Below are positions 1 through 64,000 of a DNA stretch of 64,000 bases, piece by piece. The DNA is from a virus. The stretch is taken from the IMG/VR virus record IMGVR_UViG_3300035670_000058, positions 1 to 64,000 of that record; one strand, 5' to 3'. The notes beneath the pieces are model-generated. The model ran no database searches and had not been told where the DNA came from. It was given only the letters and a program-made list of their open reading frames with translations. How positions within the stretch are numbered: position 1 is the stretch's first letter; every line of letters begins with the position of its first letter. The position numbers were made by a program, and so were the translations under genes.

Positions 1-2
1 GT

Positions 3-2522
3 TATGCTCAAGGACAGGCAACAATCTTTGCAGCCTATCAGGGATATGCTCAAGCCGCAGGAACCTTGCTTGCATCTATGTATGCAGTTGCACAGGCAGA
101 GGCTAAAGTTTACGTCCAACTCTCAACCGTAGATGGATACGCGCAGTCTCTAGGGCTTATTGGTGTAACAGATAATCTTTATACAGCGATTGATGAGATA
201 ACGCCAGATGATACTGACTACGTAGTCGGTACAGGTTCAAATGCAACATTTGCTCTTGATTCCGTATATCCGCCAACATGGAAGATTGATCATATCCTGC
301 GTATCCGCTATCAGACTGCTGGTGTCGGTGCGGGTGGAAATGTTCAACTACGTCAGGGTAGTACAATTATCTGGCAGACTGTTGGAAATATTACTGCTTC
401 TGAATGGACAACACTTGAGTACAGCCTGACCCCTGCTGAGATGGCATCGATCACAGACTACTCAGATTTGAATGTTCATATCACGACTGTTGATAAGTTC
501 CTTATCTCTTGGGTTGAATTCCAAGTCCCCTCTGGAGAGCCATCCTCACGTATACGGAATTACGCACAGGCTCAGGCTGACATCAAGCATACTTCTGAAG
601 AGGTTGCGCAAGCACAGGCAGATATTCTGGCTACTGCTCAAGTATTTGCTCAGGCACAAGCGCACATTTATCGCACAGAAATTGGTGCAGCAAATGCACA
701 AGCAGCGATAAAGCAAACATACACCAACTTCGCTCAGGCACAGGCAGATACCAAGCAAACGTATCAGGCATACGCGCAAGCACAGGCCGATATCAAGCAT
801 ATGTATCAAGTATTCGCACAAGCGAATGGTTCTATCAAGCAGCAATATCAGCAGTTTGCTCAGGTCGCAGCCATTGTTCGGACAACAGAAACGGTTGTTG
901 CTCAGGCACAGACTAGCGTAAAGGCTTCCTACCAAGTATCTGCACAGGCACAAGGCTCTATCAAGCAGACGTATCAAATTTATGCACAGTCACAAGCAAC
1001 TATTGAGCAAACATACCTTGTCTACGCTCAAGCACAAGCAGTCATCAGAAATACGTATCAGGTATACGCGCAAGCCCAGAGCATTATACGGACAACAGCA
1101 CAAGTATTTGCAAATGCTCAAGCTAATATCAAGCATACATATGAGGCATTTGCTCAGGCTGAAGCACAGATTCTTATCCCAATCTACACTAGGGAGCAAA
1201 TTGCTCAGGCGCAAGCAAATATTATTGCAACTTATCAAGCCTATGTCCAAACACAGGCAAAGATCAATGCTTACGGTGTTCAAGGGTATGCTCAAGGTCA
1301 AGCATGGATCGGTGGACAAGTTGTCCAGTATGCACAAGCACAGGCAAGACTATATGCGTTCAATATTCAAACTTACGCACAATCTCTAGCGCACATACAA
1401 CGGACTGAACTTGGGTATGCTCAAGCGCAAACATCTATCAAGCAGACTTACAGTATATATGCACAAGCACAAGCACAAATTCGCGCACAATACCTTGTTA
1501 CTGCTCAAGCCGAAGCATGGATAGAAGTAATCTCCAATGCCTATGCTCAGGCTAACGTTTGGATCAAGGTAACCTTCACAGCCTCTGCACAGGCACAAGC
1601 AAAACTGCGGGCATACGGTGTTCAGAGTTACGCTCAAGCCAATGCGTATATCTTTGGATCATGGCAACAAGTTGCTCAAAGCCAAGCAACAATCAAAGCA
1701 ACTACAACGGTTGAAGCCAATGTACAGGCCGATATTAAGCAGACTTATCGTGGATTTGCACAGGCTCAAGGCTGGATTCTTATCACAGGCAAAGCCTATG
1801 CACAAGCCAGATCAACTATCGAAACAACCTATACTAGCAATGCTCAAGCGCAAGCAAAGGTCAAGGCTATTGGTGTTCAAGCCTGTGCAAATGCACAAGC
1901 AAATATCAAGGCTACATATCGTGGATTTGCGCAAGCACAGACTACAATAAAAACAGCATATATCCAGACTGCTCAAGCAAATGCGTATACACGGATAACT
2001 ATCCCAATATTTGCTCAAGCACAATCACAAATTAAGACAACTTACTATGTAAGTGCACAAGCACAAACAGGTATTAAAGCATCCTATCAGGCATATGCAA
2101 ATATAACAGCCATAGTAATGAACGCCTCGGTGGCTTACGGTCAAGCAGGGGCCGCTGTGAAGGCTGTGGGGCAATCCTACGGACAGGCTGAAGGCTATAT
2201 TCGAAACTTCTACCAAGCATATGCTCAGGCGCAAGGACACATAGTTATTCTAGATGTGCCCGTATTCGCACAGGCGCAAGCAGTAATTAGTAAGTCTGCT
2301 GGATATGCACAAGCGGAAGCATCCATTACTGTTGTCAATTTCCTAAAAAGTCTTACTCTTGAAGATCGGGTAGATATGGGCTTGATCCTTGCTGATCAAC
2401 TATCATTCACTGTGGTACTACAAGATACAGGAATCACAATAAGCTTAAAGGATACAAATATGACGCTAGAATTATCAGACAGGGAAATAGATCAACTTGA
2501 TCTATCAGATAAAAATTATTAG
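3..2522 (+). CDS. AQA-repeat fibre-like virion protein, 5'-truncated
   Basis: The frame is open from nt 3 (YAQGQATIF...), so the TTG at 66 is not the true start. Dozens of ~14-aa AQAQAxIxxTYxxY repeats, a globular insert near the visible N-terminus, and C-terminal LxLxD repeats. Confidence 0.75.
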   Translation, partial: YAQGQATIFAAYQGYAQAAGTLLASMYAVAQAEAKVYVQLSTVDGYAQSLGLIGVTDNLYTAIDEITPDDTDYVVGTGSNATFALDSVYPPTWKIDHILRIRYQTAGVGAGGNVQLRQGSTIIWQTVGNITASEWTTLEYSLTPAEMASITDYSDLNVHITTVDKFLISWVEFQVPSGEPSSRIRNYAQAQADIKHTSEEVAQAQADILATAQVFAQAQAHIYRTEIGAANAQAAIKQTYTNFAQAQADTKQTYQAYAQAQADIKHMYQVFAQANGSIKQQYQQFAQVAAIVRTTETVVAQAQTSVKASYQVSAQAQGSIKQTYQIYAQSQATIEQTYLVYAQAQAVIRNTYQVYAQAQSIIRTTAQVFANAQANIKHTYEAFAQAEAQILIPIYTREQIAQAQANIIATYQAYVQTQAKINAYGVQGYAQGQAWIGGQVVQYAQAQARLYAFNIQTYAQSLAHIQRTELGYAQAQTSIKQTYSIYAQAQAQIRAQYLVTAQAEAWIEVISNAYAQANVWIKVTFTASAQAQAKLRAYGVQSYAQANAYIFGSWQQVAQSQATIKATTTVEANVQADIKQTYRGFAQAQGWILITGKAYAQARSTIETTYTSNAQAQAKVKAIGVQACANAQANIKATYRGFAQAQTTIKTAYIQTAQANAYTRITIPIFAQAQSQIKTTYYVSAQAQTGIKASYQAYANITAIVMNASVAYGQAGAAVKAVGQSYGQAEGYIRNFYQAYAQAQGHIVILDVPVFAQAQAVISKSAGYAQAEASITVVNFLKSLTLEDRVDMGLILADQLSFTVVLQDTGITISLKDTNMTLELSDREIDQLDLSDKNY

Positions 2523-2533
2523 GTGGTGATTAT

Positions 2534-2827
2534 ATGGCAAAGCCTAATCGATATGTGCTTGGATCAAAGCCAGAGCTCGATTTAACTTTTTACAACGAAG
2601 AGGGGCAAAGATTTACCCCGACAGAATATCGATTGAGCGTAAAAGACCCGACAGGGGTGGTCACCACCTATTCTGGCGGTGATTTAACTCAGGCGTCAGG
2701 GTATTTGTTCGCAATGTACAAACCCCCTGTGGTGGGCTACTACGAGTATGAAGGATGGGGCAAGGATGGTGCCGGCCGAGAGATCGCATCTACTGCCTCA
2801 TTTGAAGTCTATGATCGATTATATTAG
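2534..2827 (+). CDS. small beta-rich (Ig/BppU-like) virion accessory protein
   Basis: RBS GGTGGTG; alternating beta-strand pattern; directly follows the fibre gene. Confidence 0.55.
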   Translation: MAKPNRYVLGSKPELDLTFYNEEGQRFTPTEYRLSVKDPTGVVTTYSGGDLTQASGYLFAMYKPPVVGYYEYEGWGKDGAGREIASTASFEVYDRLY

Positions 2828-2833
2828 AAGACC

Positions 2834-2863
2834 TTGAACCTACGCTAGTCACTGTGCTATGAT
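2834..2863 (+). promoter_or_regulatory. sigma70-type promoter TTGAAC-N18-TATGAT with extended -10 TG
   Basis: The same TTGAACCTA start and 18-nt spacer recur at 42349 and 42465. Confidence 0.65.
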
Positions 2864-2870
2864 GGCATTA

Positions 2871-2938
2871 GCCAGAATGGGTAGGGACCGCCCCTCTCAC
2901 TTAGGGGTTTGTGAGCAGGGAAACCTATTCGTTCTGGC
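2871..2938 (+). ncRNA. structured RNA element 1: long closing stem around a potential H-type pseudoknot
   Basis: GCCAGAATGGGTAGG pairs with CCTATTCGTTCTGGC (15 bp, 3 G-U). Inside, CCCCT/AGGGG and CTCAC/GTGAG interleave. Starts at the predicted +1 of the promoter. Confidence 0.55.
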
Positions 2939-2942
2939 AAAT

Positions 2943-3179
2943 ACTTCTGGTACACAACTTAGATAGATATACTAATCAAATTCGAAATCCGGTGACACAG
3001 TTCGATACGCATACCTCTGTTCTTCGCTTATCCTAGGTGACAAGCGTACCAAGTCCCTGCTATCTCCCTGAAACGTGACGAGAGAGTATGATTCCCTGTG
3101 CAGTCACTATCATTTTCTAGGTCTAGCGACGGTTAGCGATATTATTTCTGGCCGGAAATAATGGGTGTGTACCAGAAGT
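2943..3179 (+). ncRNA. structured ~237-nt ncRNA of unknown family
   Basis: Perfect 14-bp terminal inverted repeat ACTTCTGGTACACA/TGTGTACCAGAAGT; nested stems GTGAC/GTCAC, ACAG/CTGT, CATAC-CTCT/AGAG-GTATG, CGCTT/AAGCG, ATTATTTC/GAAATAAT; no ORF in the track. Confidence 0.6.
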
Positions 3180-3198
3180 TTTCTTTTGAGGTATTATT

Positions 3199-3642
3199 AT
3201 GAGAGTTTACGGTCCCTATACAAGAAAAGACGGACGTAAGCACGTCGTACTCTGGAACGGGGAAACGACCCAAACAGTTTCTTATCCTCGCTATATTATG
3301 GAAGCCCATCTAGGGCGCAAGTTAGAAGAGTGGGAAACTGTTGATCATATAAATAGAGACTTTACGGATGACCGGATTGAAAATTTACGACTAGTGGGAA
3401 GGAGCCAACACAGCAAGGACGACGCTACCTACGCTAAACTCATAAAAAATGAGTGCGTTTGGTGTGGAACCAAGTTACTGCGGCGTCCAAGTAAGATGAG
3501 AGAGGCTGCCAAGAGGGCACAGGCTGGTCCCTTTTGCAGTAAGAAATGTATAGGGGAGTACGGAAGAATGGTACAAAATTCAATGCTAAGACTTCCGATT
3601 CAAGATTCCCCCCAGTCTGAGTATTATCAAAAAGAGAAATAA
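3199..3642 (+). CDS. HNH homing endonuclease (HNH_3-like) with C-terminal Zn finger
   Basis: VDHINRDFTDDRIENL motif; CVWC...FCSKKC. Confidence 0.85.
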   Translation: MRVYGPYTRKDGRKHVVLWNGETTQTVSYPRYIMEAHLGRKLEEWETVDHINRDFTDDRIENLRLVGRSQHSKDDATYAKLIKNECVWCGTKLLRRPSKMREAAKRAQAGPFCSKKCIGEYGRMVQNSMLRLPIQDSPQSEYYQKEK

Positions 3643-3648
3643 CTCTGT

Positions 3649-3725
3649 GGGGGCGTATTCCAATCGGTAGAGAAATGGGTCTTAAACACCCTAAAGTGTG
3701 GGTTCGAATCCCACCGCCCCTACCA
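3649..3725 (+). tRNA. trnL: tRNA-Leu(UAA), short variable loop
   Basis: GGGGGCG/CGCCCCT acceptor, loop CT-TAA-AC, GGTTCGAATCC, ACCA. Confidence 0.9.
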
Positions 3726-3726
3726 T

Positions 3727-3803
3727 CCTCTCGTAGCCCAATAGGCAGAGGCGACTGTCTCAAAAGCAGTTCAGTATCAGTTCGAATCTGATCGAGAGGA
3801 CCA
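3727..3803 (+). tRNA. trnL: tRNA-Leu(CAA), short variable loop
   Basis: CCTCTCG/CGAGAGG, ACTGT-CT-CAA-AA-GCAGT, ACCA. Confidence 0.92.
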
Positions 3804-3805
3804 AT

Positions 3806-3883
3806 GGCGTCGTAGCCCAACTGGCAGGAGGCGCGTGCCTTAGGAGCATGACAGTAGGAGTTCGAATCTCCTCGACGCCACCA
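3806..3883 (+). tRNA. trnL: tRNA-Leu(UAG), short variable loop
   Basis: GGCGTCG/CGACGCC, CGTGC-CT-TAG-GA-GCATG, ACCA. Confidence 0.92.
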
Positions 3884-3964
3884 TTACTTGATTTGCCCCA
3901 AGTTGTATCAATACTGAATATTAGTATGTGAAGCACTCGCTTCGCTTATTAAGGAGGTATTGAT

Positions 3965-4288
3965 ATGGAATCCAAAGAGTACCAAGCAGCATACTATAAG
4001 AAAAATCGTGACGTTCTAAGGGCTAGGCAAAATGCTACCGCCAAGCAGCGCAGAGCCAGCCTAAAGCCTATAGTCTATAGATGGTTAAATCCTGATGGAA
4101 TAACTGTTGACTATGTAGGACGAGGGACTATTGAAAGAGCCAAAGATAAAAAGAAAAAGGAATGGCTAACTAAGGAACATACTCTAATCTACGAAGAGTG
4201 CCTAAATGAATGGCACGCTATGGAGATGGAGGGCAAATGGGGGCAATTGTACGCCCCCAGATATAATAAAGACGGCTATAGAAAATAA
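3965..4288 (+). CDS. GIY-YIG-like endonuclease (paralogue of 57075..57422)
   Basis: IVYRW...YVGRG...R...E...YN pattern; RBS AAGGAGG. Confidence 0.7.
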   Translation: MESKEYQAAYYKKNRDVLRARQNATAKQRRASLKPIVYRWLNPDGITVDYVGRGTIERAKDKKKKEWLTKEHTLIYEECLNEWHAMEMEGKWGQLYAPRYNKDGYRK

Positions 4289-4295
4289 AGCACTC

Positions 4296-4372
4296 CTCCC
4301 CGTGGCGCAACCGGATAGCGCGACAGACTTCTAATCTGTAGGTTGAAGGTTCGAATCCTTTCGGGGAGGCCA
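4296..4372 (+). tRNA. trnR: tRNA-Arg(UCU)
   Basis: CTCCCCG/CGGGGAG, ACAGA-CT-TCT-AA-TCTGT, GCCA. Confidence 0.95.
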
Positions 4373-4392
4373 TTCTTTTCTAAGAGGTAACC

Positions 4393-4938
4393 ATGCTAGA
4401 CCCTAACTCATTCAAACAACCGTTAATGCTGGATATCGGGGCTGGCGGTTATTCATCTGATGATAAGTTTACTTCAGTAGACCTTATAACTAAATGTGAT
4501 ATTCAAGCCTCAATGGAGGCTATCCCCCTTCCAGATGGTTGTGTTGAAGCGATATTTTCTTCAAATGCACTGGAACATATTGGAAAACATCAAATTGTTC
4601 CCACTTTACGGGAATGGTGTAGGTTACTAAAGGTAGGCGGAAAACTTCAACTCGTTGTTCCTGATTTAGAGTGGGCATGCCTTTGGTGGCTTGCTCATCA
4701 GGATGATCGCGGTTGGAGTATGGACATTTTGTACGGGCATCAGTTACATGCTGGTGAATACCATAAAACAGGATTTACTCCGCGAATTCTTTGGGACTAT
4801 TTCCAAGAGGCTGGAGGGTTTGAGGTTCATAAAATTGAGTATATGTTTGGTGATTATGATGAAACCCCGTTAGAGGACGGCAATACCAAAGTAGATGTTA
4901 GCCAACGTTGTATTTCTTTGGAGGCTAGCAAGATTTAA
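4393..4938 (+). CDS. class I SAM-dependent methyltransferase (Methyltransf_11-like)
   Basis: LDIGAGG motif I; IFSSNALEHI; RLLKVGGKL.VVPD. Confidence 0.85.
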   Translation: MLDPNSFKQPLMLDIGAGGYSSDDKFTSVDLITKCDIQASMEAIPLPDGCVEAIFSSNALEHIGKHQIVPTLREWCRLLKVGGKLQLVVPDLEWACLWWLAHQDDRGWSMDILYGHQLHAGEYHKTGFTPRILWDYFQEAGGFEVHKIEYMFGDYDETPLEDGNTKVDVSQRCISLEASKI

Positions 4939-4939
4939 T

Positions 4940-5013
4940 CTGGGTGTGGTGTAATGGTCGCACGCGGCGTTTGGGGCGCTGTAGTAGGGGTTCGAATCCT
5001 CTTACCCAGACCA
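4940..5013 (+). tRNA. trnP: tRNA-Pro(UGG)
   Basis: CTGGGTG/TACCCAG, CGGCG-TT-TGG-GG-CGCTG, ACCA. Confidence 0.92.
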
Positions 5014-5042
5014 CCTTTAGAGAGGTAGAGTTATTAATAAGC

Positions 5043-5444
5043 GTGAAGGAGAAGAGAACACGTCCGTTTAGGCGGCACGGTTATTATCCATTATCTTACA
5101 ACTTTGTCAGACAGAAAGACGGTAAATATGTCCAATGTGCATACTGTGGAAAGTTTGTATACCATCGTAAAATAACAAGAGATCATATCTACCCTAAATC
5201 CAAGGGCGGTATTTTAAAAGCCCCAGCATGTGAGCCTTGCAATAGTGAGAAGGAGGACATGCTGCCAATAGAGTGGGCTGTTTATGCTACAAAGCATAAG
5301 CGTGATCTTGCGGTTATTCCGATTGGAGCGGAGTTTTTATCTTGCGAGGAAGGCAAGGAACAACTGTACGCTGATCTTAGTTATTTGTTTGAAAAGGCTC
5401 TGACAAAGAAATTCAAAGCAACGCTGCTGTCGTATAACGGTTAG
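5043..5444 (+). CDS. HNH endonuclease (McrA/HNH_5-like)
   Basis: CAYC...TRDHIYPKSKGG...ACEPCNSEK. The ORF-track start at 4944 lies inside tRNA-Pro, so a start near GTG 5043 is preferred. Confidence 0.8.
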   Translation: MKEKRTRPFRRHGYYPLSYNFVRQKDGKYVQCAYCGKFVYHRKITRDHIYPKSKGGILKAPACEPCNSEKEDMLPIEWAVYATKHKRDLAVIPIGAEFLSCEEGKEQLYADLSYLFEKALTKKFKATLLSYNG

Positions 5445-5497
5445 TACAACAGTCTTCCAAATTGTTAGTCAGGGTTCAATTCCCTGTAGCAGCACCA
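5423..5497 (+). tRNA. trnG: tRNA-Gly(UCC)
   Basis: GCTGCTG/TAGCAGC, ACAGT-CT-TCC-AA-ATTGT, ACCA; overlaps the end of the HNH ORF. Confidence 0.9.
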
Positions 5498-5513
5498 ATT
5501 CTTTAAAAAGGAG

Positions 5514-5882
5514 GTGATTTCTTTGGCACAGCATATAGGTGTCTTTCGCTCAGAAGCGAGAACAGCAACATCAAGTACACCAGATTTTAAAAACTACGAT
5601 GGTATTGGCATGATTGCAGTGATTGATTGTACAGCAGTCACCGATACTCCTTCGGTAGTCTTTACTATTCAAGGAAAAGACCCGGCTTCTGGTAAGTATT
5701 ATACAATTCTAGCGTCGGCTGCAATAGTTGGAACAGGAACAACCGTATTACGTGTTCATCCTGACCTTACTGCGGCGGCAAATACTGTGGCTAAGGATAT
5801 GGTTCCTGCTGTATGGCGCGTAACTGCTACCCATGCAGACACAGATTCTATTACGTATAGCGTAGGAGTATCATTGGTATGA
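5514..5882 (+). CDS. beta-sandwich protein, possibly a virion decoration protein
   Basis: RBS AAGGAGGTG (start probably TTG 5523); Thr/Ala/Val-rich all-beta pattern. Confidence 0.5.
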   Translation: MISLAQHIGVFRSEARTATSSTPDFKNYDGIGMIAVIDCTAVTDTPSVVFTIQGKDPASGKYYTILASAAIVGTGTTVLRVHPDLTAAANTVAKDMVPAVWRVTATHADTDSITYSVGVSLV

Positions 5883-6190
5883 GTAGTGGCGAATCAGACG
5901 TTGTAACCTTTAAGGTAAACAACAATGGGACTACCTACCCCGTAACTGGTGATGATTGGTGGAAATCTACATCGACATATAGTAATTTTGCTTTTTCCTA
6001 TAACTACCCAGTTTACTATTATCAGGTTACTTGCCCCAAGTGTTCGACATTAAATTGGGCGGAAGTAGATAAGATCATTACTTGTAAGGGTGAATATCAG
6101 GCAAGGAACAATAGAAAAATTCCTTGCGGAGCAAAGATTAAAGCAGTGCTTGAACAGGTGGATTACGAAGTCCCTGTAGCCAAGCCCTAA
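5879..6190 (+). CDS. Zn-ribbon hypothetical protein
   Basis: CPKC plus two further Cys; ATGA overlap with the upstream gene. Confidence 0.6.
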   Translation: MSSGESDVVTFKVNNNGTTYPVTGDDWWKSTSTYSNFAFSYNYPVYYYQVTCPKCSTLNWAEVDKIITCKGEYQARNNRKIPCGAKIKAVLEQVDYEVPVAKP

Positions 6191-6193
6191 CAC

Positions 6194-6268
6194 ATGGTGG
6201 TCGTTCAACGGCTAGGATAACTGTCTCCAAAATAGTTGATCAGGGTTCGAATCCCTGCCGCCATGCCA
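6194..6268 (+). tRNA. trnW: tRNA-Trp(CCA)
   Basis: ATGGTGG/CCGCCAT, ACTGT-CT-CCA-AA-ATAGT, GCCA. Confidence 0.92.
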
Positions 6269-6286
6269 ATATGAAAGGAAGAGGAA

Positions 6287-6508
6287 ATGGACGATAAGAT
6301 TTTAAAGACAATCAGCACGAATTTTATGGTCAGTTACTTGGTAGCATCTTTTGAGATCACTGCCGTCAAAAGCAAGGGGCTTCCCCCGACTGAAGAAGGC
6401 GAAGAGTTGATGAAGGTATTTGACGGTCATGCTGAGACACTTTTGAAGTCTCTTGATACCGCAGGGTTCCAGATTGTCAACAAGGTCCCTGAACCATTTC
6501 TAAGGTAA
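6287..6508 (+). CDS. hypothetical protein
   Basis: RBS AGGAAGAGG; fills the gap between tRNAs. Confidence 0.6.
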   Translation: MDDKILKTISTNFMVSYLVASFEITAVKSKGLPPTEEGEELMKVFDGHAETLLKSLDTAGFQIVNKVPEPFLR

Positions 6509-6513
6509 CTACT

Positions 6514-6588
6514 CCCATCATCGTATATCGGATATTATTCCTGACTGTCGATCAAGCGAGAGGGGTCCGACTCCCCTTGGTGGGACCA
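6514..6588 (+). tRNA. trnD: tRNA-Asp(GUC)
   Basis: CCCATCA/TGGTGGG, loop CT-GTC-GA, variant T loop TCCGACT, ACCA. Confidence 0.85.
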
Positions 6589-6590
6589 AA

Positions 6591-6666
6591 GCCGTGATCG
6601 TATAGATGGTCTGTACATCGTTCTGAAACAGCGAAGGTGTCGGTTCGATACCGACTCGCGGCACCA
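6591..6666 (+). tRNA. trnF: tRNA-Phe(GAA)
   Basis: GCCGTGA/TCGCGGC, TCGTT-CT-GAA-AC-AGCGA, ACCA. Confidence 0.9.
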
Positions 6667-6667
6667 A

Positions 6668-6742
6668 GGGCGCGTAATTCAATGGTAGAATGCTAGACTC
6701 TTAATCTGGAAGTTATAGGTTCGAATCCTATCGCGCTCACCA
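6668..6742 (+). tRNA. trnK: tRNA-Lys(CUU)
   Basis: GGGCGCG/CGCGCTC, CTAGA-CT-CTT-AA-TCTGG, ACCA. Confidence 0.95.
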
Positions 6743-6744
6743 AT

Positions 6745-6820
6745 GGCGTTCATAGTGTAACGGTTAGCACTAGGGGTTGTGGCTCCCTCAGTAGGGGTTC
6801 GAATCCCCTTGATCGCCCCA
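6745..6820 (+). tRNA. trnH: tRNA-His(GUG) with encoded G-1
   Basis: AGGGG-TT-GTG-GC-TCCCT; G-1:C73; CCA. Confidence 0.92.
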
Positions 6821-6830
6821 AGGAGATATA

Positions 6831-6932
6831 ATGTCAGAGATTAGATTTGGGTACAGGCTTGAAGCAGCCATACTTGATTTAATTGTTACTCTTACAGAGT
6901 ATATTAGGCATCGTATGAATAACAACTATTAG
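6831..6932 (+). CDS. 33-aa hypothetical peptide (not in ORF track)
   Basis: RBS AGGAG, MSEIRFGYRLEAAILDLIVTLTEYIRHRMNNNY*. Confidence 0.5.
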   Translation: MSEIRFGYRLEAAILDLIVTLTEYIRHRMNNNY

Positions 6933-7006
6933 CCCTGTCGTCCAACGGTATAAGATACCTTGCTGATAACGAGGGGAACACGGTTCAACTCCGTGCAGGG
7001 CTACCA
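6931..7006 (+). tRNA. trnI: tRNA-Ile(GAU)
   Basis: AGCCCTG/CAGGGCT, CCTTG-CT-GAT-AA-CGAGG, ACCA. Confidence 0.92.
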
Positions 7007-7020
7007 TAACAGGAGGATAA

Positions 7021-7182
7021 ATGACACCGGAGCATCAGCGATTAATAAACGCTTACGAGGCAGCATCAAAAAAAATCCGTGATCCAAAAGGTGGAACAGG
7101 AGCCGAGTCAGAGTATAAGATCGCATATCAGAATATGGTCAAAGCCGGTATCGCTCTTCAGATTAAGAAGAAGTACCGATGA
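7021..7182 (+). CDS. 53-aa hypothetical protein (not in ORF track)
   Basis: RBS AGGAGG; MTPEHQRLINAYEAAS...AYQNMVKAGIALQIKKKYR*; ATGA overlap with the next gene. Confidence 0.7.
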   Translation: MTPEHQRLINAYEAASKKIRDPKGGTGAESEYKIAYQNMVKAGIALQIKKKYR

Positions 7183-7373
7183 AGAATACAGTTGATGGCG
7201 TTATTGAGTATCTTATAGAGAATGGGATGGACGAGGATGAAGTCGATCACTATCTTTATGAGAAGCAAGCAAATGGCAAGACGCTAATGAAAATGATTGT
7301 TGAGAAAGACTGGGATAACGTCTGGAGAATTATCAACAAGTTTATCTTCGGTGATATCTGGATAAACAATTAA
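7179..7373 (+). CDS. hypothetical protein
   Basis: Translationally coupled to the upstream ORF. Confidence 0.6.
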   Translation: MKNTVDGVIEYLIENGMDEDEVDHYLYEKQANGKTLMKMIVEKDWDNVWRIINKFIFGDIWINN

Positions 7374-7379
7374 AACTAC

Positions 7380-7455
7380 CCGCCCATAGCGCAATGGATA
7401 GAGCGACTGACTTCGGATCAGTAGGTTGTGGGTTCAAGTCCTACTGGGCGGGCCA
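7380..7455 (+). tRNA. trnR: tRNA-Arg(UCG)
   Basis: CCGCCCA/TGGGCGG, ACTGA-CT-TCG-GA-TCAGT, GCCA. Confidence 0.95.
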
Positions 7456-7457
7456 AT

Positions 7458-7541
7458 GGACTAGGTGAGCATGTTTGGTGCGCTCAGTTGACTGTAAATC
7501 AACCACATCACTTGTAGGTTCGAATCCTATCTAGTCCACCA
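7458..7541 (+). tRNA. trnY: tRNA-Tyr(GUA)
   Basis: GGACTAG/CTAGTCC, GTTGA-CT-GTA-AA-TCAAC, ~10-nt variable region, ACCA. Confidence 0.9.
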
Positions 7542-7545
7542 TCGT

Positions 7546-7622
7546 TGCGGGCGGAGGGTAAGGTATCCTAACTGTCTCATAAGCAGCCATAAATTGGGTT
7601 CGATTCCCAAGCTTCGCAACCA
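7546..7622 (+). tRNA. trnM: tRNA with CAU anticodon (Met; subtype uncertain)
   Basis: Loop CT-CAT-AA; TTGGG-TTCGATT-CCCAA T arm; ACCA; irregular acceptor stem. Confidence 0.8.
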
Positions 7623-7639
7623 ATATTAAAGGATAGGGA

Positions 7640-7673
7640 AAGGAGTAGCCTTCGGGCTGCTCCTTATTTTTTT
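7640..7673 (+). terminator. intrinsic terminator of the tRNA operon
   Basis: AAGGAGTAGCC-TTCG-GGCTGCTCCTT followed by a T run. Confidence 0.85.
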
Positions 7674-7689
7674 GTGTTTGAGGTTTATT

Positions 7690-8334
7690 ATGTACGAAAT
7701 TGATCCTAAATATCAAGGTAAGATTAACCGGATGCGCAATCTTGCGATGTTCAAGGGCAAAACTGACCTTGAAATCCTAGAGCATATCTTGCGTAAAGAG
7801 GGCGAGAAGCGTGTTAAGGAGGTTCCTGTAAAGGAGGATTCTCTTTCTTATAATGCCCGCTACAAGCGATTGTTTGATCGCTTCCAAACTGAATATGGCG
7901 TGGACATGAATGAGTCCAACGATACCGAGGCATTGAAGTTGCTAGTGAAGCATACGCTTCAGTTAGAGACACTTGACAAGCAGATACAAAATCTTCAAGA
8001 GTTACCGCACATGACAAATGAGGATACCCGCACTCTGAAGAACCTAGCCGACGTGCAGCGCAGCCTTGTGACCAGCGTTACAGAGTTGCAGGATCGCCTT
8101 GGTATCTCGCGCAAGGCGCGTAAAGAAAAGCAAGTCGATGACGTTCCCCAATTTATTGAAAGCCTTAAGACTAAGGCGGCTGAATTCTGGGATCGCAAAA
8201 CCGTTCAAATCAGATGTGAGAAATGCCAAATTGAATTAGCTCGTTATTGGCTTAACTTCCCCAAGCGCCCATTGAGCATTAAGGTTGAACTTGAATGTGA
8301 GCGTTGTGAGGAGAAAGTGATTTATGTTAGATAG
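7690..8334 (+). CDS. probable terminase small subunit
   Basis: Lies directly upstream of and overlaps TerL; helical/coiled core with LGISRKAR; C-terminal CxxC..CxxC; ATG 7690 after GAGG. Confidence 0.55.
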   Translation: MYEIDPKYQGKINRMRNLAMFKGKTDLEILEHILRKEGEKRVKEVPVKEDSLSYNARYKRLFDRFQTEYGVDMNESNDTEALKLLVKHTLQLETLDKQIQNLQELPHMTNEDTRTLKNLADVQRSLVTSVTELQDRLGISRKARKEKQVDDVPQFIESLKTKAAEFWDRKTVQIRCEKCQIELARYWLNFPKRPLSIKVELECERCEEKVIYVR

Positions 8335-9928
8335 CGCACTTGACGAAAGAGACTGGGCACTTCTGCAAGTAATTCAGAACCCTGTTCTCTTTCGTGAATT
8401 CATCAATGAGGATGATCCTAACTGGCAACCGCTAGAGCCTCATGAAAGAGCGTGGACAAGCAGTACCGCTCAATACCTATCCATGTGTTGTGGCCGAGGT
8501 GTCCGCAAGACAACAGCAATGATTGAATTGCTCTATTACTGGGTTATAAATAAAATGTATATACCCGGTGATCCTGGCCTATTGGTATATGTGCCAAACA
8601 AAGCACAGAAGGATGCCATCTTCCCCCGTGTACGACAAGCATGTGAACAGCACTGGCTGATTAAATTCCTTGTCAATTCCAATAAGATCAATGTTCAGGA
8701 AGGTCGTATTGAATTCCATAATGGTTTTACATTCATCCTGAGAATCGCCGGTAGCGAGGGCAAAGAGTCTAACGTTATCTCTATCCACACAAGCCGCATA
8801 TGGGTTGACGAGGCTCAATCTTTCCCGTGGCTTGCATGGAAGTCTCTAGGTAATGTTTTGAAGTTTGATATTCCTGGACACATGATGTGGGTATCAGGCG
8901 TTCCAAATGGAGAGCGCAAGGATAATGTTCTCTATACCTGTGATCAATTAGACGATAAATATATCTCATTTAATATCCCACAGAATAAAATGAGTTGGTG
9001 GAGTCCCGATCTTGAGTATCAACGACGCAAGGAATACAACGCGCTACTGGAGGACTCAGAGGATTACAAGCACTTCGTTCTAGGGCAACATGGAGTACCA
9101 ACGTATTCTATCTTTGACCGGGTACGGTTTAAGATCGAAGACTATGAGATATTCAAGGTTGTCCTAGCGCAGCACAACTTCGACAATACCAAGCGATTCG
9201 ATACCGATGGTGTTCTTCGCTATCACATAAATGAGGTTGCTGTGCCTCCTCCTGTGCCCTACGACGGCGGTGTAAAGCCTCTGCTGGGTTTGGGCTACGA
9301 CGTTGGCTATTCACCTGACCCTGCGGTTTTCTTTGTAATGTATCAAGACAAATACGGGCAGTGGAAATGCCTTGCCCGGTTTGTACTACAACGTGTAGAG
9401 TATGCATTACAGAGGGAGTTTATGGCATATCTTGATACGATCTATCAATTCGATTTCTTAGGAATCGATATGGGAGGGCCAGGCAAAGTCCAGTATCAGG
9501 ATTTGGCAGGAGAACTCACAGATTTCAAAAGTTACAAGTATCTGGAACGACTGTTCCCCGTAGAATTCGGTTCCTATATGGTCGTGGCTGTAGACGAAGA
9601 TGGTGTGGAAAAGAAAGACCAGACCAAGAGAGTTTCAGTTGAGACACTATCGCGCTGGGTACATGAGCATCGGTTTGTATTCTCTAAAGAGGATACTGAT
9701 CTTATGGATGAACTGGAGCGCACTAAATTCACTCGGACAATGACTGGTGAGCCTGTCTATAAGACAGATGACGATCACCAGATGGCGGCAATGATGTGTG
9801 CCATCATGGCATATGAGCATAAGTTTGGACCGCCTGTTGTTATTGAGCGACCAGAAATAAAACCAAAGTTAATTAGAGCCGGCTGGCTAGATACCACAAG
9901 AGAGGGAATAGGAGCATATGGCAGATAA
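8324..9928 (+). CDS. terL: terminase large subunit
   Basis: Walker A-like CGRGVRKTT, Walker B IWVDEAQ, RNase H-like GLGYDVG..PD, GIDMGG, C-terminal DDH. Confidence 0.9.
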   Translation: MLDSALDERDWALLQVIQNPVLFREFINEDDPNWQPLEPHERAWTSSTAQYLSMCCGRGVRKTTAMIELLYYWVINKMYIPGDPGLLVYVPNKAQKDAIFPRVRQACEQHWLIKFLVNSNKINVQEGRIEFHNGFTFILRIAGSEGKESNVISIHTSRIWVDEAQSFPWLAWKSLGNVLKFDIPGHMMWVSGVPNGERKDNVLYTCDQLDDKYISFNIPQNKMSWWSPDLEYQRRKEYNALLEDSEDYKHFVLGQHGVPTYSIFDRVRFKIEDYEIFKVVLAQHNFDNTKRFDTDGVLRYHINEVAVPPPVPYDGGVKPLLGLGYDVGYSPDPAVFFVMYQDKYGQWKCLARFVLQRVEYALQREFMAYLDTIYQFDFLGIDMGGPGKVQYQDLAGELTDFKSYKYLERLFPVEFGSYMVVAVDEDGVEKKDQTKRVSVETLSRWVHEHRFVFSKEDTDLMDELERTKFTRTMTGEPVYKTDDDHQMAAMMCAIMAYEHKFGPPVVIERPEIKPKLIRAGWLDTTREGIGAYGR

Positions 9929-11603
9929 TTTTAAACTAGCAAAGTCCTCAGTATATGAAGGACCCGCTCCATTTGGGGAGGGCTACGGTACATTCATGAT
10001 GCCCTATGCCAATTCTGCGGACTCCTATTACAGAGCACTTGGCTTGACACCAGAGAAACTGGTTGTCCCTAAAGAATACCATGAAGTATTACAACTTGTA
10101 TATGATTTCTACCAGCGTGGCGGTATCATCGCCACCGTTGTCAACAGGCTAGCGGAGTTGTCTGTTACCGAGATTCGGAACGGGCAGCGCAAAACCACTG
10201 ACGAGCAGAACGCTTACTTTGATGCCGTTCTGCATAGAACCCCCTCGCGTTTGATGCGCTTCTTGCGAACATGCGCGCTGGAGTATTATTTGTCAGGTCT
10301 AGTGATTCCCAAGATTGAATATGAAAGTGTTATGGGCCGTGATCTGCACCCAAAGCTTACTCCAACTAAAGAATATATAGTTCCCAAGTTTGACCTATAT
10401 CCACCCAATCTGGTGTGGGTTGTATGGGCTGGTTGGGGGGAGAAGGAATACTACCTCAAAATACCTGAGGCCGATGTACGGTTGATACGCAACGGTGGAA
10501 GTCGAGTCAAAGAGCAGCAATTGAAGTATCAGACATATCAGCAGTTTTATCCATCTCTGGTTGAAACTGTGAAGAATGGAGCAGATAAAATACTTCTCAA
10601 GGATATTGATCCAATTTTGCGCAAAGAGATTTCATACTCTCCCTATCCCGTCCCATATCTTTACAACGTCTTGGAGCCATTGATATTCAAGCAGCAACTA
10701 CGAAGAATGGACTTTGCAGTAGCCTCTAGAGTCATCAATGCTATTCTGCTGGTAAAGGAAGGTAATGATAACTACCCCATAACTGAGGAGACTCGCGCTA
10801 ACCTCGATGAATTAAAGGTTCAGATATTGGCACGATCAAATAATCCAAAGTTAATGGAGCGGCTATTCATACTATTCTCTAACCATACGACTACGTTAGA
10901 GTGGATTACTCCTGATGTCTCAGCGATGCTGGATCAGGACAAGTATCGACAGGCTAATGAGGAATTATCAGAAGGCTTGGGATTCGCACGTATTTTGGTA
11001 ACAGGTGAAAGCAGAGGGACAGGAACAGCGTCGGAGGTTTCTACTTGGGCCATTCAACCAATGATGGAAGAATTGCGGTCTAATCTTAAAGAATGGATTA
11101 CAACATTATACGAAGAACTTTCTGAGTTGAATAGATTTAGAAACACTCCAGCACCAATGTTCAAGCCCATACGTCTTCAGGATTTTGTCAAGACTGCCGC
11201 AGTATTCTCACAGTTGTTTACCGAAGGAAATCTTTCACGGACAACACGCAACGAGTTGGTGGGAACTGATTTTGAAACAGAAGTTGAACTTATGCGCGAT
11301 GAGTTGGAATTGATGGACGGACTACCTCAATTCCCAGCCATGCCTTACAGCCCACAGCCAGCCATAACAGGCGGGCCGGGTGCAACGGGCAAACCGGGAA
11401 GACCGTTGGGAAGTCAAAACGTTCCTATAAATAATAGGAACACGGGCGTAAAGCCGCGTAATCAAAAGCCTTTATCAAAGGTTAAGCAAGCAGACATGAC
11501 TGATGATGAATTAGTTGAAGCATTGATTGCCCTTGCAGAAGAGCGGGGCATAATTATCGATACAAAGATTATCGAGGAAACACCGGATTTGATGAATGAA
11601 TAA
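9918..11603 (+). CDS. portal protein
   Basis: Follows TerL; 561 aa; helical portal-like character; Pro/Gly-rich C-terminal tail with GRP. Confidence 0.8.
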   Translation: MADNFKLAKSSVYEGPAPFGEGYGTFMMPYANSADSYYRALGLTPEKLVVPKEYHEVLQLVYDFYQRGGIIATVVNRLAELSVTEIRNGQRKTTDEQNAYFDAVLHRTPSRLMRFLRTCALEYYLSGLVIPKIEYESVMGRDLHPKLTPTKEYIVPKFDLYPPNLVWVVWAGWGEKEYYLKIPEADVRLIRNGGSRVKEQQLKYQTYQQFYPSLVETVKNGADKILLKDIDPILRKEISYSPYPVPYLYNVLEPLIFKQQLRRMDFAVASRVINAILLVKEGNDNYPITEETRANLDELKVQILARSNNPKLMERLFILFSNHTTTLEWITPDVSAMLDQDKYRQANEELSEGLGFARILVTGESRGTGTASEVSTWAIQPMMEELRSNLKEWITTLYEELSELNRFRNTPAPMFKPIRLQDFVKTAAVFSQLFTEGNLSRTTRNELVGTDFETEVELMRDELELMDGLPQFPAMPYSPQPAITGGPGATGKPGRPLGSQNVPINNRNTGVKPRNQKPLSKVKQADMTDDELVEALIALAEERGIIIDTKIIEETPDLMNE

Positions 11604-11862
11604 TTACAAGATAGTAGCAGTTTTATGGGAAGATCATATTTATGTTGACAGGGATAAGATTCCTAGAACCCCCGATGAAGAGATAATGACTACACTCTCG
11701 GTCGGAATTCTTTACCAAGAGACTCCAAAAGCAATCACCCTTGTCAACTCCGTTGAACGGTATGATGATCGTGATGATGCTTCCTATACAATTATTTTGA
11801 GATCAACAATCCAAGCGATCCAAGAATATGGAGAGATAGAATTATATAGTTTAAGAGAGTGA
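11596..11862 (+). CDS. small hypothetical protein (W.D...GIL motif, Sm-like fold possible)
   Basis: VLWEDH...SVGILYQE; coupled to the portal gene. Confidence 0.6.
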   Translation: MNNYKIVAVLWEDHIYVDRDKIPRTPDEEIMTTLSVGILYQETPKAITLVNSVERYDDRDDASYTIILRSTIQAIQEYGEIELYSLRE

Positions 11863-11868
11863 TTAAAT

Positions 11869-12192
11869 ATGAGTGATACTATTACTGTCGCACTAATTAG
11901 TGCATTAGGCGCTCTAATCGTTTCATTCATTGGTGTATTTGTCGCTAAAACATATAAGATTGGTCCCAACCAGGATAAACTCGTGCAGACATTAAAGGAT
12001 TTATTAGCGATTCAGGATAAAAAAATTGAAGAACTTCAAAATATGATAGAGCAAAATCAGAAAGAGATTCTTGATAGCCGCAATAAGATTGTTCAATTAA
12101 CAACTGAACTGGAAAGTTTAAAAGATTTAACTGTGAGTCAAGCCCTATTGATTACCGACTTGCAGCGACAGTTGGGTGGTAAGCGTGGATGA
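11869..12192 (+). CDS. membrane protein with N-terminal TM helix and coiled coil (holin-like)
   Basis: ITVALISALGALIVSFIGVFVA followed by a heptad-rich region. Confidence 0.6.
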   Translation: MSDTITVALISALGALIVSFIGVFVAKTYKIGPNQDKLVQTLKDLLAIQDKKIEELQNMIEQNQKEILDSRNKIVQLTTELESLKDLTVSQALLITDLQRQLGGKRG

Positions 12193-12484
12193 TTTTATAT
12201 ATGTTGTACACTTAGAAACAATAATTCCAGCACTGTTTGCTGGATTTCTTACAGGGGTAACACTCTTTACTACGTTTAAACTTAGTGTGCAGCATTACTA
12301 TTTGCTGGCACTGGTACAACTGATCTTTGGAGTAGTCGGGATAACCACCCGCTATCTTGAGAATGCTGAGTTTGGGCGCTTTGCGGGTGTAATCTTTTTA
12401 TACTACATTTTCCTAGGTAGCGCGATTTTAGGACAGAAATTATACGCTAAAATAAAAACAGCGCCCTATTTATCAAATAAATGA
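12176..12484 (+). CDS. 3-TM membrane protein
   Basis: Three hydrophobic segments and a basic C-terminus. Confidence 0.6.
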   Translation: MVSVDDFIYVVHLETIIPALFAGFLTGVTLFTTFKLSVQHYYLLALVQLIFGVVGITTRYLENAEFGRFAGVIFLYYIFLGSAILGQKLYAKIKTAPYLSNK

Positions 12485-12495
12485 AGTTTCTATAA

Positions 12496-13662
12496 ATGGA
12501 AGTAGAACCCGAAGGGGGTGAATTGATGGATAAAGCACAGTTTGAATCAACTATCGCAGAAATTATAGATGTTCCTACCGATGATTTTGAGCATCCCTTT
12601 TTAACAAAAGTCAAGTTTATTTTTACGGACGATAGAGGGAATGCAAACAAGCAGGGAATCGAATTAGAAGATTTTGATTCGGTTGCGAAGAGTTCTATTA
12701 ATATGCCCCTAAAGATTCGCTACACCCATGCCGGTGCAGGAGGTCATGACTTTTCAATTCCGATTGGACATATAACTCGTATGTATCAGGAAACAACTGA
12801 GGCTGGGGTAGCAGAATTAATTGGTGAGGGTGTTCTTTACAAAGAAGAATATCCCGATGAGGTTGCCTATCTAAAGCAAACTCATGAAGCGGGCAAGGCT
12901 CCCGGTATTTCTTGGGAGTTGTCTTATCAGGATTCTGTCACCAAAGCAGGAGTTGACTGGCTTAAAGGTGTTGTAACCAGAGCCGCAACTTTCGTCAAGT
13001 TTCCTGCATACGGTAACCGCACAGGACTATTGGCAATAGCGCAGAGTAATATCTACTCTATCACTGAAAGTCAGATGATGGATACCGAGTTTATGGATGA
13101 GTTGAAGGAAATCGTAGATGAATTAAACGCATTAGTACAGGGAAAGCCAGAAACCGAAGACGAGGAAGATCACCAGAATGATCTCCTAATGGGTGGCGCA
13201 TCTCAAAACACGGGAGGTAACGAAGTGGACGAATTACAGAAGGCTCAAGCAGAGTTGGAGGCTGCGCTTGCCAAGGTTGCAGAATTAACTGCACAACTTG
13301 ACACAGCACAGACAACAATTACTGACTTGACAACAGAGAATGAGGGATACAAGCGAAATGCTCTCGTTGCAGAGCGAACCGCGAAGATCGTAGAAGCCGG
13401 AATCAAGATTGAGTCCGATCAGGAGAAGTTGGCGCAGAAGCAGGAACTATGGTTGGCTATGTCACCAGAAATTTTTGAGGCTTACGTCACAGATTTGGCA
13501 GAGGCTTCAAAGCCTACACAGACTGCTCCTAAGGATAAGGCCGCTGCTTCTAGCAAGGAAGGTCTACCAAAGTTTACTGCGGTAGCAGGACAGGAGAAGA
13601 CACTAGACGATTTGAAGGCAGTCGGAAGACTAGCTTCAAGAGGAATAGCAGCAGATATATAA
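12496..13662 (+). CDS. prohead protease fused to a C-terminal scaffold
   Basis: GHDFSIPIGHI and PGISWEL (His/Ser), PAY motif; C-terminal coiled coil; lies between portal and capsid. Start may be 12523/12526. Confidence 0.8.
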   Translation: MEVEPEGGELMDKAQFESTIAEIIDVPTDDFEHPFLTKVKFIFTDDRGNANKQGIELEDFDSVAKSSINMPLKIRYTHAGAGGHDFSIPIGHITRMYQETTEAGVAELIGEGVLYKEEYPDEVAYLKQTHEAGKAPGISWELSYQDSVTKAGVDWLKGVVTRAATFVKFPAYGNRTGLLAIAQSNIYSITESQMMDTEFMDELKEIVDELNALVQGKPETEDEEDHQNDLLMGGASQNTGGNEVDELQKAQAELEAALAKVAELTAQLDTAQTTITDLTTENEGYKRNALVAERTAKIVEAGIKIESDQEKLAQKQELWLAMSPEIFEAYVTDLAEASKPTQTAPKDKAAASSKEGLPKFTAVAGQEKTLDDLKAVGRLASRGIAADI

Positions 13663-13683
13663 AAAAGGAGGTAGGCACGTAGC

Positions 13684-14322
13684 ATGGCTGACGCAATTAA
13701 CACTGGTAATCCAGTTGATACTACACAATTCATCGTAAACAAGTACGATGATATTGATGGCGCTCGACTAAACCAAGACACAGGAAGAGGAAGATTTGCA
13801 TTCCGAGATACTAACGGACGCATGACACTTCCCCGAACACTTACAGAGGCCAAGTTGGCAGTATTCCCTGTCGATTGGCCCAAGCCACTTAACCCCGGTC
13901 CTTATTTCACAGGACCTGGCCTTAATGGCACAACAGTAAACGTTTGGAATGATGGATCACTTGGCGCACAGGAAACTGATTTTGAACTCGATCCAGATGC
14001 TGCTTATGTAGCAAACTGGCCGACAGGCATAACTCAGTACGATATTCCTTTGATGTTCTATGGACTTCCAATGGCATCAGGAAACAAGGCTCTTGTATTT
14101 GACGGTGGAACATTCACCTTCGGATCAGGCGCATACGCTGGCGTTTCATCTGACTATAACATCGGATCAAAGGTTTATGCAGATTACGCTTTAGGCAACG
14201 AAGGAAAGTTGACAGTTTCTGGAGCAGTAGCAGGAAACACCGTAGTCGGTGTTGTTGTTGACAAGGGAACATTCGGAATAAACACAATCACTGTTAAGCT
14301 CAAGGGCTTAGCAGCACTTTAA
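13684..14322 (+). CDS. capsid decoration/cement protein
   Basis: RBS AAGGAGGT; lies before the major capsid gene; C-terminal GxxVY...GKLT...VGVV pattern. Confidence 0.65.
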   Translation: MADAINTGNPVDTTQFIVNKYDDIDGARLNQDTGRGRFAFRDTNGRMTLPRTLTEAKLAVFPVDWPKPLNPGPYFTGPGLNGTTVNVWNDGSLGAQETDFELDPDAAYVANWPTGITQYDIPLMFYGLPMASGNKALVFDGGTFTFGSGAYAGVSSDYNIGSKVYADYALGNEGKLTVSGAVAGNTVVGVVVDKGTFGINTITVKLKGLAAL

Positions 14323-14355
14323 GCTGAGTACGTATAAAGGAGGCGAAATAGTAGA

Positions 14356-15363
14356 ATGACAGTAAGATTAGACCCAAATATAACTCCTGAATACCGAAAG
14401 GCAGTTGCGGAGTTAGCGAAGACTGACCGAAGCGCACTTGCGGAAGTTATTACAGAGTATGTTGACCCCGTATATCTAACTCTTGATCTCGCGGGCACAT
14501 TTATGAGTACCCGAGAGATGAATTTCGGTGACATTCTTGTTAAGAGATTCAAGGGAAAGTACAACGTTCAACAGATCGTTCCCGGTCAGATTACTCTTGG
14601 TCAACAGATCACAGTCAAGGATAAGGCGGTTTCTTATAACCTAGATATCCTTGCTGCAAAGGCTGAGTACAACACACTTGAACTTCAGCATGGTGGCCCA
14701 GCGTTCACACCGGAAACAGTACGAGCCGACATCAAGAAGGCTCTTGACGAAAAGATTCTCATGCGCTCATGGAATGCGCTTGCAAATATCTGGACTGCTG
14801 GCAATGCTTCTGCATTGACAATTCCGGGTGCAACATATTCCAACTTCATTGACGCATCTGGTCCCTTGACATCAACTGCTCTTGACAATGCTATCGACCA
14901 TGTTAATTACTGGGCTGGTAGTGTTAAGGCTATTATCGGAACAGAGGGCGCTCTTGCACCACTCTCAACATTTGGACAGTACACAATGATTGGCCCAGGA
15001 ACAGAGAAGCACTATGTGACTACTGATGGGCGACCAGCCGGTACTTTCCAGAATACTTCACCATTTGGCAATGGATCAAAGGCTGTAGAGGCTTATCGCG
15101 GAGTAACAAATATTGTCAGAGTCAAGCAGATTTTTGACAACAGTGTATTCCCGCCAAAGCCACTTCTTCCTTCGGACTTCGTTCTTGTCGTAGGTGACAA
15201 CATTGGTGAATTCATTACCTATGGTGGACCACAGGTTAAGGAGTACGTGGACAACAGACCAACTCCTCCGTACTGGAACTATGAGACATGGCTACAGTTT
15301 GGTATGATGGTTTGGAATGCTCGCGGCATTGTAAAGATTGCTTGTACATCAACTGTCCCGTGA
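14356..15363 (+). CDS. major capsid protein (HK97 fold)
   Basis: 335 aa; strong RBS; position in the head module; ends with a G..VWNARGIVKI-type terminus; followed by a terminator. Confidence 0.85.
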   Translation: MTVRLDPNITPEYRKAVAELAKTDRSALAEVITEYVDPVYLTLDLAGTFMSTREMNFGDILVKRFKGKYNVQQIVPGQITLGQQITVKDKAVSYNLDILAAKAEYNTLELQHGGPAFTPETVRADIKKALDEKILMRSWNALANIWTAGNASALTIPGATYSNFIDASGPLTSTALDNAIDHVNYWAGSVKAIIGTEGALAPLSTFGQYTMIGPGTEKHYVTTDGRPAGTFQNTSPFGNGSKAVEAYRGVTNIVRVKQIFDNSVFPPKPLLPSDFVLVVGDNIGEFITYGGPQVKEYVDNRPTPPYWNYETWLQFGMMVWNARGIVKIACTSTVP

Positions 15364-15392
15364 TCGTGAATAGTTGAGTATTAGATAGATGT

Positions 15393-15438
15393 GGGCCATC
15401 TTCGGTCGTTGTTGGCCGGGGATGGCCCCTTCTTTTTT
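15393..15438 (+). terminator. intrinsic terminator after the capsid gene
   Basis: GGGCCATC...GATGGCCC stem followed by a T run. Confidence 0.8.
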
Positions 15439-15471
15439 ATTAGGGTGTTATAATAACACGGAGGATTAGAT

Positions 15472-15933
15472 ATGGTAACGGAATGGGTGTATTTTAAGAA
15501 GAATGTTAAATTCAATGTTGGGGTGCGGTATCATCTACGTGATGCTGACGGTCTTGTACTTAGCGAGGCTAACCCGTATGTAAACATTGATAAAAACTAT
15601 CTGCGGGATTTCTTGACTGCAAATAAGAGCGCGATTGAGAAGGGCTTGATTGTCCAAGTAGACGAGCCAGTCCTTACATTTGAAAGTCAGAACGCAATCT
15701 CTGACGAAGAAGCGGAGACAATAGTCAAGAATCTATTCACACTTAAAAAGCGTCTACCTGAGATCACTTCAGAGGCTGCGCTTGGTAAGTTATACGAGGC
15801 AGCAAAGCGTCAGAAGCGGGCACCGAAGATCATTGAAATGATTGAGAATCGACTTATGGAAATCTCTCCGTCAACAATGATGGGAGAGGCGTGGGATTTA
15901 CGAGGGGACGAAAACAACGAAGAAGGTGAATAA
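15472..15933 (+). CDS. hypothetical head-module protein
   Basis: RBS GGAGG; position after the capsid gene. Confidence 0.7.
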   Translation: MVTEWVYFKKNVKFNVGVRYHLRDADGLVLSEANPYVNIDKNYLRDFLTANKSAIEKGLIVQVDEPVLTFESQNAISDEEAETIVKNLFTLKKRLPEITSEAALGKLYEAAKRQKRAPKIIEMIENRLMEISPSTMMGEAWDLRGDENNEEGE

Positions 15934-15935
15934 TA

Positions 15936-16379
15936 TTGAATATGCTAGATTTGGTCCCAGCAATGCGGAGACATATTCACAACTATATTGAAACTGATGA
16001 AACAGATTCCGAGTTAGCAGCATTTCTAGCGGATGGGGTAGAAGCGCTACAGTTTAGATGGGATCGAACATACGTCATTACGCATATTCCACCTATGACG
16101 TTCACCGTGGAGCCTGTGATTGCATCAAAGGATAAGCGCCCTATTGTACTGATGGCTTCCATCATCTACAAGATGGGTAGATTGCAACTCTCTGGCTTTA
16201 CTGATGGAGATTTCTCCTACGATCCACAGCAGGGTCGTCAGAACCCTATCCAAATGGACATCGAAGAATTGGCGAGGTTCTTGCCAATCTATCGACTAGC
16301 AAAGGGCACAACCGCCCCAATGAGAGGCTACAACAATGTGTTGAATCCAGAATCATACAGGTGGTTGGCGCTACTCTAA
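15936..16379 (+). CDS. head-tail adaptor-like protein
   Basis: Size and position; TDSELAAFL helix; FTDGDFSYD hairpin. Confidence 0.6.
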   Translation: MNMLDLVPAMRRHIHNYIETDETDSELAAFLADGVEALQFRWDRTYVITHIPPMTFTVEPVIASKDKRPIVLMASIIYKMGRLQLSGFTDGDFSYDPQQGRQNPIQMDIEELARFLPIYRLAKGTTAPMRGYNNVLNPESYRWLALL

Positions 16380-16388
16380 GGAGAAGGA

Positions 16389-17045
16389 ATGGTTGATGTA
16401 ACAATTATAGTCCCCACATATTTTGGGGGCAACATGCTATATAATTGTATAGACAGCATACACAAGGCAGTGACAAACCCCAAGATACTAGTATATAAAA
16501 ATGACATCGGTTGGCTTAAAGCATGCAATGAGGCCATGCAGTCAGTGACTGGCGATGTCATTTTGCTTAACGATGATACATTTGTGTTAACAGATATTAT
16601 TGCAGAGATGAGTAATCTGGCCTACTCCAAAGATGAGATAGGTATCGTGGGTGGAAAAGCCCTGTCTGCTGCAAATCCAGACACAATTATCAATTACGGT
16701 ATCTATGTGGGAGTGGATGGCAATACTGCTCACAAACATTTCGGTAGACCACGCGATTCTGTAGGAATAGAAACACAGAAGGCTGTCGAGGGTTCATGTA
16801 TCTATATCAAACGAGCGGTGCTTGATGAGGTTGGATACTTTGATGAAGCCTTTGGAATGGGCTACCGCGAGGAGGTTGATCACCAGTTTCGCGCAAGAGA
16901 AGCGGGTTGGAAGGTTGTCTCCTGTCCAACCGCTGAGTATATACATTATGTATCTCAGACACATAGCAAAGTTGGAATCAACAACGATAAGTACACATAT
17001 TTTATGGAAAAATGGGGAAAGAAATTAAAGTTAGGGATTGTATAG
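16389..17045 (+). CDS. glycosyltransferase family 2 (GT-A)
   Basis: VTIIVPTY, ACNEAM, VILLNDDT, VGYFDEAF..GYREEVD. Confidence 0.92.
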   Translation: MVDVTIIVPTYFGGNMLYNCIDSIHKAVTNPKILVYKNDIGWLKACNEAMQSVTGDVILLNDDTFVLTDIIAEMSNLAYSKDEIGIVGGKALSAANPDTIINYGIYVGVDGNTAHKHFGRPRDSVGIETQKAVEGSCIYIKRAVLDEVGYFDEAFGMGYREEVDHQFRAREAGWKVVSCPTAEYIHYVSQTHSKVGINNDKYTYFMEKWGKKLKLGIV

Positions 17046-17057
17046 AAGGAGAAGGAA

Positions 17058-18035
17058 ATGGCAACTAGAGCAATTGGTGAGATGGCTATTTTTTATGGCG
17101 ACAAGCAGAACAACGGCGAGTACGACAACGGAGTCTGGATGGATATACTTGATATCCCGTACATTCAGAACATTGAAGAAGCCGGGTTGTATAAAACTAT
17201 TATCAGGACGCTTTGGCTAGAATCGTCCGGTTGGTCCAAGACTATCCGTGAGAAGTATCCTCATGTTGTTCAGATTGGTCTACATGACCATCCCCTCTCT
17301 ACGCATATATCAAGACTGCCAGCCGATAGACAGTACGCATACTTGGCTGATTTAGAGAATTTAGATGGCGTTATGGTCCATCGTGAAGAGGAACGGCAAT
17401 TTTATCAAGTGACTCTTCCATCAAAGCCTGTAGAGCGTGTTGGCCTACCATTCCCTGTAGATAGTTATGAGAAAAGATATGGACATCTACGGAATTCCGA
17501 GAAGGAATACATTGGTTTAGGTGTGGGTGCGGCAGACAATGATCGCAACTTTATCTCTAACTTGATCGTATTTCAATCATTAAAATTAAGATACCCCGAC
17601 CTTCAAGGTGTGTTTCTATCTATCCCACATCAGTTAATGCCATACGTGATGTACATGGCAGAAAAATTCGACGGGGTTTATATCCACCAGCGGACAAATA
17701 TGAATGAATATCTTGAGATTCTTAACCGCTGTAAGTTTGTAATTAGTCTGCCTGATAGAAACACACCGGGTCGGCTCCAAGGAGAAGCAGCCTTCTTCGA
17801 TATCCCAGTGGTTGGTTCAAGCCGGTTGGAACTCCAAGAGGAGTTATTCCCTGACTTGAGCGTTGAACCGTTCGCATTAGAGGATGCCCTAGATTGCTCT
17901 CTGAGGCTTCTAGAAGACCCTGAGTGGGGCAGAAAGATCGCGGAGGACGCTCACAGCCTCTTAATAAAAGAATATAACTATGATAAGAGTCGTGAGAGAT
18001 TTAATGATTTGATGAAGAAAATAAAGGGTGAGTAA
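17058..18035 (+). CDS. GT-B-like glycosyltransferase
   Basis: TPGRLQGEAAFFDIPVVGS motif; C-terminal LLEDPEW..KIAEDAH helix. Confidence 0.75.
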   Translation: MATRAIGEMAIFYGDKQNNGEYDNGVWMDILDIPYIQNIEEAGLYKTIIRTLWLESSGWSKTIREKYPHVVQIGLHDHPLSTHISRLPADRQYAYLADLENLDGVMVHREEERQFYQVTLPSKPVERVGLPFPVDSYEKRYGHLRNSEKEYIGLGVGAADNDRNFISNLIVFQSLKLRYPDLQGVFLSIPHQLMPYVMYMAEKFDGVYIHQRTNMNEYLEILNRCKFVISLPDRNTPGRLQGEAAFFDIPVVGSSRLELQEELFPDLSVEPFALEDALDCSLRLLEDPEWGRKIAEDAHSLLIKEYNYDKSRERFNDLMKKIKGE

Positions 18036-18037
18036 CA

Positions 18038-18511
18038 TTGCCGGAAATTATCAGAGTTAATCGGGAGTGGATAAAGAGACAAATTGATTCTGCCCGAGTA
18101 AGTATAGGTCGGAATGTTTCGTTCTATACAACGAGCAGAACCGACTGTACGCTTTGTCTGGCTAGCGGTTACTACAATGAAACACTAGACTCAACATTCT
18201 ATACAGGATGCCCAATATGCTCAGGGAATTTCTACATCGATGCTGTTACCCAACACGTTGTCCTTGCAAGAGTCCACTGGACGAACGATGAAGCCGCAAC
18301 GGCTACACCGGGCGGCAAGTATTACATCGGTGACGCGACTGTAACTATAGACCCGTCGTATTTAGACGTGGCAGAAGCCACACAAAATGAGACAGGCACA
18401 GTCGTCGTTGATGGGCACGATATGCAGATAACAAAAATCATCCCGCAGGGCGCACCTGAACCTAATAGGTATCGGGTGGTTTTAAAGAACCAAGGAGAGC
18501 GCCCATCTTAA
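18038..18511 (+). CDS. head-tail stopper/neck protein with Zn ribbon
   Basis: CTLC...CPIC.G; GDATVTI..VVDG beta pattern; position. Confidence 0.6.
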   Translation: MPEIIRVNREWIKRQIDSARVSIGRNVSFYTTSRTDCTLCLASGYYNETLDSTFYTGCPICSGNFYIDAVTQHVVLARVHWTNDEAATATPGGKYYIGDATVTIDPSYLDVAEATQNETGTVVVDGHDMQITKIIPQGAPEPNRYRVVLKNQGERPS

Positions 18512-18526
18512 GGTAAGGAGAGGACA

Positions 18527-18796
18527 ATGACATTTGAGACAAATATGGTTGTCTGCCCGCATTGCAACGAGGCATTTCAACATAATAAGATCAATGGTAT
18601 GGCACTAATAGAAGCAGCATCTGATATTGAGAAGCGCAAGCGTATGTATTGCAAGTTATCTTTGGATGCTTTAGAAAGATTGCAGAAAGAAGATAAGCTG
18701 AACTTCCCGCAGATAAAAAAGATTGTACTTGATAACTTCAATGATTATACAAGAGACATCCACACTATTATAGGCTTCGGAAGGGAGGCAGAATAA
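18527..18796 (+). CDS. hypothetical protein
   Basis: RBS GGAGAGG; CPHC. Confidence 0.6.
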   Translation: MTFETNMVVCPHCNEAFQHNKINGMALIEAASDIEKRKRMYCKLSLDALERLQKEDKLNFPQIKKIVLDNFNDYTRDIHTIIGFGREAE

Positions 18797-18810
18797 GGGG
18801 TTGATACCCT

Positions 18811-19551
18811 ATGTTAAGAGTAACGGTTACGGGGCTAGAGTATTATCGAGAACGTTTTGCAAAAACGCCGTGGGTTATTAGAGATGCTATGTATACGACA
18901 GCTAGGGAATTACGCCCACGAATGTTGGACATAATTTCAGAAGCGTTTGGTCAAGCTGCTGATATGGCTGAAGGATTCCCACATGAATATATTGGCCCCT
19001 TAATGCGCGTTATACAAACTAAAGATGTGGATTGGATGGAAGGAGCAGACGGATTTTCAGTCTTCTTTGACTTTGATAAGTTAGGCACCTATGACGATTT
19101 AATAGAAGGAGCTCACTATAAAGCAGTATTAGCGGATGGTAGAACTTCCGAGATTCCATATAAAGGGGCTGAACTTAAAAACCCTGTTTTAAAACGCTAT
19201 TATGCGTGGCTTCGTTTAGATGAGGGATCACGCCAAGATACATACGAAAAAAGAGCAAAGTATTGGGAGTCTAAAGGACTTGCCCCTCAATGGCTGCTAC
19301 TAAATAATGGGCAAACACTTTATCAACCTTATATTCAACCAGCCCCTATTATTGAAACAATAGAAGCTTGGTTAGGTTACGAGGCAACGCGCCTGTTTAG
19401 AGAAGTTATAAATAGAGAATTTCAAAATCTATGGGGCCACAATTATATACCGACTCCTACTACATATGGAGCATTCAAGAAGCGGCCAGGGTATGAATAT
19501 ATCAGGGTTGGCAATAAGATGGCTGGCTCAAGAAAAATTAGAGATTATTAG
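18811..19551 (+). CDS. neck/tail-completion-like protein
   Basis: N-terminus VTVTGLE resembles HK97 gp10-type starts; position. Confidence 0.5.
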   Translation: MLRVTVTGLEYYRERFAKTPWVIRDAMYTTARELRPRMLDIISEAFGQAADMAEGFPHEYIGPLMRVIQTKDVDWMEGADGFSVFFDFDKLGTYDDLIEGAHYKAVLADGRTSEIPYKGAELKNPVLKRYYAWLRLDEGSRQDTYEKRAKYWESKGLAPQWLLLNNGQTLYQPYIQPAPIIETIEAWLGYEATRLFREVINREFQNLWGHNYIPTPTTYGAFKKRPGYEYIRVGNKMAGSRKIRDY

Positions 19552-19556
19552 GAGGG

Positions 19557-20030
19557 ATGAATATGGTAGAGATGAAACAAGATACCGAAACGATAGCAAT
19601 CGCAGCCGGTATTACAACCTATTTATCCTCTCATGGTTATACTGGAATTGAAATTAACTCAGCCTTTATAGCAGATGAGCAGATTGCACCACCACTGATT
19701 TCATTATACTATCTTCCAAACGGTCCTGAACCGTTTCAAATGGGAAACACCACAGAGAAACTATACAAGAGAGTCCTACAGATTGACCTCTATATGGAAT
19801 CTCGACAGAAGGTGACAGCACTTGTTGACTTGCTGATGGATTATCTGGATACTTTTGCGGTGTACCTTACTGATCCTATGCAAAATAATGCAGTTGTTGG
19901 AAGTTTAACGTGCCAAGATACCGACTCGATTTATGGTCAGATAGTAACACCGACCGTAGAGCGGCCAAGGGTGGCACGTTGGAGGGGTATCCTTAGGGCT
20001 ACGCTTGAAGCGCATTATCCTAATGGATAG
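19557..20030 (+). CDS. tail terminator protein
   Basis: P.ISL...FQMGN...LQIDLY pattern; directly before the tail tube gene. Confidence 0.7.
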   Translation: MNMVEMKQDTETIAIAAGITTYLSSHGYTGIEINSAFIADEQIAPPLISLYYLPNGPEPFQMGNTTEKLYKRVLQIDLYMESRQKVTALVDLLMDYLDTFAVYLTDPMQNNAVVGSLTCQDTDSIYGQIVTPTVERPRVARWRGILRATLEAHYPNG

Positions 20031-20146
20031 GCCCAGATAAGAATAACTTAGAGTGTTATTAGTAAGGAGCCGTACACAAAAATAGGGCGGCAAAGTGGAA
20101 AGGGAAGGGACGATATAGATAATTACCCTTAAAGGAGGAATAACTT

Positions 20147-21361
20147 ATGGCAAGAAGAGCAAGAGTGCACTCAAGAGATTTACAGCCCTTGATTGCAGCA
20201 CCAAAGGGATTATTTGCTGCCGCCCGAGTTCAACGATTCGATTGGCCGATAAATATTCCTGTAACATATGTAGATGAACTAGGACGCAAGTTGCACGTAG
20301 GTTCAACAAGAGAAATTCCAGAGGTAACAGTTACCGTGGAGGCTCTTGAATCAAGCCACAATGCATTTGCATATTTGACAGGCCACACACCGGGAACATT
20401 CCCAGTGTCGGGCGCATCAATTACAGACCTAAAAAACGTTGATGTTATCGGACAGATTAGAGATGCCTCTACTTTAGGCGTAGTCAATGCTCTTTACGTT
20501 CGACGTGGTATCGTAACAGGACTTGACGCTTCCTTTGATGTACGAAACAACTCAACTGTAACGTACACAGTTACTTCTAATCAGAAGAAAGAATTCAAGC
20601 AGCCAGTTTACTACCAGTCATTCACTGTGACAACAACTGGTTTGGGACAAACCCTAAGCCAGACACCTACATACTTGACAAGAACATCAGGATATATTAT
20701 CGATGCATTCCGCACAGGAACAGATGGCTCTAACGGATTCCTTGATGAGAGCCTTGTTGCGTATCAAGGAGACTTCAACGTTACTGGAAGTACGATTGTT
20801 TTCCGGGGCACAAATGTTCAGCCCAATGATACAATTTGGGTTACATACTGTGCACCAGTAACTACCAAGACATTTGAGGCTCTTGATAATGTTGCACCAG
20901 CAGCCATTCAAGGAAAATATGTTCCGCTTACAATCAGCGTGAGCGATATTCCGAGAGTACAAAGCGCTTCAATCCGCGCCTCATTCCAGAGCGAGTCAAT
21001 CGTAGAGATGGGTGGATTGGGCAAGCCGATTGGTGTAGAGTTGGGTATCCCTGAGGTTACAGGAGATATCACAGTCTTGAAGACTGACAATGAATTGCTT
21101 TCAATTCTTGAAGGCACGGGCACAGGATCAACCGGCCCTGTTGAGCAGGATGTAGAGTACGCTAAGGATACACTTCCGTTGAAGGTTACTCTAAAGGACC
21201 CCGCAAATCCAGCCCGCGCAATTATGACATACTATGTACCAGCAATTACGATCAACTCTGAAGGAGATTCTTCTAGTGTCAATGCTTCAATGGAAGAGAC
21301 ACTATCTTGGTCATCTTCAACAGGTGAGTTGTTCATCATGTCCGGTGCAGGAGTATATTGA
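20147..21361 (+). CDS. major tail tube protein, probably with an inserted Ig-like domain
   Basis: RBS AAGGAGG; YVDELG and EMGG.G motifs; Thr/Ser-rich; followed by a terminator and the chaperone gene. Confidence 0.8.
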   Translation: MARRARVHSRDLQPLIAAPKGLFAAARVQRFDWPINIPVTYVDELGRKLHVGSTREIPEVTVTVEALESSHNAFAYLTGHTPGTFPVSGASITDLKNVDVIGQIRDASTLGVVNALYVRRGIVTGLDASFDVRNNSTVTYTVTSNQKKEFKQPVYYQSFTVTTTGLGQTLSQTPTYLTRTSGYIIDAFRTGTDGSNGFLDESLVAYQGDFNVTGSTIVFRGTNVQPNDTIWVTYCAPVTTKTFEALDNVAPAAIQGKYVPLTISVSDIPRVQSASIRASFQSESIVEMGGLGKPIGVELGIPEVTGDITVLKTDNELLSILEGTGTGSTGPVEQDVEYAKDTLPLKVTLKDPANPARAIMTYYVPAITINSEGDSSSVNASMEETLSWSSSTGELFIMSGAGVY

Positions 21362-21398
21362 TCCTAAGTAACTTGGGTTGCTATTAGATTAGCATTAA

Positions 21399-21436
21399 GG
21401 GGATAGCCTCATTTTGGGGCTATCCCCATATTTTTT
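21399..21436 (+). terminator. intrinsic terminator after the tail tube gene
   Basis: GGGGATAGCC...GGCTATCCCC followed by a T run. Confidence 0.8.
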
Positions 21437-21452
21437 ATTGGAGGAAAAGGAA

Positions 21453-22184
21453 TTGGGAAAGTTAACGAATCTCCTTAAGTGGCATAAACAAATTATTATT
21501 AAGGATGAAAAAGGATTAATTATTAGAGATCAAAATAATAATCCTATCCAAATGTACATGCGAGTCATTGGGGATAAAGACCTAGAAGATGCAATGCTCA
21601 AGGCACGCTTTGCTTCTGCACAGTTGCGCAAAGAATTAGCAAACTTGGAATCTGAGCAATATTTGGCAAATGTAGCAGTCTTTTCTGAGGCTACTAAAGA
21701 ACAGTGTATTGAAATGATTGTGCAAGGAAGAGCGGCTAACTGGGCTGGAGAAGCATTCTCTGTTGTAAAAATGCCCGATCTCCCTGAGATAAAGGAGATA
21801 GCCATTGATCCTGATGCTCCAACTCTTGAAGAGTTGGAAAAATTAGACAATGCAATTTTTGAGGTAAATACAAAATACCAAAAAGAATTGGCCCTATATG
21901 TTGAATCTAGAGAAAAAGGTTTAAGAACTGAACTTAAGGATTTACCGCTTGAGGAACTGCAAGAGAGGGCCAAAAATGAAGTCATTATTGTAATGGCTGT
22001 TTCTACGTATCTTGATACGCTAGCGGATGAAAAGATTTGGCGATCAGTTTATCAGGATGAAGAATTTACTATACCCGAATTTAATGGTATAGAAGAATTT
22101 CAAAACTTACATTCCTTTTTAAAGGACCAATTACGTCAGGAATATTCTTCCTTAGAACAAGGATTAGATGAAATAAAAAACTAA
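21453..22184 (+). CDS. tail assembly chaperone (gpG-like)
   Basis: Lies between tube and TMP; ends in slippery A-AAA-AAC; TTG 21453 after GAGGAAAAGG. Confidence 0.8.
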   Translation: MGKLTNLLKWHKQIIIKDEKGLIIRDQNNNPIQMYMRVIGDKDLEDAMLKARFASAQLRKELANLESEQYLANVAVFSEATKEQCIEMIVQGRAANWAGEAFSVVKMPDLPEIKEIAIDPDAPTLEELEKLDNAIFEVNTKYQKELALYVESREKGLRTELKDLPLEELQERAKNEVIIVMAVSTYLDTLADEKIWRSVYQDEEFTIPEFNGIEEFQNLHSFLKDQLRQEYSSLEQGLDEIKN

Positions 22185-22468
22185 TAGAGGGTAGCGCTTG
22201 GGCCAGTATATTAGCAATCGCTAAAGTTACAGGGCTACCCATTCTAGAAGGTATTAAGAGCGCTGATGATATGCCTTATCCAATTTCTTATGCAATTATG
22301 CAGCGTACAAGAATTGACTCGTTTGCTGAGTTGCCAAAAGAGAAGCGGCCACCGAGAGACTTGTGGTACAAGCCTCATAAGTTAGAAGAATTTTTTGATG
22401 AAGTCTTTGAGCGAAAGGATACAAGCCAGCCGAAATTTGTAGAGTTTGACCTAGAGGATGTGGAATAA
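22175..22468 (+). CDS. tail assembly chaperone frameshift extension (gpGT) via -1 programmed frameshift
   Basis: Heptamer A AAA AAC at 22175-22181; the -1 frame is open and continuous with ORF 22271..22468. Confidence 0.8.
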   Translation, partial: KKLIEGSAWASILAIAKVTGLPILEGIKSADDMPYPISYAIMQRTRIDSFAELPKEKRPPRDLWYKPHKLEEFFDEVFERKDTSQPKFVEFDLEDVE

Positions 22469-22471
22469 TAA

Positions 22472-25400
22472 ATGGCAGGAAGAATTGTAATCGGAGTTGA
22501 AGGGTCTGCACCTACATTAAATTCATTTTTTGCTGGTGTCTCCAGAACAGCGGATACTTGGGTTAGGGATATGGAGTCTAAGTATGCAAGAGTATTTGCA
22601 ACTGGCGACCCGAGCAGAGGCTTTAAACCTATAACCACAAAAATGTTTGATAATGGTGTATTAGATCGATCAAGCGTTAACTTTAGAGAATGGGGTTCAG
22701 CAATTAAAACGACCCGTTTTGAAGTTGATGAATTGCGTAACTCAATTAAAGCTACTGTTAAGGCTGGACTTGTTTTAAGCGATGGTACATTTCTTCCTGT
22801 TCAAACAGTGCAACGCGAATTTGGTGATGCTAAAAAGTGGCTTCAAGCCCTTAATGATGTTGAAGCTGCCAATGCCCGAATAGCACAGTTGCAGCAAACT
22901 AGGGATGCTAAAAGATTTGCGCTTGATAGATCAAGATTATATTCGACAGCACAAGTTCAAAATCTTCAAGCACAAGAAACGTCACAAATTCAAGCACGAA
23001 CTGCGGCACAACAACAGTTTAATCAGGCTCTTCAACGATGGCAAAATCTTCAAGCATCTCCCGGTCCCGGTCCCGGCGCTCCTTTAGCCGCTACTCAAGC
23101 ATGGGCAGCGGGTTTAACACAGGCTCAACAAGACCTACAAGTAAAAACTGCTGCTTTAAATACAGCAACAAGTAATCTAGTTAATACCCAGCAACAACTC
23201 GCAGTTGCAATGTCAAATCCCGCGTATGCCAATTATCAAAACGAATTAGATAAAATTGATAGATCATACAATAGGATGTCAAGGCCAGCACGTAAAGGTT
23301 TAGTAGATGCACAAAATAGAGAACTACAATTCTCAACAGGTAAATTAGAGAACTTCCCACCGGAATTTACACAAATTCCTACAGCCGCTAAGCGAGAGCT
23401 TGCTAGAGCAGGACTAAACGTCCTTAATCCTGACGAAATGGTAAATACTCAGAAGGCTAATTTTGGTACTGCCTATAGAGACTTAACGACAGGGTTAACT
23501 CATTTTAACGTTGAGTGGATGAATACTCAGCAAATTGGTGGTCAAAATATTCAAACAATGCAGAAGGCTACCATTACTGTTGATAAGTATGGAAAGGTTG
23601 TACATACGACAGCCAGAAATCTTCGTGGATTTGGAAATATGCTTGAAATGATTGGGCGTGACTTCCAAAAGGTTATTGAATGGACAGTTGCAACAACACT
23701 TATCTTTGGAAGCATTCAAGCAATGGGCCAGGCTGTAGATATTATCAAGCAATTAGATGCTGATTTGACTCGTTTTGCAGTTACTGCTAATTTAAGCACT
23801 AAAGAAGTTAAAGGTTTTTATGATAGTATGTTTAGAGTTGCACAATCAACTGCAACTCCAATTGAAGAACTTGTAACTGCTGCTGACGATTTAGCGCTAG
23901 CTATACGACGACCGGGCCAAAGTACCCAAGAGTTACTTGTAGATATTGAAAGACTTGCCGAAGCAATTGGTATTTATACTAACCTTACTGGGCAGGATAC
24001 AGTATCTGCAACTGATCAGTTAGTTGCTGTCATGAAACAATTAGGATATACAGCAACTGGAGTCTTTGAAATTTTAAATAAGGTTACTGCTGCCGCTGGA
24101 GGACAGGCAGGAGCAATTGCTGATATCACCAAAGGTCTTGCTGTTATGGCAGAAGCCGGCGAACAAGCCGGTTTATCTGTTGATCAACAAATTGGTGTTA
24201 TTAAAACACTGTCTCAGGTTACATCTAAGTCTCCTGCTGAAGTAGCAACAGCCTTTAAAAACTTGGTAGGCGCGTTGGAAAATCCAGCGGCTATTAAGGC
24301 ATTAAAAGCACTTAATATTCAATTGATTAGCGAAGGCAATGATATTATTGGAATCTATCAGAATATTGCTGAGAAGATTACTTTGGGACAAATTGCTCCA
24401 ACAGAGGTGTCTGGTTTACTAAGGGCAATCTCTGGAGGACCAAGACGTGCACCGGATGCTGCGGCACTTCTTGCTAATATTAATACAGTTGTTAAAGAAA
24501 CAGGTGTTTCCCAAAGAGCCACCAACGAAGCATTCCTGGCTAATGCCCAAATTATGGATACATTGAATGCTAAGTTTACCCAGTTCCAAAATGTACTAAA
24601 GAATCAAACTTTCAAGCAGTTTGGACAGGTTGTAAATGATGTTTTAAGCACATTAATTCCATTAGTTACTAAATTATTAGAAGGTTTAACTCTTATACCG
24701 CCGCAAGCATTTACTGCTATGGCCGCTCTTACAGGCATGTTCCTTGTAATGCGGCTAGGTAGCAAGGCTATTTTAGGGCTAGCAGGAGCGCTTCGTGATC
24801 TTGCAATGGCGCAAAGAGATTCTACTAACCAACTTAACCTATGGAAACAAGCCCAAGCAAATGCAAATAGTACAACTATGATGGGCAGACTATCTTCTAA
24901 TAAGGGCAAAATTGCGGGAGTTGCAGCAGGGGCTGCAACCGGGGCTGCATTAGCAGCAGCATCTGGTGGGGGTATGCAGCAGATGGCCGGGGCTGGATTA
25001 TCTGGCTTAGGTATGGCCCTTATGATGCTACCAGAACCTTCGATGCTGACAAAAGTTGCGGGCGGGGTGGCTATTGTTGCTGGCTCGTTACTGGCTATGT
25101 GGGATGGAGGAATGAAAGCCGCTAAATCAAATGAGGAAGTCGCAGCCTCTGTTGTTCAAATATATACTAGTGCTAGAAACGCATCTGAAACTGTTAATGC
25201 TCTTCAAAAAGATCAAAAGTTGTTAACAGCTCAAATGGATATTTTAAATAAAAAGCAATCGCTTACAAATGAAGAACAAGCATCCTTAATTCAACTAAAT
25301 AAAGAATGGGCTGCAAGTTCTATTGCAGTGGCTGAAGCACAGAATGAACTAAATGCTTCACTAGAAGCATTAGCAACCGAACTTCCCCAATTTAAAAATA

Positions 25401-27442
25401 TTATTTACGATATAAGTATGCTAACTGGAAATGATTTAAAACAAGCCATTGATAAGTATATTGAAATGGTTCTTAATATTCAGTATCCTGAGCGTCTAGT
25501 TGGGGGGATCATGCCCTCTGTAAATATTACAGAACAAGGAGAAGGAAGAGCAGGGCGCGAGATAATCCCTAGAATTCCCACTATAAATACTGATGAATCT
25601 CAATATATTGGGTCTGTTAAATATGCACGAACAGTTTCTGGATCACAGGGGACCTTTACGTCAACTGTAACAAAAACAGGTATTGATCTGCGTAATTTAA
25701 AAAATGACGCATCAGCACTTGAAGCTATAATGAACCAAATTGAGCAAACAGGTAGTATGGGATTTGCAAATACAACTGAAAATTTTGGATTAATTGAACA
25801 AGCAATGGCTAATGTAGCAGACCCAGCTAAGGCGGCTAAATTCCAAAAGATATGGACTTCATATACAATTAAAAATAGCCAAACTGCTGCCGTTAAGGAC
25901 TATTTTGAGTTATTAAATGCTGGCTTAACAGTTCTTAAAACAGTAGACCCTGTAGTCGCTGGAAAAATAGAGCAGCAATCAAAAGCTGCTGAACAATTAG
26001 TTAATGAAGCTTTTAAAATTACCCCAGAGACAGCAGGACCCTTATTTGAAGAAATTACTAAAGCCCTAAGCGGCGCTTTTAATACAAAAACACCTATTGG
26101 TGATGAAGTAATTTCAGGATGGGCCGAGCAACTGGCTAAACTCCAAGACCCTATGAATTGGATGAATCTATCGGCAGATGTACAAAAAGCACGAATTGAT
26201 GCAATTAAAGAGGCTTGGTATGGAGTAATCACAGCCGCTGAGCAAGCGGGTCAGGTATATGAAAATAATAATAAGATGATGGAAGAATTTAATAGTTGGA
26301 TAGCATCTGAACAAGCACGTTTAGCGGAAAGTACAGCACAAAATCGAGCGGATTTCCAAGCGGGGAATATCAAAGGTCCCGATTTTGAAAGGGCTATATC
26401 TCAGAGTAAAGCTTTGTTTGATGGATTAACCATGATTCAAGCAAAAATGCAAGAAATTCAAGATACCAATGCTTATGATATGAGTAAACCTTTAGAAGAG
26501 CAATTAAACTTGATGCCAAATGTAGCAAAGGAACTTGAAAAGATCAATGGACTTCAAGATGCTGGAAATCTTACAACCAATCAATTAATTATGCGAATGT
26601 TTGGTCTGGCCGATGTTTATAACTTTACAGGAAAACAAGCCAAAAACTTTGTTAAAGACCTTATAAAATTATTTGATGCTTTAGAGGTTATCTCTAAAAT
26701 CAAGGCAAGGTTCCGTATCGAGGGAGATGCCTCTCAGGCTATCGCGGTATTAGAAGCTACCTATGATGCTATTTTAGCATCATTTGCTGCTCAAGGCGGC
26801 GGTAAAAATATTAAAGGCGCAAGACAACTTGCAGATTTACGCTCAGCTATTAGCGCTTTAAAGGGAGCAAATAACGCTATTGCAAGCGTAGGTTCAAGCT
26901 TTAGAGGTGCTTCTGGACGTAGCACAAATCGAGGAGGAGGAGGGGGAGGAAGTTCAAAACAAGGTAAAGATTATGGAGAACTTGATCTTCCCGAAGAATT
27001 ATCTGGTCTTCCAAATCGAGATTCCTTGATTAAACAAGCCATTAGAAATGCCCGCGCACTTCAAAAAACAATACCGGGTGCATCTAAAGAAGCAAAGAAT
27101 GATGTTGTTTCAATTCTTGATGGTATGAAAAAACTTGAAACAGTACGTGGAGTACGGGAGGATTTGCTTCGACGTGCATTAGAAGATTTAGCAAACATTG
27201 AGAAGAAAAGATTAGAGATGGAATCAAAGGCTGATACAATCAGACGTATTAGAGTGGGCGGGGGAGACTTCTCAGCCATTGCAAACGTTCCTGTAAACTC
27301 TAAAACAGGAGTCAGTGTAGGTGGACCGGAAGGTCCGATCAATGTAACCCTTAACTTGAATGGGCAAGTTATGACGCCCGCTCAATTTGAACAATTTGCA
27401 AATATGGTTGCAGCCGCATTGAAGCGACAACTAGCGAAATAA
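22472..27442 (+). CDS. tape measure protein
   Basis: 1656 aa; Ala/Gln-rich helical; TP901-type core (LDADLTRF, LNKVTAA, AFKNL); hydrophobic segments. Confidence 0.92.
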   Translation: MAGRIVIGVEGSAPTLNSFFAGVSRTADTWVRDMESKYARVFATGDPSRGFKPITTKMFDNGVLDRSSVNFREWGSAIKTTRFEVDELRNSIKATVKAGLVLSDGTFLPVQTVQREFGDAKKWLQALNDVEAANARIAQLQQTRDAKRFALDRSRLYSTAQVQNLQAQETSQIQARTAAQQQFNQALQRWQNLQASPGPGPGAPLAATQAWAAGLTQAQQDLQVKTAALNTATSNLVNTQQQLAVAMSNPAYANYQNELDKIDRSYNRMSRPARKGLVDAQNRELQFSTGKLENFPPEFTQIPTAAKRELARAGLNVLNPDEMVNTQKANFGTAYRDLTTGLTHFNVEWMNTQQIGGQNIQTMQKATITVDKYGKVVHTTARNLRGFGNMLEMIGRDFQKVIEWTVATTLIFGSIQAMGQAVDIIKQLDADLTRFAVTANLSTKEVKGFYDSMFRVAQSTATPIEELVTAADDLALAIRRPGQSTQELLVDIERLAEAIGIYTNLTGQDTVSATDQLVAVMKQLGYTATGVFEILNKVTAAAGGQAGAIADITKGLAVMAEAGEQAGLSVDQQIGVIKTLSQVTSKSPAEVATAFKNLVGALENPAAIKALKALNIQLISEGNDIIGIYQNIAEKITLGQIAPTEVSGLLRAISGGPRRAPDAAALLANINTVVKETGVSQRATNEAFLANAQIMDTLNAKFTQFQNVLKNQTFKQFGQVVNDVLSTLIPLVTKLLEGLTLIPPQAFTAMAALTGMFLVMRLGSKAILGLAGALRDLAMAQRDSTNQLNLWKQAQANANSTTMMGRLSSNKGKIAGVAAGAATGAALAAASGGGMQQMAGAGLSGLGMALMMLPEPSMLTKVAGGVAIVAGSLLAMWDGGMKAAKSNEEVAASVVQIYTSARNASETVNALQKDQKLLTAQMDILNKKQSLTNEEQASLIQLNKEWAASSIAVAEAQNELNASLEALATELPQFKNIIYDISMLTGNDLKQAIDKYIEMVLNIQYPERLVGGIMPSVNITEQGEGRAGREIIPRIPTINTDESQYIGSVKYARTVSGSQGTFTSTVTKTGIDLRNLKNDASALEAIMNQIEQTGSMGFANTTENFGLIEQAMANVADPAKAAKFQKIWTSYTIKNSQTAAVKDYFELLNAGLTVLKTVDPVVAGKIEQQSKAAEQLVNEAFKITPETAGPLFEEITKALSGAFNTKTPIGDEVISGWAEQLAKLQDPMNWMNLSADVQKARIDAIKEAWYGVITAAEQAGQVYENNNKMMEEFNSWIASEQARLAESTAQNRADFQAGNIKGPDFERAISQSKALFDGLTMIQAKMQEIQDTNAYDMSKPLEEQLNLMPNVAKELEKINGLQDAGNLTTNQLIMRMFGLADVYNFTGKQAKNFVKDLIKLFDALEVISKIKARFRIEGDASQAIAVLEATYDAILASFAAQGGGKNIKGARQLADLRSAISALKGANNAIASVGSSFRGASGRSTNRGGGGGGSSKQGKDYGELDLPEELSGLPNRDSLIKQAIRNARALQKTIPGASKEAKNDVVSILDGMKKLETVRGVREDLLRRALEDLANIEKKRLEMESKADTIRRIRVGGGDFSAIANVPVNSKTGVSVGGPEGPINVTLNLNGQVMTPAQFEQFANMVAAALKRQLAK

Positions 27443-27457
27443 AGGAGGTTTAAGACT

Positions 27458-28222
27458 ATGGGATTAGGACCAACACCCTCGTACTTAGCTAAGTATAATT
27501 CATATACTCTTCCCGGCTATGTACAACAGGAATCTTTTGATTCCAGTATGCGTATTGGTGACCATTACGCTCCATACGCTGATGGCTCCAACTCCGAAAT
27601 ATTGGGCCTCCAAAATAAAATGCTCTCCCTTACTCTAAAAGTATGGGAGCAAGATTATGCCACCTGTAAAGAGCAAGTCCAGCAAGCAGCCACAATGCTT
27701 CGCAGTAAACGTCAAGGATTTGCTCCATTGTATGTGCAGTATTCTGATAAGCACTACGAAGCATTGGTATCCTCAGTAAAGGTGGACAAAACCGCTGGGG
27801 ATACCCCACGAATGCTGGAGTATCAGGTTGACTTCCAGTGCAAGCCTTGGCTCATCAGCGACTCTACCAATACGCTTACAGGTTCAAGTCTAGCCCGCGT
27901 AAGCACAAATCTTGTCACCACAGGCAGGACAATTACTGATGGTGGCTGGACCCCTACAACGATCACAGTAACTGGCAGTGATATTACCATCTCTGGATAT
28001 ACATTAGCAGGAGATTTTGCTGGATTCATCAGCGTATCTGGATCAGTCACAAATCTTGTCATCGACAGTGAGGGTTTCTCTTCTACTGAAGGAACCACTA
28101 ACAGGAATGCTTACATGCGCTACGCGGATTATCGTGTATGGGTAGGGCCAGAAGAGACAACGTTCGTTGTCAGTGGAGCAACAGATATAACAATAGATTA
28201 CCACGATAGATGGTATATATAG
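27458..28222 (+). CDS. distal tail protein (Dit)
   Basis: Directly after TMP; PYADG, VDFQCKPW, LVIDSE, C-terminal DRW. Confidence 0.8.
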   Translation: MGLGPTPSYLAKYNSYTLPGYVQQESFDSSMRIGDHYAPYADGSNSEILGLQNKMLSLTLKVWEQDYATCKEQVQQAATMLRSKRQGFAPLYVQYSDKHYEALVSSVKVDKTAGDTPRMLEYQVDFQCKPWLISDSTNTLTGSSLARVSTNLVTTGRTITDGGWTPTTITVTGSDITISGYTLAGDFAGFISVSGSVTNLVIDSEGFSSTEGTTNRNAYMRYADYRVWVGPEETTFVVSGATDITIDYHDRWYI

Positions 28223-28235
28223 GAGGTGAGGTATC

Positions 28236-29303
28236 ATGGCTGGTGGAGATTTAATTTTTGCAGACGGCTTTGATTCTGGATCATTAACTGGGTGGGTGGA
28301 TGCTCTAGATGTATGGATCGCTGCGGGTTCTTCCAGAATATCGGGTAGTGGTAGTGGTCTATATATCAGTCGTACAAGTACATATTTTACTGCTAAGGCT
28401 GCGATCTATACTGATATTTTTGACTACACAAGTGAGTTTTTATTTGGATTTGCGTTTAAATTTGGAACCGTTTTGGATGAGATTGCCCTTATACATTTCA
28501 TGGATGGAGCAACTAGAAATGATTGGGATACTGCTCAACTCTCTCTCTATATAAATAACACTGGAAAACTTGCATTTGGTAGATTCCACGGTGATTTTAC
28601 CATAACTGTTTTAGCAACTGGAACTAGAACAGTTTCAGCAGGAGCATGGCATTATGTCGAAGGTAAAGTAAAAATTCACGCATCTACTGGGTATGTTGAA
28701 ATCAAATTAGATGGTATGGAAGAGATTTCTATGACAACTAGCCTTGATACTACAAATACTGCTGCTAATGGTGCAAGTGTTATTGCTCTAGGGATGTCAG
28801 ATTCAACTGGTGGAACTACTGTATCAATAGATGATTTTTATCTCTTTGATAATGCAGGAAATGGTATGTCCTATATGGGAGATATTCGTGTCTTGGACCT
28901 AGTGCCCACTTCTGATGGGGCGTCTTCTGATTTTACCCCCTCAACAGGCGTGGATAATTATGCAACAGTTGATGAATTACCCCCTGTAGATAGCGATTAT
29001 GTTTATTCAAATGTTATTGGTCACAAAGATACATACGGACTCCAGAACCTACCGGCAAATGCTGCCGCTGTCTTTGCAGTCATGTATGTTACCAGATCAT
29101 TTAAAACAGACGCCGGGGCAAGAACATTACGAAATGTTATGAGACAATCAGGCGTAGATTATGAACGGGCTGATAGTGATACGGCTATTACGCTAAATGC
29201 CTCAACAACATTTTATTCAGAGACTGCTAATCCTGCAACAACCGTTGCTTATACTGTCAGCGATATCAATGATAACGAATTTGGCTTCAAGTTACAAGCA
29301 TAA
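28236..29303 (+). CDS. minor tail protein with ConA/LamG-like lectin domain
   Basis: FADGFDSG; WHYVEGKV...VEIKLDG; IDDFY. Confidence 0.7.
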   Translation: MAGGDLIFADGFDSGSLTGWVDALDVWIAAGSSRISGSGSGLYISRTSTYFTAKAAIYTDIFDYTSEFLFGFAFKFGTVLDEIALIHFMDGATRNDWDTAQLSLYINNTGKLAFGRFHGDFTITVLATGTRTVSAGAWHYVEGKVKIHASTGYVEIKLDGMEEISMTTSLDTTNTAANGASVIALGMSDSTGGTTVSIDDFYLFDNAGNGMSYMGDIRVLDLVPTSDGASSDFTPSTGVDNYATVDELPPVDSDYVYSNVIGHKDTYGLQNLPANAAAVFAVMYVTRSFKTDAGARTLRNVMRQSGVDYERADSDTAITLNASTTFYSETANPATTVAYTVSDINDNEFGFKLQA

Positions 29304-29357
29304 CTGTAATTATTAATACAATAATAATTTCAATACAATGAAGGTGGTGAGGATGTA

Positions 29358-32300
29358 ATGGCTGTAGCCCACGACGCAGTTAGTAGTTATGGCGCTAGTA
29401 TCGCCAACGTAGGCTCATTCCAGTGGACACATACGCCATCGGGAACACCAAAAGGTGCAATTGTCTTTGTTAGCGGGCAAAACTTAACAATGGCTGCGAT
29501 AGTCGATACCGCTGTGACCTACGGCGGCGTGTCGATGACACAGATTCCATACACAGCCTTCGCCACCTCGACTGAACGTGGGTCCGTAACCGCTTATTTT
29601 CTTGCCAACCCCCCATCTGGGGCACAGACAGTTGTTGTTACACGAACTAACAACAATGTAACTACAAATGGTGTGTGTTGTACTGTTACAGCAGATAATG
29701 ATGTTGTGGTGCCTACTTCGTTGGTTAGAACTGTTGTTGGTGCTGCAACGCCCTTAACTGGGGCAAGTTCAACTGGCAGTAGTACAGCCTCTAGTTGGTC
29801 TTCTCTTACAGATATTGGTGACGGATCGCCGGGAACAAACTCTCAGCGCTATCTGTCGGTTTTTTGCGGCTTAGGCGTACCCCCGACTGCGGGTACAAAC
29901 GCTACAGTGGCATACTCCCACGATTTCGGAGCCTTGAGTTGGGTAGTCCTTCGGGAGACAACGCCATCGCAGGGCAATGTGACATTGGGTACCTCATCTA
30001 TCACGGATGACCTTGCTGCGCTAGGGCTTGCTGTTAAGGAGAAGGGACTTGTTAGTAGTGTAGCCCAAGCAAATGCCCAAATCACCCAGACAACTCAAGT
30101 CTTAGCCTATGCTCAAGCAGAAGCCGTGATGCTTGGGGCTTCTATAAACCATGCCTTTGCACAGGCAGAAGCCTCCATTTTATCTCTTTATATTATTCAG
30201 GTATCTGCTCAGGCAGAGAGTAGTATTAAGAGTACGTATATAGGTGCAGCACAGGCTGGCGCTCATACTCTAGGCTACTATACAGGAACAGGACAAGCAC
30301 AGGCATCTATTAAGACTGTATATCAGCAATATAGCCAGTCTAGTGCCTATATCTATATACGAAGTTACTCTAGTTCGCAAGCACAGGCAATTATTACCTA
30401 TAAAAATAGTAGTTATGCTCAAAGTGCTTCTTGGATCAAAGGAACAGAAAATGCTGTTGCACAAGCCCAAACAAAATTAATAGGTTTAGGCTTACAATCT
30501 GCACAAGCACTGGCTTGGATGGCTGGTTCATATATAGTTGTATCTCAAGCACAGGCTTTTATTCAAAATGGTTTGGCAGTTTATCTTCGTGGTACAGCCA
30601 ACCATAATACGGCAAGTAATTCTTTCACATTTGCTTCACCCTCTAACTTCTCAGCCGATGGATTGGCTATTATTGTTATAGCCTATGGTAATAATGGAAC
30701 GGCTGGAGCCGACCCCAACTGCGTTGTTACAGACTCCTTAGGTAACACATGGACTGCACGTCATGTGACCGTAAATGATCCAAGTATTGTCGCTGGTGTT
30801 GGTACAGTTCTTAGGATCGTTACAACTGAGCAGAATGCTGGAATCATTACTACAGGTACAAATATAACATTGACCTTTGGTAATGGTGTACAGGCTAAAG
30901 CCCTTGCTCTCTGGGAAATCAAATCAAATAGGGGGATTCCAAGATACTATAGTACAGGAACAGGATCAACTGGTAACTCTACTACCCCATCTGTAACATC
31001 TAGTACAATAACTGTTGGGGATGTTATCATTGGTGGTGTTTCTATCAAGCGTGGAGAGGCACCGGCAACAGTTGATACTGACACGACAAACGGTTTGTGG
31101 TCAGCAGAGCAATCTACTTATGCTGGAGATAAGTCTGTTGTTTCTCAGGTTAAGTTACAGACTTCAAGTGACTCTACGCAAACATATAATCCTACGTATA
31201 CAAATGCTGGCTATTGGGCTGCTGGTTGGATTTCTATCCGCTCCCTGCCTTATCAGAAATATGCACAAGCCAAAGCACATATTATATCTAGGGAAGTTTC
31301 AAGACCAGCACAAGCAGAAGCAACAGTAATTCAAGGAACACGCTATAGCACTCATGCACAGGCTCAGGGATCAATCATCCCTAACTTTAAGCAGTTTGCT
31401 CAGGCAAAGACCTCTATCAAGACATCTTATACAGCATCTGCTCAAGCCGCAGCAAAGATGTCTGTGTATGTTCAACATGCACAGGTTCAAGGATCAGTCC
31501 TTACTTATTATACGACATATGCACAAAGCGCTGCTGAAATCTCCTCCAAGATAAAAGTAAAATTTGCTCAAGCGCAAGCCTTGATGGAATATTCTGCTGT
31601 TTCCGCATTTGGAATCAGAGTCCTTGAAACACAAACATTCCCACAAGTAAACGTTACGGCACTTTCTCTTAGAATCTTAACAACACGTTCTACGTTCAGT
31701 TATGCAAACGTAACAGCAAAAATACAAAACCTTACCAACACTACTCAAATACATGCTCAGGCAAATGCCCATATAAAAATGGAAGCGCTGGTTGGGCTAG
31801 CACAAGCGCAAGCATGGTTACCCGTCTTTGCAGTTTCAAATATTTATATTAGAACGCTGTTTACAACATCTGATCCAGATGTGCGCGTAACTGCCGCTGG
31901 ATTAAGAGTTCTTGTCAGTAGGGGTTCTATTGAAACTGCCCAAGCACAAGCGTTAATAGACTCTGGGATTAAAATTAAGGTTGCTCAGGCACATGTTTCA
32001 ATCTACCGTACTCCGCATACCACATATTCAGAATTTGCACAAAGTCAGGCAATTATCAGGGCCAAGTATACTGCAAGAGCCAACGTAAGAGCATCGATCA
32101 AAAGAACTTCAGTCAAACACTCTCAAGCAAATGCGCTTATTTTCCATCCACAAGGTTTTGGACAAGCACGGGCAACCGTCAAGAAGGGCGGTACTGGTGT
32201 ATTCGCTCAAGCCAGTGCTTATATGCGTCTATATGTTGGCTATGCTCAGTCACGGGCTTGGATAACAACAGGGATACTCAAGAGCGCTCAAGCAACTACT

Positions 32301-33959
32301 TATATACGACTTCCTGCTGGATACGCACTAGCACGAACAAGCATAAAAACAACATATCTTGGACATGCACAAGCCACAGGAGCGGTGCTGTTCTCTGGAA
32401 TGTTTGCTCAAGCAAACGCTGACATTAAGCAAAAATATACCCAATCTGCACAAGCAAATGCGCTTATCAATTCTTATATTAAAGTTCAATTTGCTCAAGC
32501 ACAAGCGGTTGTTTTCCAGATTATCATAACAAGTTTTGAATTAAGGGTTCTTGAGGTTGGAACGCTTCCAACCGCTGGAGTTTCTGCGATCTTCCTGCGA
32601 ACACTTGTAAACAGGTCTACCTATAGAAGCGCACAATCTGCTGCATTGATCAGCAATATTTCAAAAGTTGCTTCTGGGCAGGGTGTGGGTTCTATAAGAA
32701 CACATTATGCGCAATCAGGCCAATCGATGGCCTATATAAGTGCTTATGGAGTAAGTTACTTTGCTCAGGCTGAAGCAAGTATCCTAAAACTTGCTGGATA
32801 TGGACAGGCACAAGCCTATTTACGTGCTTTTGATGTGGGGGCATTTGCCCAAGCACTTGCATATTCACTTGGTATGACATTTGTATACGGACAGGCACAT
32901 GTGTATATACGTCCCTTGACGGGTTCTGCACAAGCAAACGCACAGATAAAATCCACCTCTACACCGCACGCAAATACACAGGCAATGATTGAGATTCAAC
33001 GTAGAGGCTATGCACAAACAGAAGCATGGATATTGGACACTATCTCTATCTATTCTGCTACGGCACAAGCGCAGATTATCTATCGTATGTGGTCATCAGC
33101 ACAAGCAATGACAGAAATCACACGCTATAAGTTTGGATGGGCTAATGCTCTTGCTCGTATTGCTGGTCAGGAGCATGGCAATGCTCAGGCTCTCATAAAA
33201 GCACCCTCTCTTGGACTAGCTCAAGTCGCTGCCTTTATTAAGAACAAATATACAACAATTATTTATAATAACTACCTGTTGCCGGGATATTTACAATCTA
33301 AATCTATGAATGATTCTACTAGAATTAAAATATCTGGAGTACCATACTTCGATGGGCAGGATTCTGAATATATAGGCTTGGAGAATAAGACAATCTCATT
33401 GAGGTTCAAATTAGTGGGAGATACACTAGATAGTATGAAAACTCAAGCTACAACGGCTTCTACGATGGTGTGGAGTGCAAGAACTCAATCTAAATTGTAT
33501 ATTCATGCATTGGATAAATATTATCTTGCAGTTCCAAAATCATTCAAGATGGAGCCTTCCGCTTCTGAGCGTACACTGGATTATAGCGTTGACTTCAACG
33601 CCCAGCCTTGGCTTTATAGCGACGTTATAAATACGATTACAGGAACAACCTCTTTAGTAACGACAGGACGTACCATCGTTGATGGTGTTGCTACTCCAGC
33701 AGTAGTGATTATCTCAGGAACAGATGTCACTGTTTCAGGATATACCTCAGATGGCTCATGTACAGGATATTTTGCTACCTCTGGTAGTGTTTCTAACTTG
33801 ATTATCAATTCAGAGGAGTATTCAGCAACAATAAACGGAGTTAACAGAAACGATATTATGAGAAATCTAGACTATCAAATCTATGTGGGCCAGGGAATTA
33901 CGTACTTCGATATAACAGGAGCCACTAGTGCAGAAATTTCTTGGAGGAATAGGTGGTAA
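29358..33959 (+). CDS. giant tail fibre: two globular domains, AQA repeats and a C-terminal Dit paralogue domain
   Basis: AQAQA repeats; the last ~230 aa align by eye with 27458..28222. Confidence 0.8.
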   Translation: MAVAHDAVSSYGASIANVGSFQWTHTPSGTPKGAIVFVSGQNLTMAAIVDTAVTYGGVSMTQIPYTAFATSTERGSVTAYFLANPPSGAQTVVVTRTNNNVTTNGVCCTVTADNDVVVPTSLVRTVVGAATPLTGASSTGSSTASSWSSLTDIGDGSPGTNSQRYLSVFCGLGVPPTAGTNATVAYSHDFGALSWVVLRETTPSQGNVTLGTSSITDDLAALGLAVKEKGLVSSVAQANAQITQTTQVLAYAQAEAVMLGASINHAFAQAEASILSLYIIQVSAQAESSIKSTYIGAAQAGAHTLGYYTGTGQAQASIKTVYQQYSQSSAYIYIRSYSSSQAQAIITYKNSSYAQSASWIKGTENAVAQAQTKLIGLGLQSAQALAWMAGSYIVVSQAQAFIQNGLAVYLRGTANHNTASNSFTFASPSNFSADGLAIIVIAYGNNGTAGADPNCVVTDSLGNTWTARHVTVNDPSIVAGVGTVLRIVTTEQNAGIITTGTNITLTFGNGVQAKALALWEIKSNRGIPRYYSTGTGSTGNSTTPSVTSSTITVGDVIIGGVSIKRGEAPATVDTDTTNGLWSAEQSTYAGDKSVVSQVKLQTSSDSTQTYNPTYTNAGYWAAGWISIRSLPYQKYAQAKAHIISREVSRPAQAEATVIQGTRYSTHAQAQGSIIPNFKQFAQAKTSIKTSYTASAQAAAKMSVYVQHAQVQGSVLTYYTTYAQSAAEISSKIKVKFAQAQALMEYSAVSAFGIRVLETQTFPQVNVTALSLRILTTRSTFSYANVTAKIQNLTNTTQIHAQANAHIKMEALVGLAQAQAWLPVFAVSNIYIRTLFTTSDPDVRVTAAGLRVLVSRGSIETAQAQALIDSGIKIKVAQAHVSIYRTPHTTYSEFAQSQAIIRAKYTARANVRASIKRTSVKHSQANALIFHPQGFGQARATVKKGGTGVFAQASAYMRLYVGYAQSRAWITTGILKSAQATTYIRLPAGYALARTSIKTTYLGHAQATGAVLFSGMFAQANADIKQKYTQSAQANALINSYIKVQFAQAQAVVFQIIITSFELRVLEVGTLPTAGVSAIFLRTLVNRSTYRSAQSAALISNISKVASGQGVGSIRTHYAQSGQSMAYISAYGVSYFAQAEASILKLAGYGQAQAYLRAFDVGAFAQALAYSLGMTFVYGQAHVYIRPLTGSAQANAQIKSTSTPHANTQAMIEIQRRGYAQTEAWILDTISIYSATAQAQIIYRMWSSAQAMTEITRYKFGWANALARIAGQEHGNAQALIKAPSLGLAQVAAFIKNKYTTIIYNNYLLPGYLQSKSMNDSTRIKISGVPYFDGQDSEYIGLENKTISLRFKLVGDTLDSMKTQATTASTMVWSARTQSKLYIHALDKYYLAVPKSFKMEPSASERTLDYSVDFNAQPWLYSDVINTITGTTSLVTTGRTIVDGVATPAVVIISGTDVTVSGYTSDGSCTGYFATSGSVSNLIINSEEYSATINGVNRNDIMRNLDYQIYVGQGITYFDITGATSAEISWRNRW

Positions 33960-33962
33960 ATT

Positions 33963-36900
33963 ATGCTTCAAATTAGACTGACTGATAGCGCGGGTAATAA
34001 TCCGATCATTTTGGAGAAAGCAGATAATAAGATTTACAATAAAGCTTTGAGTTCTGCCGATGAGGGCATCTCTTTTGAGTACCCTAAAAATGACAGCAAA
34101 TCAGCCTACCTTAATCCTTATGATTCTGCATCATATACGCGCCTGTGGGAAGTATGGAATACACGAACCAATAAGCGGCTTAATTTCGGTCCTATTACCA
34201 CCATCTCAGATGGCCCAGAAGCCTACCAGGTGGACGGTGACGGGCGTTCTGCCCTGCTGAACGACTACTATACGTCGATTAAAACATTTTATGGAAGAAT
34301 AGATTATATCGTGGAAGAAATGCGGTATGAGAATGTTGCTGTTTCTCCATCAAGTTCTGTCTTTATCCATAATCAAGACGAAGACGATGCCGATATGAAT
34401 GCTGTTCTAGGTATGTGGGCTTATCCATCTAATACATTTTTGGGGGAAGATAGGTATTATAATATAAGCAAATACTCTAAAGATTTTATTATTGATGAGC
34501 AAACAGGGTATATTCCGCTAGGGAAGATAGAGCCACCTAGAACATTCTCAACCACAAGTGAATACTGGACTGGTGCTGGTCCCTTTGATGCTGTTCTTAT
34601 AGATTTTGGTGCAGAATACGATATTTCCAGATTAAAACTTCTGTTTCCTTGGTGGGGAGGACCACAACGGGCAACCAATAGGACGTATGATTTCAAACTT
34701 GTTGGATACCCCGAAGGGAGTTGGAAAACGATCTATAATAGGGGTTTGGGTGATCCTATAGAATACTTAGACTCTTACTACCTATTAGGTGGTGTAAGTC
34801 GTATTGTAACTACTCCAGAGCGTCCCTATGAATTTTATGTTGGGACAACTGCAAGTGGCCTTGGAACACAGATAAACAGTTTTAATATTTTAGGTGGTTA
34901 TCAAAGTCCTCCATCGATTCGTTACTTAAAAATAGAAATTCAAGATGTGCATGCGTGGTTTGGTACTGATAATGATGCCAAGGCTGCACATGAAGGTTAC
35001 CCATATCAGTGTGAGCCTAGTTATCGCCCCGGTGATGATAGTTATTTTGGAAATAAGTTGGGGCTAATGACATATAAAAACAAAAATGGTGTTCTAAAAG
35101 AACGAAAAATTTCAGATGAGGTAATTAAGCCAAGCAATGATTGTAATGCTTCGGTTGTAGAATTAGGAGCTTATAAGGAGATTATCCCTAAAAATACTAT
35201 TAAACCACTAGCATTGCAGCGAATTGACAACAATAGTATGCAAATTGAGTATAGTCATTATCCACGCGGCTCAGAAATGACAAAAATTACTATTGATGAC
35301 AAACATTATCGTAAATTTGAACCCGGTACGTTTTTTAGGAAGTTTAAAATATCGTGGACTGGAGCAGATAATACCTACTATAAATTTTATAAGAAAGATT
35401 GCGATCAATGTTATCCAGATGGGTTCTCTTTTGGTGTTGTAGATGATGATAATAGTCTTATCTACTCTTCAGACAACTCCAGTGGTACAGATATCAACGT
35501 AAAAGGCAAGCAGTATACAAAACATATCCGAACAAGGGGTTCAAATACTTCAGAGGTCACTTGGGTAGATGCATGGAAAGGAATTACTGATCCTATGTCT
35601 TGGGGAGGAACGTATTCTTATTCTGAATATCAAAATGACTATTTTGTAGTGAGTTTCAGGGGAGAATCCTTAAAATGGTATGCAACGATACCAAGTGATA
35701 AAACCGGATCAAGAGTTAAAATTGAAATAAGACATAGACTTAACTCAGAATATAATAGAAGTTCTTCAAGTGTGGACCAACTTGTAGAAGATATACAATG
35801 GGCACTTGATCATAGCGAACCCTTACCACCTATTGAAATTGTAGATGGTAACCCACTATTTTGGAGTGACTGGACTGTTTTAGAGGCTGACTATCAACTA
35901 CCCAATAATGTATCAAGTTCTGTAGTTTATGAAATCCCTTATAATGCTGGAATACTAGAATCTGAAACAAGTTATCAAATAAAGGTTACCTTACTTACTG
36001 ATGGGTATTGTTCAATTGACTCGTTTGAGGGCTACTGGTCAGCCTCATTCACTGAATATAATGAGGATAGTTCCAGAATTGTACTCAGTAAGCCGGATGT
36101 TTTCAAGCAAATCTATAACAAGAAATTTACTGCTGGATCAATGTACAAATGGAATAAGCCGGGGGCTGCTGCTTCGATGCAGTTTGAGGGTGATCGTATC
36201 ATCATTCAGTCAGCAAAAGGAAGGCAGCATGGAAAATTGACACTTATTTTGCTTACCTATGAAGATGGTATCAATGAGTATGATCCCGGTACAGAAAATC
36301 ACGTATTCATACCTACTTCTAAAGGCGGTGATCCATCTGATGGGAGCCTCACAGTCAATCTAAGCACAGGTAAACGTGGTCAGGAGTTTGCTAACTTTAT
36401 CATCTTCGATAGTAACGATATTTTCAGTGATGAGGGCGGACTTCCTTGGGGCAAGTACATGATGAAAATTATCTATACGCCATCTGAAAAATATACGGCT
36501 AGCAAGACAGATAATGGATCATCATCGTTCCAGTATCGTTGTCGTGATTGTGATGGAGAAACGGATGGCAAGACAACAAGCATCTATAGATATGTTTATC
36601 TGGATGCTATTGGTGTTCATGAGCGGGTTGGGGTATCAGTTAATTTTGAGCAGAAGCCTCATCTTGAAATTATTAAATCAATGGCAGAGGCAATCCAAGT
36701 TGAGTGGGATGCCGCAGAGTCTGGTTTGATCTTTGAGCCAAGACTTGGCATTGATAAGGATATTGCCTTACGTGAAAGTGAGAATACACTTGTTTCCTAC
36801 CAGATCACAAATGATCTGAAAAAGGTAGCAACACGTTTACTTGCATACGGATCGTCTATTGATGGACTTGACTTATTTACTATTACAGAAGACAAGAAAA

Positions 36901-37199
36901 CAAGGGAAGCATTCGGTCGAACAATTACCAGGCAGAATGACTTTAGGGATATTGCCAGTTATAGTCAACTCATAGGTTTGTCTAGAATGGAATTGAAGAG
37001 GCGAAACAAGCCAGAACGGAGAATAACCGTTACACACAGGGCAGAGGAACTTGATCTTGAACGCGGAGATTCCTTTATTCTATGGACAAAGAAATCAGGA
37101 AATCTAAGAGTTAGAATTGAGCATATCTCACGAAAGGAATCATCATCCTCAGGTACAACGTTTGATATGGAGTGTGTGGAATGGCCTCAGATCAGTTAA
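33963..37199 (+). CDS. Tal/baseplate hub-like protein with discoidin and CBM-like insertions
   Basis: Tal-like N- and C-terminal parts (ATRLLAYGS, LERGD); F5/8C-like YW...IDFG...RYLKIEI. Confidence 0.7.
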   Translation: MLQIRLTDSAGNNPIILEKADNKIYNKALSSADEGISFEYPKNDSKSAYLNPYDSASYTRLWEVWNTRTNKRLNFGPITTISDGPEAYQVDGDGRSALLNDYYTSIKTFYGRIDYIVEEMRYENVAVSPSSSVFIHNQDEDDADMNAVLGMWAYPSNTFLGEDRYYNISKYSKDFIIDEQTGYIPLGKIEPPRTFSTTSEYWTGAGPFDAVLIDFGAEYDISRLKLLFPWWGGPQRATNRTYDFKLVGYPEGSWKTIYNRGLGDPIEYLDSYYLLGGVSRIVTTPERPYEFYVGTTASGLGTQINSFNILGGYQSPPSIRYLKIEIQDVHAWFGTDNDAKAAHEGYPYQCEPSYRPGDDSYFGNKLGLMTYKNKNGVLKERKISDEVIKPSNDCNASVVELGAYKEIIPKNTIKPLALQRIDNNSMQIEYSHYPRGSEMTKITIDDKHYRKFEPGTFFRKFKISWTGADNTYYKFYKKDCDQCYPDGFSFGVVDDDNSLIYSSDNSSGTDINVKGKQYTKHIRTRGSNTSEVTWVDAWKGITDPMSWGGTYSYSEYQNDYFVVSFRGESLKWYATIPSDKTGSRVKIEIRHRLNSEYNRSSSSVDQLVEDIQWALDHSEPLPPIEIVDGNPLFWSDWTVLEADYQLPNNVSSSVVYEIPYNAGILESETSYQIKVTLLTDGYCSIDSFEGYWSASFTEYNEDSSRIVLSKPDVFKQIYNKKFTAGSMYKWNKPGAAASMQFEGDRIIIQSAKGRQHGKLTLILLTYEDGINEYDPGTENHVFIPTSKGGDPSDGSLTVNLSTGKRGQEFANFIIFDSNDIFSDEGGLPWGKYMMKIIYTPSEKYTASKTDNGSSSFQYRCRDCDGETDGKTTSIYRYVYLDAIGVHERVGVSVNFEQKPHLEIIKSMAEAIQVEWDAAESGLIFEPRLGIDKDIALRESENTLVSYQITNDLKKVATRLLAYGSSIDGLDLFTITEDKKTREAFGRTITRQNDFRDIASYSQLIGLSRMELKRRNKPERRITVTHRAEELDLERGDSFILWTKKSGNLRVRIEHISRKESSSSGTTFDMECVEWPQIS

Positions 37200-38224
37200 A
37201 TGAAGTTGGAAAATACATCAAAAAAAGTAGAACAGATGCAGATTATGCACTGAAAAAGGTACGCCCCAATCGTCCAACGGTAGAGCGCACACGGGATATC
37301 TTTGATATAGACATCCCATTCAGTATGCAATTTGAAGTCAAAGACACCCAGAAGAGCATTTCCCTTGATCTGGAATTTAATAAACCTCCACCGCAAAGCA
37401 ATTGTTTTTCTGATATTGACTGCCCGCGAGGTACGTGTGAGACATTCACACTTTCTGCTGGAGAACATGAGATAACATTAGCATATGGTATTCACCCTAT
37501 TAATGAGTTATTTCAAGTTTATGTCAATGGACAACCTTGGGCTACATCACAGTACGCTATACTTTCAAAAGGTGGCCTAGACACACCAGCAACAGTATTA
37601 GTTGCAAATCTTCCTCTAGCCTCTAATACAGTAGTTATCTGCTATATGATCTACTGTCTTGGTGAACTTTATACCGGTCAGGCATTTGGTGCTTTGCTTA
37701 GAAGTAATCATACTGAATGGGAATGGAATGGTGATCAACCACCGGCAGGATGGTATCCAGAACCAGCAATTGGTCCAGTTCATTATGAGGGTAATACTAT
37801 CGTTATTGATCAATCAATATATGCACGGGTTGAGGCATATGCCAACTACGCTCTTGCTCCCGGTCGATGTACAACAGACTGGCCTCCCGGTGGGTGTGAC
37901 TGCGGGAGAGGGGTAATCATTAATGTTAGTCTTGATCCATTCGTAAGCGATACTCTTAGATGGCCGTGTGGTTTATACTATGTTTCTGGTGATTGGCATT
38001 ATGATCAATATATGTATCTTCCAGCAGGAACACGTATTAGCGGCTCTTTTAGTATGCCAAGTCCACCAGAGGTTGGGGGTTGGGGATGGCAGTGGTGGGA
38101 AGTCAATGAAAGTTGGGTCAGGGTAGGAAGACTTCGAACGTACTTTCCAAATGAGGGCGGCTCTAAAGGTGTATGGGGGTATTGGGACGGAGCAGAGGCT
38201 TGTACACAAGGGGATTGTGTTTAA
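37181..38224 (+). CDS. tail tip/receptor-binding protein, Cys/Trp-rich
   Basis: Follows Tal; N-terminus paralogous to 38225..38764. Confidence 0.6.
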   Translation: MASDQLNEVGKYIKKSRTDADYALKKVRPNRPTVERTRDIFDIDIPFSMQFEVKDTQKSISLDLEFNKPPPQSNCFSDIDCPRGTCETFTLSAGEHEITLAYGIHPINELFQVYVNGQPWATSQYAILSKGGLDTPATVLVANLPLASNTVVICYMIYCLGELYTGQAFGALLRSNHTEWEWNGDQPPAGWYPEPAIGPVHYEGNTIVIDQSIYARVEAYANYALAPGRCTTDWPPGGCDCGRGVIINVSLDPFVSDTLRWPCGLYYVSGDWHYDQYMYLPAGTRISGSFSMPSPPEVGGWGWQWWEVNESWVRVGRLRTYFPNEGGSKGVWGYWDGAEACTQGDCV

Positions 38225-38764
38225 ATGGATACTGTGAACGAACTAGGTAAATCTCTTAATAAAATAGCCAAAAACGCTAAACAAGCCGTTGAAAAGCAGT
38301 CGGCTGAATACCCCATGACTGAAACAGTTCGTGATATCTTTGACAGCATTGTCGCATATAGGGCACACTTTTTTGTTCCAAGAAAAGGAATGAGTATTAC
38401 GACTGATCTTCAATTTGAATTACCGCCCCCATTGGGATCGGGTAATTGTTGTGGAGATTGTTTCTGTACTGCTTGTGAGGTATATTCAACATCTGATTTT
38501 GCTGACTACGTGGGGTATACTTCATATCCCTATTTACCGGGGACATTGAGAATAGTTGATTCCCATAAACCACTTAATTCAGCAGTAAATGAAACTGATC
38601 CCGCTTCTGGTATCTTTACCTTAGGGTATGATCCAGATACTTCAAGTAGTTCTTATGTTTTATATGCTTGTTATATCTATCAATATGATGGACATTGTAC
38701 TACAAATCCTACGGAACCAACAGAAGTTTTAATTTATGGTCAAGGAATGGCACAAATTTCATAA
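38225..38764 (+). CDS. tail tip protein, Cys-rich, paralogue of 37181..38224
   Basis: Shared NE.GK...E..RDIFD...DL.F..PPP..NC. Confidence 0.6.
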   Translation: MDTVNELGKSLNKIAKNAKQAVEKQSAEYPMTETVRDIFDSIVAYRAHFFVPRKGMSITTDLQFELPPPLGSGNCCGDCFCTACEVYSTSDFADYVGYTSYPYLPGTLRIVDSHKPLNSAVNETDPASGIFTLGYDPDTSSSSYVLYACYIYQYDGHCTTNPTEPTEVLIYGQGMAQIS

Positions 38765-38776
38765 GGAGGTGAAGGT

Positions 38777-38995
38777 ATGGCAGCAGTTTACCCTACAGGA
38801 ATACGGGTTTATATTGATGAAGAAGATGTTACGTATTGGATATTTGGTTCAGATACAATCGAAATCAATGATCTTGAGTATAGATTCCAAGGGATTGACC
38901 TATCCCCCTTCTGTGCAGAGCCGGGGGATCATAAATTAGAAATCACCTGTGATACAGGTGTTGGACGTGTTGAAGCGAGGATTCAAATAGAATGA
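38777..38995 (+). CDS. small beta-rich tail protein
   Basis: RBS AAGGAGGTG; YPTGIRVYID..DVT...GDHKLEI...GRVEA. Confidence 0.65.
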   Translation: MAAVYPTGIRVYIDEEDVTYWIFGSDTIEINDLEYRFQGIDLSPFCAEPGDHKLEITCDTGVGRVEARIQIE

Positions 38996-39291
38996 AAAGC
39001 GATGCATACGTATTATTCACGGCAGAGGCTGAAAAGGCACGACAAGCATACGCCCAAGGTAAACGGATAGCCAAGCCTACAACAAAACCACAGTATGAAC
39101 TACTAAATACTGTAAGTTTAGTTGAAGCAGTCCACTTTGCCCAGAAAAATGGCTGGAAAGATAAGAAAGTTCAAGTCAAATCTTTCAGAATCAACGATAC
39201 TGAGATGGAATATATCGTAGAACCCTTCGAAACGGACTGCAAGTGCCCCAATCTGCTACGCTATGACGATTATTTTGGTGGGGGAGAATAG
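38992..39291 (+). CDS. hypothetical protein
   Basis: ATGA coupling with the upstream gene. Confidence 0.6.
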   Translation: MKSDAYVLFTAEAEKARQAYAQGKRIAKPTTKPQYELLNTVSLVEAVHFAQKNGWKDKKVQVKSFRINDTEMEYIVEPFETDCKCPNLLRYDDYFGGGE

Positions 39292-39315
39292 ACACCTATA
39301 GTAAGGAGAAGGTTA

Positions 39316-40533
39316 GTGAAGATTTTCTATGTGGGGGATAGCCCCACAGTACCGACAGGATTTGGACAGGTGAGCAAGAATTTGCTCAGGCGTTTTATGG
39401 AACGGGGATACGAAGTCGAGGTTATGGGCATCAATAGTTTTGGTGAACCATATGACCGAGAAGAATTCCCCTATAATATCTGGCCGTGTGACAAGGGACC
39501 AATAGAGATGCTGTATGGCTACGCCAAAATGTGGCATATCGCCTCAAGGGTGAAGCCTGACATCATCTTCTTTTTGAATGATCCTTGGGTGATTGAACGC
39601 TACCTAGATCACAAGCCAGAAAGTTTTGCTGATGCCCATGTGAAATATATTGCATACTATCCGATTGACTCAGGACCGCTCAAGCCGCACTGGGCTAAGA
39701 TGCTTACTGAGAAGTTTGATGCACAGGTATGCTACTCTAATTTTGCTGAGCGCGTCATCATTGATGCCAACGAAGGAAAGAGGCCGGATAATCTGTACCA
39801 GATTTATCACGGTGTGGACACCAAGACATTCTTTCCTGTGGTGCAGGGACTCGCCCGTGCCAAGTTGGGACTTCCCCAAGATGATTTCATTGTAGGCATG
39901 GTGGCCCGCAACCAGTACAGAAAGCGCTTTGATATTTTGATAAAGGCTTTTGCTGAGTTTACAAAGAATAAAAAGAATGTACGCCTTTATCTGCACACAG
40001 CACTAGCCGATGTAGGGTTTGATATCCTTGATATTGCCAGACAATTCAACCTAGATGATAAACTTATTCTCACCGAGGATATGCGATTACCTGAGGGTGT
40101 ACCTGACTGGCAGTTGAATCTGATCTACAACACGTTTGATGTGAATGTTCTTCTAAGTTTAGGTGATGGATTTGGACTACCTGTAGCAGAGTCTATGGCC
40201 GTAGGATGTCCTCAACTTGTATCGGATCACTCCTGTTTGAAGGAGTTAGTAGACGGGCATGGTGGGTTAACTGTCAAGACTGCAACTTGGCTGCTCAATG
40301 TTTCAGGTATCAACACATGGGGTGGTGTACCTGATGTGGATGATGCTATTGCAAAGTTAGAATTACTCTACGATAATAGAGCTCTCCGTGTAAAGATGGC
40401 CGAGGATGCTTATCATTTCATTACGCAGGATAAGTTCAATTGGGATCATATTGCAGACCAATTTGATGAGGTCATCCGCAAGACGGCTCATATACTTCCC
40501 CGTACTTTGGCGGGGGTAGGAGCGGGTTACTAA
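39316..40533 (+). CDS. glycosyltransferase family 4 (GT-B)
   Basis: GDSPTVPTGFG, HGVD, VARNQYRK, GDGFGLPVAESMAVG. Confidence 0.92.
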   Translation: MKIFYVGDSPTVPTGFGQVSKNLLRRFMERGYEVEVMGINSFGEPYDREEFPYNIWPCDKGPIEMLYGYAKMWHIASRVKPDIIFFLNDPWVIERYLDHKPESFADAHVKYIAYYPIDSGPLKPHWAKMLTEKFDAQVCYSNFAERVIIDANEGKRPDNLYQIYHGVDTKTFFPVVQGLARAKLGLPQDDFIVGMVARNQYRKRFDILIKAFAEFTKNKKNVRLYLHTALADVGFDILDIARQFNLDDKLILTEDMRLPEGVPDWQLNLIYNTFDVNVLLSLGDGFGLPVAESMAVGCPQLVSDHSCLKELVDGHGGLTVKTATWLLNVSGINTWGGVPDVDDAIAKLELLYDNRALRVKMAEDAYHFITQDKFNWDHIADQFDEVIRKTAHILPRTLAGVGAGY

Positions 40534-41345
40534 TGTACCAGATTACGTGGAAGTCTTCACCCAACAAGTGGACAGGCAGGAGTGGGTACCAGCCTATTGC
40601 GATTGTTAATCACCGCATGGTTGGATACCTACCCGGTACTGATGCTACTTTTTTAAATCCTGATAACGATGTATCCGCACACTTTGGCATAGGCTATCGA
40701 ACAGCAGGGGGACCCGTTCGTATTTCTCAATACGTCGATTTGTCTGATAGTGCTTGGGCTAATGGAAACTATGATCCCTCAGGAGGATGGCCGCTAGTAA
40801 AAAAGACTGCGGCTGGAACAGTTATCAATCCTAACTACTATACTATCAGTATAGAGCATGAAGATGGTGGACCTAATGACGGTGTAGTAACCCAGGCTGT
40901 AAAGGATGCATCCTGCTGGCTACAAACTATCATGTTATCAGGTGATATAGATTTGATGCGCTACGTTGGTATAGCGATACGGGATGTGGCTACGGCTACA
41001 GCACTAAAGGCTCTACCGCCGGCGCAGGAAACAATCATTGATCACAATAGAATATCAGGTAAACTTAAGCCCTACTGCTGGCGACCGTACAAGAATGATA
41101 CGGGCGGATTTCCAGCATGGCAACCAACGTTAATTAAACAATTACGAGGAAGCGAAATGGCAATACAGGACACTCTAGCACTGCTGGAGCAACAGATCAC
41201 AGAGTTGGAGAACCAGCGCAACGCTGCTGTTCTTGAGGCAGCACAGTCTAAAAGTAAACTTGACTCAGCAAAGATAATGGCTGATCAAATTGATATCAAG
41301 TCATCTGAAATTAACAGTCTTGCCAAGCAGATCAAGGCTTTATAA
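40533..41345 (+). CDS. endolysin, N-acetylmuramoyl-L-alanine amidase (Amidase_2) with C-terminal coiled coil
   Basis: IVNH, SAHF, AWANG, ISIEHE, H...C Zn ligands. Confidence 0.85.
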   Translation: MYQITWKSSPNKWTGRSGYQPIAIVNHRMVGYLPGTDATFLNPDNDVSAHFGIGYRTAGGPVRISQYVDLSDSAWANGNYDPSGGWPLVKKTAAGTVINPNYYTISIEHEDGGPNDGVVTQAVKDASCWLQTIMLSGDIDLMRYVGIAIRDVATATALKALPPAQETIIDHNRISGKLKPYCWRPYKNDTGGFPAWQPTLIKQLRGSEMAIQDTLALLEQQITELENQRNAAVLEAAQSKSKLDSAKIMADQIDIKSSEINSLAKQIKAL

Positions 41346-41359
41346 GGGGGTGATGATAG

Positions 41360-41992
41360 TTGGCTTTACCGCACACAAAGAATATCTTTGACTATCCGCC
41401 CCGGTTTCAATTCGGGCAATCAGGGGCACCGTGCAACGGTCAATCATGTTGCACAGATACTTGTATCCAGATGATAGTAGATTTCTACAAGGATGATCAC
41501 AACTCCTTGGCAGAGATTCGACGCAAGGCACAGAATAAATATGCATTCGATGAGCGTCCATGCACTGGCATCAACCACCTTGAAGCGCTTAATGCACTAT
41601 CCCAGTATGGCTTAGGACATTACAAAGCTGGCTTCGGTGTTGATGCCGGCGATGTATGGAATTATGTTGCTACTGGACCTGTACTTGTAGGTGTCTGGTA
41701 CGGAAGTTATCCGAATGAGCATGGATATTGTGGTGGGATAAAAGCAGAATACGAGGGCAGAACTGACTGTGGATTCAGAGGAACCCATGCTGTTCTTGCA
41801 ATAGGGCGACGTTGGCATAACGGGCATCGTGATATCTATGTACGTGACCCAGATCATAACTCTCCGTCACGACCAGAGCGACCCAAGTATGATATCGTTC
41901 GTCTTCCTGACTTGAATAGAGCAATGCGGAATATTGTTCCGTATTCACCATTCACGAATACTTATGCAATTTACCCTACACGAAGAAAATAG
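41360..41992 (+). CDS. papain-like peptidase (C39-like)
   Basis: Q...CCTDTCIQM (Cys), THAVLAIG (His), YVRDP (Asp). Confidence 0.75.
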   Translation: MALPHTKNIFDYPPRFQFGQSGAPCNGQSCCTDTCIQMIVDFYKDDHNSLAEIRRKAQNKYAFDERPCTGINHLEALNALSQYGLGHYKAGFGVDAGDVWNYVATGPVLVGVWYGSYPNEHGYCGGIKAEYEGRTDCGFRGTHAVLAIGRRWHNGHRDIYVRDPDHNSPSRPERPKYDIVRLPDLNRAMRNIVPYSPFTNTYAIYPTRRK

Positions 41993-42001
41993 GAGGTTAT
42001 T

Positions 42002-42286
42002 ATGTCATTGTTTGGTTGGCTAGAAAAGATTCCTTTCTGGCGTGATCTACCGTACCCAACAAAAGGAGCGCTGCTACGAGCCATGAAGGCTGCACTGTCA
42101 GTGTTTGTTGGTGTCTTGGTTGCAGCTTTAGCTCAGGGGATTCTTCTTCCACCTGAGTCAAGTCCTTGGATTGTTCTCATTGTTACTGCTGTATTGCAGG
42201 GTGTTGATAAATTCTTGCGCGAGCAGCAAATTGCAGCAGAGGCGGATGCAAATCCCGGTCCTCTCACAGATAATCCCACTCCGTAA
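42002..42286 (+). CDS. holin
   Basis: Two TM helices; DKFLRE motif; ends the lysis cassette. Confidence 0.75.
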   Translation: MSLFGWLEKIPFWRDLPYPTKGALLRAMKAALSVFVGVLVAALAQGILLPPESSPWIVLIVTAVLQGVDKFLREQQIAAEADANPGPLTDNPTP

Positions 42287-42298
42287 GATGGAGACTAC

Positions 42299-42345
42299 AA
42301 CGGGGCTGAGTGCTTTGTCCACTTGGCCCCGTTTTTTTTCTTTTT
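42299..42345 (+). terminator. terminator ending the late operon
   Basis: CGGGGCTGAGTG...CACTTGGCCCCG followed by T8. Confidence 0.85.
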
Positions 42346-42348
42346 GAC

Positions 42349-42378
42349 TTGAACCTAGGGGGTCCAACTCGTTATAAT
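42349..42378 (+). promoter_or_regulatory. promoter TTGAAC-N18-TATAAT
   Basis: Consensus -10; shared TTGAACCTA. Confidence 0.7.
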
Positions 42379-42381
42379 ATT

Positions 42382-42417
42382 TAGAGTATATAGAGTATGT
42401 ATAGTATATACTCTATA
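42382..42417. repeat. tandem 9-mers TAGAGTATA/TAGAGTATG/TATAGTATA plus an inverted copy
   Basis: Read directly from the sequence. Confidence 0.6.
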
Positions 42418-42464
42418 ATGCTCAGAGCATAAGGAGTGGTGCCGTTGCACGAATCTAGTCCGAT

Positions 42465-42494
42465 TTGAACCTAGCAAGCACGTTTTGCTACTTT
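42465..42494 (+). promoter_or_regulatory. promoter TTGAAC-N18-TACTTT (TG extended)
   Basis: Third TTGAACCTA copy. Confidence 0.55.
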
Positions 42495-42507
42495 AACCCT
42501 AAGCCCA

Positions 42508-42993
42508 TTGTCCCGGCTGTCGGGACAGGCCAAGTATAGCACACAGGAGGCCAGATATCTGGATGATGACGTAGACATTTATAAGACCTGTGTTTTGTGC
42601 AATCTCTCAAAGACCTTGGATGATTTCCACCGCGCAAAGCGAAACAAGTACGGTCGGCGCAACTACTGCAAAGAATGCGACCGAAAGGTTAGAGATAAGA
42701 AAATTATCCTACCTCCCCGTGGTGAGCAAACACCCTATACAAAGGAACAGAAGAAAGATTGGAATCTTAAGCGTTCCTATGGGATTACACTAGACCAGTT
42801 TAAAGCAATGAGTTTATCCCAACAACACAAGTGCGCAATATGTCTTGAAGAAAAGAAACTTTATGTAGATCACGATCACTCAACAGGCGAAGTCAGAGCA
42901 TTGCTCTGTAATACTTGTAATAGAGCCTTAGGTTTTCTACATGAGGATATAGACCTTATGCAACGCGCCATACAGTATATAAGGAGTTTTTAA
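42508..42993 (+). CDS. endonuclease VII-like nuclease
   Basis: YGITL...CAIC...VDHDHSTG.VRALLCNTCNRALG. Confidence 0.9.
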   Translation: MSRLSGQAKYSTQEARYLDDDVDIYKTCVLCNLSKTLDDFHRAKRNKYGRRNYCKECDRKVRDKKIILPPRGEQTPYTKEQKKDWNLKRSYGITLDQFKAMSLSQQHKCAICLEEKKLYVDHDHSTGEVRALLCNTCNRALGFLHEDIDLMQRAIQYIRSF

Positions 42994-43728
42994 ATGCCGT
43001 TCTCTGAAGAGCCTAGAACATATAGTGAGACTAGAAATCGTACCAGCACTAGTTACGTTAAGTTTTCTCCTGATTACCGAGTAGTTCTGAGGATTCTTGA
43101 TAATAGAGCGAAAGTAATCTGGAAGCATTGGCTTCCTATGGCAAATGGCGGCAAGGGATTTGCTGTCAATTGCCCTAACACTTCATCTCAGGTACGTCCT
43201 TGCCCCATCGAGAAGATGCTGGAAGGACTTGCTCAGGATGACCCCAAGCGAAGGGAGTTAGGCTCACGCAGACGCTTTGTCGTCAACGTGCTGGATCGCA
43301 CCCCGCATACCGTTTGTGATTCCTGCGGGAATACTACCCCCGGTAAGAAGTGTCAGTTCTGCAAGGCTGATGTTTCTAAGAATGAGTTTGTTCCGCTCAA
43401 CAAGGTCAAGATTCTTGAGGGTGGACCTGAGTTGTTCAACAAGACTCTTAACCCGATTGAGAAGATGTATGTCGAGGATCATGGTGTCAACATTGATGCT
43501 TATGATCTTGTCTTTATGACGCAGGGTGTTGGTCGTGATCGTCAGATTGCTGCTAATCCTCTGAAGGTTGAGGAGTTGCCTGAGGAGGCATTCCTTGATG
43601 AGAATGGTGAGCGCCAGAAGTTGTTTGATCTGGAGATGCTTGCTGAGCCTACCAGCATCGAAGAGATTGATATGTACCTTGCTGGTGCAACAATCAAGGA
43701 AGTCAATGACGCCCGTGGGGTGAAGTAG
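42994..43728 (+). CDS. single-stranded DNA-binding protein (gp32-like) with Zn ribbon
   Basis: LRIL..H..VNCP..CPI..RRFVVNVLDR..VKILE pattern; acidic tail. Confidence 0.65.
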   Translation: MPFSEEPRTYSETRNRTSTSYVKFSPDYRVVLRILDNRAKVIWKHWLPMANGGKGFAVNCPNTSSQVRPCPIEKMLEGLAQDDPKRRELGSRRRFVVNVLDRTPHTVCDSCGNTTPGKKCQFCKADVSKNEFVPLNKVKILEGGPELFNKTLNPIEKMYVEDHGVNIDAYDLVFMTQGVGRDRQIAANPLKVEELPEEAFLDENGERQKLFDLEMLAEPTSIEEIDMYLAGATIKEVNDARGVK

Positions 43729-44181
43729 ATGGGGGTTGATTGGGATGCTCATCTAGTATTTGGATACGATCTAGGATTTCCTGATGAGGTTATACCCTAC
43801 GACGAAGAGCCATCTTGGTATGATCCTGAAGATGATGATTTACACCAGCAGTTGAATGATGCTTTGCTAGATAAACTTGCAGGATTCTCAGATAAATGGA
43901 CTAGGGAGGATACAAGTTACTGGGAACGAAGGAGCAGAGCAGAGGCTAAAATAGGCGTTGAAATATGGAATTATTGCTCGCTCTATGAGCGTGATTCCGC
44001 AGGACTTATTCTTGGGACTAAAGGATATCGAGCCTCAGAGGATGAGGTTGCAGAGATTACATCCGAAGACCTTGTTATTGATCCTGAATGGATTGAAAGG
44101 TTGGATAATGCGATTGCTGCCCTTGGTTTGAAGCCTAAGAATAGTAAACCCGCGTGGCTACTGTGCGCTTTAATGAGTTAA
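43729..44181 (+). CDS. acidic hypothetical protein
   Basis: MGVD.DAHLVFGY...PAWLL; abuts the upstream stop. Confidence 0.7.
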   Translation: MGVDWDAHLVFGYDLGFPDEVIPYDEEPSWYDPEDDDLHQQLNDALLDKLAGFSDKWTREDTSYWERRSRAEAKIGVEIWNYCSLYERDSAGLILGTKGYRASEDEVAEITSEDLVIDPEWIERLDNAIAALGLKPKNSKPAWLLCALMS

Positions 44182-44191
44182 ATATGGAGGA

Positions 44192-44557
44192 TTGATGGAG
44201 CAAGCGAAGCCCCTCTCACGATGGCGCTTCGAATTGCAGTCCATAGGAAAGCGACACTGGCCGGTATTCTACAGGGAATTCCTTGGAGTACCGGCCTCTT
44301 CCATTCCTAGGCTGTATAAGGCTCTGAATAACTACGGATTCTGGCCTTTGTTTGAAGCCATTGTGGAGTCAAGTGATAGAGAGTTAACCGGCGATCCCCT
44401 CAACTATGTGATCGCTGTAGCAAAAAATAAGTGGAAGGAAAAGGAACAGGAAAGCGAGACAGACGAAGCCTATCTGTCAGAGATTGATGCGGCTAAACGC
44501 CACAGCCAGCAGCGTAATGAGGAGTTGGCGCGCAAGTTGAAGAAGGTGAAAAAATGA
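44192..44557 (+). CDS. putative replication initiator/helicase-loader-like protein
   Basis: PLNYVIAVAKNKW resembles a DnaD-like C-terminal motif; near dnaB. Confidence 0.4.
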   Translation: MMEQAKPLSRWRFELQSIGKRHWPVFYREFLGVPASSIPRLYKALNNYGFWPLFEAIVESSDRELTGDPLNYVIAVAKNKWKEKEQESETDEAYLSEIDAAKRHSQQRNEELARKLKKVKK

Positions 44558-44636
44558 ACGAGAGTCTGTGGTGGATTGTCATGTTCTTTGTGTTTGTAGG
44601 ATTAGCCAATCTAATGGCTGCTTTAGGAAAACCTAA

Positions 44637-45320
44637 ATGAGATTGCTTGATTTGTATTGTGGAGCGGGGCTGGCGGCAGATGGTTATGCTGCACTAGGAT
44701 TTGAAATTACTGGTGTGGATATACGACCCCAGCCCCACTATCCGTATGAGTTTATTCAAGGGGATGCCTTAGAGTATCTAAGGACTACTGACTTGAGTCA
44801 GTATGACATTATCCATGCCTCCCCGCCATGTCAGTTGTTTACAAGAGCAAAGCATCTGCGCACAGCGCAGGGTAGCAAAGCAAAAGAAAAGATTGACTTG
44901 CTAACACCTACTTTAAGCGTGCTTGCTGATCTCCCTATTCCTTGGGTAGTAGAAAATGTGGAGGGTGCCAAGAGCATTATGCCCTCCGATAGCGTGCGCT
45001 TATGTGGGTCCTACTTCCGTCTTGATGTGCAACGCCATAGGTTATTTGCTTCCAACATGGAAATCATTGGGACTCCTTGTGAGCATTGGAGATTTCCTAT
45101 TGATAGGGAGAGCCTGAGGCCACGACCTTGGGGAGTGTATCACGTACCGGGTGACTCTATCCCTAAGGGTGGACGAACAGCAAGAGATGCTGCCCATGCA
45201 CAGGAATTGATGGGGGTTGAACGTAACCTTCCTTGGGATTCCCTCAAAGAAGGATTCCCTCCTGCTTATACTTCATGGATAGGTGCATGGATTATTACTA
45301 ATCATTACTTGGGAGGTTAG
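44637..45320 (+). CDS. C5-cytosine DNA methyltransferase (short type)
   Basis: LDLYCGAG, HASPPCQ, VENV, RHRLF, EGFPPAY. Confidence 0.88.
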   Translation: MRLLDLYCGAGLAADGYAALGFEITGVDIRPQPHYPYEFIQGDALEYLRTTDLSQYDIIHASPPCQLFTRAKHLRTAQGSKAKEKIDLLTPTLSVLADLPIPWVVENVEGAKSIMPSDSVRLCGSYFRLDVQRHRLFASNMEIIGTPCEHWRFPIDRESLRPRPWGVYHVPGDSIPKGGRTARDAAHAQELMGVERNLPWDSLKEGFPPAYTSWIGAWIITNHYLGG

Positions 45321-46628
45321 ATGACGAATCTAGTACCCTTTAACGAGGATTTTGAACGCGCAGTAATCATTGCGGTTCTCTCTGACCCGATGCTTCTGCC
45401 TAGGGTCAATCAAATAATCAACGCTGATGATTTCTTCAAGTCACAGAACAAGGAGATTTTTTCAGCCATCGAAGAAGTCGGGGTGGATAACCTTGACTCT
45501 CTTACTGTTGAAGATAAATTAAAGTCCGATACCAAGGACTACTTCAAGAATCTAGTTGAGGATTCCAGCCGCTATCTGCCCAGCATGAGCAACATCATGT
45601 ACTACGCCGATACTATCAAGGGCAAGGCAAGGATGCGGGCAGGAATTGATCTTGGTAGAGATATTGTAACGCTCTGCTATAACCCAGAGATGGATGCTGA
45701 TGATGCAATGCATCAGTTGGAGCAGAAATTCTCTACCTTCTTGCAGCAGAAGGTGCTTGACAATGTAACTGAATCAAGCACAGAAGCATTCAAAGAATTC
45801 TATGCCAACCTAGGCAAGCATGCCTATGATCCCAAGGCTGTGACGACTGGCTATCAGGCTATTGATCTGATGCTGCACAGACTTGAAGGATTGATTGTAT
45901 TGGCTGCACGCCCAAGCGTAGGCAAGACGGCACTTGCAATCAACATCACTCGCAACGTTGCTGAGAAGCACAAGGTCTTGTTCTTTTCACTAGAACAAAC
46001 CAGAGAGCAAATCTTTGAGAGAATGCTCTCAATTGAGAGCGAAGTAAACCTTGAGGACATACGCACAGGAGCCTTCCTAGCCAGTCCACAAGACACGCAG
46101 AGGCTCGATAGGGCCAAGGATAGTCTCTTGGTAGCCCTAGAGAATATTCATGTTGATGAACAACCGGAAATCCCTACGTCATATATCTCTAGCGTAGCAC
46201 GCCAGAAGAAATATGAATGGGGGGAGATTGGATTAATTGTAATTGACTATCTGCATATTGTTAAACTGAATAACAAACAGGTAGTTGATGCGCTGGGTGA
46301 TGCCACCAAGGAGATTAGAGCCTTGGGCAAGGAGTTAGGATGCCCAGTTATTCTATTGGCACAGCTTAAAAGATTAGATACTAACGATGCTAGCGGTAAG
46401 AGAAAGGCAAATCGTAGGCCCGACCTAACCGATCTACGCTCATCTGGAGAGATCGAACAGTCAGCAGATGTGGTTATTTTCCTGCATAGAGAGTCATATT
46501 ATGAGCAAGCAGGACTAGCCCCAGATAATGATGTAGTAGAGGTTATTGTAAAGAAGCACAGAAATGGCCGGCAAGGAATTGCTACCCTTCAATGGCTTCC
46601 ACAGTATGTTAAGTTTAAAGACTTATAG
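45321..46628 (+). CDS. dnaB: replicative helicase DnaB
   Basis: AARPSVGKT, FSLE, IDYL, LAQL, DLRSSGEIEQSAD, KHRNG. Confidence 0.95.
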   Translation: MTNLVPFNEDFERAVIIAVLSDPMLLPRVNQIINADDFFKSQNKEIFSAIEEVGVDNLDSLTVEDKLKSDTKDYFKNLVEDSSRYLPSMSNIMYYADTIKGKARMRAGIDLGRDIVTLCYNPEMDADDAMHQLEQKFSTFLQQKVLDNVTESSTEAFKEFYANLGKHAYDPKAVTTGYQAIDLMLHRLEGLIVLAARPSVGKTALAINITRNVAEKHKVLFFSLEQTREQIFERMLSIESEVNLEDIRTGAFLASPQDTQRLDRAKDSLLVALENIHVDEQPEIPTSYISSVARQKKYEWGEIGLIVIDYLHIVKLNNKQVVDALGDATKEIRALGKELGCPVILLAQLKRLDTNDASGKRKANRRPDLTDLRSSGEIEQSADVVIFLHRESYYEQAGLAPDNDVVEVIVKKHRNGRQGIATLQWLPQYVKFKDL

Positions 46629-46638
46629 TAGGTGATCT

Positions 46639-46854
46639 ATGGTGGATAAAGAGTTTAAATTATATGATGAAGCTCCAGGATTTTGGTTATATATTGCCCT
46701 GTCTCTTGCTGCTGATGTGAGCGAAAATCCACTGTTATCTGCTAAGAGTCCTTACAGTAAATTAGAGCGGTATAAGTACGATCTTTATACCACTTTCAAG
46801 GAAGCGGCTGAATCATATAATAAGCGCTCCAAGCGAGGTAAATACATTGGGTAG
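46639..46854 (+). CDS. hypothetical protein
   Basis: RBS AGGTG. Confidence 0.55.
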   Translation: MVDKEFKLYDEAPGFWLYIALSLAADVSENPLLSAKSPYSKLERYKYDLYTTFKEAAESYNKRSKRGKYIG

Positions 46855-47491
46855 ACTAGTAAATTCAAAGAGGAAATTCGTATGCACTAAATGTCAAGGA
46901 CAGCAGATGGTATGGGAGGGGAAGTGCCGGTCATGCACGGCTATTGGTACGCTGGAGGAAGTGAATCTGACAAATGTACGGACAAAGAGTACCGAAACAA
47001 ACGAGCAGCGACGGCTTAGACGACGCTCTAAGGATTCTGAGAGAGGAATTGCTAAGCGAATGGTCGCAGCAGATGGACCCGATCCATCCTTTAGTAAGAT
47101 CGCTTCTAGCACGGGGCGTATTGGGCATATATCTAACATACGTGTTGATGCTGTTAGTAGAACCTACGTAACAGAGAATAAGAACAGGAAGATGCCTACG
47201 TGGCTGATTCAAGCGTGGGTACTAATTAATCAGAGGGGTGAAGATTTCCAGAAGAACGTGCTTCTGCACATTGATCCGCCCAACATGCCCAGAGATTATC
47301 AGTCTCAGGGTATGAAAAAGAAACTGGACACGATGGCAATCATCACGCAGTCTCGCCATGAAGAATTGATCCGCAAAGAAAAGGCTCTAGGTGAGTTGGA
47401 AAAGATTCTTTTTACCGATGTGAAGGACGCTGCCAAACTGGAACAGGCCCAGAATTTGTTCATCTATGATGAATTGGACAAGACGCCTTGA
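46847..47491 (+). CDS. RadA-type Zn ribbon fused to a PD-(D/E)xK (Hjc-like) nuclease
   Basis: FVCTKC..WEGKCRSC; ERGIAK...DAV...ENK. Confidence 0.6.
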   Translation: MGRLVNSKRKFVCTKCQGQQMVWEGKCRSCTAIGTLEEVNLTNVRTKSTETNEQRRLRRRSKDSERGIAKRMVAADGPDPSFSKIASSTGRIGHISNIRVDAVSRTYVTENKNRKMPTWLIQAWVLINQRGEDFQKNVLLHIDPPNMPRDYQSQGMKKKLDTMAIITQSRHEELIRKEKALGELEKILFTDVKDAAKLEQAQNLFIYDELDKTP

Positions 47492-47517
47492 CCCTCGGGA
47501 GGGCAGATTAGTACAAT
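47488..47517 (+). promoter_or_regulatory. promoter TTGACC-N18-TACAAT
   Basis: Near-consensus boxes; the CCCTC/GAGGG inverted repeat spans the end of -35 and the spacer. Confidence 0.6.
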
Positions 47518-47648
47518 CAAGGCATGATCTGCAACACCCCCTTAACAGAGCCGCAACCTTCGGACAAAGCAGTGGGGGTATCGGGGGCGACAAAGCAGTG
47601 TCACATGGCCTATATCGAAAGGTATAGTCGCCCACTATCGGAGGATGG

Positions 47649-47843
47649 ATGGAAATTTGTGACGACTTTTGGGATGAGTTTTTACGATGGGCTTTGGCGT
47701 TCAATAAGGTAAAAAAGGACGCGGATATCTACGACGTTTTTGACTGGATTCGTTCTCGTCAGCCGGGTGCTTCTCCTTACTCTCCCACATTCCTTGAAAA
47801 AATTGACAAGGAGATTGAAAAGGAGTTGGGTCCGTGGACATAG
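47649..47843 (+). CDS. hypothetical protein
   Basis: RBS GGAGG. Confidence 0.6.
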   Translation: MEICDDFWDEFLRWALAFNKVKKDADIYDVFDWIRSRQPGASPYSPTFLEKIDKEIEKELGPWT

Positions 47844-48127
47844 AACAATTGATAGAAGAAATCCGTGGGTATCGGCAGCAGTTGAACGTTGAAAGAGAAG
47901 GCGAACATCTCTACAGCAACTATCAGGAAGTGATGGCTGTCATGTGGAGAGTGTCGGAAATACGTGAGGAGATTTCCTATCTGGAGTTACTAGGAACAGC
48001 AACACCACAGCAGCGTAAGTTTCGTACCGCTATCTTGGACCCCTTTATTGACAGGCTCCATGATATGGCAACGTTTGAGAGTAGAAAGATTACCGCAAAA
48101 GGTATTGAAGCAAAGGTGGACAGATGA
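47834..48127 (+). CDS. hypothetical helical protein
   Basis: RBS AAGGAG; overlap-coupled. Confidence 0.65.
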   Translation: MDIEQLIEEIRGYRQQLNVEREGEHLYSNYQEVMAVMWRVSEIREEISYLELLGTATPQQRKFRTAILDPFIDRLHDMATFESRKITAKGIEAKVDR

Positions 48128-48441
48128 CGGAGTATTACCAGCATCTCAATGATGCCCTCAAGCCTAACAATAGTGAGGGCATTCTTGAAGAGTGGGAAGT
48201 TGAAGCAATCATCATCTCGTTTGTTGGAAAGCGGGGGGAAGATGGAGCATCAGAGGAAGAAATCTTTCAGGTTATCAAGTGGTGCGAGGAGATGCGTATT
48301 GGTGCCGAGTTAGTCAACCTTGTTTGCAAAGGTATCGTTGATATCAATCTGAAGGATGGCGAACCAGTATTTAGTGCTACGCCTGAGGGGCTGGAAGCAC
48401 TCAAGCAGGAAGAGGAGAAGAACAATGGCGCATTTAACTGA
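48124..48441 (+). CDS. hypothetical protein (winged-helix-like)
   Basis: ATGA coupling; LV.KGIV...TPEG. Confidence 0.6.
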   Translation: MTEYYQHLNDALKPNNSEGILEEWEVEAIIISFVGKRGEDGASEEEIFQVIKWCEEMRIGAELVNLVCKGIVDINLKDGEPVFSATPEGLEALKQEEEKNNGAFN

Positions 48442-48658
48442 GATGTTTTATAGCGATGACGAGTTGGATACTACCATTATCTTTAATGGTGCCCTGACAA
48501 CGGCATTTGTTTCTAGCCGCGAGTTGGGTGTCTATGCAAAGGGTAATGCGAAGCATAATTCTGAGGATGCTTACAACCAGCAAGTTGGTATGGACCTTGC
48601 TGTTGCTCGCGCTCGATCTCGCCTCTATAGCAAGATTGCAAAGCGCTTGGCGCGATGA
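48425..48658 (+). CDS. small phage protein (H..D.Y...G..LA..RA motif)
   Basis: ATG 48425 after GAGGAG; recurrent phage motif. Confidence 0.6.
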   Translation: MAHLTEMFYSDDELDTTIIFNGALTTAFVSSRELGVYAKGNAKHNSEDAYNQQVGMDLAVARARSRLYSKIAKRLAR

Positions 48659-48807
48659 ATAGACCCACGTATAGGACTACGGATACATCCTTTGGATGCC
48701 TAGGATGCCTAGTTATCTGGGCTATCTATCTAGGTATTGCGGGTGTAACTATAGCGTTTTTTGTTTGGGTAATTGTTACGGTACTAAATTTTTTGAATGT
48801 ACTTTAA
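48655..48807 (+). CDS. 50-aa membrane protein (not in ORF track)
   Basis: ATGA overlap; GCLGCLVIWAIYLGIAGVTIAFFVWVIV. Confidence 0.55.
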   Translation: MNRPTYRTTDTSFGCLGCLVIWAIYLGIAGVTIAFFVWVIVTVLNFLNVL

Positions 48808-48820
48808 GGAGTGATTTAAT

Positions 48821-49006
48821 GTGCCTCTTAATCCCGCTAAATTAGGAGAGAAAACATATAGGCGTCAATTCAAACTTATGAACCGTGTCGGTCAATTAGG
48901 TCGGCAGGGAGTACACGGGCCGGTGGAGAAAAGTGAGAAGAGGATACTTAATGCACACCTTGCTAAGTCGAAGGCGACTACTAAGAAGCGCACTTCGAAG
49001 GGGTAG
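48821..49006 (+). CDS. small basic protein
   Basis: RBS AAGGAG. Confidence 0.55.
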   Translation: MPLNPAKLGEKTYRRQFKLMNRVGQLGRQGVHGPVEKSEKRILNAHLAKSKATTKKRTSKG

Positions 49007-49009
49007 ATA

Positions 49010-49195
49010 ATGAGGGTAAAGATTGCCAGTACATCTACTTACTATGAGGCAATGATTCTGCGCAACGAGTTGCAGGAGAAGTATCCAGAGAAGACTTTCC
49101 AGATTAGGAAGACTGACAAGGGCACACGTTTTGTTGTGACTGAGCGAGTATTCACCAAGACTGAAAAGGGTAAGAAGCATGGCAATTCTTTCTGA
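49010..49195 (+). CDS. hypothetical protein
   Basis: Operon packing. Confidence 0.55.
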   Translation: MRVKIASTSTYYEAMILRNELQEKYPEKTFQIRKTDKGTRFVVTERVFTKTEKGKKHGNSF

Positions 49196-49469
49196 GATTA
49201 CCTACAACCGCCTTGCACGCAGCAAGGATATTGCGTATCTTCTCCTGCTCAATGACTATAATGAGTCGGTCAAGACAGGCAAGTTGGTGACCTTGAAGCA
49301 TACCACTACTAAAATCAAGACACGTTGGGAGACTGAGGATTCGTCTAATACCTCCCCCTTCACGTATGCAGCACTCATCATTGGGACCAAGAGTGTTGTC
49401 ATCTCAAGCATCCGTCCCATTGAGCGGACTGAATACGGTTACATGGATTTAGAGTATGACAGCCTCTGA
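49179..49469 (+). CDS. hypothetical protein
   Basis: Operon packing. Confidence 0.55.
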   Translation: MAILSEITYNRLARSKDIAYLLLLNDYNESVKTGKLVTLKHTTTKIKTRWETEDSSNTSPFTYAALIIGTKSVVISSIRPIERTEYGYMDLEYDSL

Positions 49470-49644
49470 TAAAATCCCGCTTGAAGTTGAAACAGAGATG
49501 CAGATCATAGCCAACATGCTTGACTACAGTCAAGATTATAACTGGCTTGATCCTAAAGTATATGATATCGTCATCTCTGACGCATTAAAACTTATCAAAG
49601 CAGCAACATATGCTCGCTTGGAGGTAATGAAAAAGCAGACCTGA
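49456..49644 (+). CDS. hypothetical protein
   Basis: Operon packing. Confidence 0.55.
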   Translation: MTASDKIPLEVETEMQIIANMLDYSQDYNWLDPKVYDIVISDALKLIKAATYARLEVMKKQT

Positions 49645-49657
49645 AAGGTGTGATTAT

Positions 49658-50434
49658 TTGAGACACATATCCTACAGTTTCCTTCACTTACTGGCTTGCC
49701 CCTATGCAGCCTTCCTCAGATACGAGGGAGCCATACGGGCACCAGCAAATGAGTACCTAGCGCTTGGAAACGCTCTGCACCTTGCACTTGAGTTGTCCTA
49801 TAAGAAAACAGGACAGTTTGATGCGCAAGGTGCAGCATCTATTTTTACTACAGAGTTTCACCGTCAGATTGATGACGAGGAAATCTTTATTGGCTATCCT
49901 AAGAAGAAAAAGATGGAAGCAGAGGGCATCAACATGCTTGCCCTCTATGCACACGATGTTGAGTCAGGGAAAATCCCTGCCACTCCCTTGGACCATGAAG
50001 TAGAATTCAAGATACCGTTCAAGGATATCTATATCGTGGGCCGGATAGATAAGGTAGAGTTTGATCCTGCTATTGGCTACGATATTATCGACTATAAGAG
50101 TGGGAGTCAGGAGCCTGACCCTTGGTTCCTTCGCCACAATATCCAGTTAACTGTGTATGCGTGGGCATGCTTAGAGTTATACGGAGAGTTGCCCCATCGA
50201 GTTAAGTGGCATCATCTCCGCAATGGAAAGATTCTTGAAACAGAAAGGACAATGGAAGATATCGAGGATGTGAAGGTGATGATCTCCAACGCTATCTTGA
50301 TGGATAAGAAGGAGATCAGGCACAGAATCTTCCACGATCAGATTTGTAAATGGTGTGACTATCGTGGCCCCATCTGTGACGACAAAGGTTTGGAGGAAAG
50401 GATTCTCAGTGAACGAAAAGCAAAGCGTAATTGA
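49658..50434 (+). CDS. Cas4/RecB-like PD-(D/E)xK exonuclease with Fe-S cysteines
   Basis: SYS..ACP, GRIDKV, IIDYKSG, QL..Y, CKWCDY...C. Confidence 0.88.
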   Translation: MRHISYSFLHLLACPYAAFLRYEGAIRAPANEYLALGNALHLALELSYKKTGQFDAQGAASIFTTEFHRQIDDEEIFIGYPKKKKMEAEGINMLALYAHDVESGKIPATPLDHEVEFKIPFKDIYIVGRIDKVEFDPAIGYDIIDYKSGSQEPDPWFLRHNIQLTVYAWACLELYGELPHRVKWHHLRNGKILETERTMEDIEDVKVMISNAILMDKKEIRHRIFHDQICKWCDYRGPICDDKGLEERILSERKAKRN

Positions 50435-50906
50435 GGGGCTGATACCAATTAAGCATGTTGAACCATACTACAAATTAGCGCTTAAAGAAGCGCAGCAATC
50501 TCCATGTGTCCGACGCAAGTACGGTGTGGCGATTGCATTCGATAACCTTCAAACAGTAATCACCCACAATGCAAGAGTAACCCGTGCATGTAATTCAGCC
50601 TGTGTAAGAGAACGCTATGGCATAATACATGGATCACAAACTGAGTTAGGCGCAGAAGTACATGCTGAACAGGCTGCACTCATCGAGGCCAAGGGTAAGG
50701 GACTTGCCTTTGTATTGGCCGGGTGGAAGGGGGAAAAAGAGTTAAAGGGTGTCAATGTATACCCTTGTCTAGTCTGTGCACGAATGATTAAATATGCAGG
50801 ATATCTCTGGGTTTATATTAAGAACGAGACAGATCAAATTACTCCTGTGAGTATTTATGAAATCATTGAGTACCGTGAGCAAGAATTAGGGCCGGTGTAT
50901 GAATAA
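50409..50906 (+). CDS. dCMP deaminase-like protein
   Basis: SPCVRRKYG, VHAEQAA, PCLVCAR. Confidence 0.85.
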   Translation: MNEKQSVIEGLIPIKHVEPYYKLALKEAQQSPCVRRKYGVAIAFDNLQTVITHNARVTRACNSACVRERYGIIHGSQTELGAEVHAEQAALIEAKGKGLAFVLAGWKGEKELKGVNVYPCLVCARMIKYAGYLWVYIKNETDQITPVSIYEIIEYREQELGPVYE

Positions 50907-51126
50907 TTATTCAATCAGATTCATCGATGTTATCCCTGACTTTGCTACCCAACTGGGTATCAGTAATCTTGGGTACATGCATGTAGCAGTTAGACAGGCG
51001 GAGTATTATGGGTTCAATGAACTTGCAGAGTGGCTACAAACCGTCGAAGACAGGCTCAAGCGGGCAATCGAGGAAGAATGGAATGCGGAACCCTTCGATA
51101 ATGCTACCGACTCCAACACTTGGTAA
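50899..51126 (+). CDS. hypothetical protein
   Basis: Overlap-coupled. Confidence 0.55.
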   Translation: MNNYSIRFIDVIPDFATQLGISNLGYMHVAVRQAEYYGFNELAEWLQTVEDRLKRAIEEEWNAEPFDNATDSNTW

Positions 51127-51655
51127 CGTGCCTGTAGGATATCGACTGGCTTTCTACGGCCCGATGTCCTCAGGAAAGACTACCTGTGCTGACTATCTGG
51201 TTAAAAACTACGGTTATATTAGACTGTCCCTTGCTGACAAACTCAAGGCTATTGCTTACGAGTTGTATGGGGTGCAAGGAAAAGATGGTGATAACCGCAA
51301 GATTATCCAAGAGTTAGGGGACCGTCTACGCTCATTTGATGATGACGTATTCACTAAGTATCTCTTAGCCACAGTCAGAGAAAGGTATCCTTACAATAAG
51401 GTTGTTATCGATGATCTACGTCTGCCAAGAGAAGCACAACTACTTAAAAAGAACGGCTTTTATCTGGTACAAGTCCAATGCTCCGATGAGGTGCGCCTCG
51501 ACCGGATCAAGGCTCTCTACCCACGCCTCCCAGCAGCCCCACAGAGCCACGGTACGGAAGTCGCTTGGCTCCAGATACCTCCCCACACGGTAGTCAAATC
51601 GGAGGAACCCGCAGACTTATTTGCTCTTGATAGTTTAGTAGCGGGGCTAGACTAA
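51101..51655 (+). CDS. deoxynucleoside monophosphate kinase
   Basis: GPMSSGKTT, LADKLK, R..IQELG, VIDDLRLPRE; start uncertain. Confidence 0.85.
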   Translation: MLPTPTLGNVPVGYRLAFYGPMSSGKTTCADYLVKNYGYIRLSLADKLKAIAYELYGVQGKDGDNRKIIQELGDRLRSFDDDVFTKYLLATVRERYPYNKVVIDDLRLPREAQLLKKNGFYLVQVQCSDEVRLDRIKALYPRLPAAPQSHGTEVAWLQIPPHTVVKSEEPADLFALDSLVAGLD

Positions 51656-51657
51656 GT

Positions 51658-52170
51658 ATGCGAGTTGTTTTAGTAGGTACCAAACAGACCCCACGAACGG
51701 CGGTTGCGCGAGAGTTAGAACGAGCCTACAAATTCAAGGTTGTAGGAATGCTAGATGCGGTGGAGAGGATTTACCGCATCATCTATTTTAATAACAAGTG
51801 GAACCGTGTGCGATGGGAAAAGACTGTCAAGATTTATGATGCGCTCTACGAGGTTGATCCTGAGATATGGATTCAATACATGGAGCGCAGACTCAGCACA
51901 TCGACTCAGGATATTGTCATTCCCGATGTTAGATATGTTGCTGAGTTAGACAGGCTGCGCAATCTTGGTTTTACTGTTGTGCGTGTACGAGAAGAGGGGG
52001 GCACCTCTGTTCCACACCCCGGTAAATCATTGCTGGATGCGGGAGAGGGTACCGTTATTGTCCATGAATACTACGGGAAGTTGCCTGTAGACTTCGGAAT
52101 CTCGTTTGAAAATAGAAAAAACATGGTCGAAAACGTAAGTTATTTAGTTTCTAAGTTGAAGGAACGGTAG
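51658..52170 (+). CDS. dNMP-kinase-like protein with a degenerate P-loop
   Basis: DPEIW, IVIPDVRY..E, GFTVVRV retained; P-loop reads GTKQTPRT. Confidence 0.7.
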   Translation: MRVVLVGTKQTPRTAVARELERAYKFKVVGMLDAVERIYRIIYFNNKWNRVRWEKTVKIYDALYEVDPEIWIQYMERRLSTSTQDIVIPDVRYVAELDRLRNLGFTVVRVREEGGTSVPHPGKSLLDAGEGTVIVHEYYGKLPVDFGISFENRKNMVENVSYLVSKLKER

Positions 52171-52185
52171 TAAGTCTTGTATAAT
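52156..52185 (+). promoter_or_regulatory. promoter TTGAAG-N18-TATAAT
   Basis: Consensus -10 upstream of the regulator gene. Confidence 0.55.
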
Positions 52186-52217
52186 CACTCTAGCCCCTAA
52201 TTACATAGGAGACTAGA

Positions 52218-52688
52218 GTGAGAAAGAAATCAGCACACCTGACGAGACTTATGATCGAGGGTATCAGTAACTATTCTCCCTACAAGGGAGGGAGGCTCAA
52301 CTACATCAGAGAGTACGACCCTGATCCCAACATCAATGTTGATCTGACTACCAAGATCGATATAGACCGGGCAATTGATATCCTCTACAGGCGCAAGGAA
52401 TTATCTGATCAAGAGATACAGATGCTTCGCTACGTCATGGCTGATGGACGATTGTCGCGTCGTGACATATCAAAGATGATCCAAGAAGAGGAAGGCTACT
52501 ACGTAGACCAGCGAACCATATCAAGACGATTGGAGACTGCCTACTCAAAAATCTCCAAGTTTCTTGGCTTTGAATACAGCGACAGTCGTATCTTTAGAAT
52601 GGTGGCTAAACAGATGGGCCGTCCCTACCCATACATTCTATCTGATGATGAGATAGACAAGATACAAACGATAATGGAGAGGGTTTAG
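52218..52688 (+). CDS. sigma-70 region 4-like HTH transcription regulator
   Basis: IDIDRAI..LSDQE...LSRRDISK...QRTISRRLETAYSKI. Confidence 0.65.
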   Translation: MRKKSAHLTRLMIEGISNYSPYKGGRLNYIREYDPDPNINVDLTTKIDIDRAIDILYRRKELSDQEIQMLRYVMADGRLSRRDISKMIQEEEGYYVDQRTISRRLETAYSKISKFLGFEYSDSRIFRMVAKQMGRPYPYILSDDEIDKIQTIMERV

Positions 52689-52889
52689 ATGCCGAGAGGA
52701 AGACCTAGAAAGGTTCCCGTTGTTGAGGAGCCAGCACCAAGCACAGTGCAACAGATTATAGCAAAGGTGATATCAGAAGAGTGTGGTATCCCTGGCTGCA
52801 TGCCTAAGTTTCATCTTACAGAAGCAGCCAGAGTTATAACAACCTTAGAGCAAGCAGGATATACAATTGGAAAGACCGCTACTTCTTGA
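52689..52889 (+). CDS. small protein with N-terminal AT-hook
   Basis: MPRGRPRK. Confidence 0.6.
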   Translation: MPRGRPRKVPVVEEPAPSTVQQIIAKVISEECGIPGCMPKFHLTEAARVITTLEQAGYTIGKTATS

Positions 52890-53523
52890 TCTATTCTGTG
52901 GCGCAGGGGGCGCAGCAAGAGGTTATGAGCAAGCAGGATTTGAGATAGTAGGTATAGACCTATACCCACAAAAGCATTATCCGTATGAGTTTTATCAAAT
53001 GGATGCGCTAGATGCACCCAGTCTTTTTTCTGATTGGAACATTAAAGTTATACATGCTAGCCCCCCGTGCCAAAGATACAGTGATCTTGCCAAGCGAAAT
53101 AAAAACGCTGACCAATGGCCTGATCTAATCCCTCAGGTGAGGAAAGAGTTACAGGCTTCGGGATTACCATACGTCATTGAAAATGTGGAGGGCGCTCCGC
53201 TAATTGATCCTTTGCTGCTATGTGGAGTTAGTTTTAAAAAGCTACGAGTCATTAGGCATAGATTATTTGAGTCTAATATAAAATTACATGGACCAGAACA
53301 TCAAAAGCACCCACTGGTCTTTACTAAAGATAAGCGCAAGAATCACTATGGAAAATTAAATGAGTGGGATTCATATGTAATGGTAAATGGTGGTGGCAAC
53401 TGTTCCGTAGCAAATGCACGGGATGCGATGGGTATTAACTGGATGACAAAGAAGGAATTAAACGAAGCCATTCCTCCTCAGTATACCAAGTATATTGGTG
53501 AACAACTTATGAGAGCGCTATGA
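52867..53523 (+). CDS. C5-cytosine DNA methyltransferase (short type)
   Basis: LDLFCGAGG, HASPPCQ, IENV, RHRLFE, EAIPPQY. Confidence 0.9.
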   Translation: MERPLLLDLFCGAGGAARGYEQAGFEIVGIDLYPQKHYPYEFYQMDALDAPSLFSDWNIKVIHASPPCQRYSDLAKRNKNADQWPDLIPQVRKELQASGLPYVIENVEGAPLIDPLLLCGVSFKKLRVIRHRLFESNIKLHGPEHQKHPLVFTKDKRKNHYGKLNEWDSYVMVNGGGNCSVANARDAMGINWMTKKELNEAIPPQYTKYIGEQLMRAL

Positions 53524-54101
53524 ACGTATTAGTTGCTTGTGAATTCTCAGGTGTAGTACGGGATGCCTTTATTGCTAAAGGGCATTCTGCTATATCATGT
53601 GATCTACTTGATACGGAGAGTCCCGGTCCTCATTACGTAGGTAATATCATGGACATTATTGATGATGGTTGGGACCTAATGATCGCCCATCCTCCCTGCA
53701 CCTATCTCACCAATAGCGGCGCACGATGGCTCTACGGGGGCAAGGGGACAGTCAAAGACCCTGATCGCTGGGCAAAGATGGAGGAATCAGCACACTTCTT
53801 TCTTGATCTATTGAATGCACCTGTCCCTCGTATTGCTGTAGAAAATCCAGTCATGCATGGACATGCTACGAAGATCATTGGTAGAAAGGCTGATCAAATT
53901 ATCCAGCCTTGGCAGTTTGGACATGGTGAGATCAAAGGTACGGGTCTATGGTTGAAGAATCTACCCCCGCTTGTGCCTACAAATATTGTAGACGGTCGTT
54001 CCCCGCGTGTGCATTATGCATCTCCCGGTCCTAACAGATGGAAGGAACGCTCTCGTACATATACAGGTATTGCGGAGGCTATGGCAGAACAATGGGGTTA
54101 G
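53520..54101 (+). CDS. C5-cytosine methyltransferase-like protein (LVACEFSG family)
   Basis: VLVACEFSG, AHPPCTY, VENP, RSRTY.GIA.AMA.QWG. Confidence 0.8.
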   Translation: MNVLVACEFSGVVRDAFIAKGHSAISCDLLDTESPGPHYVGNIMDIIDDGWDLMIAHPPCTYLTNSGARWLYGGKGTVKDPDRWAKMEESAHFFLDLLNAPVPRIAVENPVMHGHATKIIGRKADQIIQPWQFGHGEIKGTGLWLKNLPPLVPTNIVDGRSPRVHYASPGPNRWKERSRTYTGIAEAMAEQWG

Positions 54102-54784
54102 TGCTACTTGATTTATTCTGTGGTGTTGGTGGTGCTGCAATGGGCTATCACCAAATGGGATTTGATATCATTGGAGTCGATATCAAACCTCAACCCAATT
54201 ATCCATTCAAATTCATACAGGCTGATGCATTAGAATTCCTACGGGAAATGAATTTCTATCCTGATGCTGTTCATGCATCGCCGCCCTGTCAAGGATACTC
54301 ATCCGCAATTAGAAGTGATGGTCGCTGGTCTAAGGGGGTACATAAAGGAAAAGATACGCCCAAGTTAATTCAGCCTGTTAGAGATATTCTAAGGGAGATG
54401 GAGTTAACATATGTCATTGAGAATGTCGAAGGAGCGAAGGATGATCTAGTGAAACCCCTACTACTATGTGGGGCGATGTTTGGTCTAGGCACACGTAGAC
54501 ATAGGTTGTTTGAAAGCAATGCTCCAATTAGAAGTATTGCACACGACCAACCTTGCTGGAAATTAACGCATCCAGTAGCAGAAGCATGGATTGCCGTTGA
54601 CCCAGAGAAGAGAGATCGTCGCATCTATAGGGTAGTAGGCAAGGGTAGGCAAACAGGGACGGTTGACGTATGGCGTGCGCTGATGGAGATTCCTTGGGCG
54701 CAAAGAGATTTAGAATTAGCAGAAGCAATTCCTCCTGCTTACACAAGATATATTGGTAGTGAATTATTAAGGATTGGTGTATAG
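54092..54784 (+). CDS. C5-cytosine DNA methyltransferase (short type)
   Basis: LDLFCGVGG, HASPPCQ, IENV, RHRLFE, EAIPPAY. Confidence 0.9.
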   Translation: MGLVLLDLFCGVGGAAMGYHQMGFDIIGVDIKPQPNYPFKFIQADALEFLREMNFYPDAVHASPPCQGYSSAIRSDGRWSKGVHKGKDTPKLIQPVRDILREMELTYVIENVEGAKDDLVKPLLLCGAMFGLGTRRHRLFESNAPIRSIAHDQPCWKLTHPVAEAWIAVDPEKRDRRIYRVVGKGRQTGTVDVWRALMEIPWAQRDLELAEAIPPAYTRYIGSELLRIGV

Positions 54785-54788
54785 TTAG

Positions 54789-55211
54789 ATGAATAAAGAG
54801 ACAGACCTAGCGTGGGCTGCTGGGTTTATAGATGGCGAGGGTTGTGTTAGTTTGATTAAACGACGCAATGGAGATGGCTATCTATATTATCAGGCTAATT
54901 TAAATGTCCCCCAGATAGATAAAGCCCCGCTCGATAAACTGAAGGAAATGTTTGGAGGAAATATACGGGCCAATAAAATTATTGGTAATCGTAGACCCTC
55001 ATTTACATGGACAATTCACGCGGCTTCTTGTAGAAAAGCACTACAAGAAATGCTGCCCTATTTAATAGTTAAAAAGAAGGAAGCGCTACTTTTGCTAAGT
55101 ATAGATTTTGATTATACAAGATTAACAGATGAGAAACTAATGCAGCGAGAAAATGTTTGGGCGGCTCTTAGAGATCATCACAAGAATTTTATATTTAAGG
55201 TTGGTGGTTAA
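54789..55211 (+). CDS. LAGLIDADG homing endonuclease (free-standing)
   Basis: LAWAAGFIDGEGC; PYLIVKK. Confidence 0.9.
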   Translation: MNKETDLAWAAGFIDGEGCVSLIKRRNGDGYLYYQANLNVPQIDKAPLDKLKEMFGGNIRANKIIGNRRPSFTWTIHAASCRKALQEMLPYLIVKKKEALLLLSIDFDYTRLTDEKLMQRENVWAALRDHHKNFIFKVGG

Positions 55212-55428
55212 GACGGCCAGATGTGTGGTCTGCGAAAGGCCGACTAGCGGAAGTTTAGAGTTTTGCAAGCATCATTTTGGTGAGTTTAAAGACGACATTC
55301 GGGACAAGAAACCTTGGGTTAGAAGTCTAAAGAATGAGGCTCAGCGCGAGCGTCGAAGAGCAAACCGGGAATTTGATAACACATCATTAGACGCTATCAT
55401 GGACAATGAGTATAGTCGCAGATATTAG
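55153..55428 (+). CDS. Zn-finger hypothetical protein (start probably 55201/55204)
   Basis: CVVC...FCKHH. Confidence 0.55.
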   Translation: MFGRLLEIITRILYLRLVVKTARCVVCERPTSGSLEFCKHHFGEFKDDIRDKKPWVRSLKNEAQRERRRANREFDNTSLDAIMDNEYSRRY

Positions 55429-55462
55429 GGGTGTTATGATTGAGAAGAGTTAAGCCTTTGTC

Positions 55463-55720
55463 TTGTTACTTATGGAAACTTCGGATCATAAAAGCAAACG
55501 TCGAGGGCAAACGAAAACACATTGTATAAGGGGGCACGATAGAAGTTTATCTAGGATTGGTGAAGACTGTCGTGTCTGTGATCGTGAAAGAAACAGACTC
55601 AGACCAAGAACCCCAGAAGCAAAATATCTTCGCTATAAACGTGATCTTGCAGCACAAATACAGAAGAAGCAAGAGCGCATTCATGAGTTAGAAAGGATTT
55701 TACATGCACAAGAAAACTGA
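55463..55720 (+). CDS. Zn-finger protein (KTHCxRGH..CRxC)
   Basis: Motif typical of the C-terminal domains of HNH endonucleases. Confidence 0.6.
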   Translation: MLLMETSDHKSKRRGQTKTHCIRGHDRSLSRIGEDCRVCDRERNRLRPRTPEAKYLRYKRDLAAQIQKKQERIHELERILHAQEN

Positions 55721-55910
55721 AGTCGAAATGGAGCGGGAGCGCATCACTAAGATCACTCGTACTCTAGTTAGACTTAAGCATTCTCTAAAGGCAGATGCAG
55801 AACTTAACCAGTTGCTTCCAGCAACACTTGATGAGTTTGACGAGTCTCTACAGAAGGGTGAACTGAGAACCCTAGAGTCTAGCCTTATTTCAGAGTTACT
55901 GGGGGACTAA
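55704..55910 (+). CDS. hypothetical protein
   Basis: Operon packing. Confidence 0.55.
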   Translation: MHKKTEVEMERERITKITRTLVRLKHSLKADAELNQLLPATLDEFDESLQKGELRTLESSLISELLGD

Positions 55911-56468
55911 ATGCTTGTAACTAAAAAGAAGTTACGGATACTCGATGTAGATATTGAGTCAAGACCTCTTTCATTTAGGGGCTTCCGTCCAACCGCAGAG
56001 ATAACTGCAATGGCATGGTGCTTTGCAGATGACCTGTCATCTATGGAAGTCTACCTGTTAGGTAGAGATAACCCAGAGGATATGCTCTGGGCATTTAGAA
56101 GTGCCTATAAGGAAGCAGATATACTGACGGGACATAACGTTAAATCATTTGATCTACCCAACATTAATGGGGCCATGCTGGAGTATGATATCCCCCAACT
56201 AGGTTCCAAGTTGGTGCAAGATACGTACACCGATCTACGGAAGCGTGGGGATATTCCAGCATCACAAGAGTATCTTGTTGATCTCTTTGGCATTGGTGCA
56301 AAGGTTCACATGAGTCAACACTCATGGCGTGACGCCAATAGGCTCACTCCAAGAGGCTTGGAGAGGACACGGGAACGTGTAACCGGCGACGTATACGATC
56401 ACATGCGCCTCAGAGTTGAGATGATTAAGCGAGGGCTTTTGCGCCCGCCTAAGATTTGGAAGCCTTAA
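55911..56468 (+). CDS. DnaQ/RNase_H_2-like 3'-5' exonuclease
   Basis: DVDIES, GHNVKSFD, DT, GDV. Confidence 0.85.
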   Translation: MLVTKKKLRILDVDIESRPLSFRGFRPTAEITAMAWCFADDLSSMEVYLLGRDNPEDMLWAFRSAYKEADILTGHNVKSFDLPNINGAMLEYDIPQLGSKLVQDTYTDLRKRGDIPASQEYLVDLFGIGAKVHMSQHSWRDANRLTPRGLERTRERVTGDVYDHMRLRVEMIKRGLLRPPKIWKP

Positions 56469-56824
56469 GTATGGATACAATCACACTAGTATTCTTTACC
56501 CTTCTGGGTGGGGGATTGCTCATTGCTTTTATTATAGAAGTGTTTGAGCTTAAAGGGCAGAAACAAGCGTTTGAAACTTGGTCTGCGCTTATTAATGATT
56601 ACATCGAAAGCTATGAAGAGTTAAAGAAAGCAATCAATACCAACGCTAATCTTCTAAGAGTTGCCGGCGAAACAATCAATGATCATGATCGTGTCTTACG
56701 AGTGATGTCAATTGTTGTTGATACACACTCAGAGATACTAAAACTTAACCCGCAGCTACGAGATCAACTTGAGCATCCCCCTGTCGATGGATTTATTGTG
56801 ACAGTAGGGGAAGACGTTGAGTAA
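56456..56824 (+). CDS. membrane-anchored coiled-coil protein
   Basis: N-terminal TM helix. Confidence 0.6.
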   Translation: MEALSMDTITLVFFTLLGGGLLIAFIIEVFELKGQKQAFETWSALINDYIESYEELKKAINTNANLLRVAGETINDHDRVLRVMSIVVDTHSEILKLNPQLRDQLEHPPVDGFIVTVGEDVE

Positions 56825-57029
56825 ACGCTTTAGAATTTTAGCTACCGTTCTTATCTACAAAGACTACGAAAAAAATGAAGTACAGTATTACAATAGTGAA
56901 GATGAGTACATTATGTCTGTTGTCAATGATTGGCAAGAAGATAGCTATCTTAAATTAGCCGATGCACTTTCTTGGGATTATGAATCAGTAAACGGCATTG
57001 AAGTTTCTGTGATTGTTGAGGACGACTAA
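56817..57029 (+). CDS. acidic hypothetical protein
   Basis: Overlap-coupled. Confidence 0.55.
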   Translation: MSKRFRILATVLIYKDYEKNEVQYYNSEDEYIMSVVNDWQEDSYLKLADALSWDYESVNGIEVSVIVEDD

Positions 57030-57074
57030 TCAAAATTTTTTGGGGGAGAAATTCTCCAGATTTTGAGGTAGCCT

Positions 57075-57422
57075 ATGTATGTTAAGAAAGCAAGACTAGT
57101 ATGCAGAAAATGTACTAAGCCATTAGATAGAAATGGATTTCTTTGCTCTTCTTGCCATGTACATTCTAATTCTAAAACTAGGAATAAAAAATATAAAGGA
57201 AGCCCGTTAGTATATGCGTTCTTTGACGGGGGAGAAGCCGTTTATGTTGGAAGGGGATCACGCTATCGTGTCAATAAGCATCGGTTTACTTCATCTTGGT
57301 GGACTCCTAACTTACTAGTGATAACGATGGACTGCAAAGACGAATGGGAAGCGATGGAATACGAGGGTAAGTGGGGTGGATTGTACCACCCTAAAATGAA
57401 TAAAGACGGTTATAGATATTAG
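57075..57422 (+). CDS. GIY-YIG-like endonuclease with N-terminal Zn finger
   Basis: LVYAF...YVGRG..R..H...E...N; CRKC..CSSC. Confidence 0.75.
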   Translation: MYVKKARLVCRKCTKPLDRNGFLCSSCHVHSNSKTRNKKYKGSPLVYAFFDGGEAVYVGRGSRYRVNKHRFTSSWWTPNLLVITMDCKDEWEAMEYEGKWGGLYHPKMNKDGYRY

Positions 57423-57424
57423 GC

Positions 57425-57467
57425 ATAAAAAAAGGGAGGCTGCGAAGCCTCCCTTTTATTTTTATTT
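57425..57467. terminator. bidirectional intrinsic terminator at the strand switch
   Basis: A run, GGGAGGCT-GCGA-AGCCTCCC, T run. Confidence 0.9.
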
Positions 57468-57723
57468 ATGTCCACTCAATCTCTTTAGTTGGAACCCACG
57501 GGGGACGGTTCTCCTCGTTCTCAATAGAACGGGGGTTGCCTTTACTCAGTCCTTCAGTGTAACTCCAATCACATTCCATACAATACCAGTGAATGGCGCT
57601 GCTGCATCCTATGCAACTCATCCACACGCCATTATGACCGGGCCATGTATGGCAGTCAAAGAACCCGTTAACTTCTGAATTACACCTGGGGCAAAGATAA
57701 TCAATATCTTCGAAGTCACTCAT
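57466..57723 (-). CDS. Cys-rich Zn-binding protein
   Basis: CPRC, CIGC, CMEC. Confidence 0.65.
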   Translation of the reverse strand: MSDFEDIDYLCPRCNSEVNGFFDCHTWPGHNGVWMSCIGCSSAIHWYCMECDWSYTEGLSKGNPRSIENEENRPPWVPTKEIEWT

Positions 57724-57724
57724 A

Positions 57725-58009
57725 TTATCTCAACAGATATGAAGTTGTATTACCAAGGATACCAATCATTGTAATGCCAATAGCAAGGGAAATGGCATAC
57801 TTCCTTCTGTGTTCTGTTACGCTTTTAACAAGCAGGATAATAATTGTGAACGCTATGAGTTTGAATGTTCCTACAAGGATAGGTCCCGTCTGTTCATAAA
57901 ACAATCGCATGATTGGATTCAATTCATTGCTGATACCCACAGTAGGTACGGCAGCAATAAACGTAGCAAAATCTGCCAGCATTACCAGTGCCAAGACAGC
58001 AATCATCAT
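57725..58009 (-). CDS. membrane protein (DUF5658-like)
   Basis: D..T...ELNPIM..K motif; three TM segments. Confidence 0.7.
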   Translation of the reverse strand: MMIAVLALVMLADFATFIAAVPTVGISNELNPIMRLFYEQTGPILVGTFKLIAFTIIILLVKSVTEHRRKYAISLAIGITMIGILGNTTSYLLR

Positions 58010-58251
58010 GGGACAGGCTCAATCTCATCAAGTTGAGCAAAGTAGCCCAGCATTCCTTGATTATCCAGAAGTGAAACACCTGGCCCATGAATAAGATAAT
58101 CGTTTGTATCAATTTCATAGACGGTCAGTACCTGACCGTTATATCCTTCGGTACGTGTGAGATAATCATAATCAGCAGGGTCACGCCAGTCGTAGTTTCC
58201 AACTGTGACCTTTACCTTCATACCAATCTTGACATCCTCTAGTTTCATCAT
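58006..58251 (-). CDS. SH3/KOW-like small protein
   Basis: VKIGMKVKV...EIEPV. Confidence 0.6.
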   Translation of the reverse strand: MMKLEDVKIGMKVKVTVGNYDWRDPADYDYLTRTEGYNGQVLTVYEIDTNDYLIHGPGVSLLDNQGMLGYFAQLDEIEPVP

Positions 58252-58559
58252 CCTGCCTTCTTTAGTTTACGTGTCTCTTGGTAGATATGGCCCTTTACTT
58301 TGCGTATCTCTTTAGTTAGAGCCACGCAGCGTGCCCGATACTCAGGGTCACGGGCACGCTTCTCACGTTCAAACTTTGCCTTGCGCTCACGCTCACAGGC
58401 ATTGCAGCGGACGAAGCCACGCTTGAAGTCCCAGAATTCCTCTGTGAGAGGCCAGAAATATCTACTGTTCTTAGCCTTGCAAGGCTCGCAACGATACTCA
58501 AACTCTTGAGTATCTTTATTCCATCGGATCGGCTGTGTCGTACTAACTTTACGGCTCAC
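58248..58559 (-). CDS. Zn-finger basic protein
   Basis: CEPC..PLTEEFW..CNAC. Confidence 0.65.
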   Translation of the reverse strand: MSRKVSTTQPIRWNKDTQEFEYRCEPCKAKNSRYFWPLTEEFWDFKRGFVRCNACERERKAKFEREKRARDPEYRARCVALTKEIRKVKGHIYQETRKLKKAG

Positions 58560-58635
58560 TCTCGATCCCTAAAGACAATAAGATAGGCAATCAACATTGC
58601 GAATCCTAGAAGTAAAATCTCCATCACTCCCTACC

Positions 58636-58890
58636 CTAGTGACTCCGCTTAGGGACAATCACCAGATCGAATCCTAAGGCATCTACAAGGGCCGCAAGCC
58701 ACACTACCCGTGTAGGATACAGCCCACGCTCATACTTTGATACAGTTGAAAGTGAAATCCCTGCTTTATCTGCAACCTGTTGCTGAGACAGTTGATTGCG
58801 TAAACGCTCAGACCTAGCAAGTGTCATAATACCATCAAGTAAGGATTTACCTCTAGCCTGATGATTCTGGGTAAGGTCAAGTCTACGCAT
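58636..58890 (-). CDS. XRE-family HTH regulator
   Basis: LSQQQVADKAGISLSTVSKYERG; ATG 58890 after GGAGG. Confidence 0.85.
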   Translation of the reverse strand: MRRLDLTQNHQARGKSLLDGIMTLARSERLRNQLSQQQVADKAGISLSTVSKYERGLYPTRVVWLAALVDALGFDLVIVPKRSH

Positions 58891-58900
58891 TTTTACCTCC

Positions 58901-58942
58901 AAATAAAAGAATAAATGCCCCACCAAAAGATGGGGCATTTAT
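58901..58942 (-). terminator. intrinsic terminator
   Basis: ATAAATGCCCCA/TGGGGCATTTAT stem with a T-rich tail on the minus strand. Confidence 0.75.
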
Positions 58943-58947
58943 CTAGT

Positions 58948-59322
58948 CTACCAATCCGTTTCGTCAGACTCACCCTCAGGAAGTTGAGGATCAAACGAAC
59001 GATTGATCTTTGCAGTCTCTTCGCGGCGATAACCTTTGTTATCGGACTTCCAGAGTGTAGCGACCTCTTGTGTGATAACCTCTTCCTCATAGTCGAGGGA
59101 TTCCTCGCGGAAAGAAGCAACACCAGAGAAGCAGCCAAGAATAGATGCTTTAGTAGAAGAGTCAGCATAGACACGAAGCGTGCCTACCATTGATCTCTCA
59201 GAATATGCGGTAGATTTATCATTAGGGGGTGACCAAGGACCGAAGGTAATCTTGGCCTCATCGGAAACAGTTATCCGAAACTTCTTTCCGTTGGACTTAG
59301 TTACCAGAATATTCCTAGACAC
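58948..59322 (-). CDS. hypothetical protein
   Basis: Operon packing; KITFGP..P motif. Confidence 0.7.
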   Translation of the reverse strand: MSRNILVTKSNGKKFRITVSDEAKITFGPWSPPNDKSTAYSERSMVGTLRVYADSSTKASILGCFSGVASFREESLDYEEEVITQEVATLWKSDNKGYRREETAKINRSFDPQLPEGESDETDW

Positions 59323-59618
59323 TAGTTGGTTTTACCTCTCTGCTTGCGCTTCTCGATGATGAATACTTTGTAGAATTCTACCAGACCCATCATCATCTCT
59401 TCAAAGCATGGATCAAGGTGGAACCGCATAGGATGCCCGTCAGCGGCTTCATTCTTTATGGCCCACTCACTTCTACGGGGCCAAATAATCACATGCTCAG
59501 GGTCTTCTGTGATGTTGATCTCTTGCCCACATCTAGCGCAACTCTTAGGACTAATGCTGCCCCAATGAGTTTCGCTAGATGCGAGTTGAATCTGAAACTT
59601 CTCAGGTTCCCGAGTCAT
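59322..59618 (-). CDS. Zn-binding hypothetical protein
   Basis: CARC...H..C. Confidence 0.6.
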   Translation of the reverse strand: MTREPEKFQIQLASSETHWGSISPKSCARCGQEINITEDPEHVIIWPRRSEWAIKNEAADGHPMRFHLDPCFEEMMMGLVEFYKVFIIEKRKQRGKTN

Positions 59619-60198
59619 CGAATGTAGTTGCTCCTATACGTTCTTTATAGTATCGAGCATTACGCTTCTCTGCCTCTAGGTCATTGACGAGATTGCGATT
59701 CGTTTCAAGGACTTCTTGTACTTTAGACAGGAGATATATTGCCTCCTCTCCCAGCATATTCGGCTCAAAATTGATCACATCATTGGGATCAATGTTGGCC
59801 TTGAGAATTTCAGCGCGGGCTTTCTCAATGGCTAGTTTTTGATTCATATATTCAAGCACATTGGGGATCGCTACAGACACGGCAGATAAATCCTTTTCAA
59901 CTTGACGCTCTGTCGCCCGCTCTTCGATTCTTTGTTCAACCTCTGAGGGTGGCTCCATGCGCGTAAGGCGCACTCCTGCAACACGGGCACGTCCTGTTGC
60001 AGCATCCTCATCCCGCAGAATCTCCAACTCGCCCATTCGCTGCAAGCGATAGAGAGTTTGATATACCTGCGAGTAATTCAGTCCGGTTTTATTGATCAGA
60101 TCGTCAATGGTGAGATTGATTTCACGCTGCTTATATGCGAGCAGCGTTGATCTTAGTTGATCTTGTAAATCGCCGCGACTGCCTACTTGTGCCGACAT
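59602..60198 (-). CDS. winged-HTH and coiled-coil protein
   Basis: TIDDLINKTGLNYSQVYQTLYRLQRMG. Confidence 0.65.
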   Translation of the reverse strand: MSAQVGSRGDLQDQLRSTLLAYKQREINLTIDDLINKTGLNYSQVYQTLYRLQRMGELEILRDEDAATGRARVAGVRLTRMEPPSEVEQRIEERATERQVEKDLSAVSVAIPNVLEYMNQKLAIEKARAEILKANIDPNDVINFEPNMLGEEAIYLLSKVQEVLETNRNLVNDLEAEKRNARYYKERIGATTFDDSGT

Positions 60199-60199
60199 T

Positions 60200-61036
60200 T
60201 TACAAATCCTTCAATAGAATCCGCCCTCTAGGCATGCGCCCTACCAGCCCTAGTTGCAGCAGATAAGGCTCAACTTCTCGCTCGATTGTCTTGGTATCAA
60301 GCCCCAGCATTGCTGAGAGATGAGATAGACCGACTGAACGGTCGGTATCGAGCGCAGCAAGGTACTTGTAATCGCGCTCAGTAAGACCATTTTTGTCGAT
60401 CCCTAGGATACTGAAAGCATCTTCTAGGTTTTTCTGGGTGGGGACAAAGTTGTTGTTGACAATCATCCAATCAAAGATGAATGACAGGTTGTGAATGGCT
60501 GCTCTAGGATTAAGGCGGGAACGCCTAGCAATCTCAGCAATTGTCTTGTCAGCCATAGTAAGATTTTTCCTGGCAACAGCGTTAGCCAGAATTTTCTCAA
60601 TTTCGTTCAAATTATACGGTTCTAGGTGAATTTCCCTGAATCTGGATTTAAACGCAGCAGGGACTTGACCGGGGCTAGTTGTGCAAGCAATCAATTGCAC
60701 AGACCCGCGATCAATTAGGAGGTTCAGTGAATCTGCGACAACAGAATCTAGGTTATGAACCTCATCAATGATTAGGGGATGCTTGATAAAGGGAGTGCCC
60801 TTGAACGCAGCAGCGTCCATTACCCTCGGCGTAATCCCCGCTGATTGGAAAATAATCTTTGCGAGTGAGGTCTTTCCTGTTCCGTAGGGACCATCGATAA
60901 GAATGTTGGGCAGGGAGCGTGCCTCGATTTGCGAGGCACTAATCATCAAGCGAGCAATTGCCTTTGGTCGTTCCTGCCCGACATAATCGTCAAAATTTTG
61001 GGGGGTGAAAATCCCCACCTTTTCAGAAGGGTACAT
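60200..61036 (-). CDS. ruvB: RuvB-like Holliday junction branch-migration ATPase
   Basis: FDDYVGQ, GPYGTGKT, IDEVH, CTT, SRF, EPYLLQLG...RMPRGR. Confidence 0.88.
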   Translation of the reverse strand: MYPSEKVGIFTPQNFDDYVGQERPKAIARLMISASQIEARSLPNILIDGPYGTGKTSLAKIIFQSAGITPRVMDAAAFKGTPFIKHPLIIDEVHNLDSVVADSLNLLIDRGSVQLIACTTSPGQVPAAFKSRFREIHLEPYNLNEIEKILANAVARKNLTMADKTIAEIARRSRLNPRAAIHNLSFIFDWMIVNNNFVPTQKNLEDAFSILGIDKNGLTERDYKYLAALDTDRSVGLSHLSAMLGLDTKTIEREVEPYLLQLGLVGRMPRGRILLKDL

Positions 61037-61254
61037 TAATCTACTTTCACTATTGGAACGATAGTATCTCCCCTATCGGGAATAATACACATCTCCCTAT
61101 ATGAGAGATATTCGGGATTTGTCAGATATACGATATATCCGTTATCCTTTTTACATCGACGTAAAAAGAATCCTAGTTTATACCCGATAAAGTGGTCCTT
61201 TGACGAAACCTTTACCGGAGTCCCTTCTTTTAGGTTTATGGGCGGGTTTTGCAA
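61036..61254 (-). CDS. hypothetical protein
   Basis: TAATG coupling with ruvB. Confidence 0.55.
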   Translation of the reverse strand: MQNPPINLKEGTPVKVSSKDHFIGYKLGFFLRRCKKDNGYIVYLTNPEYLSYREMCIIPDRGDTIVPIVKVD

Positions 61255-61343
61255 CGCTAAGAACCTTCCGCTCCAGTTTGCGGGTTTTATCGAATTCCTC
61301 TGAGAATGCGCATGCAGCGCAATTCGGAGGTGTGCCCTTATGA

Positions 61344-61619
61344 TTAGTTTGATGGCGCATTAGCACCCTCATCCCAAATCTTGTGGGTAATTTTACCCCA
61401 AACGCTCAACGGAAAGTCAATAGTTGCCTCTGTTGGCTTAGTCTCACCGATTGTCTTAATGAGCATTGCTGCCCTGATACTGTCGTCGTTGTGGATCATA
61501 CTAAAATAAACGACATTAAGCCCATGCGGGTCAATTTTTGGAGCAAAATCGGGATTATACTTCTTCATAAAAGAAGCCAAATCGTTGCCATTGATAATAG
61601 TGTACGCCTTACCGGCCAT
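61344..61619 (-). CDS. hypothetical protein
   Basis: ATG 61619 after AGGAG. Confidence 0.6.
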   Translation of the reverse strand: MAGKAYTIINGNDLASFMKKYNPDFAPKIDPHGLNVVYFSMIHNDDSIRAAMLIKTIGETKPTEATIDFPLSVWGKITHKIWDEGANAPSN

Positions 61620-61642
61620 AGACTGTCTCCTAGTTTTTACCG

Positions 61643-61671
61643 AGTGTAGCACGTTTTGACGTGCTTGTCAA
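61643..61671 (-). promoter_or_regulatory. promoter TTGACA-N17-TACACT with a palindromic spacer (operator)
   Basis: Consensus -35; AGCACGT/ACGTGCT inverted repeat between the boxes. Confidence 0.7.
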
Positions 61672-61688
61672 GGTGATAAAAATACGGG

Positions 61689-62489
61689 CTAGTTGCGCTT
61701 ACCGTCGCCCAAGGAAAGGGGGCCACTAACAGTAGAGCCGCTACGGATGCCACGGGTGAATTGAATATCGTGACCAGCAATGCGGCCTGATTCGTAGGCT
61801 GCTCTATAACTGGCCTGAGCGCTTTTAACAGAAATAAGCTTGGGGAATTGCTGATTCATAAACTCCTTCAATTTTGCACTGTCAAGTGTAATCAATGCAG
61901 TGATCGATGGATTGTCTGCCTCCATTGCTGTTAGGTTCTCTTCAAGCCTGTCGCGGATGGTACGTACAGCACCGACATAAAAGGAAGCCTTCCATGTCTT
62001 TCCATGTACGTGCAAAAGCGAGCGATCAGAGAACAGGTCAACGTCAGGGAATTGCTCCTGCATTTTGCGGAGTGCTTGAATCTGCTGCCACTTCTCTTCG
62101 GCAATGCGCTCCAGATCATGCATGATAACCTCATACATAAACTGAGCGACTTCTACGTTGGCTTTCTTGCCAAGGAAGTACATTCCCTTGCCTGAGTAAA
62201 CCCCCTTGCAGAGATTTCCCTTAGCAACGGCAAATGCCAAGTCTCGCTTCCACTCAATAACGTTAAGGCCAAACAACTCCTTGAAGTCATTGACAAGACG
62301 TGTCTCTTCGCGGTCGAGTTTGACGTTCTCAACCTGAGACATCTCAATATTGTACTTGACGAGCAATTCCTGAGCCTTAGCCGCAGCGAGTGCAGCCTCA
62401 TTCTCATTTGAGGATTTGCTCAGCGCCATCAATTTCTTGATCTTGATGACGAGTGATTCAGCCTCTTTATCCGAAAGATTATCCAGCAT
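61689..62489 (-). CDS. DUF2786-like protein
   Basis: KIKKLMALSKSSNENEAALAAAKAQELLVKYNI; SFYVGAV; AYESGR. Confidence 0.85.
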   Translation of the reverse strand: MLDNLSDKEAESLVIKIKKLMALSKSSNENEAALAAAKAQELLVKYNIEMSQVENVKLDREETRLVNDFKELFGLNVIEWKRDLAFAVAKGNLCKGVYSGKGMYFLGKKANVEVAQFMYEVIMHDLERIAEEKWQQIQALRKMQEQFPDVDLFSDRSLLHVHGKTWKASFYVGAVRTIRDRLEENLTAMEADNPSITALITLDSAKLKEFMNQQFPKLISVKSAQASYRAAYESGRIAGHDIQFTRGIRSGSTVSGPLSLGDGKRN

Positions 62490-62505
62490 TTATTCTCCTA
62501 GTCAT

Positions 62506-62536
62506 AAAAATGAGGGGGCATAGAAGCCCCCTCGTA
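62506..62536 (-). terminator. intrinsic terminator
   Basis: GAGGGGGC/GCCCCCTC stem with a T run on the minus strand. Confidence 0.75.
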
Positions 62537-63406
62537 TTACCGATCCTTGAGATAGACTTCGTAAAGCCTAACTGCTTCAGCCTCCAGCGGAGTAAGAGGC
62601 TTATTAGCCCTATCAAGCAGAGAGATAGCCAGATCATCTTCCTCTGCATTCTCTGCGAGAGAAGCAGCAGTTTCAAGCCAAGTCCTGCGCTTGATAAGAC
62701 GCTCAATTGTTGGGAAATTAGTAGACTCGTTAGGAAGTTGAATAATGAGAGGCGTAGGCTCCTCATTATTCTCGATGATATCCGATGCTTCCATAACAAT
62801 TTCTTCCGGCTGAATGAGGGTCAGAGTTTTTGCCCCATTCTTAGAAAGACGAATATTATAGGGGATACGATCCTTTGTAGAACCCCTGTCAAAGTTGATC
62901 CTGCCTTCTTTGGCAAGAGACTCCATAACATGGGTCATATTGTGGAGATCGATGTTATCCCCATCCCTGCGCACAACCTTGACAAGATCAGAGGTTGTCT
63001 CAAAGTGCTGGTATTCAGTAACTGCGGCCAGAACCCTGGCCTTAAGTGAATCCTTTCGAAGAGTAGGAGGCTTAAGTGCATCCCTCTCTCGCTTATGCTG
63101 CTTATCCAGAGCAGCAAGGCCATCCTCCCTACCCATCAGAAGAGTCCAATGGTAAGAACGGCCATTAACCTTCCTGCCGGTTGCATCCATAGCGCCGAAT
63201 TCAAGACGTCGCGTAAGGATACCGCACTTCTCATAAGTACGGACGGCTGCATCAATAAAAGGAACGCCCATTTTAACTTCATGGGCAAACTTGCCGGAAG
63301 ACATGAAACGTGCTTCTGTGCCAACTGTAGGCATATACGCATACAGAGCCAGAAGAGCATCATACTCCCGAGCCTGACGGTTTGTGAAATTTGCCTTAGG
63401 CTTCAT
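62537..63406 (-). CDS. hypothetical DNA-binding protein (winged-helix-like segments)
   Basis: 289-aa ORF; HVMESLAKEGRI...IRLSKNG. Confidence 0.6.
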   Translation of the reverse strand: MKPKANFTNRQAREYDALLALYAYMPTVGTEARFMSSGKFAHEVKMGVPFIDAAVRTYEKCGILTRRLEFGAMDATGRKVNGRSYHWTLLMGREDGLAALDKQHKRERDALKPPTLRKDSLKARVLAAVTEYQHFETTSDLVKVVRRDGDNIDLHNMTHVMESLAKEGRINFDRGSTKDRIPYNIRLSKNGAKTLTLIQPEEIVMEASDIIENNEEPTPLIIQLPNESTNFPTIERLIKRRTWLETAASLAENAEEDDLAISLLDRANKPLTPLEAEAVRLYEVYLKDR

Positions 63407-63519
63407 TAATTATCCCTCTTATGGTAACCCTTCACACAAAAAGCACAAAGGTTTGTTTTAGGTGTGACCCACGCGGCAATCGGAAGATCACAAACACACT
63501 TTGTACACTGACATTTCAT
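63406..63519 (-). CDS. 37-aa Cys-rich peptide (not in ORF track)
   Basis: MKCQCTKCVCDLP...CAFCVKGYH; coupled to genes on both sides. Confidence 0.55.
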   Translation of the reverse strand: MKCQCTKCVCDLPIAAWVTPKTNLCAFCVKGYHKRDN

Positions 63520-63935
63520 GCCGCAGTTTCATCCACTTTGTAAGGCATAGGTTTGATAGGTTCTGCCCACATCAAAATTCTGCGGTACTTGTTTGACTTT
63601 ACATCGTCATAAACATGTACGCGCAGTTTGAAACCACGGGTAGCAAAATAGTTGTATAGCGTTCTAAACGGGTTGTTCCCCCTTTCTAGTGGCATTTGAT
63701 AATCGACAAACAATGTTTTGCCGGCGAGCAAATCTTTGACTAGGGGAGAATCAATTTCTTGGCGCACATAGGTATCCCTAGTCCTAATACCAGCACGCCA
63801 CGTATTTGGCACTACCTTATACTTATACTCCATATAAGCATAATTAGGCGCTGGTTTATCCATGCGCTTATGCTTTTTCCAGTAATAGCGACGTGATGAA
63901 GCACGCCGCATTTCTTTCTTCTCTTCAGGTGTCAT
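63516..63935 (-). CDS. basic hypothetical protein
   Basis: 139-aa ORF. Confidence 0.6.
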   Translation of the reverse strand: MTPEEKKEMRRASSRRYYWKKHKRMDKPAPNYAYMEYKYKVVPNTWRAGIRTRDTYVRQEIDSPLVKDLLAGKTLFVDYQMPLERGNNPFRTLYNYFATRGFKLRVHVYDDVKSNKYRRILMWAEPIKPMPYKVDETAA

Positions 63936-64000
63936 GGATTACCAACCGTCACATCCATCGTAATAACTATCCACTTCCCCTTTGAGATTGTACTGAAAAT

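Follow-up and report, generated by a model that had tools for sequence, protein, structure and literature searches.

A second Dit paralogue ends a long, modular tail protein in an uncultured siphophage

Introduction

Siphophages build their host-recognition devices on a conserved hub, the distal tail protein (Dit). It forms a hexameric ring with a ~40 Å channel that is bound to the Tal trimer and to the last tube ring; the ring domain is a split barrel, its belt hairpin clasps the adjacent subunit, and the peripheral domain may also be of the OB type. Classical Dits join a tube-like ring domain, which carries a belt hairpin, to a peripheral galectin-like domain (PMC7291167), and the fold of the ring domain is that of tube proteins and Hcp, a fold that forms stacks (PMC7291167). 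Two kinds of variation on this plan have been described, the insertion of carbohydrate-binding modules (CBMs) into the galectin domain and separate fibres docked on the outside (PMC7291167). In the ‘evolved’ Dits of Lactobacillus phage J-1 and of S. thermophilus and lactococcal 936 phages, the protein is a platform for CBMs that aid adsorption (PMC7291167). The 670-aa Dit of mycobacteriophage Bxb1 (PDB 9d93) is grouped among the ‘evolved’ Dits as well. Baseplates of phage p2 and the 936 group each contain two Dit hexamers (PMC6669499; PMC7698478). Both p2 rings are made from one gene and stand back to back. In the distal tail of phage T5, which comprises the tube-like ring p140, the collar p132 and the lateral fibres pb1, an extra tube-fold ring near the tip is the level at which the lateral fibres attach.

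Here, we analyze the tail-tip locus of an uncultured long-tailed phage (siphophage) represented by IMG/VR record IMGVR_UViG_3300035670_000058 (114,680 bp, ~115 kb), whose positions 1 to 64,000 constitute the stretch under study (the window). An earlier note on this DNA had proposed that a second Dit domain anchors a long repeat fibre, in a baseplate design that it did not recognize. Our literature searches, which covered Dit paralogues, fibre anchors resembling Dit, Dits extended at the N-terminus and curli-like fibres of phages, returned no description of this layout and no Dit variant that matched it, in agreement with that impression.

Results

Organization of the tail-tip locus

The locus (Table 1) encodes a stand-alone Dit (Dit1) and a long protein whose C-terminus is a second Dit (Dit2); when all 114,680 bp of the record were searched in six frames, exactly these two copies were found. 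The tape measure gene (tmp) is kept and syntenic in all relatives. Dit1, which starts 16 nt after tmp, shares with classical Dits both its size (~250 aa) and its position next to that gene. The Dit2-bearing gene is located two genes beyond Dit1; the Tal-position gene starts 4 nt after its end. Judged by the location expected of a Dit, after tmp and before tal, Dit1 conforms, and Dit2 conforms only with regard to tal.

Table 1. Features of the tail-tip locus, in window positions.
Feature	Coordinates	Strand	Basis or remark
Tape measure protein (TMP), 1656 aa	22472..27442	+	Pfam PhageMin_Tail PF10145, E 1.8e-8, above gathering score
Dit1, stand-alone classical distal tail protein, 254 aa	27458..28222	+	Directly after tmp
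Accessory tail protein, 355 aa, phrog_2448 (function unknown)	28236..29303	+	PHROGs E 3e-43
Long protein, 1533 aa, ending in Dit2	29358-33959	+	Frame open throughout
Distal globular beta-rich domain, residues 1-235, candidate receptor-binding tip	29358..30062	+	Without 14-aa repeats
First repeat tract, residues 236-404, ~twelve 14-16-aa AQAxAxI repeats	30063..30569	+	Motif spacing 14-16 residues
Second globular domain, residues 405-635	30570..31262	+	240-aa gap in repeat pattern
Second repeat tract, residues 636-1296, ~45 repeats, predicted beta-solenoid stalk	31263..33245	+	Repeat list, AF2
Dit2 module, residues ~1297-1533 plus stop codon	33246..33959	+	Complete two-domain Dit paralogue
Tal-position protein, 1078 aa, presumed tail-tip hub	33963..37199	+	Present in every relative

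The accessory protein encoded between the two Dit genes is 37-43% identical to its homologue in the closest relative (L003) over the N-terminal half and 70-79% over the C-terminal half; by this comparison, conservation is concentrated in the C-terminal half, the N-terminal half being variable. Neither this protein nor the small accessory proteins have a Pfam match.

The Tal-position gene directly follows the long gene in every relative, or the single Dit in the one relative that has only one (L012), and its products are 33-76% identical. Tal hubs (Prophage_tail PF06605, gp27-like) have a gp27/VgrG-like structural domain at the N-terminus; sequence searches of Pfam and the PDB gave no match for the window protein. 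Among eight homologues, one has a weak match to Prophage_tail PF06605 (E 0.13), one a weak match to the PHROGs annotation ‘tail protein with endopeptidase activity’ (E 0.045), and three contain F5_F8_type_C_2; the ESM Atlas places the protein close to Prophage_tail clusters (score 0.85). From its position and these weak matches, the 1078-aa protein is presumed to be the Tal hub.

Two-domain Dit folds in both copies

Neither Dit1 nor the long protein has a family in Pfam or PHROGs. The sole match to these databases, a sub-threshold one to DNA_circ_N, fits the relationship between Dit and Mu gp43 ring domains later seen by fold. PDB sequence searches with the Dit1 profile, the long protein and the Tal-position protein and its profile returned nothing meaningful.

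Structure prediction places both copies among the Dits. The AF2 model of Dit1 (pLDDT 82) has only Dits as top Foldseek matches (E 1e-11 to 1e-8; SPP1 Dit, E 1e-11), and VIA aligns 216 of 243 residues to the SPP1 Dit 2x8k (Z 15.5, rmsd 3.6 Å), with Z 12-15.5 across whole Dits. Its first ~135 aa are the ring domain, and a galectin-like domain follows at the C-terminus. Model residues 5-137 align to Dit ring domains and to tube proteins at Z 7-11, the latter including lambda gpV, SPP1 gp17.1 and Hcp5; the Dit2 model does likewise. Dit2 (AF2 model residues 398-634) scores Z 16.5 against the SPP1 Dit in VIA and a target-normalized TM of 0.67-0.69 in Foldseek, and its homologues have weak matches to the SPP1_Dit C-domain PF22768 (E 3e-4 to 4e-3). 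For both copies, the alignments to the Dits of SPP1, TP901-1, p2 and 80alpha extend over both domains (Dit1 model 7-253, Dit2 model 398-634). The earlier note had allowed that the stand-alone gene might not encode a Dit fold; these models make it a true two-domain Dit, and the C-terminus of the 1533-aa protein likewise.

Both copies thus have the two-domain fold of classical Dits such as SPP1 gp19.1 (PDB 2x8k), TP901-1 ORF46, 80alpha gp58 and the monocin tip (PMC7291167). Sequence identity to these proteins is just 9-15%, however, there is no Pfam Sipho_tail match, and this phage adds a second full copy with an N-terminal extension of ~1290 aa. Within Dit1, residues 31-50 form an extended segment (pLDDT < 50) in the monomer model and carry the motif PY.DG..SEY.GL.NK, the most conserved in both paralogues, which is consistent with a belt hairpin at this place.

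An old duplication retained as a gene fusion

BLASTP aligns residues 1-252 of Dit1 with residues 1285-1533 of the long protein in a single co-linear match (42% identity, 61% positives, E 6e-61 for the pair), and the alignment of the two copies spans 258 columns with 15 gap positions. The earlier note had called the end of the long protein co-linear with the stand-alone Dit, and indeed its last ~250 residues are a full-length paralogue. The motif pairs on which that reading was based (YNSYTLPGY/YNNYLLPGY, the PY.DG..SE.GL.NK hairpin, KPWL, LVTTGRTI.DG and a terminal RW) all fall within the BLASTP alignment. The start of Dit2 was set slightly too late, at ~33264 (residue 1303); homology begins by residues ~1285-1297 (33210-33246).

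Codon-aligned, the DNA of the two copies is just 51% identical, so the duplication is an old one at the protein level and neither a recent repeat nor an assembly artefact. Phylogenetic analysis agrees. Dit1 and Dit2 form separate clades (support 99/99), again placing the duplication early, and because the topologies of these clades are largely congruent, both copies have been inherited together and both have been kept. Forty-nine alignment columns, the belt-hairpin motif included, are conserved and identical in both clades, and none is conserved within each clade yet different between them; these shared columns are consistent with both paralogues still forming Dit-type rings. The ring domains differ in pace, with a mean pairwise identity of 0.39 for Dit2 versus 0.64 for Dit1.

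Related loci were found with an alignment query; a single-protein query returned none. The order TMP, Dit1, zero to three small accessory genes, a long protein ending in Dit2 and a Tal-position protein of ~1000 aa is found in nine of ten IMG/VR relatives and in one contig of a metagenome-assembled genome (MAG); the loci listed with this layout are L003-L006, L008-L011 and the MAG contig L013. In L012, a single Dit is directly followed by a homologous Tal-position gene, which makes Dit2 look like an add-on. A tblastn search of 50,697 GenBank phages with Dit1, the Tal-position protein and a conserved 404-aa tail protein, the putative tube protein, gave no match, and so no cultured relative is available.

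A wider census used a library of 1.84 billion representatives, in which re-scored clusters were accepted at E <= 1e-30 or better. Seventy-three clusters have the whole Dit module at the extreme C-terminus of proteins of 434-3747 aa (median 1133), 68 of which begin with M. Nine further long proteins hold the ring domain alone, the match stopping at the domain border (profile positions 131-137), which suggests that the ring domain is the part essential for anchoring.

The earlier note had suggested looking for the gene pair in other phages and had named a sequencing error fusing two genes as what would overturn its reading. The same fusion is conserved as a single ORF in ten independent contigs and in the 73 representative clusters. 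That a sequencing or assembly error joined a fibre gene to a second dit gene, or that the similarity arose by chance, therefore has a negligible probability: we found no point in its favour, and against it stand the uninterrupted frame, the strength of the Dit1-Dit2 match, the lack of an internal Met near the junction and this recurrence, which already refutes it. An internal start yielding free Dit2 was also considered and set aside, since the sequence around residue 1285 offers neither a Met nor a context resembling a start.

A modular N-terminal arm

The earlier note described the part preceding Dit2 as a ~1300-aa repeat fibre. Two repeat tracts are indeed present, but they are accompanied by two globular domains, and the arm is not uniform. 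The distal domain is homologous only to residues ~135-323 of the proteins P0126 and P0130 and is replaced in the closest relative; it has no name in Pfam, and its ESM Atlas matches are unnamed viral clusters only. For the second globular domain, no homologue was found in the loci. Autocorrelation of the first tract peaks at lags 14, 16 and 28. The second tract includes three copies of a 47-60-aa element (residues 737-800, 815-861 and 1046-1092) that are 41-47% identical.

In the AF2 model of residues 900-1533, strands 9-10 residues long recur every 14 residues, most pLDDT values lie at 70-85, and the linker from the final strand of the solenoid to the initial one of the Dit is only ~5 residues long. 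In a wide VIA search, the stalk part of the model (residues 1-357) matches the Pontibacter curli subunit CsgA (8c50_A) at Z 24.4, followed by beta-helical adhesins at Z 14-17; the model comes from a shallow alignment and has three disordered segments, and the CsgA match has an rmsd of 7.8 Å. The 14-aa AQAxAxI repeats are thus predicted to form a monomeric, curli-like, two-sheet beta-solenoid stalk. Broken up by globular domains, the arm would be roughly 20 nm long, a compact structure rather than the very long fibre that had been envisaged, or a trimeric one. Because the modelled solenoid is monomeric, no trimerization would be needed on a six-fold ring. Two other readings of the repeats were set aside as less likely in view of the AF2 strands and the beta-solenoid matches, which come from a monomer model: a coiled coil, with Y/F and I at heptad position a and A and T at d, and a trimeric beta-spiral.

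Homologues contain LamG_3, PA14, F5/8-C and DUF7402 domains, and eight of the ten that were scanned have a recognizable carbohydrate-binding module. The window protein has no Pfam lectin match, and neither of its globular domains has a Pfam or Atlas assignment. A comparison with the closest relative gives 50-82% identity in the proximal half and no relationship in the distal ~700 aa; the distal part is modular and variable. Since its homologues carry lectin domains, the arm is probably best described as a modular lectin-type adhesin.

This arrangement differs from those of the described Dit variants. Evolved Dits have CBMs in the galectin-domain loops of their sole Dit, whereas the galectin domain of Dit2 is unexpanded and aligns 1:1, without CBM insertions in its loops; here, the extra mass of 200 to over 3400 aa is all N-terminal and a plain Dit is kept. 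Unlike p2, in which the two hexamers consist of the same Dit protein, this phage has two paralogous genes of different architecture that fall in separate clades.

Discussion

We propose, at a probability of about 0.55, that Dit2 forms a second homohexameric ring, coaxial with the first and bearing six adhesin arms; its stoichiometry, position and binding are what we infer from the data above. Dit1 would be the canonical ring following the tape measure, and six Dit2 modules would assemble into a second hexameric ring stacked coaxially with it, the likeliest place being between Dit1 and a trimeric hub of the 1078-aa Tal-position protein. From each Dit2 subunit, the ~1290 residues on its N-terminal side would reach outward and form an arm of one chain. 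If one coil of the solenoid takes up 28 aa and rises ~0.48 nm, a stalk made of the ~830 repeat residues would measure ~14 nm, and it would be interrupted and tipped by globular domains at the places where relatives hold lectin-type modules. By binding host surface glycans, the arms may concentrate and orient the tail tip before the hub engages, and a swap of the distal half could retune host range with the Dit2 anchor fixed. The two back-to-back Dit hexamers of lactococcal phage p2 are a precedent for stacked rings (PMC6669499; PMC13232314). Two observations count against a second axial ring: the low conservation of the Dit2 ring domain could reflect fewer partners than a ring on the axis would have, and the gap of ~5 residues between arm and Dit2 leaves the steric fit with a closed ring uncertain.

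Dit1 and Dit2 might instead alternate in one Dit1(3)Dit2(3) ring, each paralogue being specialized for one of the two non-equivalent positions that a six-fold ring has against a three-fold Tal; the arms would then number only three, in keeping with the hub's symmetry. We consider this less likely. To our knowledge, the rings that paralogous tube-fold proteins form in phage tails are each homomeric and stack on one another (T4 gp48 and gp54), and we found no description of a heteromeric Dit ring in the literature, both of which argue against alternation. In solved tips, each Tal subunit contacts two Dit subunits non-equivalently (PMC13232314), which makes subfunctionalization after duplication plausible. 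Belt-hairpin and core motifs do not differ between the paralogues, and with no conserved-but-different column the lateral interfaces could be compatible; the two genes are also co-inherited. However, the relative with a single Dit has the same Tal family, so a homohexamer suffices, and the far faster evolution of the Dit2 ring domain (0.39 vs 0.64) is unexpected for equivalent lateral contacts.

A place for Dit2 outside the tube axis, as an adaptor at the periphery that attaches the arm from the side to the Dit1 ring, Tal or the last tube ring (a collar, or belt or strand exchange, would be examples), is rather improbable. No Dit fold is known to us in such a role. Relaxed constraint on the Dit2 ring domain and the variable numbers of small accessory genes adjoining the long gene speak for this arrangement, and fibre anchors of the BppU or p132 type, common on the outside of Dit rings, offer a parallel (PMC7291167). 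Against it, a whole two-domain Dit with the belt-hairpin motif is kept in at least 73 diverged clusters, and the retention of the ring domain alone in nine others is hard to explain if ring formation is irrelevant. Competition of Dit2 with Dit1 for the same ring slot, giving stochastic mixtures or two particle types, is very unlikely. Arm number would in that case be tuned by relative expression. The paralogues are homologous over their full length with shared core motifs, and sequence fixes no stoichiometry; but independent divergence over sixteen hundred or more columns, into two clean clades, indicates distinct, fixed roles, and their asymmetric conservation argues that these roles are not interchangeable.

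If the proposed second ring with its arms is true, it would be a principle of fibre attachment, and a fibre fold, new to any solved siphophage, and a second Dit paralogue anchoring a modular arm would add another mode of building baseplates. In T5, ring, collar and trimeric fibre are separate proteins, whereas in this phage a single chain comprises both the arm, predicted to be monomeric, and the ring module at its C-terminal end. Receptor-binding proteins of uncultured phages could be recognized by a genomic signature, a long ORF between dit and tal that terminates in a Dit module, and with its distal lectin half swapped and its anchor fixed, the protein would be a natural scaffold. The chances are about even that these loci represent a widespread uncultured clade, possibly infecting Flavobacteriaceae, as the MAG contig hints, that combines a second or alternating Dit ring with curli-like stalks and exchangeable lectin tips.

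The nearest folds to the predicted stalk are curli CsgA of Pontibacter korlensis (PDB 8c50) and the adhesins EtpA, HMW1 and Vag8. The predicted stalk and CsgA are both built of stacked strand-turn repeats rich in Gln and small residues. The likeness comes from the model: identity is 2%, the stalk has another repeat (14 aa, AQAxAxI), and no match to Pfam Curlin_rpt, whose motif has a Ser/Gln/Asn ladder, was found at E <= 0.1. CsgA is a secreted amyloid subunit, whereas the stalk is a soluble segment inside a virion protein. The solenoid, if true, would be an unusual rigid virion appendage formed without trimerization. The 14-aa AQAxAxI repeat is present in two giant proteins of this phage.

Late operon and tail genes

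The virus record is 114,680 bp long (IMG/VR), and the window covers its first 64 kb. The late operon lies on the + strand and comprises terminase, portal, glycosyltransferases and the tail module tabulated below, in which the 1078-aa gene product is provisionally called Tal. None of the 254-aa, 1078-aa and 404-aa tail proteins has a detectable relative among GenBank phages, and the lineage is known solely from metagenomes.

Features of the tail region and of other genes discussed in the text
Feature	Position	Strand	Basis or remark
Tape measure, 1656 aa	22472-27442	+	PhageMin_Tail
Dit1, 254 aa	27458-28222	+	AF2 model matches solved Dits
Accessory gene, 355 aa	28236-29303	+	phrog_2448
Long gene, 1533 aa, ending in Dit2	29358-33959	+	
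Tal-position gene (putative hub), 1078 aa	33963-37199	+	gene position, weak hints
Smaller genes, GT4-type glycosyltransferase, endolysin-like gene	tail module	+	
Glycosyltransferases (GT2-, GT1- and GT4-like)	16389-18035 and 39316-40533		within the late structural operon
350-aa protein	37172-38224		downstream of Tal-position gene
179-aa protein	38225-38764		downstream of Tal-position gene
1190-aa repeat protein	1-2522		crosses the record junction, from genome ~113503 onward

An old duplication produced two Dit copies

The stand-alone Dit (Dit1) aligns over its whole 254 aa with residues 1285-1533 of the long protein (Dit2) at 42% identity (BLASTP, E 6e-61). The earlier note had described the two as co-linear, and every motif it listed lies within this alignment. 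The 114,680-bp genome contains exactly two Dit copies. Because their DNA is 51% identical when codon-aligned, the duplication is old.

A maximum-likelihood tree built from 18 stand-alone and 15 fused modules separates the two kinds on one branch (support 99/99); the Dit1 and Dit2 sub-topologies are largely parallel, with Dit2 terminal branches 2-3 times longer. These sequence comparisons indicate a single old duplication with both copies kept together. Across nine genomes, mean pairwise identity of the ring domain is 0.64 within Dit1, 0.39 within Dit2 and 0.42 between them, while the galectin-like domain gives 0.54, 0.50 and 0.48, respectively. Conserved columns identical in both clades number 49, including YN..LPGY, PY.DG..SEY.GL.NK, KPWL and the terminal RW; no column in the nine genomes is conserved yet different between the clades. 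Judged from these identities, Dit1 is the more tightly constrained copy, as expected for the canonical ring touching tube, tape measure and hub.

Separately, a 447-aa metagenomic protein (P0125) has a C-terminal module that falls in the Dit1 clade, not Dit2 (57% identity to Dit1), preceded by ~200 extra N-terminal residues. Either a small fusion arose independently here or the gene call is an artefact.

Both copies are predicted to adopt the Dit fold

Sequence libraries recognised neither Dit1 nor Dit2. The nine best structural matches of the Dit1 AF2 model (47 homologues, pLDDT 82) are all solved Dits, namely those of SPP1 gp19.1, TP901-1, monocin tip, Douge, 80alpha, NF5, p2 and Bxb1, with E from 1e-11 to 1e-8 (Foldseek) and Z from 15.5 to 11.6 over 212-230 residues spanning both domains (VIA). 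The next matches, myophage tube initiators and tail tube proteins, cover the ring domain only (Z 7-11, VIA), a likeness that the definition of Dit predicts (PMC7291167). For Dit2, residues 900-1533 of the long protein were modelled from a 27-row alignment (pLDDT 75.6), and the last 237 residues match SPP1 Dit with a target-normalised TM of 0.67-0.69 (Foldseek) and Z 16.5 (VIA). Several long-protein homologues also have a sub-threshold match to PF22768 (SPP1_Dit C-domain) at the C-terminus.

By modelled fold both copies are Dits: Dit1 qualifies as a classical Dit on both fold and gene position, and the Dit2 model passes the same fold tests. Since both models match Dits structurally, the earlier identification of the stand-alone product as a Dit stands.

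The fusion is widespread in relatives

A profile scan returned ten IMG/VR loci. Eight (L003-L006, L008-L011) share the order tape measure, ~250-aa Dit1, zero to three genes of 276-574 aa, a long ORF of 1000-2787 aa and a 1078-aa homologue, the last ~240 residues of the long ORF being 40-50% identical to Dit1. In L007, a 2446-aa ORF runs off the contig end. The most distant locus, L012 (IMGVR_UViG_3300037307_000061, positions 10001-14034 and 17395-18498; 42% identity), has the canonical triad of tape measure, single Dit and 1078-aa homologue, the 276-aa Dit lying directly before the hub homologue, without a long Dit2-bearing gene. It provides a natural comparator, before duplication or after loss. 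A homologue of the 355-aa accessory protein lies further downstream in this locus. A further case of the fused layout is a 12-kb contig from the bin of an uncultured Flavobacteriaceae MAG, a weak hint at the host.

Searching 1.84 billion representative proteins with a Dit2 profile gave 108 matches at E <= 1e-30, which were then re-scored into classes. The complete module stands at the extreme C-terminus of a long protein in 73 clusters (434-3747 aa, with a median of 1133; an initial M in 68), is internal to a long protein in four and stand-alone in six; nine clusters are long proteins with the ring domain only. In these nine (P0219-P0221, P0225, P0226, P0228, P0231, P0232 and P0195; 608-3047 aa) the match covers profile positions ~3-137 and goes no further than the domain border, where five of the proteins end exactly; they apparently represent an arm plus ring domain variant, contig-end truncation being possible.

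The fusion is real and widespread. The gene pair, for which a search in other phages had been suggested, recurs in eight of the ten IMG/VR loci and on the MAG contig; with the same layout in relatives, a sequencing error joining two genes is excluded.

The arm combines globular segments with a predicted solenoid stalk

Motif mapping of the ~1290 residues N-terminal to Dit2 separates two globular segments, residues 1-235 and 405-635, from two repeat tracts, residues 236-404 and 636-1296, with a period of 13-16 residues. The consensus is roughly [YF]-A-Q-A-x-A-x-I-K-x-T-Y-x-x, and the second tract contains three copies of a 47-60-aa element. In the AF2 prediction, turns of 4-5 residues link regular strands of 9-10 residues, and pLDDT is mostly 70-85. 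In an unbiased structural search of 48,161 chains the top rank went to CsgA, the curli subunit of Pontibacter (Z 24.4, 278 residues, rmsd 7.8 A), followed by the single-chain beta-helical adhesins Vag8, RsaA, EtpA, HMW1 and UpaB (Z 14-17, rmsd 3.4-4.8 A). Because of this strand pattern and these matches, we read each 14-aa unit as one predicted strand plus arc, and every pair of units as a coil of a two-sheet solenoid, in whose narrow core the alternating Ala residues would pack. The stalk resembles curli and adhesin solenoids in its predicted working; given 2% identity and no Curlin_rpt match in the stalk, it is not a member of those families.

At ~0.48 nm per 28 residues, the ~830 repeat residues would form a stalk of ~14 nm, or possibly 20 nm once the globular domains are counted, in a monomer-only prediction from a shallow alignment with three low-confidence excursions. 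A trimeric fibre of equal mass would be much longer than the predicted stalk. With a single-chain model there is also no mismatch in symmetry, as there would be for trimers attached to a hexamer. Of the very long, ~1300-aa repeat fibre proposed in the earlier note, the repeats are borne out, as two tracts; the region is not uniform, having two globular segments, and the great length does not fit the ~14-20 nm predicted.

The arm resembles a receptor-binding protein

LamG_3 (up to E 2e-54), PA14, F5/8 type C, NedA-like galactose-binding or DUF7402 domains were found in 8 of 10 scanned homologous long proteins; Pfam, ESM Atlas and locus comparison gave no assignment for the globular domains of the long protein itself. 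In L003, the closest relative, Dit1 is 82% and the hub 76% identical. The long protein is 50-82% identical to that of L003 over its C-terminal ~825 residues, rising towards Dit2, and its N-terminal ~700 are unrelated except for repeat matches. The 355-aa accessory protein is polarised likewise, with a conserved C-terminal and a variable N-terminal part. Receptor-binding proteins classically combine a conserved anchor with a distal part that is swapped, a signature that the long protein appears to bear.

A proposed second Dit hexamer is the most economical arrangement

Dit ring domains have a stackable tube/Hcp fold (PMC7291167), and phage p2 uses two Dit hexamers (PMC6669499, PMC7698478). One Dit suffices to bridge tape measure and hub, as the gene layout of L012 shows, and some relatives apparently keep the ring domain alone as a C-terminal anchor (re-scored clusters). 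For these reasons, we consider it most economical (probability about 0.55) that Dit2 would form a second hexamer, coaxial with the Dit1 ring, probably between Dit1 and the hub as gene order suggests, and carrying six single-chain lectin arms. An alternating Dit1/Dit2 heterohexamer would fit a three-fold hub and is attractive because Tal subunits contact two non-equivalent Dit subunits (PMC13232314); the case for it is weakened by how unequally the two ring domains are conserved, and we consider it unlikely. We give still less credence to a peripheral, non-axial Dit2 module, and stochastic mixing of Dit1 and Dit2 seems highly improbable.

Evolved Dits carry CBMs inserted in galectin loops, a defining feature that Dit2 lacks, and the p2 double ring is built from one gene, whereas Dit1 and Dit2 are two. 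We found no description of a second Dit paralogue anchoring a long N-terminal arm in the open-access literature, which is weak evidence of absence; such an anchor is relevant to phage structural biologists. The duplicated Dit claimed in the earlier note is confirmed, and its interpretation partly supported.

Other proteins of the tail region

In an alignment of Tal-position homologues, the N- and C-terminal parts are strongly conserved, and three of eight homologues have a weak NedA-like galactose-binding match (F5_F8_type_C_2) in the middle; the protein may be an 'evolved Tal'.

The 14-aa repeat of the long protein recurs, far more regularly, in the 1190-aa protein (~60 units, consensus [YF]AQAQAxIKxTYQx; autocorrelation peaks at lags 14, 28 and 42), which also has two inserted globular parts and ends in an LxLxD-type repeat in place of the Dit module. 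Because its ORF runs through the record's 127-bp 'direct terminal repeat', the latter looks less like physical ends than like overlapping assembly of a genome that is circular or permuted.

The three glycosyltransferases of the late operon could glycosylate virion proteins or the host surface. Finally, the 350-aa and 179-aa proteins share a homologous ~90-aa N-terminal segment (36% identity) that also heads proteins of 626, 547, 455 and 146 aa in relatives, which suggests that one anchor domain is shared among proteins whose distal parts differ.
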